A DNA stretch of 64,000 bases from the NCBI RefSeq assembly GCF_018977255.1, contig NW_024704755.1, positions 496,001 to 560,000 of the forward strand, in the 5' to 3' direction. The translations under genes and the position numbers were made by a program. The DNA is from Callorhinchus milii. Taxonomy: Eukaryota. The notes below the pieces were generated by a model. It saw only the letters and a list, made by a program, of their open reading frames with translations. It made no database searches and was not told where the DNA came from. This document shows positions 1 through 64,000 of this stretch, piece after piece. Within the stretch, counting starts at the first letter, position 1; every line of letters begins with the position of its first letter.

Positions 1-1040
1 ACAAGAACAACAAGATTACATTTGATAGAGCCTTTCATGTCAGGAGGACGTCCCAAGGCGTTGGACAGACAGAGTTAGCTGAGGGTCGGAGTGCGGGAGG
101 GGGGAAGGCGGGTGGGGGGAAAAAGCAGGGCGATCGAAATCACTGTTGAAGAGGAGGGTTTTGAGGTGGGTCTTGAAGGTGGCAAGGGAGGGGGCGAGTT
201 GGAGTTCCAGAGGGTGGGTGCAGATTGGCGGAAGGCCCGCACGCTGATAGTGGGGCGAGCGAGGCGGGGGACATGAAGCAGGCCGGAGCCCACTGAGCGG
301 AGGGAGCAAACAGGATGGTAGGAGGATAGGAAGTCGGAGAGGTAGGTGGGAGCAAGATCATGGAGGGCTTTGAAGGTGATGACCAGGATCTTGAACCGTA
401 TACTCTGTGTGATGGGAAGCCAGTGGAGTTGGGTAAGGATGGGAGTGATAAGAGTCACAGAGCCTAGTAGGGGGGAGGACATGGGCTGCAGAGTTCTGGA
501 TGATCTGCAGCCTGTGGAGGGAGGAATTGGGGAGGCCGACAAGCAGGGAGTTTGCATAGTCTCGATGTAATGAAAGCATTTTTGAGGCTTTCGGTGGCCT
601 GCGGTGCGACATGGTGGCGGAGCCGTTCGATGTTGCGGAGGTGGGGGAAGGCAGAACGGGTCATGGCGCAGATGTGGGGTAGAATGGATAGTTGAGGGTC
701 AAACGAGACCCCAAGATTCCAGACTGGCTCAGTGAGGGGGAGTGTGCAACCATGGACGGTGATGCTGTCAGCGCCTGAGGTGAGGAGGCGCTGACGGGAG
801 CCAATCAGGAGCCCCCGTCTTGTTGAAGTTCAACTGAAGAAAGTTAGCGCTCATCCAGGACTTGATGTCTGACAGACATTCTGTCAGGAGAGCAGTGGGA
901 CCTGGAGTCAAGGGTGGAGGCAGAGAGGTACCTCTACAGAGAGATAGAGTTGGGTGTCATCCACATACATGTGGAAGTTAACCCCATGTCTGCAGATGAT
1001 GTCGCCAAGAGGGAGCACACAGATGTTGAAGAGGAGCTTC
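1..1040 (-). mobile_element. L2-clade LINE, 5'-truncated degenerate 3' fragment (end of RT ORF2 plus tail)
   Basis: Minus-strand translations contain L2 C-terminal motifs (LHRLQIIQNSAA, ITPILTQLHWLPI, RFKILVITFKALHDLAPTYLSD, FKTHLKTLLF) broken by frameshifts; TTG-like tail at 1-20. Confidence 0.9.
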
Positions 1041-2227
1041 CAGGCATCGAACACGTGAACTGAAGTGCCAGCCAGCATTTGTCGTCAAACAAAGATATCA
1101 AAAGTTAAAAATGTCGATGTTATCCAACAAAAATGAGAAAATAAATAAATTCCAGCAATCCTAATGATCAATGATGATCGAGGAGGAGCACAAAAAGCAG
1201 TTAGAAACTGAAGGGAGTCCAAATAAGAACAATGGGTCAGCCGGGTCTGACACATGCGGAAACACATCACTATGCTTAAGAGTCTTCAAACCAACTGAGA
1301 ATTCCATGCACGTCCCTCCTACATATGAAATCCCAAAGATAGAGGAGATATAGTTCACACACGTAGCAACCCCTTAGGTTTCCCATAATTTGCCCACAAA
1401 AGAGTCACCACACTGGACAGTAAATCCTGTGAACAGCATTGAGATGTCCTCCTGATGTGAAATAATCTATAACAAATGTAAGGGTTATTATTATTTTAGA
1501 ATTTCCTTAGCAGCTTAAAGAACAAAAGATTTGCAGCTTTGCTGCACAAATAATTATGAAATCACTTTTACATTTAAACTCTGATCACACTCTCTAGAAC
1601 AGTCTTGGCATATCTACACAAATAGTGACACACAAATACACATATATAAAATATATATTTCACCTCTGAATGCAGTCTACCTTGTACTACTGTGAAATGG
1701 GATCACCCCAAATATACCCAAACTAGTTTATGCAGCAGTTTGTGATAGCTCTTACACCTGATCACAACATAGATATAAACATTGGCATTAAATGGAAAGA
1801 TCTACAAGTACAGTATAATGTGTTGAAAATGCAATAATGCAATAATCAAAATTTGTCATTCATCATGTAAAAGGCAGCATGTTCAGCACTCAACTCTGAT
1901 GGATAAGTTGCTTTGTGCAGAAGTGCTGACACAGCATAAAGTTAACCAGCACAATACAGGAGAGAACCAAAAAGGCTTCCTGCAATTCGTATCAAATTTT
2001 AAATCAGACCTTCTTGAGGTCACAGAATAAGGTTGAAAAGGATCCCAACGCCTTCAGCAGTCCTAGCAAGAACTTTCTCATGAGCATTTTATAATGTGCA
2101 TAAAACCAGCATGGGCTTGAATAGGCCGAATCACCCCCTTCTGCTGCCATTTCTGTAATAAAGGTTTCTCATGAGGGTCAACTGCAACCCCTTTTGCTTC
2201 GTTGCACCTTCCTTTTGGTGGATGTGT

Positions 2228-2382
2228 GTGAGCTAAGTTACAGTGTACAATACATATGGGTTGTGAACTTAGTTACAGTGTACATACAATACATATGTGT
2301 TGTGAGCTAGGTTATAGTGTACAATATATATGTATTGTGAGCTAGGTTACGGTGTACAATATATATGTGCTGTGAGCAAGGT
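2228..2382. repeat. Degenerate ~33-36 bp tandem repeat (gtgagctaggttacagtgtacaatatatatgtgtt), ~4-5 units
   Basis: The motif ttacagtgtacaata..tatgtgttgtgagcta recurs directly in the sequence. Confidence 0.75.
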
Positions 2383-2711
2383 TGGAGCTCTCGATAGCAA
2401 GACTGGAGCTTCCCATTTATCCTATTCCAAGGTGGAGGAATACCAAAGACTTCTAAAACAACGCTGTTTATTTTCAATTTGGAGTGCACCAAAGGCTTCC
2501 TTAAAACCCCCAACAATGCACAAACTCAATGGAAGAATTAGTATTGAAGAAACATAGCAAGTTCAAAGTAGCTCCCCTCAAAAGAATGAATATTCTTACT
2601 GCTCAATTTCTGTGTGTGTGCGTGGGGAGGTGGGGGTGGGGGGGGGGGGTGTGGGGGGGAGGATGAGTATAATGCAAACAACTCAACTGCAAAAAATTTG
2701 CACAAAACGTC

Positions 2712-2832
2712 ATCGACCTGAAACATTAACTCACTCTCCTCTCTCTAGAGGTGCTGCCTCACCTGCTGAGTGTCCCCAGCGATTCTGCTTTTATTTCAGA
2801 TGTCCAGCATCTGCAGTATTTTGCCTTTTGTA
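2712..2832 (+). mobile_element. Fragment of a common chondrichthyan interspersed repeat (gacctgaaacattaact...ttatttcagatgtccagcatctgcagtattttgc)
   Basis: Recognised from memory as a high-copy shark repeat; family assignment uncertain. Related to the element at 4490-4670. Confidence 0.55.
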
Positions 2833-4489
2833 GCATATTCACTCATATTGCTCAACACTCTCCTCTAGAGTAAAGTGGAAATTTTCAGCCCAACTCATTT
2901 TCACTCACAGACTAGTATTGTAAGTGCAGACTATTCTGTGAGACAGTAGCCGTATGGAACTAAGTTCTGGCTTCTGTTCACGTCCAACAGAATATCTACA
3001 GAAAATGCTTTCAGACCATGAACCAACCACTGTGTTCACCTCAGGTCAGGAAAGAATTCCATTTACCATAGAAGGTAACATTGTAACTGCCAATATTTTT
3101 TAAACACAGCATTACTAGCACAAGAAAAATGTGGCAAACACTGCTTCTCAGTCTGTGACAAGCCAGTATAAACAGGAAAGGACATAGCCTCCAACACTAA
3201 TTATACACAAATTGTACCAACCATTTGTGATTTACACTGGCAGCCCATCATACAACAATCAGGGTTGCTTATGCTTACAAACAACTTTGGTTTCTGGTTT
3301 CCTTCACTAAGTAACACCACTTCACAATTGTTACTGTTGTGCAAATTGTCAACAACATTAATTCTGATGACTACAAAAAAAGTCACTGCACTTTACAGTA
3401 TATCCTGTGAAGCACTTTGGATGTCCTCCTGATGTAAAAGACGCTATCACTTGACACTTGCCTGGAATGATTATTATGCTAAGATTAATACTCTGGGATT
3501 TCTTGCTCAGGTACAGTTCAGAAGCCCTGACATTAATATACCATCTCCACAAAACATTTGCAGTTTTACTTCCTCATCATACTTCTTAACCATATCACAT
3601 GCTCCTATTTTATCCTTGTGGCATGAGTTCACACTGTTTGACCTCTGAAGTAAAATGAGCTCCAACTGCAAAATTTCTGTCCAGCACATGCTTCACAAAT
3701 CTGCCATGCATGTGTCACACCTAAAATAACTTTCCAGACAGTTCTTATTCGCAACACAGAACGATGGAAATGCAAGGAGAAATATATACTGCTGCTGTTC
3801 TCTCTCACCCATTGCAAGACAGACACTGCTACAAGGAAGGAGAGAAACTTAACATTCCCCTCTGACACACCTTTTACCGAGGCCTTAGAAGTTGTCCAAT
3901 TCTCTTCATTACATCAAGTCCAAAACTAACAGTCACTCATAAATAGAATGAAATAAAATGCAGTATTTCATTTAAAATCATAAATAAGATACCAGGTAGT
4001 CAGTCAGCTGAAGATTTCATGCCATGTCAGAGGACAGTTATAAAACTTTCAGTTATCCTAAAGGTTTAGCATTCCTCAGTGCCTGTTGTATGATTGCCTT
4101 ACTATTGCTGTTTTACCATAATTTCCAGCTGCCCATTAACATGTTCATTGGTGATAGAAAGTGGCGAGACTACAATTTAAGGCCAGTTAAAATATAGGTT
4201 TTTTTTAAGGATAAATTACAAAAGTCCATGCGCTTTGTTGACTTGGGAGGATAAGCACATGATGAGGGCGACCACAAAAGCACAGGTAAGCCCAATACGA
4301 ACAGATCCAAAGCGCTTATTCATTCATGTCACAGGATATTCTGTGTGACAGATAGATTTGTGTCAAGCAGGGAAGCAAAAAAAATACAAATGATGCAAAA
4401 ATATTAGCACCAACTAAATCATACTGGGTCAGCCCACAGCTAAGCAGGCCTACATTTTGAAAAACAGATACAGAAGCAGCCATTTATGG

Positions 4490-4670
4490 ACTAAAACACA
4501 GGAATGCTTGAAATTCACAGCAGCTCAATCGATTCTGAACGAGAAAACAGGTTAACATTTCACACATGATCTTCAGTCAAAGGAGTCAATCCAAAACGTT
4601 ACACATTTCTCTTTCAGATACTGTTTGAGTTGCTGTTAATTTCTGGCTTTTGCCGCTTTTTTCATCTGCA
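4490..4670. mobile_element. Degenerate hairpin (inverted-repeat) element of the same family
   Basis: The left arm (aaaacacaggaatgcttgaaattcacagcagctcaa...ggttaacattt) is imperfectly complementary to the right arm (aaacgttac...ttcagatactgtttgagttgctgttaatttctggctttt). Confidence 0.45.
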
Positions 4671-7600
4671 GAAGATTGAACCTAAAGAAAATAATTGCAG
4701 CGGTAATCACTTCTAACTGTTCCTAGTCATTTACTTGCCACTTTTCAAAATAGTAGACAACCCTGGGAATGTGAGATCAGCCACTGAGCCTCAGACATTA
4801 AAAAAAAACTTTCTTCCAACAGCCTAGAAACATTTATTTCCCCAAATCTCTGAAATGATACTGTTATTAATCACAGTAACAAATTGAAGCAATAAGCAAG
4901 ATATGTTTCACTGCTTTCAGAGCACATCACAATACACTGAAGGGAATGAGAAAACATTTTGGCAATTCTAAAGTAAAGTTAAGAAGCATGATGAGAAAAT
5001 ACACTGACATTACATGCAGAATTCAAAGTGGCATTCTGCAGAATAAAGATGACTATGCAAAAGAATTAGACTCAATGGGTGGGTTATTGAGTTTCTCAAG
5101 TCTAAAATACACATTGTAAATTACATTTACCATTTTAAGAGGGCAATGCACTCTAGAGAAAACAAGCATTTTTGTCAGTTCAGGAAAGTGGTACGCTCAG
5201 TAACTTCCTCTTGCTCTAAAAACAATGGTGTAATCTGGATGCAAAGATTACTTTGCTCAAGCAGGGTGTGTCTCATAATACAATCATCAAAAGCGTAAAG
5301 GAGATGGAAAAATAGCCATTATACATGGCAGGATACCATAAAGCAAATAAATTCCCTGGCCCAGTGCCAATATACAGCCATTCACACCAGCAGAATAGCC
5401 TTTCATTTGTTCCACTCCAAGCTGTGGAACACAATAGTGAGAAACCGATTTGTCAGGGAGTCACCTGAACAGTTAGTTCTTTGCACAAAGACATACAAAA
5501 AGGATGAAAAGGTCATCTATGCCAACTATCTGCAAAAATATCTCAGTCTTCAAATATCCTGCAGTCTGCTCCAAACTATACCCCGTCTCTATCCTACGTT
5601 TCGCCCACACTCGTGTTCAGACTCTGTTGAGACTGGAATTATGAACACAGCCATAAAAAGTACACATGTAGATTGTGTACGTCCTTCTATAGACAATGTG
5701 ATCAGTCCTACAGTCATTTGTCTTGTTGTTTATACTGTATAGGATTCAGTGACATAACAAGGCCCCATGGAACTCACGTGCACATTGAAAGAATGAGTCA
5801 GTGACTTAATCCTCTCGTAAGTAAACAGATATTTAGTATCTCCGTTCTACCATCTCAACATAGTAACATTACTTATATTAACTCAGCACTTTGGTACCCC
5901 AGGTCAGCCATCATCATGTTTAAAAGTATGCAAACCAGACAGATTTTCACGTATATCTGCCACCTCTACACGGAAATTTCCATGCATCTGGAATGGAATA
6001 CTCCCTCAGGAGGGAAATTTTGATAATTTGGTACACTCCTCTGGAGGGATATACCTTGTTTACTCAATTCCGAAGAGTATTAGGGTAGGTTAGCAGGAGC
6101 CAATGCTAATGTCTCCAGAAGTAGGTATCAACATCTCTTAATCTGGTGTCTTCATTGCATTTTGAGAGGCAATAGCAACTAACATAGCAAGATTAAAATT
6201 ACTCCATATTTTTCTGGTTGAAAGAAAGAGGGCTCGAGCCATTACCAGGTCAGAGAAGTGGCTTCAGCACTGACTACTTGGCAGATTCAACATCAGCACC
6301 CTGGATTACACAAAGCACACTGACTACCAATAAGAAAGATTACCATTTCAGGTACAAGGAAACTTGCAAGAATCGGAACAATAACATTTAATGACAACAA
6401 TAATAATAATTCTTCCATTTGATACAGTGACATCTCAAAGCACTTCACAGACTTATGTGAAGTACGAGTTACAGGCAAACTTGCATAAGTCGGATTTTAT
6501 ACAACTTAATAATCGACACTACACATGAGTACTTCAATGCAGCCGGTAAGTGCGCTTACAGTGACGGGTAAAGATTTAATTTCCCATGATACAATGCCAG
6601 TAAGTGCAGTAGTGGCATTATGAGTTAGAAGATGACTTGCATAGGATTTAAGATCTATTGGGGACTCAGAAACCATTAAAATTTAGACATTTAACTTAAT
6701 TATCAAATACAACTAATGCAAAAAAATCTAAGTTTTTTTTACTAGGAAACTGAATGGAACTTGGGTGCATGTAAGTCTTAGGTGATTATACAATTTATAA
6801 AGATTCCTCCTCGTCATAGTATTTTTTATACTGAGTACACATCACAGTATAAAAATAATTACAGGCCAATGGCTTGCCTTCTTCAGCCAATCACAAGAAG
6901 CTACTCATGCGTATGTGACAACCACAGAATGCCTTCCCACCAGCAGAGAAAGTGCTTACCCTCTGGCAAAGCACCTGAAATTAGCTCAACGTAGTTACAT
7001 TCTCAAGGGAGAGTCTTATTTTGAATTTTAACTGCAGCAGAACTGGAAAGCTTGCTCTGCAAAACAAATGTTCTGACGTACAGTACTTAAAAGTGGAGAA
7101 CAATAAAACGTTCTCCACTTCTTAGACAAACATAGAAAGCAACATAATACTGGGGGTAGTAAGAGAAGGAATTCACACTAAACTTAAGCCCAAATACCAG
7201 CCACAGAAACCAATAAAGTAACAAACCTTCTGCACCTCATGATCTCAGAAGCAAAGAATGTTCACAACAAGCCACTACAATCCAGCATCAGAATTCCAAG
7301 ACTCAGTGAAATAGTACAAAAGGGAGAGATGAGATCCACTGGAAAAATGTTTGGCTGACAAGCACATTGATTTTAAATAATTGTTCCATATAAATACTTC
7401 AAATGCCTCTGAGGAACGGAGGGAAATGAGAAACAGATCAGCAAACCTAAATATTGTCAGTGAACTGGAGAAGGATTTGTAAAACAATATAATAGATGAT
7501 TAATATTTATGAAGTGAGATAACCTTTGCTTTTCAGTAATGCATAGACAGAGAGATGAGATTCCAAGACACTATTGAATAAAGTTAAACTGAAATCAACA

Positions 7601-8169
7601 CTTTCTCCAACTCAATGAAGCTACTAATTTACAGAAACAATAAAGTTAAAGATTTAAACTTAAATCCACCTGTTCAATCAGACTTTCCATTTAAAAAAAA
7701 ATCACAATATGAAATGGGGTGTTTCCTCCAAGGAGGGTGGGGAAACCCCTCAGGTGCACAAGAATGCAATAACAAATGAGAACTGTAACTGATTCACCAC
7801 AAAAAAACATACCCTCTTTGCTAATGCAGAGCGCTTTCCCATACACAAAAAGACGCAGGTTTTGGTGCATACAAAAATAAGAGAATCAGAAGGAACCAAT
7901 GCCTGAAATGTAAATTGCTTCCTGGACGCCAAGGTGCATTGGGAATGTTGAAAGATACCAGACCTCTGCTCCCTTGGCCGAATTAAAACAATTCGGTTGG
8001 GGATTTCACCCCTCCCAGACCCTGCTCTCCACACCACGGTGTGTTGCAAGAGACTGGAACCGGGGGCAGGAAGGGTGTTAACCAGCTTCCCCTGCTGGGA
8101 TACACCTCCACCCGCTCCCACTACAGACACTTTTTTTTTGCCCTCTCTCTCCTTCCCTCATCTCCAACA

Positions 8170-8602
8170 CATCAATAATAATAAATACTTGTACTTGATA
8201 ATGCCCTTAGGTAATCAAAACATCTCAAAGCGCTTCACAGGATTTACTATAACATGTAGTGAGTGAATTTGTGGACCATACCAGCTAATTGTGCGCACAG
8301 CGATGCAACACCAATCCCCCACACCAAAACTTGCATTTATATAGCACCCTTCATGCAGGGCAGCGTCTCAGAACATCACACACACACATAGCCGCCGAGT
8401 GAGTGACCAACTTTATTTGGGGGGTTGTTGGCGAGGACACCGGGAAGGGGAGAGAAACTCCCTTCTCTTTGTGACGAGCGCCCCAGGGTGTTTAACGTCC
8501 AACTGAACTCGGCACAGATGAGGAGCTGAGGGTTAACGTCTCATCCGAAGGACAGCATCTCCGACAATGCAGCGCTCCCCCCAGTGCGGCACTGGAGTGT
8601 CA
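8170..8602 (-). mobile_element. SINE relic(s) (Deu-domain-type body with L2-like tail)
   Basis: Reverse complement of the recurrent SINE body (cactccagtgc..gggagcgctgcattgtcggagatgctgtccttcggatgagacgttaa) and of the gtgaagcgctttgagatg...ttattatta tail seen at many places in this window. Confidence 0.75.
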
Positions 8603-8696
8603 TCATAGACACCGCCTTCTTCCTCCCAACCCGGAATACACCGCCCCCCCCACCCCCCCCCCACACACACACACACATACCGCCCCCCCCCACACA

Positions 8697-8898
8697 NNNN
8701 NNNNNNNNNNNNNNNNNNNNNNNNNNNNNNNNNNNNNNNNNNNNNNNNNNNNNNNNNNNNNNNNNNNNNNNNNNNNNNNNNNNNNNNNNNNNNNNNNNNN
8801 NNNNNNNNNNNNNNNNNNNNNNNNNNNNNNNNNNNNNNNNNNNNNNNNNNNNNNNNNNNNNNNNNNNNNNNNNNNNNNNNNNNNNNNNNNNNNNNNNN
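8697..8898. other. Assembly gap (N run)
   Basis: Run of n bases flanked by poly-C/CA low-complexity sequence. Confidence 0.99.
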
Positions 8899-8919
8899 AC
8901 ACCGCCCCCCCCATAAAAA

Positions 8920-9750
8920 TACACTCACCCACTACCTGAGGCAACACCCCCACACCCCCACCGCCCGGGAATCCCTGGCCCCGGCGCATTGGGCCTCAAC
9001 CGCTCATCCCTGAAACCCCCGCCCGCCGTCGCCGCTCCTCTGACATACCGACCACACCTCAGGTCACACGCCGCTGGGAGAGACCGTCAAACCGAGCGCT
9101 GCCGCCGCGGGAGAGCAATGAGACCGAGTGGCAGCTGAGTGCGGCCGCGGTGCTGACAGGCGGGGCCAGGACTCCGCTCGGGGGCTCCGCGTTCACACTG
9201 AAGCTCCGGCGCCGCCGCCACTGAGCTGACGGACGGACGGACGGACAGAGTCGCGCGCCAGACTCGGTGTGTACACCGGAAACCCGCTGCTCCCATCCGA
9301 CCGGCGCCGACAGGGGGAGCCGCGCCCTGACCGCCCACACCCACTCCCACCAATCACACTCTAATGTTGTATTGTTATTAATATCTGTGATACTGACACA
9401 AAATCAAAGCTATAAAACGCCTTCGGCGGCGAGAGAAACGCGCTGTGAGACAGCAATGGGTGGGCAGCCCGTGTGCAGCGCCCCCCCGCTGTTTGAATCC
9501 TGGGAATAGTTTCTCCTACCAACTGCGGCGGAGGGGACCGGACGTGACGACGTCGGGAATCTCTCTGGGTTTAAAAGAAGAGCCGGAGGAGAGGGGCTGA
9601 TACCTCCCTCCGCGGGTGATCAGAGAACGCGGAAGCGTTTTCGAAGAGCGTCGCCTGCCGCTGTGAACCCTGTGCGCGTGTGTGGCGCAGTGCACTGTGG
9701 GGGCTGTAGTTCCCATTCGTGTCATTCATTCCGGTTTCAGATGGAGCGGA
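8920..9750 (-). promoter_or_regulatory. CpG-island promoter with probable non-coding first exon of an unidentified minus-strand gene
   Basis: CpG-dense sequence with ETS CCGGAA (~9276), CCAAT (~9350) and a ZNF143/SBS-like GGGAACTACAGCCCCCAC (minus, ~9697-9714). Candidate minus-strand donors: CG|GTATGT (GT at 9048-9047) and GG|GTGAGT (GT at 8928-8927). No convincing ORF. Confidence 0.55.
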
Positions 9751-9774
9751 GCCGAAATATTGCCAATTCATAAG

Positions 9775-10240
9775 AGTCATAAGAGTTCGGCAGCACAGAA
9801 GGAGGCCATTCGGCCCATCGTGGCTGTGTCGGCTGTTTTAAAAGAGCTTCCAAATCCCTCCACATAGCTCTGCAAAGTTGTCCTCCCCAAATAATTATCT
9901 ACTTCTCTTAAAAGTTGTTATCAAATTGGCTTCTACCAGATCCCAACAATGCACTGTGTGAAAATATATTTCTCATAACTTCCTGACGTTTGTATTCTAT
10001 GCCCTATTTATAAAGCCTGGTATCCCTTACGCTTTTTTAAAAGCTTTATCTACCTGTCCTGCCACCTTCAAAGATTTACTTACATGACCCCCCGGTCTCT
10101 CTGTTCCTTCATCACCTTTATGATTATACCATCAGCCTATATTGCCTCTCCTCATTCTTCCTTCAAAAATGCATCACTTTGCATTTCTCCATGTTAAACC
10201 TCATCTGTCACATGTCTGCCCATTTTACCAGTGTCTAAGT
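9775..10240 (-). mobile_element. CR1-clade LINE degenerate 3' fragments
   Basis: Begins with the reverse-complemented CR1 3' end (cagcacagaaggaggccattcggcccatcg), followed by CR1 RT-like text in antisense. Confidence 0.7.
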
Positions 10241-10249
10241 CCTCTTGCA

Positions 10250-10616
10250 GTCTTCACCTTCAAAGCCCTCCACAGTCTTGCTCCTCCCTACCTCTCTGAC
10301 CTCCTAAGCCCCTACCACCTTGTTCACTCCCTCTGCTTGCGGGCTCCAGCCTGCTTCACATACCCTGCCTTGCTCACGCCTTCCACCACTCTGCACCCAC
10401 CCTATGGAACTCCATCCTGCAGTCCCTCCGTCTCGCCCTCCTCCCTCACCACCTTCAAGACCTACCTCAAGACCCTCCTCTTCGTCTGTGCTTTTGATCT
10501 CCCTGCTTCCCCCCCTGCCCTTCACCCTCCCCCACCCAACCCCCAGCTCGGGTCCATAACTCTGTCTGTCCAGCACCTTGAAAGGGGTTTTACAAATGTA
10601 ATTTTGTTGTTGTTGC
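10250..10616 (+). mobile_element. L2 LINE 3' end
   Basis: FKALHSLAPPYLSDLL and FKTYLKTLLF motifs; tail acaaatgtaattttgttgttgttg. Confidence 0.85.
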
Positions 10617-11134
10617 TACTATCCTCCTCACTGTTAACTACTTTTCCTAGCACAGTTATAGCAGTGCTGACCCAGGCTCATTCACCACTTCAAGAACCCT
10701 GGATGAAGTCTAAGATTCAGACAAGACTAAGCAGTTTTAAATCTCCTTTATCCCCCAAAATGCTGTTCACAGAATGGTATTCAGTTATTGCACTGTTGGT
10801 CTCTACAGCCACTCCCTGCAGTTTGGGAGTGGTCTGTTCAATGTGGTGGGTAGCAGTGCTGGCATTGCCACCTGGTGTTGTCCAGCAGTACTACAGCCTG
10901 AGGTAAAGAGGTGATCAGAGAGACATCAAACCTAATAATAAAAAATAACGTGTGGAGGACATCTCACAGCACTGGACACGATTTACTGTAATTGAAGTGA
11001 CTGTGCATTTGTAATCGAACCTGAATAAAACACAAGTGTTTCAAAGACCATGGCCCAGATATATGAGCTAATGTCAAATTAGGGATTTTTTTAACTTCAT
11101 TTATATTCACAATAATTCAACTCTGCACTTTGCC

Positions 11135-11465
11135 TAATAATAATCCTTGCATTGATATAGCACCTTATCACGTCTTCGGGACATCGCAAAGCACTTCACA
11201 GAATATACCGTAAAGTAAATTGACTATATTTTATGGGCGAAACGGAACAGCCAATTTTGCACATCAGTGTTGCACATACAGTTGTGGACTGAGTCACCAA
11301 ATTATTGTGATTTTCACCCCCGGAAAAGCTATCTGCCAATCGACTAACAACTGGGTTCCTACTTACTGCGAGGTAAACAGAGGCATGTGGAGTAAGGAAA
11401 CTTGCCCAATGTTTTGCCCTGTCCGGGAATCAAACCCAGGTCCTCTCGCTTGTGAGAATGTCTCG
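11135..11465 (-). mobile_element. tRNA-derived SINE
   Basis: Minus-strand B-box-like head (gggtttgattcccggacaggg), a body with gtttccttactccacatgcc and an L2-like tail ending in (TAA)n on the plus strand. Similar copies at 32390-32670 and 33505-33845. Confidence 0.7.
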
Positions 11466-12859
11466 TTCTTTTTATGAAACTCTCCAGTTCCTTGGTGCTG
11501 CGCAATAGCATACTGTGTGCTGCAAATTCCTGATTAGTTGTTGTTCTGATCCAGATTTTTTAGGGTATTTTAGAAAAAAAATTCAAATCTCTTTCTAATG
11601 TTGAAGGATTGCAAACATTTATAAATCTTTTCAGGGAGGTTTACAATAAATGTCAGTCTGCAGCACTCCCTGCTCATTGAACAGGTGATTTCCTCTTTGC
11701 TTTGCTGAACAGAAATTTTAGCCTTCATTTAAAAATTTTGATTTTTCCAACGTAAAAGTATAACAACAGACACAGCTTGAAAATCAAAGGGAGTTTCTGC
11801 CAGTGTCCTGGCCAACAATTCTTCACATAAATTGGTCATTCACTTAATTGCTGTTAAGGAGATGCTGCTGTGCGCAAATTGGCTGCTGTGTTGGACTAGA
11901 AATGCAGTCACTACACATGACAGTACATAACTGTGAAACGCTTTGAGACATTTCAACCTATAAGCTTCTCCATACAGGCGGAGCGGTGATCAATGCTCAG
12001 GTGCACATGTGCTGCCCTCAGGTGGCGGTGTTGGGGCACTGCAGTTGGCACTGTCTTGATGATGCCCTCTGTACGTGTCTCACGTTGGCTGCCTGAGGGA
12101 ATCAGTCCTGTGCCGCATGATGTTTGTGCAATGCTTTTTTTAAAAAAGCTCAAAAGGTTTATTTTTGCCAATTTATTCCCATTTTTCTATTTTGCTCCTC
12201 TCCTTAAGGTACTGACTTCAGTAACCTGCCATATTTGGTACAATCCAACTTATCCTGCTGCATATTTACCACCAGTGGGCTCTATTGCTTGTAATTTGTG
12301 CCAATTGAGCCTTTCCCTACTGAATTAAACATTGTTCCATTTTCCCTGAATGAGGGGAGTGATTCTCTGGAGTGGAATACTCAATGTGGCCTTGTAGTTC
12401 AACTGTCCAGAGACCATTATAAATTTCCTGTCCTCCATTTTCCTGTAGTTTCTCCCCACACCCTTTCTCTTGGTGGCTGACTTGTGCTGTAGGATGGGCC
12501 ACAAGGGCCTGAGCATTCACAGCCTCACATACCTGTCAGGTAGTGTAACTATCTTAAAGTGCTTCACAAAATGATAATAATTAGAGGGCTGTTATGTAGG
12601 CGAGCACAGCAGCTAATCTGTGACAAGAGTAGGACCAGCCAAATAATCAGAATTGTTTGGATGAAGAAAACAAACCCAGAAGAGAAACGTCTTGTTTTAA
12701 CTTCCAGCTGAATCACAAAAATAATAAAACCCTGGTTTAAAGACTCATTTGAAAAAAGCATAATAATCTGGATAGATTAAAAATATGTGCATTTAATATA
12801 GATGCTATTCTCAGTAAAACGTCTCAAAACTTAATAAGCTATTTTTTCTTAAATCTCTG

Positions 12860-14130
12860 CTTAAGACCTCATTGATCGTGCCTACGGTCATCTCTCTTAA
12901 CCCCCCNATTCCTCTCTCTCGCTTTCACAGACATAATCATCTCCCTGTCCACTGGTACTGTTCCCACCCCATTAAAAATGACTCTCCGCAGCCTCTTCTC
13001 TTACCTCAACCTTCACGGCATTGGCCTTGCCTGGCTCAGATCGTACCTCTCACACCGCCTCCACTTCATCACCACAAACAGTTTCTCCTCTAGCCCCTGC
13101 ACCATCTTGTGCGGTGTTCCTCAAGGCTCTATCCTTGGTCATCATCCGCAGTCACGGGGTCAACTTCCACATGTATGTGGATGACACCCAACTCTACCTC
13201 TCTGCCTCCACCCTTGATTGCAGGACCACTGCTGTGCTGATTGAATGTCTGTCAGACATCAAGTCCTGGATGAGAGCTAACTTTATTCAGTTGAACGTCA
13301 ACAAGAGAGATTCTCTTAATTGGCTTCCGTCAATGCCTCCACATCTCAGGCGCTGACAGCATCACCATCCATGTTTGCACACTCCACCTTGCTAAGCCAG
13401 TACGGAACCTTGGAAGTTTTGTTTGACCCTCAACTATCCTTTCTACCCCGCATCTGCACCATGACCCGCTCTGCCTTCCCCCACTTCCATTGCCCAGCTC
13501 TGCCACTGTCTCACACCACAGCCCAGCGAAACCCTCATACACACTTTCATTACATTGAGGCTTGACTATGCAAATTCATTGCTTGTCGGCCTCCGCAACT
13601 CCTCCCTCCATAGGCTGCAGATCATTCAGAACTCTGTAGCCCGTGTCCTCTCCCACACCAGGCTCTGTGACCCTATCAACCCATCCTCATCTGACTCCCC
13701 TGGCTTCCCATCGCACAGAGGATACAGTGTTCAAGATCCTGGTCCTTACCATGGTCATGCTCCCCTCTACCTCTGTGACCTCCTAACCCCCTACAACCCT
13801 GTTCGCTCCCTCTGCTCAGTGGGCTCCGGCCTGCTTCACGTCCCCTGCCTTGCTCGCCCCACTATTGGCGGGTGGGTCTTCTGCCACTCTTCCTCCACAC
13901 ACTGGAACTCCATCACGGGCAGTCCCTTCACCTTGCCCCCTCCCTTGCCTCCTTCAAGACCCATCTCAAGACCCTCCTCTTCGACCATAATTTTGATCTC
14001 CCTGCTTCCTCCCCTCCACTCTCCCCAATCCCAAACCCCATCTTGGGTCCGAAACTCGTCTGTCCAGTGCCTTAGGACGTCCTCCCAACGTGAAAGGCGC
14101 AATACAAATGTAATTTTGTTATTGTTGTTG
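12860..14130 (+). mobile_element. L2 LINE, degenerate RT 3' portion
   Basis: [21 protein letters not shown] (RT YxDD), CLSDIKSWMRANFIQLN, RLDYANSLLVGL, FKTHLKTLLF; many frameshifts; TTG tail. Confidence 0.92.
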
Positions 14131-14399
14131 CCCTGGGACACTATCCTGTGTGAAGGGTGCTTTACAAGTGCAAAGTGCAGCTGGAATGAATGTCACTAAC
14201 TAGTCTCACACCCAACACATCAAGCCTTTAAGTCAATTCTATTTTCCAGTTGCTCAGCATCTGCGGAAAGGGTTTTCCCTGCCAGACTATAAGTTCTCCA
14301 CCACTTAGCAGATTTATTTCAGGATCTTTGTTCTGACCTTCAAATTGCTGAGTGCTCTTGCCTCACCCGTATCTCTGCAATCTCCTCCTCTCCCAACAC

Positions 14400-14735
14400 A
14401 GGCATTTGGTGTCTAGGCTAATAGTCCAATGCAGTGGGGGTGCACTGCCTTGGTGGAGATGCTGTCCTTTCGATGAGACATTAAACCAACGTCTAATACT
14501 CGTGTTAAGTGGATGTTAAAGATCCCATAGCACTATCGAACAGAGAAGGGAGTTTCTCCTGATGTCCTGCCCAACAAACCCCAAATAAAATCAGTCAATG
14601 ATTATTTTTGGGTACATTGCTGTGTTCAAATTGGCTGCTGCGTTCACCTACACATTCAGTCACTACACTTTACAGTAAATCCTGGGAAGCACTTTGAGCT
14701 GTTGCGACAACATGACATCAAATGCAAGGATTACT
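14400..14735 (+). mobile_element. SINE relic
   Basis: Same SINE body and tail as other copies (gctgtcctttcgatgagacattaaacc...ggatgttaaagatcccatagcact...atcaaatgcaaggattact). Confidence 0.75.
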
Positions 14736-14786
14736 ATCGTCTTCTCTCCATTCCTTTGGCCCTCAAGTAAAGCCTTCTCTTCTGTG

Positions 14787-15032
14787 CAGTGACCCCCCCC
14801 CTCGGCTGCTCAGTGACACCCCCCCCCTCGGCTGCTCAGTGACACCCCCCCCCCCCCTCGGCTGCTCAGTGACACCCCCCCCCCCCCTCGGCTGCTCAGT
14901 GACACCCCCCCCCCCCTCGGCTGCTCAGTGCTGCCCCCCCCCCCTCGGCTGCTCAGTGACACCCCCCCCCTCGGCTGCTCAGTGACACCCCCCCCCCCCC
15001 CTCGGCTGCTCAGTGCTGCCCCCCCCCCCCCC
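14787..15032. repeat. Minisatellite (cagtgacacc(C)n tcggctgct), ~8 units, upstream of the GPI promoter
   Basis: Visible tandem units differing in poly-C length. Confidence 0.9.
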
Positions 15033-15059
15033 AGGCCTCACTGTGGGAGAACAGCGCTC

Positions 15060-15418
15060 AAGGGCGGGGCTACACGCGGCGTAAACCAACCGGTGATGAT
15101 AGAAATTTGTGACGTCACTGCGCTGAGCGAGCGCGGGTCGCGATTGGTCGTCGCGGTCAGTCAGTCCACAGTGGGCGAGTTGAGCGGCTTGTGATTGGTC
15201 AGTCAGCGGCGGGTCTGTGATTGGTCAGTCAGCGGCGGGTCTGTGATTGGTCAGTCAGCATTGGGGCGTGTGATTGGTCAGGGTGACTGTCAGTCAATCA
15301 TCGGCGGCGCCTGTGATTGGTCGGGAAGGCTGTCCCAAGGCTCCGGATACAATGTAGCAGTTGGTGGGGGTTCAGTCAGTGAAGCCGCCGAGTGTCTGAT
15401 CGCCGCTCCGCTCCCGCT
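15060..15418 (+). promoter_or_regulatory. GPI promoter / 5' UTR: GC box, palindromic CRE, tandem inverted CCAAT boxes
   Basis: GGGCGGGGC at 15062-15070; TGACGTCA at 15110-15117; ATTGG at 15143, 15194, 15220, 15246, 15260, 15273 and 15316. Confidence 0.75.
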
Positions 15419-26483
<11,065 letters not shown>

Positions 26484-26712
26484 CCTGGTCCTGGCCGGTC
26501 TCACCCCAGCTCGAGCACGGATCCTGCTCCTGCGCTCACACACGTGTTGTAATTAGTTGTCTGTAGTCTCCTCCCTCCCCCCCACCGGGGGCCACTGTGT
26601 GCGTCTGGTGTCAGTATAAACGGAGGCTTGAAGCGAGCAGCACACACTAGCGCCCGCACTCAGGTCACCGCCTCACGGTTAGAATGTGGTTTCACAGCTA
26701 TGAGCAGCTTCA

Positions 26713-26718
26713 AATAAA
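26713..26718 (+). terminator. GPI poly(A) signal AATAAA
   Basis: AATAAA 230 nt after the GPI stop, followed by U-rich sequence. Confidence 0.75.
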
Positions 26719-26893
26719 CCTGCAGCAGAACGTAATGTAACTGCCGGCTCTGTTTCCTTTCTGTCACCCCCCACACACTCTCCTATCCCCACCCCTCCTC
26801 CCCTACAGAACACCCACCACCTTGCAACCCCCCCCTCTCCTCACCCTGCCCTTCCTGTCACACACAGGCTCTGTCTATTAACTACAAAAGGTT

Positions 26894-27078
26894 TTTATTG
26901 AAAAAGATTATAGAATGTCTGGGTTAAACGTCACGGTAACATTTACAAGTTTAATAATTTAGGTGATGATCGTCTCGGCTTTTATTATTATTATTAAGAT
27001 AAATAAAAATCTAACTAGTCTCCCGCTCGGCAAACCAACCAACCAACCGCCGAGCCAGTGAACCGGCACCAGGACCGG
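26894..27078 (-). other. Orphaned 3' end of the WTIP 3' UTR, with minus-strand AATAAA signals
   Basis: TTTATT at 26894-26899 and 26981-26986 (AATAAA on minus) in AU-rich sequence. It abuts the left WTIP breakpoint, and I saw no AATAAA after the WTIP stop on the plus strand. Confidence 0.6.
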
Positions 27079-27088
27079 GAGTACTTCG
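27079..27088 (+). CDS. WTIP: Displaced last 10 nt of WTIP exon 1 (GAG TAC TTC G = EYF-G) with canonical GTAAGT donor
   Basis: gagtacttcg|gtaagt. Phase 1 matches exon 2 (G|GG ATC TGT = GIC). No upstream in-frame ATG (stop TAG at 27016). Confidence 0.8.
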
Positions 27089-27095
27089 GTAAGTG

Positions 27096-27690
27096 CCGTC
27101 ACCCCGCGCCCCCCCCCCGTCACCCCCCCCCGTCACTCCCCCCGTCACCCCCCCCCGTCACTCCCCGTCACCCCCCCCCGTCACCCCCCCCGTCACTCCC
27201 CCCCCCGTCACACCCCCCCCGTCACTCCCCCCCCCCCCCCGTCACTCCGCGCCCCCCGTCACGCACCCCCCGCGCCCCCCCCGTCACCCCCCCCCCGTCA
27301 CCCCCCATGTCACTCCCCCCGTCACCCCCCCCCGTCACCCGCACCCCCCGCACCCCCGTCACTCCCCCCCCGTCACCCCCCGTCACCCGTCACCCGCCCC
27401 CCCCCCGTCACCCCCCCCGTACTCCCCCCCGTCACCCCGCCCCCCCCGTCACCCCCGCCCGTCACTCCCCCCGTCACACCCCCCCGTCACTCCCGTCACT
27501 CCCCCCCGTCACTCCGCCCCCACCCCCGTCACTCCGCCCCCCGTCACTGCGCGCCCCCGTCACTCCGCGCGCCCCCCGTCACTCCGCGCGCCCCCCCCGT
27601 CACTCCGCCCCCCGGTCACTCCGCGCCCCCCCGTCGTCACCCCCCCCCGTCACTCCGCGACCCCCCGTACCTCCGCGCCCCCCCCTCCCC
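27096..27690. repeat. C-rich minisatellite ((C)n GTCAC/GTCACT units) at the start of WTIP intron 1
   Basis: Dozens of cgtcac(t)ccc.. units; second copy at 29762-30370. Confidence 0.95.
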
Positions 27691-28929
27691 GATGCCGGGG
27701 CCCGTCACTGGGGGCAGGGAATCCTCCCCTGTTAACCCCGCAGCCAGAGCCCTAACGGGTGGGATGGTGGAGCTGATATGGAGCGAGAAAGCTCATCAGA
27801 CAACGCTCTCTCTCCCTCTCTCTCTCTCTCGATGGCAAGTGATGTGGTTTTGTCAGGTTAGGCTCCAGCGGTCACCGCTAGAGCCCCCCCTGGGCTCCCC
27901 CAGGGCCCCCCCCCAGGGCCCCCCCAGCCTTGGCACTAGCCAACCTGCGGCTGATACTTTCCGGGATGCGGTGTGTGGGCTATTCCAGCAATCCGGCGGA
28001 TTTCCATGTGTCGGTGGATGTATGGAATTCTCAGCTTGGTTTGGAGACTCTAAGTGATGGGTTTCCGCTCGGTCAGACCTTCACTGAGCCACGGGCTGAC
28101 TGCCTCCTGAGCTGTAATGTTGGAGGATTCCATCCCAAAACTTCACACAAACCGAGTCAGTCCAGTTTCTTTGTGACGATGCGGTGGTTCGGAGTGTGAG
28201 TGTGGTCGATGGTGTGGGGGGAGTTGATCTCTTGGGCTCAGTGCTACAACATGAAGATACAATCCCTGACCATCTGTAGTTTAGTCTTCACTGTGAAGAC
28301 TTGAATGTCTTCACCAACTCTGTGAGGAGCAGGAGTTTAGGCTCCCAGATTTGATGGGTCTGGTTGATGTGTTACTGGTCTCGGCTGAGGTTACCAGGGA
28401 GGGGGGATTGGACAGGACTCCTCTCCTCATCACTATCCAGACCCCCCCCACACACACACATATACACACAGGTCAATTTCGTTGGTCATTAGCTTCATGG
28501 CTGTTTGTGGGACATTGCAGTGCACAAATTTGCTGCTGTGTTCGCCTTACAAAATGCAGTCACTACACTGTAAAGTAAAGGTCACGGCAGCCAATTGCAC
28601 ACAGCAGTGTCCCACAAAGTGACGTAGATCGAGTGACCCAGTTTTTAGGGGGGGGTGGGGGAGATCATGGTCTAACTAATCATTTATACAAGTTGAGCAT
28701 CATCTATTTGTTTATATTCTCTGCCCCTATTTCTAAACACTCAGATCTGATTAACTTTCTTCACACCCATCTTCATGCCTTTAATGGTGTATTATGCTAA
28801 CGTTTGGTCTGTCTGCTCTGCTTTTACATGTTTACTATTTCACATATACGTTACATGCTCACTCTGTTCTTCCCTATAAATTAACTTTTTGCGTTAAAAT
28901 TCATCCATCATCTTACTCCTTTCTATGTC

Positions 28930-29258
28930 TGTGACCTGCTCACGCTATATCAAGCTGTCCTCTCCCTCCGCTCAGCAGGTTCCGGACAGCTCCATGTGCT
29001 CGGCCCACCCCACCATCAGCGGTCGGGCCTTCAGCCTCTATGCCCCACTCTTTGCAACACTATCCCAACAGTCCCGCTCGCTCGCTCCCTCACCTCCTTC
29101 AAGGCACATCTCAAGACCCTCCTCTTTGACTGTGCCTTCAGCCTCCCTGCTACCCTCCACCCCTCCTGTTCCCAATCCCCAGCCCAGGTCCAAATCCCTG
29201 ATGCCTTGGGAAGTCCTCCCAACATGAAAGGCGCTATGTATATATAATTTGTTGTTGC
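28930..29258 (+). mobile_element. L2 LINE 3' end (duplicated at ~31610-31936)
   Basis: FKAHLKTLLFD motif and tail catgaaaggcgctatgtatatataatttgttgttg. Confidence 0.8.
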
Positions 29259-29736
29259 TGATCTACCGATCTGTCTGTGTCCTCCTGAAGTTCTCACAAG
29301 CTTGTTGCTTTTTTTTTAGCTAATTTCCTTATTTTTGAAACTTGTGCCCCTTTATTACCAGAATCAAAATCATTGATATAAATACAGGTCCTAACCTTGA
29401 GGGAACCACTGTTTACATCTCTCCAGTCTGAGGAACAAGTACATCTCCCACTCTCTGATTCTTTTCCTTTAACCAATTCTTTATCTTCGCTGGCGCCTCT
29501 CCCATTAACACCTCGCACTTAATATTTTTTACCTTGCCTTTTATGTGGCACCTTATTCAAGTCTTCTGAAAATCTTTACTTCCACATCTTCATGTGGGGC
29601 TTCAACCGAGCACTCCTGACTCAGAGGCGGGAGCACATCACTTTATTCTCTTGGTTATTTCATCAAAGAATTCTGTTAGATTTGTCAAACAAGATCAGCT
29701 TTTAATAATAACAATGATAATCCTTGCATTTGATAA

Positions 29737-29761
29737 NNNNNNNNNNNNNNNNNNNNNNNNN
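29737..29761. other. Assembly gap (25 N) separating two near-identical 2.68-kb copies
   Basis: N run; 27096-29735 is repeated at 29762-32413. Confidence 0.98.
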
Positions 29762-32413
29762 TCCCCCCCCCGTCACCCCCCGTCACACCCCCCCCCGTCA
29801 CCCCCCCCCCCCCGTCACTCCCCGTCACCCCCCCCCCCCGTCACCCCCCCCGTCACTCCCCCCCCCCGTCGCCCCCCCGTCACTCCCCCCCCCCCCCGTC
29901 ACTCCGCGCCCCCCCGTCCCCCCCCCGCCCCCCGTCACCCCGCCCCCCGTCACCCCCCCGTCACCCCCCCGTCACCCCCCCCCGTCACTCCGCACCCCCC
30001 CGTCACCCCCCCCGTCACTCCGCACCCCCCCGTCCCCCCCCCCCGTCCCCCCCCGTCACTCCGCCCCCCCCCCCCCGTCACCCCCCCCGTACTCCCCCCC
30101 GTCACCCGCGCCCCCCCGTCACCCCCGTCCCCCCCGTCACTCCCCCCGTCACCCGCTCCCCCCGTCACTCCCGTCACTCCCCCCCCGTCACTCCGCCCCC
30201 ACCCCCGTCACTCCCGCCCCCCGTCACTGCGCGCCCCCGTCACTCCGCGCGCCCCCCGTCACTCCGCGCGCCCCCCCCGTCACTCCGCCCCCCGGTCACT
30301 CCGCGCCCCCCCGTCGTCACCCCCCCCCGTCACTCCGCGACCCCCCGTACCTCCGCGCCCCCCCCTCCCCGATGCCGGGGCCCGTCACTGGGGGCAGGGA
30401 ATCCTCCCCTGTTAACCCCGCAGCCAGAGCCCTAACGGGTGGGATGGTGGAGCTGATATGGAGCGAGAAAGCTCATCAGACAACGCTCTCTCTCCCTCTC
30501 TCTCTCTCTCGATGGCAAGTGATGTGGTTTTGTCAGGTTAGGCTCCAGCGGTCACCGCTAGAGCCCCCCCTGGGCTCCCCCAGGGCCCCCCCCCAGGGCC
30601 CCCCAGCCTTGGCACTAGCCAACCTGCGGCTGATACTTTCCGGGATGCGGTGTGTGGGCTATTCCAGCAATCCGGCGGATTTCCATGTGTCGGTGGATGT
30701 ATGGAATTCTCAGCTTGGTTTGGAGACTCTAAGTGATGGGTTTCCGCTCGGTCAGACCTTCACTGAGCCACGGGCTGACTGCCTCCTGAGCTGTAATGTT
30801 GGAGGATTCCATCCCAAAACTTCACACAAACCGAGTCAGTCCAGTTTCTTTGTGACGATGCGGTGGTTCGGAGTGTGAGTGTGGTCGATGGTGTGGGGGG
30901 AGTTGATCTCTTGGGCTCAGTGCTACAACATGAAGATACAATCCCTGACCATCTGTAGTTTAGTCTTCACTGTGAAGACTTGAATGTCTTCACCAACTCT
31001 GTGAGGAGCAGGAGTTTAGGCTCCCAGATTTGATGGGTCTGGTTGATGTGTTACTGGTCTCGGCTGAGGTTACCAGGGAGGGGGGATTGGACAGGACTCC
31101 TCTCCTCATCACTATCCAGACCCCCCCCACACACACACATATACACACAGGTCAATTTCGTTGGTCATTAGCTTCATGGCTGTTTGTGGGACATTGCAGT
31201 GCACAAATTTGCTGCTGTGTTCGCCTTACAAAATGCAGTCACTACACTGTAAAGTAAAGGTCACGGCAGCCAATTGCACACAGCAGTGTCCCACAAAGTG
31301 ACGTAGATCGAGTACCCAGTTTTTAGGGGGGGGTGGGGGAGATCATGGTCTAACTAATCATTTATACAAGTTGAGCATCATCTATTTGTTTATATTCTCT
31401 GCCCCTATTTCTAAACACTCAGATCTGATTAACTTTCTTCACACCCATCTTCATGCCTTTAATGGTGTATTATGCTAACGTTTGGTCTGTCTGCTCTGCT
31501 TTTACATGTTTACTATTTCACATATACGTTACATGCTCACTCTGTTCTTCCCTATAAATTAACTTTTTGCGTTAAAATTCATCCATCATCTTACTCCTTT
31601 CTATGTCTGTGACCTGCTCACGCTATATCAAGCTGTCCTCTCCCTCCGCTCAGCAGGTTCCGGACAGCTCCATGTGCTCGGCCCACCCCACCATCAGCGG
31701 TCGGGCCTTCAGCCTCTATGCCCCACTCTTTGCAACACTATCCCAACAGTCCCGCTCGCTCGCTCCCTCACCTCCTTCAAGGCACATCTCAAGACCCTCC
31801 TCTTCGACTGTGCCTTCAGCCTCCCTGCTACCCTCCACCCCTCCTGTTCCCAATCCCCAGCCCAGGTCCAAATCCCTGATGCCTTGGGAAGTCCTCCCAA
31901 CATGAAAGGCGCTATGTATATATAATTTGTTGTTGCTGATCTACCGATCTGTCTGTGTCCTCCTGAAGTTCTCACAAGCTTGTTGCTTTTTTTTTAGCTA
32001 ATTTCCTTATTTTTGAAACTTGTGCCCCTTTATTACCAGAATCAAAATCATTGATATAAATACAGGTCCTAACCTTGAGGGAACCACTGTTTACATCTCT
32101 CCAGTCTGAGGAACAAGTACATCTCCCACTCTCTGATTCTTTTCCTTTAACCAATTCTTTATCTTCGCTGGCGCCTCTCCCATTAACACCTCGCACTTAA
32201 TATTTTTTACCTTGCCTTTTATGTGGCACCTTATTCAAGTCTTCTGAAAATCTTTACTTCCACATCTTCATGTGGGGCTTCAACCGAGCACTCCTGACTC
32301 AGAGGCGGGAGCACATCACTTTATTCTCTTGGTTATTTCATCAAAGAATTCTGTTAGATTTGTCAAACAAGATCAGCTTTTAATAATAACAATGATAATC
32401 CTTGCATTTGATA
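29762..32413 (+). repeat. Near-identical second copy of 27096-29735 (probable contig-overlap artefact)
   Basis: Offset 2678-2680 nt; identical ORF pairs (e.g. 28351/31030, 29294/31972); only ~3 differences seen outside the minisatellite. Confidence 0.9.
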
Positions 32414-34010
32414 TAGCGCTTTTCACGTCTTCTAGACATCTCAAAGCGCTTCACAGAATATGCTGTAAAGTGAATTGACTGTATATTTGTGGGCGAACGC
32501 GGCAGCCAATTGCGCACAGCAGCGTCCCATAAACAGTCATGGATTGAAAATGACCAATTTATTATGGTTTTGTTTTGGAGGGATTATTATTAGGCTCTGT
32601 GTGGAGTAAGGAAACTTGCCCAAGGTTTCGCCCTCTGCCTGGAATTGAACCAGGTGTCTCGCTTTTAACAACAACTTGCATTTATATAGCGCACTTGACA
32701 TGGGGCAGCATCCTGGAGCGCTTCCGAACAAATCCGTATTGACTGTCTATTACCCACTAAGTGGCACAGTCCAGGGTCAGTGGGTCTGACCAGAACTCAG
32801 GGAGGACAAGAAGAGGAGACTGTGCGATTCACACAGAGCGGACTGTGGAGAGTGGCCCGGGGGGCGGGGGGATGGGGTAGTGGAGGCATTTCGCCCATAA
32901 AATACAGTCACTGAATTTTAAAGTGTATCCTGTGAAGCGCTTTGAGGTGTCTCAACAAGGTGATAAGGCGCTATTATCAAATTCAAGGATTATTATTTTT
33001 GTTTCTGCAATTTCAAGAGGGAGTTAGTTATTGAAAAGAAATTGAGAGGAGTATAAGATTCTTTTATGTATTTAGCCGCAGACCTAAACTTTCCTGGGAA
33101 GCTATTGGAGAGGGGAGTTTCTCTCCCCCGGTGTCCTGATTGTTCAACCCCAACAAGAAGACCATTCGCTTGGAGCGAGGGGCTGAGGCTGAGGGGTTTT
33201 GATATTCGAAACAACGTCGTGCTCTGCGTGTTGGTGAAGCTCTGGGACGCTGCCCTGTCTGAAGGGTGCTATATAAATTCAAGTTGTTGTTGTTTAGGGA
33301 TTATTTTTTATTATGATAATTAATTGGTTACTACGGAAGCTAATTTGTTGCTGCTGTGAGCCTGAACCCGGTAAAACCACATTCCATTTGGCTGATGGGA
33401 GTTGGGACTCAAGTTCATTCTCCTGGGAACTGACCTGCTGGTTAATGTGTGCAGGTATAATTCTGTCCTGCATTGGTTGTACGGTTGTCATCAGGGAAAC
33501 AGTTTAATAATAATAATAATCCTTGCATTTGATATAGCACCATCTGTTTTCGAAACGTCTTAAAGCGCTTCACTGACTAGACTGTAAAGTGGATTGACTT
33601 TATATTTTGTGGGAGAAACGAGGCAACCAATTTTGCACAAACAGTCATGGATTTTTTGGAGGGATTATTATCCCTAGAAAGCAATCTGTCAAATGACTAA
33701 CAACCGGTTTCCTACTTACTGCTAAGTAAACAGAGGGATGGTGTGTGCGTGTGAAGTAAGGAAACTTGCTGAAGGGTTCGCCCTGCCCGGGAATCAAACC
33801 CGAGGTTTCTTGGTTGTGAGACAAGTGCTCCAACCACTAAGCTTCGGTATCTCTGGTAGAGCCCGAGAGCATCGGGGTTGACTGACTGCACTCAGAGCCC
33901 AATGCGGAGCGTTGTGTCTCTGAAGTGAGAGCATGAGCGAGAGGCTAAGGCAGGCTGAATGAAGCTAATGTGAATTGCTAATAGTGGTGCTGTTTACTGT
34001 GTTGTTGCAG

Positions 34011-36441
34011 GGATCTGTGTGAAGTGCGGGAAGGGGGTATATGGCGTGAGCCAGGCCTGTCAGGCCATGGGAAACCTCTACCACACCAACTGCTTCATCT
34101 GCTGCTCCTGTGGTGAGTGTCAGTTGAGTCCTCATACCCAAAACCTGGGGGCAGGGCTGGGACCTGGGGTCAGGGTTGGACCCGGGGCTGGGGTTGGGGT
34201 CGGTGATTGGGGCTGGACCCAGGGTCGGTGGTTGGGCCTGGGGTCAGGATCGGTGGTTGGGGCCCAGGGTTGCTGAGGTGCTCCAGTTGAAGGTCGTGTT
34301 TACTGGCAGGAGAGGAATGTCCGGAATGTTATTTTTTCACACGAAGCCGTCCTGTGGCTGTTTATCAGAGGCCAGCGCAGGCCGTCAGCAGCCTATCAGC
34401 TGCTGGTGCTCGCCGTTATCACTGGGCCGGGCGGGCTTAACCCTTCATTACCTGCGAGGTCAGCGTAATGTCTTCCCCGAGCGGTCAATCACAAGGCAGT
34501 GATAACGGTGTCTATCTTTAGCCTCAGCAGGTTTAGTGGGGCGGGGGGGAACAGTGGGCGGGGTGGGGGGGGGTGACTGGGGTAAGCTGCTCTTTCCTCG
34601 CTGTTTGCGCCCCCCCCGCCTGTGTAACGCTGAGTGTTTTCTATTAGGGAGAAGACTGAGGGGGAAAGCGTTTTACAACGTGAATGGGAAGGTTTACTGT
34701 GAGGAGGATTTCCTGGTGAGTGAACGTTGCTGTGGCGCTGGGGGAGGGAGGGGGAGCGCTGCATTATTGTCGGTCAGTATTTCAAAAGAAGGGAGTTACT
34801 TTCTTGCTCTCTCTCTCGGTGTCCTGGCCGACAATCCCCGGATTGAAGTGGCCACTTCGTGGCTGTTTGCGGGATGTGCAAGTTGGATGCCGTGTTTGAA
34901 TACATAACCACACTTTAGTAAATCCTGTGGAGCCCTGTGAGACGTCTCCCTGGTGCGAACAGCAAGGCTCAGTGTGTACTCTGCTCTCTCTTGCAGTACT
35001 CAGGGTTCCAGCAGACGGCAGACAAGTGCTTTGTGTGTGGTCACCTGATCATGGAGATGGTAAGTGAGCGATCACCACTGTCCAACTGGGGAGGAACATA
35101 AGGACAGGAAAGGCCCCCACCCCAACCTGTCCCATTCTATTAGATCATTGGCTGATCTGTAACTCAACTCCATTTAACTACTTTCTCTCCATATCGTTGG
35201 ATACCCCGACCTAATAAATATCTATCAACCGCGTTCCCTTTTAAGGAGTGAGTGAATTCCAGATTTCCACTACTCTCTGAGTGAAAAAGTGTTTCCTGTG
35301 TGGATACTGTGTAGAGGGAGCTTCACTGTGTCTCTAACCCTGACCTGGGAGTGTGGATGGAAATGGAGACACTGAGTTTCCTCTCTGCCTTTGCTCCCTC
35401 ATGGTTTCGGCAGTGACACACTGGTGATGAGCTGCTGGAGTGTGCTGACGAGGAGAAAGGGAACATTGCCCTCAGCTGTGTCAGTGACTCTGGGATGTGA
35501 AACATCTCTCTCTTTCTCCCCTCAGATCCTGCAGGCTCTGGGCAAGTCCTACCACCCGGGCTGTTTCCGCTGTGTGGTGTGTAATGAGTGTCTGGATGGC
35601 GTCCCGTTCACAGTCGACGTGGAGAACAACATTTACTGTGTCAAGGACTATCACACGTGAGACCCCCCCCCCCATCCTCTCCCCCTGCACTTTCCCCACC
35701 AAACACACCCTGTGCCATATTATGAGTCAACAGTATATAATCTCTGTCCCGCCCACTGCCCTAGTTACCCGTCCCCCACTGAGTGGCTTCACTGTGATGT
35801 TGTTTGTATTAATGTATCTAATCTCCTCTCTCCTAATGTAGGGTTTTCGCCCCAAAGTGTGCGTCATGTGGTAACCCCATCCTCCCGGCACAGGTACGTC
35901 TCTCACTCTGATCACAGTCATTGCTGGGGACCGAGGATTATGGGGGGGTGGTGGTGGTGGTCACTGGCTGGAGGTGTGGTCACTGGCTGCTGACAGATGA
36001 TTGTTGCCCCCCAGGGTTCAGAGGAGACGATTCGAGTCGTCTCAATGGACAAGGATTACCATGTGGAGTGTTACCATTGTGAGGTGAGTGAGGAAGAGAG
36101 GGAGGTGAGTGTCAGGTTATTGAGCAGGCTGGTTCGTGATGAAAAGCAGTGAGAGAGGGAGGTTAGTGATGGAGTGAGGGAGCGTAATGATGTGAGAGCG
36201 AGGGAGGTTGGTGGAGTGATTGAGTGACGGAGGTTGGTGAGCAAGGGAGGGAGGGTGTGAGAGCCGGGCTGAGCTGGGTGTGTCTGTGTTGCAGGATTGT
36301 CGGCTCCAGTTGAACGATGAAGAAGGCCATCGCTGTTACCCGCTGCACGGGCACCTGCTGTGTCACGGCTGCCACATCCGGCGGCTCAGTCTACCTTCAC
36401 CCCCGCCCCCCGGGTACCAGCTGCACGTCACTGAGCTGTGA
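34011..36441 (+). CDS. WTIP: WT1-interacting protein (Ajuba/LIMD1/WTIP family), exons 2-8 encoding three LIM domains, disconnected from exon 1 by inversion
   Basis: Exons 34011-34112, 34648-34715, 34997-35059, 35526-35656, 35842-35893, 36015-36083, 36295-36441, all GT-AG and in frame. [12 protein letters not shown]..., [33 protein letters not shown]...; ends in the WTIP-type PDZ-binding HVTEL*. Confidence 0.95.
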
Positions 36442-37682
36442 TGTGCAGAGGCTGGTGCACAACAAGGACTGGCAAAGGCTTGGTGCAAACAGCGGCCGAG
36501 GTGGAGTGGCCCAGTGCCAGGACAGGCCCCGCCCCTGCGGGGGTCACAACCTGAGAGAGGAAACGAGGTGGTGATGGCGGCTGACGTGCGGTGACACACA
36601 CAGCGCCGGCCGGACTGCGGAAGGTTCCGGTATCCAGCGGCCAATGGCAGCCACGACTGCCCATCAAATCATTCCGAGCGTCCGCGATGGCAGCTATGCC
36701 CCCCCCCCACCACGCTGCCCCCCGCGCCATCTTATGAGTTAATTTTATATTTAAAGAAAATTCCACATATAATGTTTTGTCACGGTGACCAAAGTAGCGT
36801 TACCCCTGCTCACTGGGCCCCGGGCTCCCCCCCGAGGTCCCAGCCGCCTCACTTAACCGATAGCAACTGTCCAAACCTGACCACAGCCGCTAACTCCACA
36901 GTAGTGATGCTTAACCAGATAATTTGGCACTTATTAACCCATTCCCTTCCTGTAATAACTAATCTCTCTACACGGTACCTTATACACAACCACAGTAATG
37001 CGAGGCAAGGGGAAAGCTCGCAGGTTTTAAACTTTTTTTTCCTTTATAATATCTGGTAGGTGAGTGACCTGGCTCTAGCCTCACCAGGGGCTGGGGGGTG
37101 ATGGCGGAGCAGGAATACACCCTTTCTGCCCTGTCTGCTGCTGTTGCTAAACCGTGTAACCCGGGATCAGTGTGTACCGGGGGGGAGTGTACCTGGTGTA
37201 GGTTGGTGGGATGGTACATTAGTGATATTGGAGCGTGGGGAATGGTGTACATTCCTGATTTATGTTTCTCCCTCTCCCCCGCCCCCCAATTTACTTTCCT
37301 GTGCTTTAGTTCATCCCAGAAGGCCCACGGACTGGGGTGGGGGGGCAGTGAAGGTCAGACAGCCAGTGCTGCTCTTGTGATGAGAACCTTGCCCCCCCCC
37401 CCACCAAACACTTCATGTTATCTATGATCAGTATGAGGGCCATGGGACAGTGTGTGTGTGTACTTGGGAGGAAGTGTGTGTAGGGTGAGTGTATATATGT
37501 GTGTGAGGAGGAGTGTGCTGTGGTGGGAGGGGGGAGAACAGCTGCTGAAAAGTTGAGCCGTTCGTCCCCTTCACAGAGAAACGGCTCCACCTCAGCTTCC
37601 GGCTCTAAACAGCCAAATGTGCAGCCGCCTGACTGACCCCCACCCCAGCTCTCTAACCCCATCTGTCCCTGTCCCCCACCCT

Positions 37683-39265
37683 TTTCTTCATGTGGAGCTC
37701 CAGCTCCTCTCCAGCTCCTTGGTCAGAGCCTCCAGTCTCCGCTCGGCCTGACTGGGGCCGCTCTCCCGGCTCGGGGTCACCTGGTACGGCAGCTTGAACT
37801 TGTGGGCCGCGGACGGGCCCTTCGTGGGGCTGATATTGTAGGAGAGGACGGTGATGGGGGTCGGGTCGGCGCTGGGGCCGCCGGGGGGCTGGTCGTGGCG
37901 AGGCGAGGCCTGGGCGTGGAGCCGGGGATGGTAGGGGTCCGCCGGGGAGGGCGGGTCGAGAGCCACGTACCCCTCCTCTGGGTGTCCGCTGCTCAGCACC
38001 GAGGCCCGGGGGGAGGGCAGCTGCAGGTCGGGGTAAGCGGCGCTCATGGAGCCGCGGGAGCTGTGGCTGGAGATGCTCGAGCGGGGACTGAGCACCGCCG
38101 GGCCCTGTCCGCCCGGACCCTCGGCCTCGGGGCTGGTGAGCTGCCCCGAGCGGCAGTCGGAGTAGCTGGAGCGGGGGCTGATGTGCCTCTGGTCGTAGCC
38201 CATACTGATGCCGCTGGTCCGGTTGCTGCTCGGTCTGCTCTCCGAGCTGTTGAGGCTGGCCCGCGGGCTGGAGTGTTTGCTGGTGTCGCTGGCCGTGCTG
38301 GCGTAGCTGGACCGGGGGCTCTCGTACTGGCTCAGGCTGGCCCGCGGGCTGGGGTAGCGCTCCCCGCCGCCCCCCCCCGCCACCACCACCAGACTGGCCC
38401 GCGGGCTCGGGTACTTGTCGTAGCCGCCGCCGTGCAGACTGGAGCGGGGACTGGAGTGTTTGCTGTGGTCCTGGGAGGAGGAGGAGGACGAGGCCAGACT
38501 GGAGCGGGGACTGGCGGCGCTGAGCCGCGGCTCCGGGGGCGGAGGCTCACACGCGCCGCTGCTCCTGTTCCCGACATTACTGTTTCTGGCGCCGCCGCCG
38601 CCGCCGCCGGACACACCGTTACCGCGAGGCTCCGCGACAGTGCCGCCGCGGCCGCTGGTGACGTTGTTGCGCTCCGCGGCGGCGGCGACGGCACTGCTGC
38701 GGGAAGCGGACACGTTGTTCCCGCGGCTCCCGGACCCGCTGCCTCCCGGGTACAGAGGGTAAGCGTTCAGCCGACTGCAGCTCAGCCCCTCGTAACCGCT
38801 GCTCCCGCCGCTGCCGCTGCTGCTCCCGGTGCCGGTGGAGTACCGGCGGCAGTCGGTGGTGTAACCGGGCGGGAACCCGTGCGATCTGAAGCAGCCGCCG
38901 TCCCCCTCCGCCTGGTGTAGAGGCTCCAAACCGCCGCGGCCGCCGTTGACCCCCCGGGGGGCGACCGGGGACGGGCAGAGTTTGCAGAGAGCCTCCCCCC
39001 CCCCGCCGCCGCCGCCGTGGAGATGATAGTGATACAGCCCCGAGCCGCCGCCGTTCAGCCGCCGACTCTCCCGCTGCTCCTCCCCGCCCGGCGGGTGTCC
39101 CGCCATCTGCAGGTACAGGTTGGGCTTTGTGTGGTCCGCGCACGGATTGCTCAGCTCTCTGCGGCCCCCGTACAGCCCGAGCCCGTCCCGGGCCGCCTCG
39201 TACAGCGACAGGTCCTGGAGGAAGCGGCTCGCCTGGACCCCGAGCTCCTCCGGGACCTCGGCCAT
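37683..39265 (-). CDS. WTIP: WTIP exon 1 (pre-LIM region), opposite strand to exons 2-8; 1-nt frameshift at ~37707 and truncated before EYFG
   Basis: ATG at 39265 (GCC ATG G): MAEVPEELGVQASRFLQDLSLYEA, resembling the LIMD1/WTIP N-terminus; SPRSS/SPRAS repeats; SNRTSGISMGYDQRH; GPSQAERRLEALTKELE. Adding one base gives ELE-x-ELELHMKK. As written it stops at 37690-37688 (525 aa). Confidence 0.9.
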
Positions 39266-40230
39266 GGCTTCCCTCCCACAGCCACACGGCCCCCGGGCCG
39301 TGGCCGCCCCTCCGGGGAGAGGACAGCGAACGATCAGCGAGAAACCGACCGACCCCCACAGGTCCCGATCACAAGAACATCTCCTGGACTCGATTCTCCC
39401 CGAAACCTCTTCCCGTCTCTCTGCCGCTGTTCCAGTCGGTTGATTGCAATTCACATTTTACCCAATAATAATAATAATAATAATAGACAGAATATATATA
39501 ATAATAAAACACACAGTGTGTGTGTGTGTGTGTGGGGACCGCAGCACTGAAGCTGAATGGCGCGCACGGCGGATGGAGCGCGATTTATTTTCAACGTGGA
39601 AAAGCGACCCGATCTGATCCGAAGAAAAAAGCAGCGACGCCGGAGAGAGAGAGAGAGAGAGAGGAGAGCCCCTCCCCCCCCCCCCCGTGTCTGTGCCCGG
39701 GCTCTGCGCTCTGCTCCCCCCGCGCTGAGACTTTGCAAAGTCCCCCCCCCCCCCCCCTCTCTCTCTCTCTCTCTCTGATCGCCCCCAGTACTCCGCAGTC
39801 TCCCCCGCGCCCCAGACGACAGGAGCCGGTGTTGCCCCCTCCCGGGTTTACACGCTGCTGGGGGGGGGGGGGGGGGGGCGGGGAGGGGGGGGGGCAGCCC
39901 CCGGTGCACTCTTTGGCGAGGCTGTGGAATGCGCGCAGGGGCACTGTGCAGTCGGGCAGCGCTCAGGCGGCCAGGAATGTGCTTAATACCGACGCCAAAC
40001 AATGTGATTGAGAGACTCGGGGAGGGGGGGGGGAGAGGGGGAAGGGAGGAGAGAGGGGGGAGGAGAGGGGGAAGGAGAGGGACTGAGAAGAGAGAGAGGG
40101 GGAAGGAGAGAAGAAAGAAAGAGGGAAGAACAGAAACGAGAGAAAACTTTCCGCGACTCCCACTCACACACTCACATCCACCCAAACCCATCGGTGCAGA
40201 GTCGCTCTGAGCGCTGGTAACGCAGATCCC
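39266..40230 (-). promoter_or_regulatory. WTIP 5' UTR / CpG-rich promoter region
   Basis: CpG-rich sequence directly upstream of the WTIP ATG. GGAATG (TEAD-like) motifs at ~39926 and ~39974; Ajuba-family genes are known YAP/TEAD targets, but function here is inference. Confidence 0.55.
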
Positions 40231-40231
40231 C

Positions 40232-41362
40232 CACTCACACCATGTGCCCCCTCCCCACCCACACACCATGTGCCCCCTCCCCACCCACACACCATGTGCC
40301 CCCTCCCCACCCACACACCATGTGCCCCCTCCCCACCCACACACCATGTGCCCCCTCCCCACCCACACACCATGTGCCCCCTCCCCACCCACACACCATG
40401 TGCCCTCCCCCACCCACACCATGTGCCCCTCCCACCCACACACCATGTGCCCCCTCCCCACCCACACACCATGTGCCCCTCCCCACCCACACACCATGTG
40501 CCCCCTCCCCACCCACACCATGTGCCCCCTCCCCACCCACACCATGTGCCCCCTCCCCACCCACACCATGTGCCCCTCCCCATTCACACCATGTGCCCCC
40601 TCCCCATTCGCACCATGTGCCCCCTCCCCACTCACACACCATGTGCCCCCTCCCCACTCACACACCATGTGCCCCCTCCCCACCGACACACCATGTCCCC
40701 CCTCCTCCCCACACACACACACCATGTGCCCCCTCCTCCCCTCACACACACCATGTGCCCCCTCCTCCCCACCCACACACCATGTGCCCCCTCCTCCCCT
40801 CACACACACCATGTGCCCCCTCCTGCCCTCACACACACCATGTGCCCCCTCCCCACCCACACACCATGTGCCCCCTCCTCCCCTCACACACACCATGTGC
40901 CCCCCTCCCCTCTCACACACAGTGTCCCCCTCCCCACCCACACACCATGCCCCCCTCCCCACCCACACACGGTGCCCCCTCCTCCCCTCACACACACGGT
41001 GCCCCCTCCTCCCCACCCACACACGGTGCCCCTCCTCCCCACCCACACACCATGCCCCCCTCCCCTCACACACACGGTGCCCCTCTCCCCCCACACGCAC
41101 GGTGCCCCCCCACACACACGGTGCCCCCCCCCCACACACATGGTGGCCCCCTCACACACACGGTGCCCCTCCCCTCACACACATGGTGCCCCCTTCACAC
41201 ACACGGTGCCCCTCCCCTCACACACATGGTGCCCCCCTCACACACACGGTGCCCCTCCCCTCACACACATGGTGCCCCCCTCACACACACGGTGCCCCTC
41301 CCCTCACACACACCATGCCTCCCCTCACACACACCATGCCCCCCCCTTCCCCTCACACACAC
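40232..41362. repeat. ~26-bp minisatellite (acaccatgtgccccctccccacccac) grading into variant units
   Basis: Roughly 40 visible tandem units; source of the spurious long ORFs in all frames. Confidence 0.95.
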
Positions 41363-43965
41363 ACTAACTCCCTCTGCATTTCCCAGATATTCTTTCAGCA
41401 ATAAATTGTTTTCATTTTTCACGTTAATAACACAACGCAGCCTCTTACAGGGCAAGTGTGACAGGGACGGATGTGGATAGACAGACAGACAGACAGACAG
41501 AGCAGCATTGTCTGTGGCCAGTCAGATCCTCACAGGCTCATACATGTTGTCGTCCCCCACACAGGCACACGCACAACACCCCACACCCACATACACGCAG
41601 CCCCACCCCTACACAATACATGTCTCCCCCCCCCACACACACACAGCCTCACCCCAACACACACGTCTCCCCTCCACACACACAACCCCCCCCCCACACA
41701 TACACACGCACCCTCCCCCCCCACACATACACATACAGCCTCCCCACCCCACACACACAGTTTGTGGGTCAGTGCAACAACCCAGAAACAATAACACAAG
41801 TCACACAGAGCAAGGCGGCCCTGGGGAATGTCTGTGCCTGGCAGTGGGTAAGGGCTGCAGCCTCAGTGTTCCTCGGCTCGGGAGCGGGAGGTGGGGGAAG
41901 AGGGAGTAAGGTAGAAACCGACAGGCTGACACCCTGACTCTATTCCCCAAATGTGTTTGCAAAGCATTATTGAGCAGCTTGAACGCTGTAATCGCTGGCA
42001 CACAGAGAAACTGTGTTAATAAGAACTCTAACTCTCATTCCAACTTGTGCCTTATCACCACCGGGTACTTTGAAGTGAAGGAATGAGTCCAGGAGGTGAT
42101 GTGGGCAGTGATTAGCTGATAATGACCTAAACCATACGCATCCAATCATCTCTCAGCCAATGTGGGTTTGGAATGTCTCGGGGCGGGTGTCTCTGTGTCG
42201 GGGTGGGGTGGGGGATTTTACCCACATCAGGGTGAGGGTGTTAGTACCACAACAACAGCTTTAGCCAACGACTCTTTCACACAACAGAATGTCCTCGAAG
42301 CCCTTCACACAATGTGGTTAAAGATAATTTTTTTCTTAAGAATCTCCAAACCAAGCTGAGATTTCCATGTATATTGTTATTATTATCCCATCTACACATG
42401 GAAATCCCAGCGATAGATTGTTGCAATGGAATGCACACTCTCTCTGTGGAGGGACGCATCCTGCTTACCTAATTCCAGAGAGTATTAGGCGCAGGTTGGC
42501 AAATGAAGCCAGTGTGGTTGCAAAGGTGAACACGGCAGCTAGTTCCCTGGACAACAACAAATTACATTTATATAACACCTTTCACATCATCTCTGTTCTC
42601 ATACAGGCTTCAAACTGTGGGACGTATCTCATGCCTAACCCTCAGCGCGGTAGGATTCTCATCCAGAGGAGCACAGCTGGCGGGGTGGGGAGGGGCAGAG
42701 GTGGTATATCTGACATTATAGAGCAGCAGGAGGGCTCCAAAATCCAATCCTTAAATCCTGAAGTGTCCCCTTGGGTCATCTCTGTGGACATTGCCAAAAA
42801 AATGGTCATCGATCCACAACTTTTTGTGAGGACATTGCTGTGCACATATTCGCTGCCCACAAAACAGTCACTGCACTTCACAGTAAATCCTGTGAAGCAT
42901 TTTGAGACATTCTACCAGCATGAAAGGATTGTGTTGGATGATATTATTACTAAATGAGTCAGTGGTGATCAAGGCAAGAATGTGTATTCAGATCGACAAT
43001 ATGTAGGGATGAGTCATTTCTACAAAGGGCAATAATATCATTTGAGATTATGATATTTCAGTCAAATTATAGGAAAATATATTAGTTGATTTTAGAAACT
43101 GATAATTCAGTGATATCTGAGATTGCGATCATTTCTCTTTCTCACTCTCTCATTTACGATCTCTCTCCTTTCTCTCACTTTTTCTATCTCACTCATGTTC
43201 TCTCTCTCTCACCTGCATTCTCTCTCTTTTCATTTTTTTCTCTCTGTCACTCATCTCTCTATCACCTGCATTCTCTCTATCACTCGCATTTTCTCTTTCA
43301 CTTTTTCAGTCATGTTCTCTCACTTTCTATCTCTCTTTACATGTACATAATAGATTGAGAAATGAAGCGCAGATCAGCACTTTGGGATGTGCAGAGGCAG
43401 CTGAACAAGAGCAAACAAGTTTCCAACAACTTCAGACACCGGCTAAAGCTAATCCTTCCCCAGAGAGAATGCCTCAAAGCGTTTCGCGGGAATTCACTAT
43501 AAAGTGTAGTGACTGTTTTTATAGGCGAAACACAGCGACGTCCCCCCAAACAGCCTTGGAGTGAGCAAGCAATTTTATTTGGGGGATTGTTGGCCAGGAC
43601 ACCAGAAGAAAGCGACTCCTTTTTCTTTTCCCTGGCAGCATCACGGGAGATCTTTAATGTCCACTTGAACCCTTCTCTCTCTCACTTTCTATTGATTGCT
43701 TCTATTTTGTCTCACTTTCTCACACATTTTCTCTCCCTATCACTCGTGTTCTCTTCCTCTCCCACTTTCTCTCCAGTTCTTTCTCTCACTTTTCCTGTGC
43801 ACTCTCTTTCTCCCATGTTGTCTCCCTCTTTCTCTCTCTCGTGTCTCAGCCTTGCAGGGTGGCCAGGCTTGATGCCACACCCACCCCCGGGGGCTGAGCC
43901 GGGACAGACAAACCGGTTGTGTTGCTACTGCTCCTGTTCTCCTCGCCCGACTGGGAGCTGCTGCC

Positions 43966-46900
43966 ATGTGGCTGACGGTGCTGCTGCTGGTGATTGTGGT
44001 CCAGGTCAGCACAGTCCCAGCTGGACAGCGGTGGTGGGGGGGTGGCCTGAGCCTAGGATAGAACTTGCTTATTCTCTCTATCACTTACTCTCTCTCTTAA
44101 ATGCTCATGTTCTCTCTCTCATTATCTCATTCTCATTCAGTTCTCTCTCTGACTTTCTTGATCACTCGTGTTTTCTGTCTCTCACTTTTTCTCTATCAAT
44201 CACTTTCTCTTGCACTTTCAACACTTTTTCACTCTGTCTCTCGAGTCGACTATCTATCACTCGCACTGTCTCTTGCTTACTTTCTCTCTATTACTCTCGC
44301 ACTTTCTCAATTTCTCTGCCGATCATTCTCTCTGATTCAGTGTGGGTGTGGTTCAGGAATAGAGGCTGTTATTGAGTCTCTGTTGTCTGTCTCCCCCACC
44401 CAGACTGGCAGCCAGCGTCAGGCACGTAGTGAGAACCTCATCGAGACCCAAGCGGAAATTGAGACCTTATTCACAACTGAAGGTTTGTGTCTGTGCGTCA
44501 ATCCCTCAGAGACCCAATTCCCGACCCTAACCTTCACTCAGAATTCTCTCGGCCAGACTCAGTCGCTCGCGCTCTCGCCTCTGAGTCAGAAGGTTGTGGG
44601 TTCGAGCCCCCCACACGTCAAGGACTTGGAACCATATAGGCTCATAAGCTGATGCTCCACTGGTAGCTCGGTGTCAATAACAAATTGTATTTATAAAGCA
44701 TCTTTCATGTCGAGAGGACATCCCAAGGCGCTGGACAATCAGTGTTTCGGACCCAAGCTTGGGGTCGGGATCAGGGAGGGTGGAGGGCAAGGGGTGAAGG
44801 AAGGTGGCCGAAGGCATGGTTGAAGTGGAGGGTCTTGAGTTGCGTCCTGAAGGAGGCAACGGAGGGGGCGAGGTGGAGGGACTCTGGAATGGAGTTCCAG
44901 GGGGTGGAAGCAGAGTGGCTGAAGGCTTGCCCACCAATGGTGGGGCAGGTGAGATGGGCTTCGTGGAGTAGGTTCTGGAGCCCCTTGAGTGGATGGAGCA
45001 GGCAGGTTAGTAGTAAGGGGTTAGGAGGTTGCAGGGGTAGGGGGAGCAAGGTCATGGAGGACTTTGAAAGTGAGGACCAGGATCTTAAATTGTGTCGTCT
45101 GTGTGATGGGAAGCCAGTGGAGTCGGGTGAGGATGGGTTGTATTCCCTTGGATTGTATTCCCTTGAGTTTAGAAGGTTGACGGGTGATTTGATTGAGGTA
45201 TTTAAGATGATAAAGGGATTTAACAGGGTAGATGCAGAGACGCTATTTCCTCTGGTGGGGGAATCCAAAACAAGGGGGTATAGTCTTAAAATTACAACAA
45301 GGCCATTTAAGAGTGAAATCAGGAAGCATTTTTTCACTGAAAGGGGGTTGGAAATCTAGAACTTTCTCTCCCAAAAGGCCGTGGATGCTGGATCCATCAA
45401 CACCTTCAAGAGTGAGGTTGATAGATTTTTTTGGTAGGTCAGGGTATTAAGGGATATGGGGAGAAAGTGGGAAATTGGAATTGAAGGATTAGTTGAGTTA
45501 CAGATCAGTCATGATCTAATTAAATGGCGGAACAGGCTCGAAGGGCTGAATGGCCTCCTGAAAAGCTCGAAGAGCTGAACGCCTGAATGGCAAGAAGGGG
45601 GGAGGGCAAGAGATGTGAAGGGCAAGAGAAGTGGAGGGCAAGAGGGGTGAAGGAAAGTGGGATAAAGGGAAGAGAGGTGGAGGGCAACAGAGGTGGAGGG
45701 CAAGAGGGGCAGAGGGAAGAGGGGTGGGAAGATGACCAAAGGCAAAGGTCGAAGAGGAGGGTCTTGAGATGGGAGTTGAACGGGGCAAGGGAGGGGGCGA
45801 GGTGGGATACATGGAGCAGGCTCACTGGGTGCTTCGTTTTGCTCAGATTGTGTCTGGTTCCCTTGCTATGAGACTCAGTCCTGTGAGCATGCAGTGGGGA
45901 TCCCCGAGAACATCAGGAAAAGAGAAGGGAACAGCAGCCATTGCAGCGGGCTCCAGGCAGTGACCATCGAGTGGAACCCAAGTCCTTACGGTAAGGATTA
46001 CAAATGAGCTGTGTGTCAACCTGGTGCGGTGGTAACGTTTTCGCCTCTGTGTCACAAGATTGTCACAAGCCCCCACCTCAGTATTTGGAATCACAATCTA
46101 AGCTGACACTCCAATGCATTGCTGGAGTGTGTCGCATTGCCAGAGGTAGTGTCGTAAGGATGAGATGTCAAACTGAGGTCCCGTATGCCTGTTCAGGTGG
46201 ATGTTAAAGATCCCATAGCACTGTTTGGAAAGAGAAGGGAGTTTCTTTTTCCTGGTGTCCAGGCCAACAATCCCCCGAATAAAATTGGTCCTCACTCCAT
46301 GGCTGTTTTGGGACATTGTTGTGCGCAAACTGGCTGCCGTGTTTTGTCCACAAAATACACTCACTCTGGATGTGGATTGGGGTAACTCCTGGAGTCTATT
46401 CAGACTGAGGGAGAGAGTGTCGGAAGGGTGGGGGCTCTGTCAGGGGGAGTGGGCAAAGAAGGCGCTGATTGATCTCTGGTATCTCTTATTCCAGGGATCG
46501 AGTTTGTACAGGGATTTCGGGTTGACCTTGTGTCCCTCTCTGGCCCGAGCTCGGTATCCGAATGCAGACAGCTGGTTCTCCGCGATGGCGTCAGATTGGA
46601 GCCGCAGTTGGTCAGTCAGGCAGGGGAGGAGGGCTTAAGTACTCTGACGGGCGCAATATAAATGCAAGCTGTTGTTGCGGGGATTGGGTTGGGGAGTGTG
46701 GGCATTGGATTGAGCGGTGGGGGTTTGGAGGGTTTGCAGTTGGGGTATTAGAGTTGGATTTGGGGACTGGAATCAACCCTCTCCCTCCTCTGTCTGTCCT
46801 TGGAGCCCAAATAGCTGATATCCTCACCCATTTCTGTTGTCCAGATCATTGGTAGCACATTTTGCCTTGGTTCAGACACATTGTACGGAGCTGTGGTCTA

Positions 46901-49900
46901 TGGATTCCCTGTCCCACCTGGCCGGGAGCATCATGCTCAGCAAATCCAGTTCCGCACAAACTGTGAGTGTCTCTCTTGTCCCAGGATTGCTTTTATCCTA
47001 CGATTTCACCTTAGTTTGTCAGCCTGGCTCAGTCGCGCTCTCACACCCCCAAGTCAGAAAGTTGTGGGTTTGAGCTCCCTACACATTGGGGACTCGGAAC
47101 CATATAGTCAAAGCTCCAGTGCAGATTGGAGGAAGAGAGAGCACTGCATTGTCGTGGGGGCTGTCCTCTGAATGAGACATTAAACCTCTGTGCTCTGTTC
47201 AGGGTGGACATTAATGATCTCTCTAAGGGGAAAAGAGAAGGGAATTTCTCTCTCTCTCTTCCGGCGTCCTGGCTGACAGATAAAACCATTTGCTCGCTTC
47301 ACAGCTGTTTGCGGGATGTCGCTGTGTGCAAGTTGGCTGCTGTGTTCGCCCACAAAACACACAGTCACAACACTCTACAGTCAATTCTGTGAAGCGCTTT
47401 GAGACGTCCTCCCGACCAAGTTAGGATTATAATTTTTTAAAACTATTCCATTGTTTTATTTTTTTCTCACAGCCTCATACTCTAATGGCAGACGAGCAAA
47501 TCCTTCAAGTAAGAGTTCAACCTCCACCACCCATCCCAGGCTCTGTCGCATTCGCACACCCTCAGACATACACCCTCACACAATGACACACAGTAACACA
47601 CACACACACCCTCACACAGTGGCACACAGGCAGGGAGTGGTACTGAGTGTGACTGTGTGTGTAACAGCCTGGACGCCCTCTCGCCTGAGCTTCACGCAGG
47701 ACGGTCATGATGTCACAGTTAGCTTCACCGCCGCCGCTGACACCGACAACATCAACAGTTACCACGTCTACCATGGTCGCTGCCCTCCCGGGGAGCCGGC
47801 TCCTCTCTCCTGGCAACACACCCACATGGTGAGCAAACTCTCCCCCTGCACCACACTGTCTGTGTCTGTTTGTACGTGTCTATGTGTGCATCTGTGTATG
47901 CACACGGGTGTGTGTCAGTGTGCATGTCTACATCTTGGTGTTGGTGCTGATTTCAACGATAAAGCCAAGTCTCTTCCCTCAGCCTCATGACGGAGCTGGG
48001 ACTGTGCAGGTTAGACTGGGGAGCCTGGAACCCGGCTTTAACTACAGTGTTGTGGTGAGTCAACTCCTCCCTCCATAGACTGCAGATCATCCAGATCTCT
48101 GCAGTCCGTGTCCTCTTCCACACCAGGCTCCACGACTGTATCACCTACCTCCTCGCCTGACTCCGCTGGCAGAGGATACAGTTCAAGATCCTGGTCCTCA
48201 CCTCCATAGCCCTCCTTCCCCTACCTCTGCGACCTTTTAATAATCCCCTACCAACCTGCCCGTTTCCTCCTGCTTCATGTCCCCCGCTTCAACCGCCCCA
48301 CCATTGGCAGGTGGGCCTTCTGCCACTCTGCTCCACCCTCTGGAACTCCAACCCTCAGTCCCTCCACCTCACCCCCTCTCTTGCCTCCTTCAAGACCCGT
48401 CTCAAGACCCTTCTCTTCGACCGTGCCTTCGGTCACCCTCATTCCCCCCCACTTCCCTCCACCCTCCCCAATCCTGACTCCCAGCTTGGGTCCGAAACAC
48501 TGATTGTCCAGCGCCTTGGGACGGCGGACCTGCCTGGCTCAAGAACCGGACTAGAGACAGGCACGGAGGACTGGCTCGATTCCAACATTCCGTTGCCAAA
48601 CTTGTCACCTTAGAGCCAGTTCAGTTCCAAGGGACCCCGCTTCTTGTTGTCTCTGAGAGCATTGTGCTGAGTTGGTTTCTTCTCTGACACACTGAGTGTG
48701 TATTTTTTGCAGCTTCTGTCTGATCAGGAGGGAGCTGAGCGACGAGAGGTAACATATTTTGTGAAATCAGGTAAGTCTGAGCTCACAGGACCGGCTGACG
48801 CTCTACCGCAGATCTGGAGGGAGAGAGAGCGTCACATTGTCGGAGACTTTAAACCTCACTCCCCGTCCGTGCCCTATTTGGGGCGGATGGTAAAGATTGG
48901 TGTGTGTGTATGTGTGTTAACCCTGTAAAACAAAGCCCTAACAAGTCGGTGATCCAAGTCGCGGGAAAGCTTGCTAGACAGCATTCTCAATGGTGGTTTC
49001 AGCTGGTTAGACTCCAGCAGTTATTCCAACCCACACTCTGGGATCCCCTAAGCCTTGGCTCTCGCTCTCTAAGCATGGTGATGGGATTCTGCGTGGGTCA
49101 GGCATGCGGCTGACTGAAGTATAAAGTGTGTGTACATGCGTGTGTGTTCACAGAGCAGACAGGAGAGGGACAACAACTCACACTTACTCTGCTGCTGGTG
49201 CTCTTTGCTCTGATCTCGACCGTTGTCACTGTGACAGCCAGTCATCTCATCAACAACAGGAAGCAAAGTGAGTGTGCTTCATCTCTGCTCACCGTGTGTG
49301 TTTGTTTTGTGTGTATTAAGAGTGTGTGTTTGTCAGTGTATATATATGTCAATGTGTATGTCAGTGTATGTGTAAGTACGTCAGTCTGGCCTTCTATCTC
49401 TGCCTTTCTCATTGTCTGACTCTGTCTGTTTCTCTCTTCTCTCAGATGGAAAGCGAGGTGAGGCTGGCTTTGGGGACGACTCTGTGTCTGAGCCCTTCAC
49501 AACACAGAGAGTCTCTAACCCAAGAGTCTTTCTCCTGTACCCAGACACGGCCTCTCCAACGCTGCTCAACGTGGTACTTCACTTTGCCACTTTCCTACAG
49601 GCACACTGTGCTTGTCAGGTTAGTCACTCGCACTCCCCCCAGGCCTACACACATTCACAAATTAACACTCACCCCAATCCAATACACCCAGATGCACTCA
49701 CACAGTGATAGACACACTTACATACACATACTCTCACACACATACACTATGACACTGACACACACACACACTGTGACTGTGGTGTCTGACTCCCCTCAGG
49801 TGGTGCTGGACATGTGGGAGGAGCTGGCGAGGGGCCTGGAGGGGCGAGCAGACTGGATAGTTCGGCAGTTGGCTGAGGCCCACTTCATCGTTGTGATGTG

Positions 49901-50279
49901 TTGGCCGGGAGGCGGCTGCCCACCGGGGCCCGGATGGGGGGGCTTCTTCTCCCTGGGGGTGTCACTGGTGGCGGAGCAGCTCCTCCAGGCCCGGATAAAT
50001 TCAAGCGGCCTCTCCCGCTTCATTGTGACCTGTTTCGGACAATGCAGAGAGGCCGATGTCCCTGGGGTGCTGGATTTGGCCACGAAATACAAGCTGATGG
50101 AGGCCTTGCCCAGGTTTTTCTCTCACCTTCACTCCCTGGAACTGCTGGGCCCAGGCCTGGCCCTGCACGTGGACGGGATCTCAGAGGAGACTTACCCTGC
50201 AACCCCCTCTGGATTTGCTCTGTACGAAGCTCTAAGACTCGCTGGGGAAGATGGGAGCATGGAGTCAGCCACACTCTGA
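43966..50279 (+). CDS. Divergent interleukin-17 receptor D (Sef)-like type I membrane receptor with SEFIR domain, 12 coding exons, 529 aa
   Basis: Exons 43966-44004, 44404-44482, 45847-45990, 46495-46610, 46845-46962, 47473-47508, 47668-47828, 47983-48054, 48713-48770, 49154-49267, 49446-49618, 49800-50279; GT-AG, 1590 nt in frame. Signal peptide MWLTVLLLVIVVQTGS, with an in-frame stop upstream at 43870. AVTIEWNPSPYGIEFVQGFRV and WTPSRLSFTQDGHDVTVSF resemble the IL17RD ectodomain. TM segment LTLTLLLVLFALISTVVTVTA. SEFIR: PRVFLLY, NVVLHFATFLQAHCACQVVLDMWE, DVPGVLDLATKYKLMEALP. The first two exons are less certain. Confidence 0.85.
44675..45137 (-). mobile_element. L2 LINE 3' fragment
   Basis: Minus-strand PTIGGQAFSHSASTPWNSIP..SFRTQLKTLHF and L2 tail. 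Confidence 0.85.
45138..45560 (+). mobile_element. CR1 LINE 3' fragment
   Basis: LYSLEFRRLTGDLIEVFKMIKG..LFPL..TRG; 3' end gaacaggctcgaagggctgaatggcctcc. Confidence 0.88.
47020..47412 (+). mobile_element. Near full-length tRNA-derived SINE
   Basis: Head cagcctggctcagtcg..gagtcagaaagttgtgggtttgagc, Deu-like body and L2-like tail gtgaagcgctttgagacgtcct. Related copies at ~17550-17730, 46090-46365, 50290-50525, 54130-54570 (+) and 20230-20690, 58090-58530, 63010-63375 (-). Confidence 0.8.
48060..48522 (+). mobile_element. L2 LINE 3' fragment
   Basis: LWNSNPQSLHLTPSLASFKTRLKTLLFD motif. Confidence 0.85.
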
Positions 50280-50754
50280 GGGTGGTGTAGCACTCACTTG
50301 CATGCACTCTCCCTCTGTATTATGTGCCTCCGAGTCAGGAGGTTGTGGGTTTGAGCCTCACCTTGGGAACTCTAAGTCAAAGTCTATGACGACACTCCAG
50401 CGCAGCGCTGGGGGAGAGCGCAGTATTTTTGGAGATGCCGTTTACAGTGTGTTCTGTGAAGTGCTTTGAGATTCTCGAAGACGTGATAAGGCATTGTATC
50501 AAATGTCAGAATTATTATTATTATGTTAAACCTCATTCCCCCTCTGTGTCCTATTCAGGGCAGACGTTAAAGATCTGCTGCAGCGCTGTCAGGGAAAAGC
50601 AAATAAGAGTTTTTCTCTTTCTGTCTCTACTGGTATCCTGGCCGACAATCTCTCAGATTAAAGGTTATTTCTTGCCCACTCCACAGCTCTCTGTGTCTGT
50701 GTGTCAGGGACATTACTGTGTGCAAATGGGTTACCGCGTTCACAGTCACTACAC

Positions 50755-50960
50755 TGCAGAGTCAGAAGGTTGTGGATTCACTGCAGAAATCCATCACCGT
50801 GATCAGCCGGTATCTGACACAACCAGAAACGCATCACCACGATCAGCTGGTGTTTGACCCGCAGAAGCCCATCACCATAATCAGCCAGATGTCTGACCCG
50901 CATGGAAACCCATCACTGTGATCAGCTGTGTGTCTGACCAACGCGGAAACCCGTCGCGGG
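50755..50960. repeat. Degenerate ~39-bp tandem repeat (cagaaacccatcaccgtgatcagctg..tctgacc)
   Basis: About 5 recurring catcac..gatcagc..tctgac units. Confidence 0.7.
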
Positions 50961-51554
50961 ATTATAATATTAATGATAATTTATGTATAATTATATATGT
51001 AATGTACAATAATTATTTGTACATGTTTATATATAATTTATATATAATCCAGTGCCTTGGGACATCCTACCGACATGAAAGGCGCTATATTGGGCAAGTT
51101 TCCTTACTCCACACACACGCCTCTGTTTATCTAGCAGTAAGTAGGAACCTGGTTGGTAGTCAATTGGTGGATTGCTTTTCTGGGGGGAATAATTCCTTCA
51201 AAAAAAAAGTAATAAATTATTCATTAAATCCATGACTGTTGGTGGGACACTGGTGGGCACAATTGGCTGCCGCGTTTCGCCCACGATAATATACAGTCAG
51301 TTCACTTCACAGAATATTCTGTGAAGAGCTTTGAGACGTCTCGAAGCCATGATAAGGCGCTATATCAAATGCAAGGATTATTTTAAATTATTTACATAAA
51401 TTTGTTGTTCTAATAAACTAAACTATTAGGATAATGTATATTTGTATAATTTATATTAATAATGATTTAGATAACAATTATAATAGATAAACTGTGTAAT
51501 TATTGTTACAATTATAAATGAAGTACCTGTGTTATAACTACTGGGGACACAAGT

Positions 51555-51645
51555 GACCTGTCAATCACTCTGCCTCACCTCCCAGCATCCCGCGCACTGT
51601 CCCCGGCCTCACCTCCCGGCATTCCCCGCACTATTTCCGGTGGGG
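51555..51645 (+). promoter_or_regulatory. Compact CCDC22 promoter: Pbx/Prep decamer, duplicated ZNF143-like sites, ETS site
   Basis: CTGTCAATCA at 51558-51567 (TGATTGACAG on minus); direct repeat gcctcacctccc(a/g)gcat(c/t)cc(g/c)cgcact at 51572 and 51606; TTTCCGG just before the ATG. Confidence 0.6.
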
Positions 51646-54600
51646 ATGGAGGAAGTTGATCGGATTCTGCTCAACTCCCTGAGACAGAGCGGCGCGTGAG
51701 TCACCCCCTAACTCAATAACTAACTCATTAACTAACCCCACAACAGCTCACTCACCCCACAACAGCTCACTCACTCAGTAACCAGCTCAATACCCCATTA
51801 ACCAACTCACCAACTCAGTAACCAGCTCAATACCCCATTAACCAACTCACCAACTCAGTAACCAGCTCAATACCTCATTAACCAACTCACCAACTCAGTA
51901 ACCAGCTCAATACCCCATTAACCAACTCACCAACTCAGTAACCAGCTCAATACCCCATTAACCAACTCACCAACTCAGTAACCAGCTCAATACCTCATTA
52001 ACCAACTCACCAACTCAGTAACCAGCTCAATACCTCCATTAACCATCTTAATAACTAACTCACTGTCTCAATACAACTTGCATTTATACAGCGCCCCCCA
52101 CGCCGGGCGGCATCCCAGAGCACTCAATAACCAACATAGCAAGACAGCAGCCCGTGGGTCATCCCCTAACCCAATAACTGTCCCAATAACCAACTCACTA
52201 GCCCAATAACTAACTAACTAACCAACCCCAGGGCGGCACGCAAGTTTCTCTTTAATCCAATAACCAGCTCACTATCCCAATACCTAATTCAATAACTAAC
52301 TCAATAATCAACTTCCTTGGGCAGAACGGCATGTGAGTCACCCAGCAATTCAGTAACTAACTCAATAACTTCCCGAGTCACGGCAGAGCGTGTAACTCAC
52401 TGACTGATTAGATAACTCACTGCCTGACTGGCTGAGCCACTGACTGGCTGCCTGTGACTAGTGTCTCTGTCTTCACAGGGACATCGCGGAGGATGTGGAG
52501 AGCGTGCGACAGCTAACAACTGAGCTGATTGTGGAGTGCGTGGTCCGCTGCTTGCGTATCCTCAACCCGGCCCTTGGGAATGGCGTCAGCCACTTGCTTC
52601 CACCGGGAATGTCGGCTCGGTTCCGGATCGGAATGTGCCTTGCCCAGGCCTGTCAGGTGAGCGATATCTTGAGGAGATGAGCTGATGAACGAGCGAGCAG
52701 TTTTATCTATTGAAATCTATCTAGTATTATCTCTGAAATGCTGTACACTGTCCCCCCCGATGTGAAAGGCTCTATACAAATGTAATCTTGTTGTTGTATT
52801 GGCCAGGAAAAAAGATCTCCCTTTTACCCCCGATAGTGCTGCGGGAGATCTTTGATGTCCTCCCTGAATAGGGCATGGATTGCGAGTGAGGTTTAATGTC
52901 TCATCCGAAGGACGATGCATCCGACAATATGGCGTTCTCTCCCCGCCAGCACTGCACTGGAGGGTCCGATCTGTGGACATTAAAGATCTACCACCGCACC
53001 GTTGGAAAAAAGGGAGTTTCTCTCTGTCTCTCTTAATCCTTTGTATCTTCTCCTACATGTTTAGGAGCTGGGTTACCAGGGTGAGATTGGGTACCAGACT
53101 TTCCTCTACAGCAATGAGCCGGAGATCAGGCGTCTCCTCATGTTTCTGGTGGAAAAGCTTCCTCGAGACAGTGCAGACACAGCAGACCAGCCTGCAGGTA
53201 AGTTATGGCAGCCCGGCTCAGTTGCTGTGTATGTCAGCCTGGATCAGTCACTCGCTCAAACAAGTCCTTCTTTGTTTTGTGTCTTGACAGAGAAATCAGT
53301 TCTCCTTCAGAGATTGATTGCCACTAAGATCAAGCAGCAACTGGCCAGCGCTTGGCTACCGCCTGCTCTCCGCACCACGTCTCTGCTCAACACTCAGGTC
53401 AGTCTCTCATAATAAGCCTCACATCTGGCCAGAGCTCCCACCTCAAGAGGATGTCTTGAAGTACTTCCCAGGGATTCGCTGTAATGTGCGTTTTGTAGGG
53501 CCACCGATTTGAGCACAGTGAACGTTTTTATCTGTTGGCCAGGACACCGAGAGAGAGAACGAGGGGAAGGAGAGAGGGAGAGTCGCTTTTCCCCCCAACG
53601 GCGTTGAAGGAGATCTTTAACAACTAATAACAGCCATGTGTGTTTCTTACACAGAATTCCTGCCTGATGAACAAGTTCCACTCTCAGGCGCTCAGCTTGG
53701 TGGGCAGCACAGAGGGACACGTCCCGAGAGGTAAGTGCAGCTGAGTGAGAACAGGCCTGATTGCCTGACATCCGGGGCGACGTCTCGATGCGCTTTACCA
53801 GGTTTCACTGCCTCTGGTTCTGAGCTGTGGGGGTGAGAGACAAAGGGAGCTCTCTCCATCTGCTCCTCCTCTCTCCCCCTCTCAACAGTCTCTCTTGTTC
53901 ACAGAGCTGTGGGAATACTGGGAACAGCACCAGCCGCCGGTGACAGCTCAGGCCTGGGACCAGGCCTGTGTCGCAGCCTCTGTGCTGGAGCGAGCGACAG
54001 CTGACCTCAGCGCCGTGCAGGAGTGGGAAGCAGAGTGGAACAGCCAGGGCTTGGTCTCTCGACTCTCCCCTGAGGTAGGTGTGGCACTCTGGGAGGTGGG
54101 GGAAAAGAGAGCTCCTGTTTCATTGTGTATCAGCCTGGCTCAGTTGCTTGCACTCTCACTTTTGGAGTCAGAAGGTTGTGGGTTCAAGCCCTACATCAAG
54201 ACTTGCAATCACACAGTCAAAGCTAACGCTCCAGTGCAGTGCTGGGGAGTGTTGCATTGTCGGGGGCGCTGTCCTTCGGATGAGACGTTAAACCAAGTTC
54301 CCCGTTCATGCTCTGCTCAGGTGGACGTTAAAAGATCTTTCCACAGCATTATTCGAAAAGAGACGGGAGTTTCTCTCTCCCCTCCAGTTTCCTGGCCGAC
54401 AATCTCCAAATAAAATCGGTCTCTTGCTCCATGGTCGTTTGTGGGACACTGCTGTATGCAAACTGGCTGCCTCGTTTCACCCACAAAATACAGTCACTAT
54501 ATTTCTGTGAAGTGCTTTGAGATGTCTCAATGATGGGATAACGCACCATATCAAATGCAAGGATTATTATGAAAATATCTTCTCCCTATGTTTTTCGTTC

Positions 54601-57600
54601 TCTCACACAGGAATACAAAGCCAGGAAAAGGCAGCGTTTACAAAGCAGGATACAGGAATATTTAAAACAAAGCAGCCAGCGGTCAGAGGTCAGGGCAGGT
54701 CTCGCTGGGACCCCTGCCCCCGACCTGACAGATCCCCGCCCAGACCACAGGTGTCTCCGAGCTAAACACTCTCGTTTCATCCACACTGAAAAATTCACTT
54801 TCACACAGGTAAGTGAGGACCTCGTCCTCTCTCTACCCCGCTGTCTCCCCCTCTCTTGATTAGTCTTTATCCCTCCATCTCTGTCTCTATCATTCCTCTC
54901 TTCCCCCCTCCCCCCACCCATCTTCAAATCCAGTCTTAAAACCCACCTCTCAAGATTTCGAACCCCTTGATCCTGTCACTTTGAAGAGTTCTAAATGCAA
55001 GTCCTGGCTGACAGATCTGTGTCATCACTCTTTGTTGTGTTTCTCCCCCCCCGCCTCCCCACCCACACACATATACAGGAAGCTGATAAAGATGTGAGTC
55101 AGTCACTGGCGTCCATCAGCGGCCGAACCTCATCGAAGGATTCACAGGAGGTGAGAGGGAGCGAGGCTGGGAGGGAGGGAGAGAGAGACACTAGTGGGAA
55201 ATGTGTGTGTTATTCACCGTAACCAGCCACTTCACTGAGAGCCCCCACACAGACTCTCAACACATAGTCACTACACTTCTCTCATCAGTTTCCTCCCCCA
55301 ACACCACAGGATGTTCAGGCAGAACAGCAGAAGGAAGTGAGGGAGCTGGAGAAACAGCTTAAGAGTTTGGGGGAACAAATCCAGGATGTGAGAACAGCCA
55401 TGGAAACCCAGACCCTCACTGTGAACCAGGTAAGTGCCCAGCGCGAGGGGAGGATTGTTAATAATAATAGTCCTTGCTTTTGATATAGTGCCTTATGTTG
55501 TTGAGACGTCTCAAGCGCTTCGCAGGATTTACTGGGGGTGGAGGAGGTATGGTTACAGCCTGGGTGAATGGAGAGTGACGCTGGTTTGTGTTGAAGGCGG
55601 AGGAGGAGACAAGGGACCGGGAGCTGAGTGCAGAGGAGAAGCAGCAGCTACTACACATCAGGAAGCGAGCGCTGGACTTGCTGCCTGACGCAGAGGGCAA
55701 CCTAAGCAAACTGCAGGTAAATCACAATCACTCAACTGGAGCAAATGCCAGGTAACGCGTTGACACACACTGGCTCACACTCAAGCTCATCAAACTGCAG
55801 GTAACCTGCGCTCGCTCACACTTGCTCTCGGTCACACTGACTCGCTGACACGCATGGTGTTCGTCTCTCTTGCCCAGGCTGTGATGGAGGCCAGTGCCCA
55901 GCGGCTGGTGAGTTTGGCTGGTCAATGGGAGAAGCACCGAGTCCCGCTCATCGCGGAGCACAGGAGGCTGAAACAACAGCTGGACAGCCACGAGGTTAGC
56001 GGGCCGCTGGGGGGTGGAGAACTGGGGTTGTCTGTCTGTCGCTGATGCCATCTGTTTCTGTCTGCCTTGTTTTGTAACTGTCTCTCTCTCAGTCTGTCTG
56101 TTTCACTTTCTCTGTCGCTGACTTTCTCTTTGTGTCTTAGCTGGAGTCCTCGCGACGACTGATGGAGATTAAAGAATTTCATGAGAAAATTAAAACGTCA
56201 GCAGAGGAGGCGAAGAGAAAAGAGAACGTTCATCGTCAGCTCGTGAGTCACTGCTCCCCGCCATGTCTGTCTCTCACTCCCCTCCTCTTCGTCTCACGCC
56301 CCTCTCTGTCTCGCTCGCTCCCCCCACTCTGTGTCTCTTTATTTCTCTTCTCTCCCCCCCCCCCCTCTCACTATCTCTTGTCTCTCTCAGGTGCTGGAGT
56401 TGGAGCATTTGTCGCGTGGGGTGGGTCGAGCAGCGTACACTCAGCGCATCCTGGAGATTGTCAGTAACATCAGCAAACAGAAAGAGGAAATCACCAAGGT
56501 GATGTCTTGGGTGGCGAGGGAAGGAGGGAGCAAGCGAGGGAATAGAGTGGAGCTCAGTGCTTGCCTGCTGTGTACTTATTAGACGGTCTCTGTGCGTCTC
56601 TCCTGCTTGACCCTCTCCCCTCTCCATGTGTGTTTCAGATCCTGTCAGACACGAAGGAACTACAGAAGGAGATTAACAGCCTGACGGGCAAGCTGGACAG
56701 GACCTTCGCTGTCACAGACGAGCTGCTCTTTAAGGTTGACAAAGAAATCCACTTAACTCCCCTCCCCCCACCCCCAACGCAGGGGGCTCTAAGCTCAGTC
56801 CAGGTTGACACTCCTCCCCCAGATTCATGAGAGGGAGCGAGTGTTGCCAGAGGAGAGGGTACAGGATCTTAAACACCCCCCATTGTGTCTTGGCCAACAA
56901 TCCTCCAGATTAATGGCTCATCCTCGAGCTGTGTCTGAGTGTGTGTAGGAATGAGTATATATGTGTGAGAGTCAGTGTATGTGTGTGAAAGTGAGTGTGT
57001 ATGCGAGTGTTAGTGTGAATGCAAGAGTGAGTGTATGTGAGTCAGTTACGTGGCCTAGGCAAATGGCTGCCATGTTGGCTGCTGACTTTGCCCCAACATG
57101 CACAGACCTTTCTCACTGACTCTCTCTCTGTCTCTCTTTGAAGGATGCAAAACGTGATGAAGCCGTGCGGAAAGCTTATAAATACCTCGCAGCTCTGCAC
57201 GAGGTGAGCACAGGCAGGCGGGTGGTTAGACGCGAAAGGCGCAATGTAACTGAGAGTCGTGGCGCTCTGTGAGACATCTCTCTGGGATGAAAGACGTGTG
57301 TGAATGTACATGGTCGTATTCTCCACAGAACTGCAGTCAGCTGATCGAGACCATTGAGGACACAGGCACCATCCTCAGGGAAGTCCGCGATTTGGAGGAA
57401 CTGGTGAGAGAGTAACACTCATTCCCTCTCTTTGTCGCTCGCTCGCTCTACTGTCTGTCTCTCTGACTCACTCGCACTCATTCCCTCATGGGCTCTGTCC
57501 CTCTCGGTCACTCCCCTCTCTCACTGAGCGCTGTGACAGGCCAGAAGCTGGTTATTAATATTCTGGTGGGGGGGGGGGCATTGTTTTGCAGATTGACTTG

Positions 57601-57705
57601 GAGACGGGAAAGAAGACTTTAATTAACTTGGAGAAGATCTTGGAGGATCACAGAGCAATCAGACAGGAGAACGCTGGCCTGGCTGGTAGGCTGAGAGAGG
57701 CCTGA
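51646..57705 (+). CDS. CCDC22: Coiled-coil domain-containing protein 22 (CCC/Commander complex), 17 exons, 631 aa
   Basis: Exons 51646-51695, 52479-52656, 53065-53197, 53291-53397, 53655-53730, 53905-54074, 54611-54808, 55079-55150, 55310-55429, 55597-55716, 55878-55994, 56141-56242, 56391-56498, 56639-56734, 57144-57203, 57329-57403, 57592-57705; 1896 nt in frame. Motifs MEEVDRIL, LPPGMSARFR, IGYQTFLY, AYTQRILEIV, KLDRTFAVTDELLFKDAK, ENAGLAGRLREA*. Confidence 0.97.
51770..52045. repeat. 40-bp tandem repeat (aactcagtaaccagctcaataccccattaaccaactcacc), ~6.5 copies, CCDC22 intron 1
   Basis: Near-perfect visible repeat with a 40-nt period. Confidence 0.95.
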
Positions 57706-58018
57706 ACCCAACCACAGCCAGATACACACAGGGCCAGAGAGAGAGAGAGACGGACGGAGAGAGAGAAGCACATATACACAGTGACAACTACACGGGGGGG
57801 CTTACAGGAAGAGAAGAGAACGAAAGAGATGGGACCACAGATACACACAGGGAGACAGAAAACAATACTAAAACCCAAATATTTTGCGAGGCTCCAAGAC
57901 TGAGATTTTTGTACGATGGCTGTCATGGAGAAGCGCTCAGTCTGCGATTCAAACTCCCAGGGATTCTCTCTTCTGGACCAGAAGTGGGAAAATGATGGGA
58001 TCAGTGATCAATAATTGT

Positions 58019-58024
58019 AATAAA
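58019..58024 (+). terminator. CCDC22 poly(A) signal AATAAA
   Basis: AATAAA ~310 nt after the stop. Confidence 0.65.
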
Positions 58025-58863
58025 ACTTATATCAAACACCCATGTCTTGTCAATCCTAGTTTTACACTGGGGTTTTGATACCCAGAGTTCAACGATCAAT
58101 AACAATAATAGCTTGCGTCTAACACGGAGGCTTCCATGTCGAAAAGATGTCTTGAACACTTCACAGGGTTTCACTGTGAAGTGTAGTTACTGTGTTTTGA
58201 GGGCGCTGTGAGGCAGGAATGAGTGCCAGTGAGTCAGAGACTGACAGTGAGTGAGACTGAGCAAGAGTAATGTCCCCTCAAACAGCTGTGAAGCAAGTGG
58301 CTTTATCGGCCACGAGGAGAGAAACTCCCTTCTCTTTTTCCTCTCGACAGCTCCGTAGGAGATCTTTTAAGGTTACCCTGAACAGGGCATGGACGGAAGT
58401 GAGATTTAACATCTCATTCGAAGAACAGTGACTCCCAACACTCGCCCCAGCGCTGGGCTGGAGTGTCGGCTCAGACAAATCGTGCGAGTCCCTGATTTAT
58501 AGGGGATCAAACCCACAACCTTCTTGTGAACTGTTAACGTCAGTGATAATTAGTTATCTCCGAGGACACGCTGTTATTGTTAACCATGCTAGTGTTAATT
58601 ATAGTTAACAATAACTTAGTTATTTAGTAAGTTAATTGGTCAGTTATTATTCAACCAGTTAATTAGTTACTAAGTTAATTAGTTCTTCAGTCAGTTAATT
58701 ATTTAGTAAGTCAGTCAATTAGTGATTTATTCAGTCAGTTAATCAGCTATTCAGTCAAATATTCAGTAGTTATTCAGCCAATGAATGAATCAGTCGGTGT
58801 CAGCAGTGAGTGTTGTGGCCTCCAGGGGTCGCTCTCTCCCTCCCCGGGGCTGAGCGGGAGGGG

Positions 58864-61800
58864 ATGGAGCCGAGGGCCGCGGCGGTCCCGGGCCCGAGTT
58901 TGGGGGTGAAGGCCGAGCCTGGAGGTACCCCGGACCCAGGCCTCGGCCTGTGGCTGTGGAGCTGGAATGTAAACGGGATCCGTGGCTCACGTTTCAGCCA
59001 CAAACTGGAGGAGAATCAGCGCCACAATCAGCCCCGGATCATCTGCCTCCAGGAGACGCGAGTCAGCAGTAACTATGATCATATCAGAGAAATATCATTC
59101 ATTTAATATCATAAAACTGCAATAATTCCCTTCAAAACAATAAAATAATAACGTGGTGACTTCAATCCTGGACCGTTTGTGGGTATAATGAACTGCTGCG
59201 TTTCATCCACAAAACACAGTCACTACACTTCACAGCATATTGTGCGAAGCGCTTTGAAATGTTTCGAAGACACGATAAGACTATATCGCACTCGACGATT
59301 ATTATTGTTGTATATAATAAACATATACTAATCAGTGGCGACCAGGAGACCGGAGACAGTGTGTAAAATTGATCTAAAATAATAATTAAAAACGGTCTAA
59401 TATCAAATAACATTAATATAGTACAGTAAACTCCCGATAACTTGTTGCTTTGAGGGGAAAGGGCTCAATGATGAGTTAACAGGAGCTGAGAGTTAGGCGT
59501 GTGTATAAATATATATTGACTCAATGATACCTTAATTCCTAGTGCCGGGTTAAGGTATTATGTGAGTGAAAGTGAGAGCGTTACATTGTCAAAGACGTGA
59601 AACCTCACTATCTATCCATTCCCTGATCAGGGCGGACGTTAAAGATTTCCCGCAGCGCTGTCGGGGAAAAGGGAAGGGGGTTTCTCTCTCTCCCCCCACC
59701 TTCCCTGACCGATTGTTTTTTCAGGGGAACATTAAATTTCTCTCTCGATCACAGGAGATTCTCTGGACGAACCAACAGCGATAACTGAAGGCTATAATTC
59801 ATATTTCAGCTTCTGCAAGACTCGTAGCGGATACTCAGGTAATAATTAATAAAAACTTTCCGGTGGTGTGTCAGAGAGAGAGAGAGAGAGAGAAAAAAAC
59901 TCTTCCCCTTTTCCCCAACAGCCGCAGGAGATCTTTGACATCCACCCTGATTGTAATATGCTCCAACCCAGGTCAACAACAAGAACAAATTACATTTGTG
60001 TGGCGCCTTTCATATCGGGAGGACTTCCCAAGACACAGCATAGTCCTAATGCTCTCTCTCTGTCTCTCTCCTATCTCTCAGGAGTCGCCACTTTTTGCCA
60101 GGATAGTGCTACGCCCTTCGCTGTGGAAGAAGGTCTCTCGGGCATTCTCAGTCACTGGACTGGGGAGGTGGGCTGTTATGGCAAAATTCAGAAGGAATTC
60201 TCCGAGCAGGAACTCAGGATGCTGGACAGTGAGGGCCGAGCACTGATCACCCAGCACCGCATAATGTAAGCTCCTCAAATAATGATTGATATTATCAGTT
60301 ATTGCTTCTATCAATAATACTAATCATCATCCATAATAATCAATATTAATTGTTGTTAATAATCAATTATAATCAATAATAATTGCTATCAATAATATTT
60401 ATCATGAATCAATAACAATATCAATAACTAGTCACTAGTATAATCAGTACAAAATTACATTTGTAAAGTGCCTTTCTCGTCAGGAGGACGTCCCAAAGCG
60501 CTGGACAGTCAGGGATTAGGACCCGAACGGTGGGTGGGGGGAAGATCAGGGAGGGTAGAAGGCACGAACAAAAGAGGGTCTTGAGACGTGCCTTGAAGGA
60601 GGCAAATGAGGGAATGAGGCAAAGGGAATGTGGGGTTGGAGAGGCTGAAGGCCCAATAACCGAGGGTGGGGCAGGCTGGGCGGGGGACACAGCGCAGGAC
60701 GGAGCCCGCTGAGCGGAGGGACCGGACTGGTTGGAGAGGGTAAGGTCATGGAGGGCCTTGAAGGCAAGGTTGAGAATTTTGAACTCGATTCCCTGTGGGA
60801 TGGGGAGCCAGTGGAGTCGGGTGAGGGTGATGGGGCCACGGAGCCTGGTGCAGGATAGGACACGAGCTGCAGAGTTCTGGATGATCTGCAGCTTGTGGAG
60901 GAAAGAGTTGGGAAGGTCGACAAGCAGGGCGTTGAAATAGTTGAGCCTGGTTGTAATGAAGGCATGCATGAGATTTTGAATGCCTGAGAGGTGAAGCAGT
61001 TGGTGGAGTCTCTTATAAATAGTATTAATGCTAATTAATTCAACAGCAATGTCTCCACAAGCAGTCGTGGAGAGAGTGGTTTTATCTGTCGGCCAGGACA
61101 CCTCGAAAGAGCTTTTAATGTCCATCCTGTATAGGGCATAGACAGGTAGTGAGCTTTAACATCTCAAAGCACCTCCGACAACGCGCACTGTGCCCCAGCG
61201 CTGTGCTGAAGCATCATTTTAAACAATCTCAGTCCTAACGTCACTGTCTGTTCCTCAGAAGCAGGGATGAGAAGGAGGCCGTGCTGAGTGTTATTAATGT
61301 GTATTGTCCCCGTGCCGACCCTGACAGAGACGATCGCAAGCTCTACAAACTGAGGTTCTGTCAGCTCCTGCAGGCAAGAGCCGAGGCCCTGCTCCAGGCT
61401 GGGGGGTGAGGACAAGCTCCCTGGTACTCTCGCTAACTGTCACTCCCTATCTCCAAGGGTGGTGGAAGCCAATTCGATAACAACTTTTAAGAGAGTAGAT
61501 ATTTGGGGAGGACAAGTTTGCAGGGGTATGGGGAGAGAGCGGGGGAGTGGGATTGATTTGGAAGCTCTTTTCAAAGAGCGGTACAGACACGATGGGTCGA
61601 ATGGCCTTCTGTGCTGTATAATTCTATGATTTCATCTCTCTCTCTCACACTTTCGCTTACTCTTATCTTTTTGTGTCTGTCTGTCTCTCTTTCTGTGTCT
61701 CTGTTGTGCTCTCTCTCTCCCCCTCTGAATGTCTGTGTCCTGTTGTCAGGCACGTGGTGGTGCTGGGAGACATGAACACGTCACATCGACCCATAGACCA

Positions 61801-62741
61801 GAGTGACCCAATGCTGGTGAGTCCTGGGGGGAACGAGGGACTCTCTCTCACATTCTCTTTATCTCTCACTCGCTCTCACAGTCACTCTCTCTCACACACA
61901 GGAGGGATTTGACGACAATCCCTGCCGTCAGTGGTTGAGAGGATTCCTTGTGGGAGGAGTGGAGGTGGGAGGTGCAGCAAAAGGGAGTCTCTTTGTTGAC
62001 GCTTTCCGCCATCTCCACCCAGGCCTCAGCGGGGCCTTCACGTGCTGGCGAAACTCCACGGCCGCCCGCAAAACCAACTTCGGCTCCCGCATCGATTATG
62101 TGCTGGTCAGCCAGGGCCTGGCAGAGGCCGGGCTGGTGGCCTGCGACCTGGAAGCAGAGATTCATGGTTCCGACCACTGCCCGGTGCGAGCAGTGCTGGC
62201 CTGTGGAGTCCTGGCCTCACCTCACCGCCCCGTGCTGTGTACCGCCCGCTGGCCGGAGTTCGCCGGCCGGCAACTCAGCCTCTCGCGCTTCCTGGTCCCC
62301 ATACGGCAGACGACAGGTTCTGAGAGCCTTGGTCCGGTCAGGAAAAGGAGAGCGACTGCCCAGCCCAGCTTGCTGCCGTTCCTGAGGTCAATAGCAACCA
62401 GCGGTGAAAAGTACCTGGCAGGGACCAGCAAAGGCAGGGAGGGGGGAGGCCTGAGTGGAGGCTTGGTCTTACCCCAGGCCCAGGGCGAACCTCAGTCCCA
62501 AGAACAGCCCCAGGCGGCTATATGGAGGTTGTTGCTCCCTGGGCCCCCACGTGCCCCCCTGTGCCGGGGTCACCAGGAGCCATGTGTGCTCAGGACGGTG
62601 AAGAAAGCCGGGCCGCAGCGGGGGCGACAGTTTTACACATGTGGACGACCGCAGGGGGCAACCTCAGACCCCCGTTCTCAGTGCCGCACTTTCCTGTGGG
62701 TCAGCGGGAGGGTAAAGGGGGAAGGAGGTTCTGCGACGTAG
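58864..62741 (+). CDS. APEX2: Apurinic/apyrimidinic endonuclease 2, 6 exons, 508 aa
   Basis: Exons 58864-59068, 59755-59838, 60082-60265, 61259-61405, 61750-61816, 61902-62741; 1527 nt in frame. EEP motifs SWNVNGIR, ICLQETR, GYSGVATFC, DSEGR, NVYCP, LGDMN, GSRIDY, GSDHCPV; PIP-like QPSLLPFL; C-terminal Zf-GRF (CRGHQEPC..GRQFYTC..C..FLW). Confidence 0.96.
60445..60985 (-). mobile_element. L2 LINE 3' fragment in APEX2 intron 3
   Basis: Minus ORF with HAFITTRLNYFNALL, KLQIIQNSAARVL, LHWLPI, FKILNLAFKALH. Confidence 0.9.
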
Positions 62742-62990
62742 CGTCACCAAGAGCCGAGGAGAGAGAATTGTAACCCATGTGCTTATTACAAGTACCCTCA
62801 GAAAACATGGGATATATGTGACCTTGTCAGTGTGACTCCGTGTGTGTATGTGTGAGACCCTGTGTGTGACTGCGTCCGTACCGAACATACAGGAAGGTTG
62901 AGACACTTTGTTGTATTTGCCAAGCTACTCCCCATTCCACTTGTATTTTGCACCATAAAAACCTTGTTTTTTTAATGTCTGCTGTATATT

Positions 62991-62996
62991 AATAAA
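62991..62996 (+). terminator. APEX2 poly(A) signal AATAAA
   Basis: AATAAA ~250 nt after the stop. Confidence 0.65.
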
Positions 62997-64000
62997 GATA
63001 CAAACCCTCAATACAGCGCCTTGCACCTTGGGAGGACATCTCCAAGCATTTCACAGGGTTTTGCTGTGAAGTGTAGTGACTGTGATTTGAAAGCAGCCAA
63101 TTTTGAGCGCAGCAACATCTCCGCAAACAATTTTATCTGTTGGCTGGGACTCCGGGAAAGAAAAATTTCTCTCTTTTCCCACAGTGCTGTGGGAGATCAT
63201 TAATGTCTGGCCTGAACAAGGCATGGATGCAGAGTGAGGTTTAACGACTCAGCAATGTGGCGCTCTCTCTCCCCAGCACTAAACTGGAGTGTGAACTCAA
63301 AGTGCCACGACCTGTGGGGTATCGAACCCACAACTCTTTGACTCTGAGGCGAAAGCATGAGCGACTAAGCCACAGGTCAACATGTTTAGGCCAGATCGAG
63401 GGGTTAATTGGGGAGATCTGAGTGACTAGTTTTTTTTTTAGCCTGGATTTTGTCAGGTAATCACTCTGAATTTTTGTAGTGATATTTAGGCTAATGTATT
63501 CCACCCTTGGCTGTGAGAGAGACCCAATTAATATGGAATTAGCTCAGTTATTCTCTTTGACCGAGCCTTCAGCTCCCCTCTCGACTCTCTTCCCCCTTCT
63601 CGCTCCCTCCCATCCCTCCCCTCACCCTGACCATTTCCCCCCTCCTCGCTCCCTCCCCTCACCCTGACCATTTCCCCCCTGCTCGGGTCATGACCCAACT
63701 GTGCAGCGCCTTGGGACGTCCTCCTGACGTGAAAGGCGCTTTATAAATGGAATCTTGTTGTTGTGTTATTAAAACAGTGTAGGCGGTCAGATAACCTGTC
63801 ACTCAATCACTGTGAGGTCACAGCCTCAACCCTAACCCACACACACGGGTGTGTCAGTGTCACAATGAGGAGTATTCTGTTTCATAATACGGAATACACA
63901 ATAATGCACTGCCCCCCCCAGGGGCAGAGAGACAGACATTTAGATCTTTCACTCAGCTTTTCCCATCATTATGAAGGTTAGACTCCAGCAGTTAACCCAC

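Follow-up and report, generated by a model that had tools for sequence, protein, structure and literature searches.

Split of WTIP over two strands in the Callorhinchus milii genome assembly and its probable origin in a local mis-assembly

The inversions of F8 intron 1 and intron 22 are gene-breaking rearrangements that arise by recombination between inverted repeats. WTIP, a gene linked to LATS, is placed together with Ajuba and LIMD1 in one subfamily. In mouse and zebrafish work the WTIP protein is described as binding WT1 and shuttling between cell junctions and the nucleus (PMC10376620; PMC4991684), and by analogy the orthologue treated here may do the same. Wtip-null mice are reported to die as embryos, so that a homozygous knockout is unlikely, and heterozygous mice to survive, with proteinuria after injury (PMC10376620). 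Knockdown of wtip in zebrafish is reported to disturb heart looping and left-right asymmetry (PMC4991684). Published gene orders, given with no mention of orientation, place WTIP immediately downstream of GPI in teleosts, gar, coelacanth, frog, turtle and birds, with UBA2 and PDCD2L next to it in birds, reptiles and amphibians (PMC4684624).

Faults that imitate rearrangement are described from genome assemblies as well. Long-read gap filling leaves overfilled gaps, underneath which the authors suspect inversions and assembly mistakes, a gap being defined there as 25 or more N (PMC3504050). Overfilled gaps and false duplications have been tied to duplicated sequence or to assembly errors (PMC3504050, PMC9635638). 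In the literature consulted, no source equating 25 N with an overfilled gap was found, and nothing specific on false intragenic inversions.

The window analyzed here is the whole stretch of 64,000 nucleotides from C. milii (assembly GCF_018977255.1, contig NW_024704755.1), and positions refer to it unless contig positions are given. It contains a WTIP gene that is divided between the two strands by a backwards piece of 10.6 kb. We consider this piece to be a local mis-assembly, set in the wrong orientation, and WTIP itself to be intact (probability about 0.88).

Layout and identity of the split gene

As assembled, WTIP lies in two orientations, with most of exon 1 on the minus strand and the end of exon 1 together with exons 2-8 on the plus strand. 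The parts of the gene and its neighbor are the following.

21245-26483, plus strand: exons of GPI (phosphoglucose isomerase), PF00342 matches in order; convergent neighbor
26881-27077, minus strand: likely distal 3' UTR, suggested by contig overhang lengths; poly(A) signals 26986, 26955 and 26899
27078-27094, plus strand: final 11 bases of exon 1 with the GT donor; the left junction is 27077/27078
34011-36441, plus strand: WTIP exons 2-8, with three LIM domains and the stop; AG/GT ends, no internal stop
34011-34112, 34648-34715 and 34997-35059, plus strand: exons 2, 3 and 4
35526-35656 and 35842-35893, plus strand: exons 5 and 6
36015-36083 and 36295-36441, plus strand: exons 7 and 8, stop at 36441
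36442-37681, plus strand: proximal part of the 3' UTR, belonging to the flipped piece and on the same contig of run X3 as the exons
37681-37684, no strand: right junction of the flipped piece; listed contigs of all four runs compared end here, and 37682-37683 are matched by none of them
37684-39265, minus strand: coding part of WTIP exon 1 between the ATG and the break, in true orientation; about 527 codons of the pre-LIM region
37705-37706, minus strand: run of 2 bases with one base missing, the apparent frameshift

A split across the strands had been proposed by a sequence-only reading, and it is borne out by the sequence, the open reading frames and the exon ends of the window. The exon 1 frame starts with the ATG at 39265 on the minus strand, shifts near 37705 and reaches the codons for H-M-K-K at the break at about 37684. 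The stranded E-Y-F-G codons and the GT donor are indeed present at 27079-27094 of the plus strand; after them come intron 1 and, as had been claimed, intact exons 2-8. Turning the piece back and inserting one unknown base at the frameshift reproduced the expected single gene, with a coding sequence of 2226 nt, 741 aa and no internal stops. Minus-strand poly(A) signals were likewise found where that reading had seen them, just left of the left junction (starting at 26986, 26955 (ATTAAA) and 26899), and no plus-strand AATAAA occurs from the stop (36441) to 39503.

Neither junction contains N, and within 300 bases of the two there is no shared inverted word of at least 10 letters, which agrees with the earlier description of the junctions; on the latter ground a repeat-mediated (NAHR) inversion was rejected. 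The geometry of the inversion, previously put at about 27079-37682, stood, with a small probable correction to its ends: contigs stop at 37684 and 37681, and from these alignment stops it is more likely that the flipped piece spans 27078-37681 rather than 27079-37682. When each of the two junction stretches was searched in the whole assembly, a single full-length match, to this same sequence, was obtained. Apart from these there were only two short matches at 76-77%, and a second intact copy or a haplotig in the assembly was rejected.

The pre-LIM part matches residues 300-519 of the 740-aa model XP_007906089.1 (WTIP, C. milii) at 100%, and tblastn with this model gave 93.8% over the exon 1 frame, extending beyond the frameshift. 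XP_007906089.1 is an intact WTIP model of the same species that runs through the junction, has LIM domains (PF00412) in three stretches and is the sole member of its protein cluster; as a predicted model it may lean on transcripts. The re-joined protein differs from it in four places, one being the unknown base placed at the frameshift and the other three one extra Gly, Val193 for Ala and Phe531 for Leu, and beyond residue 531 the exons 2-8 of the window show no difference. The Leu is residue 530 of the model, and the corresponding window codon (27085-27087), among the last codons before the donor, encodes Phe. Among 121 proteins compared the junction motif was present in 97 and absent in 24, and Phe precedes Gly in 96 of the 97 motif-bearing sequences, Leu being found in XP_007906089.1 alone. 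This Leu may be a base error, an allele or the mark of a patched model.

The top named matches of the pre-LIM region are WTIP, and the LIMD1-like protein of the same species is a separate record, 76% identical over the LIM part. Judged by these top matches and by the adjacency to GPI, the gene appears to belong to WTIP of the Ajuba subfamily, nearer to WTIP than to LIMD1 or AJUBA. No truncated WTIP model of the species was seen among 81 matches of 30-406 aa at E <= 1e-100, a blank of little weight.

Pfam scans covered 150 of 270 candidate ORFs left of WTIP and 150 of 240 right of it, and among the latter no match to UBA2 or PDCD2L was obtained that could serve as an orientation marker. The 3' ends of GPI and WTIP converge within a few hundred bases (26713-27007). 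A second plus-strand AATAAA lies at 27002, and the GPI and WTIP messages would overlap if GPI used this signal. The WTIP start has a C-rich minisatellite (40228-41370) some 1 kb upstream of it. Further to the right on the plus strand follow a SEFIR domain of the IL-17 receptor type (49320-50276), spread over two frames (profile positions 2-34 and 32-150) with a frameshift that is either a consensus error or the sign of a pseudogene, exons of CCDC22 (52462-56827) and a frame with an exonuclease and a GRF zinc finger (61821-62738), which resembles APEX2. Old LINE-like remnants with weak reverse-transcriptase matches occur at 1-1001, 12982-14128 and 18533-19003, including an inverted pair at 78%, and just right of the window there is a large tandem array (contig positions 563104-574793) with units of about 0.7-2.5 kb that are 95-96% identical.

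The right junction in public sequencing runs

Part of 36295-39300 is matched by 17 of 24 public runs, and four of them were aligned to 33900-39500, a region that includes the right junction only. The four runs represent four samples from two studies, and none is known to derive from the assembled animal. X1 and X2 are contig sets of genome size (study P1). None of the matching runs is recorded as RNA; X3 and X6 (study P2) are guessed to be RNA from their spliced contigs, in which all six introns between exons 2 and 8 are skipped at GT..AG. The comparison was made with contigs instead of raw reads, and contigs drop rare variants.

In all four runs the listed contigs end at 37681 and at 37684 and continue into other sequence. 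None of the contigs listed for the four runs crosses the assembled right junction; a minor contig that does so could exist beyond those listed. Both spliced runs join exon 1 to exon 2 at 34010/37684, on opposite strands (depth 53.9 in X3 and 22.4 in X6). A single contig of X3 (record 17, 2750 nt) holds exon 1, exons 2-8 and the 3' UTR. Its positions 1-680 correspond to minus-strand exon 1 as far as 37684, position 691 to exon 2 on the plus strand (34010), and the 3' UTR reaches 37681 at position 2553, after which 197 further letters follow. Between the exon 1 and exon 2 sides there are 10 letters in X3 as well as in X6, which by count is what the stranded end of exon 1 predicts.

The overhangs of X1 and X2 do not fit the assembled neighboring sequence either, and amount to 88 and 143 letters past 37681 and to 8 and 32 letters past 37684, respectively. 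By their lengths, overhangs of 88, 143, 164 and 197 letters past 37681 would land at 26990, 26935, 26914 and 26881. The one of 197 letters would then overshoot the last AATAAA by 13 letters, and the 88 letters of X1 would stop within an AAT repeat. On the other side, the 32 letters of X2 would reach exactly up to the tandem repeat of intron 1. Read as the uninverted gene, these three contig ends would fall at natural stopping places.

The loss of one base in a short run is a usual consensus error of long reads. An extra base behind 37705 is present at full depth in all four runs, in keeping with the earlier proposal that one base added at about 37707 mends the frame, and the loss at 37705-37706 is likely a consensus error. 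Each of the five further length variants listed for coding exon 1 amounts to a multiple of 3. The Gly and Ala runs at 38590-39003 vary in length between the four runs in steps of 3 bases. At 37108, 38570 and 38688 there are substitutions in which the four runs all differ from the window.

These data bear on an inversion that would be fixed or common in the species, with WTIP either knocked out or rescued by trans-splicing or splicing across strands. The assembled sequence taken alone would fit such an inversion, and the cross-strand RNA joint would formally fit trans-splicing. However, the contigs of X1 and X2, which are of genome size, depart from the assembled path at 37681 and 37684 too, the LIM exons are without a stop, and the listed coding length variants are in frame, all of which makes a fixed inversion extremely improbable. 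Splicing cannot repair a break that falls within the exon, 11 bases short of the donor; trans-splicing was rejected on this ground and for the departure of the genome-size runs from the assembled path.

The sequence-only reading had left the choice between a real, recent knockout of WTIP and an unusual mis-assembly, and had named full-length spliced WTIP mRNA in advance as evidence against the former. A spliced exon 1-exon 2 message was found in both spliced runs, and with no listed contig over the right junction in any of the four runs the knockout is contradicted; of the two, mis-assembly is the supported reading. In these four samples WTIP is intact and spliced, with eight exons, and the split is not a species trait. 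The test covers these samples and not the genotype of the assembled animal.

Duplication near the left junction and origin of the flipped piece

The start of intron 1, next to the left junction, is present twice around a run of N.

27110-29735, plus strand: first copy of a 2.6-kb duplication, comprising a C-rich tandem repeat (about 27110-27685, TRF) and 2 kb of intron 1
29737-29761, no strand: 25 N exactly between the two copies
29763-32413, plus strand: second copy, continuous with the rest of intron 1

The two copies are 97.2% identical over 2668 columns (97.4% in a scan of the surrounding contig); leaving the tandem repeat aside, three internal differences, plus end effects, occur in the remaining 2 kb. 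The first copy starts 32 bases inside the left break. Because of their place between two near-identical copies, the 25 N are read as an assembly gap, which they probably are, although masked N would look alike. Near-identical direct copies thus flank an N run, as in a false duplication at a gap. In 464 kb of the contig around the window, two of three multi-base N runs have direct, near-identical copies on both sides. On the same contig (contig positions 316443-349718) a direct duplication of 16.6 kb (99.1%) flanks a run of 30 N, and is probably another false duplication at a gap.

Under mis-assembly, all of the true gene would be on the minus strand, convergent with GPI, and its 3' end would be close to 26880. 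At the start of intron 1, the C-rich tandem repeat may have broken the assembly. An extension of the gap that began at the exon 1 side and failed to close it would leave the 2.6-kb stretch in two copies around 25 N. The block that includes this patch may subsequently have been joined in reverse without N. Mis-assembly is favored by contigs that leave the assembled path in four of four runs, by the cross-strand joint in two and by the frameshift base in all. Against it stand the letter-to-letter junctions, without N or inverted repeats, which are unusual for a scaffolding error. Alignment ends also point to two shared letters and two extra letters at the junctions, and a 2-base shared end with a 2-base insert is what end-joining repair leaves, though an artefact can look identical.

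The same traits would suit an assembled animal in which one chromosome carried a private 10.6-kb inversion made by end joining, a null WTIP allele shown by the haploid assembly. Blunt, N-free junctions without an inverted repeat are in keeping with it, the two shared and two extra letters fit end joining, and a heterozygous null could be viable. The substitutions at 37108, 38570 and 38688 could mark a private haplotype, and the assembled animal is not known to be the source of any of the four runs. On the other hand, the inversion is unseen in four of four samples (right junction, listed contigs), a sequence doubled around 25 N begins 32 bases from the left break, and a one-base loss contradicted by all four runs lies 22 bases from the right break. 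Since a double copy and a base loss lie so near the breaks, the local trouble points to assembly, and we hold a private allele to be unlikely, though clearly less so than a fixed inversion. If true, it would be a natural null of a gene essential in the mouse, segregating in a chimaera at low frequency. Its interest would be modest and population-genetic, as an inversion that breaks a gene by no new mechanism.

The evidence taken together leans clearly to error: the flip does not belong to the real biology of the species, and WTIP is an ordinary orthologue. Within a conserved gene, the assembly nevertheless carries an internal flip free of N and the loss of one base, which is a warning: with such faults present, claims of gene loss or rearrangement drawn from this genome need read support first.

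Comparison with known systems

As in the overfilled gaps described earlier, a short N run is flanked by near-identical copies (PMC3504050, PMC9635638). Unlike here, no two-sided, N-free flip around a gap is described in the available parts of those reports. The locus resembles the F8-type inversions in that one portion of a gene faces the opposite way to the remainder; it differs from them in having no inverted repeat at the breaks and in a right junction that none of the contigs listed for the four runs contains.

With vertebrate WTIP of the Ajuba/LIMD1/WTIP subfamily the gene shares the pre-LIM region and the three LIM domains, and nothing in the data shows a biological difference from this orthologue. 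The YFG junction between the pre-LIM exon and LIM1, which the sequence-only reading had held to be conserved, has the form K-K-E-Y-F-G-x-C-x-K-C in the homologues and in this WTIP alike. Finally, WTIP lies directly downstream of GPI in other vertebrates, and GPI adjoins the present WTIP too.

Follow-up and report, generated by a model that had tools for sequence, protein, structure and literature searches.

We found that twelve joined exons on the forward strand of a 64-kb Callorhinchus milii window (the whole stretch of DNA analysed here), spanning 43966-50279, give an uninterrupted frame of 529 codons, and that all 11 introns between them have GT-AG borders. Exon 1 (43966..44004) carries the start codon and a short hydrophobic leader, likely a signal peptide, and is joined in run X3 to exon 2 (44404..44482), an N-terminal segment from which the Cys cluster of the orthologues is gone. 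FnIII domain 1 begins in exon 3 (45847..45990), continues in exon 4 (46495..46610), where Pfam IL17R_D_N falls, and ends in exon 5 (46845..46962), whose 118 nt equal the canonical IL17RD exon length. Exon 6 (47473..47508) is a 36-nt phase 1-1 linker exon. FnIII domain 2 is encoded by exons 7 (47668..47828), 8 (47983..48054) and 9 (48713..48770), where it ends, and the transmembrane helix by exon 10 (49154..49267). Exon 11 (49446..49618) encodes the juxtamembrane segment and the start of the SEFIR domain, and exon 12 (49800..50279) encodes the remaining SEFIR with W376, a Gly/Pro loop, P488-G489 and the stop. Downstream on the same strand lie CCDC22 (approximately 52462..57700), which is single copy in this genome, and APEX2 (approximately 58810..62738), with Exo_endo_phos and a GRF zinc finger.

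Spliced contigs from sequencing runs of two studies bridged all 11 introns and confirmed the exons. Introns 2-11 were bridged in three of four runs (X1-X3), and X4 bridged three of these introns. None of the runs used is recorded as RNA, and the splice joints themselves are the evidence of splicing. Intron 1 was bridged in X3 only; it was partly covered in X2 and read through in X1, where its retention leads to a stop after 31 codons, and exons 1-2 lay outside the contigs of X5 and X7. The predicted protein is identical at 527 of 529 residues to UniRef A0A4W3JWX6 ('IL17RD-like, Callorhinchus milii'), and databases already label the gene 'IL17RD-like'. Both mismatches are alleles present in the contigs (Q29R and N437S). 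The contigs hold four coding differences; three change a residue, and none introduces a stop or a frameshift. We confirmed that 43966-50279 is a genuine, intact, spliced single-pass IL-17 receptor gene.

Pfam SEFIR (PF08357) matched residues 339-480 (E 2e-23, 83.6 bits against a cut-off of 23) and IL17R_D_N matched residues 69-123 (E 5e-8, 33.5 bits against a cut-off of 25), while the fn3 match at residues 181-258 was weak. A structure model of the whole protein (pLDDT 72.9) has two beta domains and a helix at residues 279-311, which together with a hydropathy peak puts the transmembrane segment at about residues 280-308, and IL-17RA ectodomain structures ranked top in a fold comparison. A fold of exon 12 by itself was uninformative (pLDDT 54.9). 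The likely signal peptide is judged from hydrophobicity alone, as the N-terminus has only a short hydrophobic stretch at residues 2-12. With that proviso, the complete 529-aa ectodomain-TM-SEFIR receptor proposed by the first-pass annotation was borne out, as were the two absences it had pointed to: the tail past the SEFIR is about 10 residues long versus about 180 (167-221) in canonical IL17RD, and the interval between transmembrane helix and SEFIR contains zero Tyr.

A third absence, of the Cys pair of the linker, is real in exon 6 of the chimaera but is not a subfamily trait. The 45-nt counterpart in the canonical IL17RD of the same genome has the pair, and orthologues of the tail-less gene retain the linker and N-terminal Cys that the chimaera copy has lost. 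Because the orthologues have Cys there, and because the entire linker is missing from the whale-shark model of canonical IL17RD, Cys-pair loss was dropped as a subfamily marker. The chimaera SEFIR also has its Gly/Pro loop (pLDDT under 50) where the orthologues retain the CC-insert helix, and the copy forms the longest terminal branch in the subfamily tree (0.87). Within its subfamily, the chimaera copy shows the most erosion.

The same genome encodes a canonical, tailed IL17RD on a separate contig, C12; the genes that come after it are of the BAR_3, ankyrin and dynein heavy chain types, which we take to be APPL1-ASB14-DNAH12. All 10 comparable intron phases are shared between the two genes, and both have an intron inside the SEFIR that is absent from the two RA/RB-type loci; the last exon of the canonical gene model has an imperfect acceptor and lies outside the tree columns. 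The tail-less SEFIR is 37-44% identical to jawed-vertebrate IL17RD versus 24-29% to RA/RB, in agreement with the annotated match to IL17RD. The tail motifs of canonical IL17RD are absent from the tail-less protein. The juxtamembrane Tyr motif is retained in canonical IL17RD, cyclostome and amphioxus sequences and missing in 13 of the 13 RD-like rows shown; this tyrosine, Sef Y330, is reportedly implicated in FGF inhibition. Thus the gene lacks the long tail, the juxtamembrane Tyr330 and the position beside the dynein neighbours by which an IL17RD orthologue (Sef) was recognised. Approximately unbiased (AU) tests, which are rough (26 rows after 10 more were removed, with fast or shortened constrained searches), gave p 0.015 against joining the subfamily to IL17RA/RB and p 0.021 against placing the chimaera gene inside canonical IL17RD, and both placements were rejected. 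These comparisons support a second IL17RD-family receptor, distinct from the canonical orthologue. The first-pass annotation had named three outcomes that would undo its reading, and each is contradicted: the gene is not the only IL17RD of its genome, it does not group with IL17RA/RB, and its contigs are spliced.

To recruit relatives we used a HMMER library search, of which the best 150 of 162 matches were listed; word-index searches yielded just 2 proteins for the full-length query and 2 for the alignment. The relatives form a tail-less IL17RD-like subfamily of two branches. Branch a comprises chimaera, sevengill shark, lungfish, coelacanth, bichir, sturgeons and holosteans, and branch b comprises bony fishes including lungfish, coelacanth, bichir, paddlefish, holosteans and teleosts. 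A search of the C. milii genome for a branch-b gene returned only known loci among its candidates. Tails in RD-like sequences measure 0-59 residues. The gene had been proposed as a feature of cartilaginous fish; the lobe-finned and ray-finned members rule out a chondrichthyan-specific gene. It had also been proposed as lost in mammals, which agrees with our result but is too narrow, as there is no tetrapod among the 23 named members in the best 150 of 162 matches; from these sequences the absence looks tetrapod-wide, not merely mammalian.

In trees built under LG+F+G4, with 10 of 46 rows removed before the main tree for speed, support was 97.6/97 for the RD-like clade, 96.7/99 for branch a and 100/100 for shark and bony canonical IL17RD together. 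Monophyly of branches a and b was preferred, and neither alternative was rejected (a+D, AU p 0.36; b+D, AU p 0.23). Fast constrained trees spoke against an amphioxus+cyclostome+D grouping, which was rejected (p 0.026), node support against amphioxus was weak (30.9/63), and the cyclostome rows took no settled position in the tree or the AU tests. The RD-like and canonical lineages each hold cartilaginous and bony fish, and a duplication older than the jawed-vertebrate split is indicated. The sequences place the duplication after amphioxus and before that split.

We found no paper in a literature search that treats the tail-less subfamily as ancient. Teleost IL-17RD2 duplicates have been discussed under the teleost genome duplication (PMC11942210). 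Snakehead IL-17RD2 has 599 aa, 12 exons, IL17R_D_N and FN3 (PMC11942210), and its start primer translates to the N-terminus of branch-b proteins P0022/P0025. With lungfish, coelacanth, bichir, paddlefish and holosteans also in branch b, IL-17RD2 would be far older than the teleost genome duplication.

We next consider how the gene arose. CCDC22 and APEX2 are Xp11-type by their human positions, so the Xp11-type setting annotated for the locus holds for these two genes. It does not hold for the wider contig, a TAF4-LSM14-GPI-WTIP-UBA2-PDCD2L-CES block of 19q13/16q22 type. A location on a paralogous chromosome therefore fits the immediate neighbours, and once more in sturgeon, but not the surrounding contig; the sturgeon linkage rests on one chimeric automated model, in which sterlet APEX2 is fused to branch-a exons. 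C12 carries ALAS, FOXP and MiT genes together with IL17RD, the RA-type (C5) and RB-type genes track the same FOXP/MiT paralogon in this genome (C5, C12), and a fourth FOXP lies on a 23-kb contig beside a CBM_21 gene. We found no MiT gene or second clear ALAS to anchor an Xp11-type chromosome.

An origin by genome duplication (1R or 2R) is likely, and no firmer than that because of the wider contig; of the annotated second receptor from genome duplication, then, the second receptor stands and the duplication mode is what we infer. An IL17RD ancestor would have been duplicated before the jawed-vertebrate split, the new copy would have resided on a FOXP3/CCDC22/APEX2-type chromosome, its tail would have been lost, and the three-gene block would now lie, in this assembly, within a 19q13/16q22-type region. 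We consider it rather unlikely that the gene is no ohnologue but arose in a small-scale duplication that predates jawed vertebrates and only afterwards came to lie beside APEX2, a question independent of mechanism. In reedfish, bowfin and paddlefish, branches a and b share contigs of identical length, which shows local duplication at work in the subfamily, and the contig context here lies outside the IL17RD paralogon. However, both immediate neighbours are Xp11-type by human position, the APEX2 linkage recurs in the sturgeon model, and the shared paralogon also holds the RA- and RB-type genes.

The SEFIR domain carries an unusual pair of features. W376 aligns with IL-17RB W368, which stacks on the IL-17RA beta-hairpin (PMC12828022), and the Trp is shared by 25 of 25 RD-like sequences with coverage of that position, out of 26 examined. 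Among RA-clade sequences Trp is missing in 54 of 58, the four exceptions including lamprey IL-17RA.1. P488 is found in 26 of 26 RD-like sequences, and Pro-Gly in 24 of 26, at IL-17RA spacing; among human receptors the hairpin is unique to IL-17RA (PMC12828022). A hairpin pattern matched 21 of 26 RD-like, 0 of 15 canonical IL17RD and 2 of 58 RA sequences; since it was written on RD-like spacing and finds so few RA sequences, the column counts are the fair measure. A 15-sequence alignment shows no variation at W376, at P488 or in the SEFIR core. The site of the RA F542 aromatic is Leu in the chimaera protein and variable across the subfamily, and the model of the hairpin region forms a single bridge (484-491), not a full beta-hairpin. 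The SEFEX tail repeats, which are needed for the filament (PMC12828022), are absent, and RD-like tails fall mostly inside the under-30-residue range given for co-receptors other than RD (PMC12828022).

We lean towards the reading that the gene encodes an ancient tail-less IL17RD paralogue that probably serves as an IL-17RA-dependent co-receptor. Its pair of FnIII domains would engage either an IL-17 dimer or a receptor that already carries ligand, and W376 would stack against the beta-hairpin of IL-17RA in the manner of IL-17RB W368. The tail of IL-17RA itself would next drive ACT1 polymerisation, leading to TRAF6/NF-kB signalling. The paralogue would give ligand or tissue specificity and would have neither an ACT1-binding tail nor the Tyr330-dependent Sef functions. 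Candidate partners in the genome are two SEFIR loci that are ACT1-like and, on C5, a locus of IL17RA type; no IL17RC/RE locus was found among the 10 SEFIR candidates of this genome. The retained IL-17RA-type hairpin motif counts against a plain co-receptor, which has no need of a hairpin.

An unlikely alternative is that the protein acts as a decoy or brake, binding ligand or joining SEFIR strands and blocking ACT1 polymerisation, much as IL17RD does in its inhibitory capacity, with the chimaera copy perhaps decaying under relaxed selection. The missing tail, the lost CC-insert helix and Cys, the long branch and the residue-changing coding alleles (three of four) would fit, and PMC7805053 reports that IL17RD loss gives more ACT1-mediated TRAF6 ubiquitination in one context. 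Against this, activating co-receptors are normally short-tailed (PMC12828022), orthologues retain the CC-insert helix, the SEFIR core with W376 and P488 is invariant, and relaxation cannot be shown from as few as four alleles. The eroded state of the chimaera copy, together with the retention of intron 1 in X1, also counts against a co-receptor role.

A bolder proposal, quite unlikely in our judgement, is that jawed vertebrates began with a further, unrecognised class of IL-17 receptor. This would be an IL17RD ohnologue that combined the co-receptor Trp with the IL-17RA hairpin, the two sides of a SEFIR handshake divided in tetrapods between IL-17RA and its co-receptors. It would have seeded ACT1 signalling without IL-17RA or bridged receptor strands, and would have been lost on the tetrapod stem. 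More doubtful still is a self-complementary SEFIR, a remnant of an ancestral receptor state in which Trp and hairpin Pro let copies stack mutually and dock ACT1 without IL-17RA. The Pro, Pro-Gly and hairpin counts, the rarity of Trp in the RA clade and the otherwise IL-17RA-restricted human hairpin speak for it; the missing tail repeats, the Leu at the F542 site and the single modelled bridge speak against it.

It is improbable that the protein is a second Sef, whose main task would be to restrain developmental FGF receptor signalling by feedback. IL17RD is the closest family, the Tyr330 role is disputed and the N-terminal part of the SEFIR was needed in one study (PMC7805053), but the juxtamembrane Tyr and tail motifs are missing and the teleost sister branch is reported from immune-related tissues, gill, gut and skin among them, and to be infection-responsive (PMC11942210). 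Assembly faults close by (WTIP exon 1 inverted, one segment duplicated) could suggest an artefact, yet there is next to no chance of an artefact, a pseudogene or a translocated IL17RD orthologue, given splicing at all introns, orthologues in many lineages, and the canonical gene on C12 and AU rejection that rule out translocation.

These results would change the number of IL-17 receptors ascribed to the ancestor: early jawed vertebrates would have had, in addition to RA, RB, RC/RE/REL and RD, a tail-less RD-like lineage, probably already with two branches. We know of no ligand for most IL17RD contexts. The tail-less receptor is a candidate receptor for orphan fish ligands. The subfamily also offers a natural test of the structural model of IL-17 signalling published in 2025, which raises the question of how ACT1 was activated by the most ancient receptor, at a time when RA and the co-receptors had yet to specialise (PMC12828022). 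Canonical RD has kept the Trp and the tail, jawed-vertebrate RA the hairpin and the tail, and the tail-less subfamily the Trp and the hairpin.

Compared with known systems, the gene most resembles canonical IL17RD (Sef) in its intron phases, IL17R_D_N, layout of two FnIII domains, TM and SEFIR, and co-receptor Trp, but canonical IL17RD has the long tail, the juxtamembrane Tyr and other neighbours, and lacks the Pro-Gly hairpin motif. In their N-terminal Cys cluster the tail-less orthologues resemble cyclostome and amphioxus sequences, unlike canonical IL17RD. Teleost IL-17RD2 (PMC11942210) belongs to the same tail-less subfamily but to branch b, whereas the chimaera gene belongs to branch a. 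The IL-17RB/RC/RE co-receptors share the short tail and the hairpin-stacking Trp, but are of another lineage and gene structure, and the tail-less gene additionally has the RA-type hairpin motif. With IL-17RA it shares the hairpin Glu/Pro/Gly spacing and the next helix; jawed-vertebrate IL-17RA has SEFEX repeats and Leu at the Trp site, whereas the tail-less gene has no repeats, the Trp and a SEFIR intron. Lamprey IL-17RA.1 has both the Trp and Pro-Gly, as does the tail-less gene.

The 12 exons between 43966 and 50279 join across 11 introns, all GT-AG, into a single frame of 529 codons. Pfam identified SEFIR and IL17R_D_N domains and a weak fn3 match in the encoded protein, and its predicted model (pLDDT 72.9) contains two beta domains, a transmembrane helix and a SEFIR fold, with IL-17RA structures as the best fold matches. 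UniRef A0A4W3JWX6 ("Interleukin-17 receptor D-like, Callorhinchus milii") is the same protein bar two allelic sites; the gene already carries an IL17RD-like database label and the kind of receptor was already known. Splicing was followed in contigs from runs guessed to be RNA. We found that introns 2-11 were spliced out in contigs of X1, X2 and X3, which come from two studies, and three of these introns in X4, while intron 1 was spliced out in X3 contigs. The first-pass annotation is thus upheld in reading a complete SEFIR receptor gene here, and its concern that the gene might be unexpressed is answered by contigs joining every intron. Intron 1 (44005-44403) was retained in X1 contigs and covered in part in X2; the frame would then stop after 31 codons. 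Such retention would take away the signal peptide frame and could reflect regulation or pre-mRNA. Coding variants in the contigs were Q29R, V355L, N437S and one silent site, and the indels listed all fall outside the coding exons. The gene is a real, expressed and ancient paralogue of IL17RD.

It had been left possible that this was the genome's only IL17RD. We found a separate canonical IL17RD on contig C12 (19.98-19.99 Mb), which has the tail, juxtamembrane tyrosine and linker cysteine pair that the window gene had been described as lacking. It is followed by exons of BAR_3, ankyrin and dynein heavy chain genes (149 of 384 long frames scanned), an order that we take to be APPL1, ASB14, DNAH12. 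Intron phases of the two genes agree in 10 of 10 cases (introns 2-11), the SEFIR-internal intron included. The window gene is therefore a paralogue of the C12 gene. Two other receptor loci, on C5 and at 2.04 Mb on C12, hold SEFIR within one open frame; their RA and RB labels come from tree grouping, likeness to human chains and the named lamprey IL-17RA.1, not from database names. Two further SEFIR loci (C4:8.65-8.66 Mb, L054 and L056; C222:83.5 kb, L055) are ACT1/TRAF3IP2-like. The shark canonical IL17RD models P0017 and P0167 are without the 45-nt exon for the linker cysteine pair, which the canonical chimaera gene has, reflecting exon loss or an annotation gap.

A library search matched 162 proteins, 150 of which were listed. 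At least 33 of the matches listed, assigned by best match and tree, belong to a tail-less IL17RD-like (RD-like) subfamily, and no tetrapod is among the 23 named members; in a clustered library this is absence from that library, short of proven loss. A maximum-likelihood tree built on 36 rows and 478 columns recovers the RD-like sequences as a single clade (97.6/97) of two branches. Branch a (96.7/99) holds the window gene, Heptranchias, lungfish, two coelacanth genes, reedfish, paddlefish and bowfin, and is thus not a cartilaginous-fish feature; gar and sterlet fragments match this branch best. Members of branch b (95.5/97) come from coelacanth, lungfish, reedfish, paddlefish, bowfin, gar and teleosts. 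The canonical IL17RD sequences, from sharks and bony vertebrates alike, fall into one group at 100/100. AU tests rejected three topologies: the window gene nested within canonical IL17RD (p 0.021), chondrichthyan genes in branch b (p 0.002), and RD-like joined to RA/RB (p 0.015), a grouping that would have refuted the first-pass annotation. They left standing canonical IL17RD joined to branch a (p 0.36) or branch b (p 0.23) and a later a/b split (p 0.076), and preferred neither cyclostomes as sister to IL17RD (p 0.75) nor cyclostomes outside both groups (p 0.51). The tree and these tests therefore place the RD-like/IL17RD duplication before the cartilaginous/bony split, and would be compatible with either 1R or 2R. 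Short proteins of lungfish (P0073) and gar (P0156) have IL17RD-like FnIII domains without SEFIR, lie on contigs equal in length to those carrying RD-like genes, and are possible decoy members of a local cluster. The Acipenser sinensis model P0031 fuses tyrosine phosphatase, acyl-CoA dehydrogenase and branch-b exons, which hints at branch-b neighbour genes.

Downstream of the window gene, on the same strand, lie CCDC22 (single copy in the genome) and then APEX2. A sterlet automated model named APEX2 combines the APEX2 N-terminus with exons of branch-a type, which share 74% identity with the sturgeon paralogue; this one chimeric model suggests that a branch-a gene may adjoin APEX2 in a second lineage. 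The earlier placement among Xp11-type genes holds for these two neighbours and not for the wider contig (C14), with TAF4, LSM14, DUF4745, PGI and WTIP before the trio and UBA2, PDCD2L, carboxylesterases, a Ras-family gene and a cadherin after it, which we take to be the human 19q13/16q22 block. The most economical account is relocation of the trio from a FOXP3-type chromosome, or a mis-join in assembly, the latter considered because tandem arrays lie on both sides and WTIP is locally scrambled. The arrays (C14:563137-574800 and window 40227-41362; period 662, about 17 copies, and period 25-26) are possible insertion borders or join points. The WTIP-like gene (33974-39457) has LIM exons on the + strand (33974-36438), but its long exon 1 lies downstream of them in the opposite orientation, on the - strand (about 39331-37691), and shows an apparent one-base frameshift close to that exon's 3' end; local mis-assembly or inversion is the likely cause. 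At 27110-32413 a 2.6-kb segment occurs twice (97.4% identity), on each side of an N run at 29737, a likely haplotype duplication. The first APEX2 exon (58810-59103) has an odd N-terminal extension ahead of the nuclease start motif, seems more divergent than later exons and gave no Pfam match.

C12 has ALAS, FOXP and MiT genes, and C5 and C19 each have FOXP and MiT genes. On the 23-kb contig C1058 (L076-L078; 56% GC), without CCDC22, a fourth FOXP gene (likely FOXP3) accompanies a CBM_21 gene of PPP1R3 type; genes of these two kinds neighbour CCDC22 at human Xp11. Since the IL17RA- and IL17RB-type genes (C5:46.57 Mb, C12:2.04 Mb) share contigs with FOXP/MiT pairs, RA and RB may be ohnologues in one paralogon. 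For the window gene itself we lean towards an origin by genome duplication.

The genome holds candidate partners, one IL17RA-type gene and two ACT1-like loci. In a cryo-EM study of IL-17RA/RB/ACT1 (PMC12828022), a co-receptor tryptophan (RB W368) makes a stacking contact with P544, which belongs to a hairpin reported for IL-17RA alone; repeats in the IL-17RA tail polymerise ACT1. Our alignment pairs window W376 with RB W368 and P488 with RA P544. The tail of the window protein is short, as first noted, and this trait runs through RD-like sequences (0-59 residues). Compared with that structure, the co-receptor tryptophan and short tails make an IL-17RA-dependent co-receptor the most likely role, in which W376 would serve as the tryptophan counterpart. 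The receptor may instead stack on itself, the hairpin motif being retained in RD-like sequences. It may also be a brake or a decaying copy: it is the most eroded RD-like member (branch 0.87) and has lost the CC-insert helix and the N-terminal and linker cysteines. The cryo-EM study assigns that helix to an RA-RA interface (PMC12828022), while another study reports that mutating it in mouse IL-17RA changed ACT1 binding little (PMC4014126). Action on FGF like Sef is weakened by loss of the Tyr330 equivalent, and only weakened because the role of Tyr330 in Sef is disputed (PMC7805053).

In the portions consulted of the literature searched (including PMC11942210, PMC11136934, PMC9477748, PMC8353272 and bioRxiv 2026.04.13.718218), we found no paper calling RD-like ancient and no description of a chondrichthyan RD-like gene. 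The subfamily clearly corrects the evolutionary picture and supplies a structural hypothesis that can be tested. The start primer of snakehead IL-17RD2 (599 aa, 12 exons) encodes the branch-b N-terminus, and the snakehead paper treats the duplicates under the teleost genome duplication (PMC11942210), a setting that our sequence tree contradicts for this pair. RD-like sequences have W at the W376 site in 25/25 covering sequences and P at the P488 site in 26/26, as Pro-Gly in 24. Canonical IL17RD has W in 15/15 and Pro in 12/15 but the Pro-Gly pattern in 0/15. RA-clade sequences have P in 53/58 and W in 4/58, lamprey IL-17RA.1 among the four.
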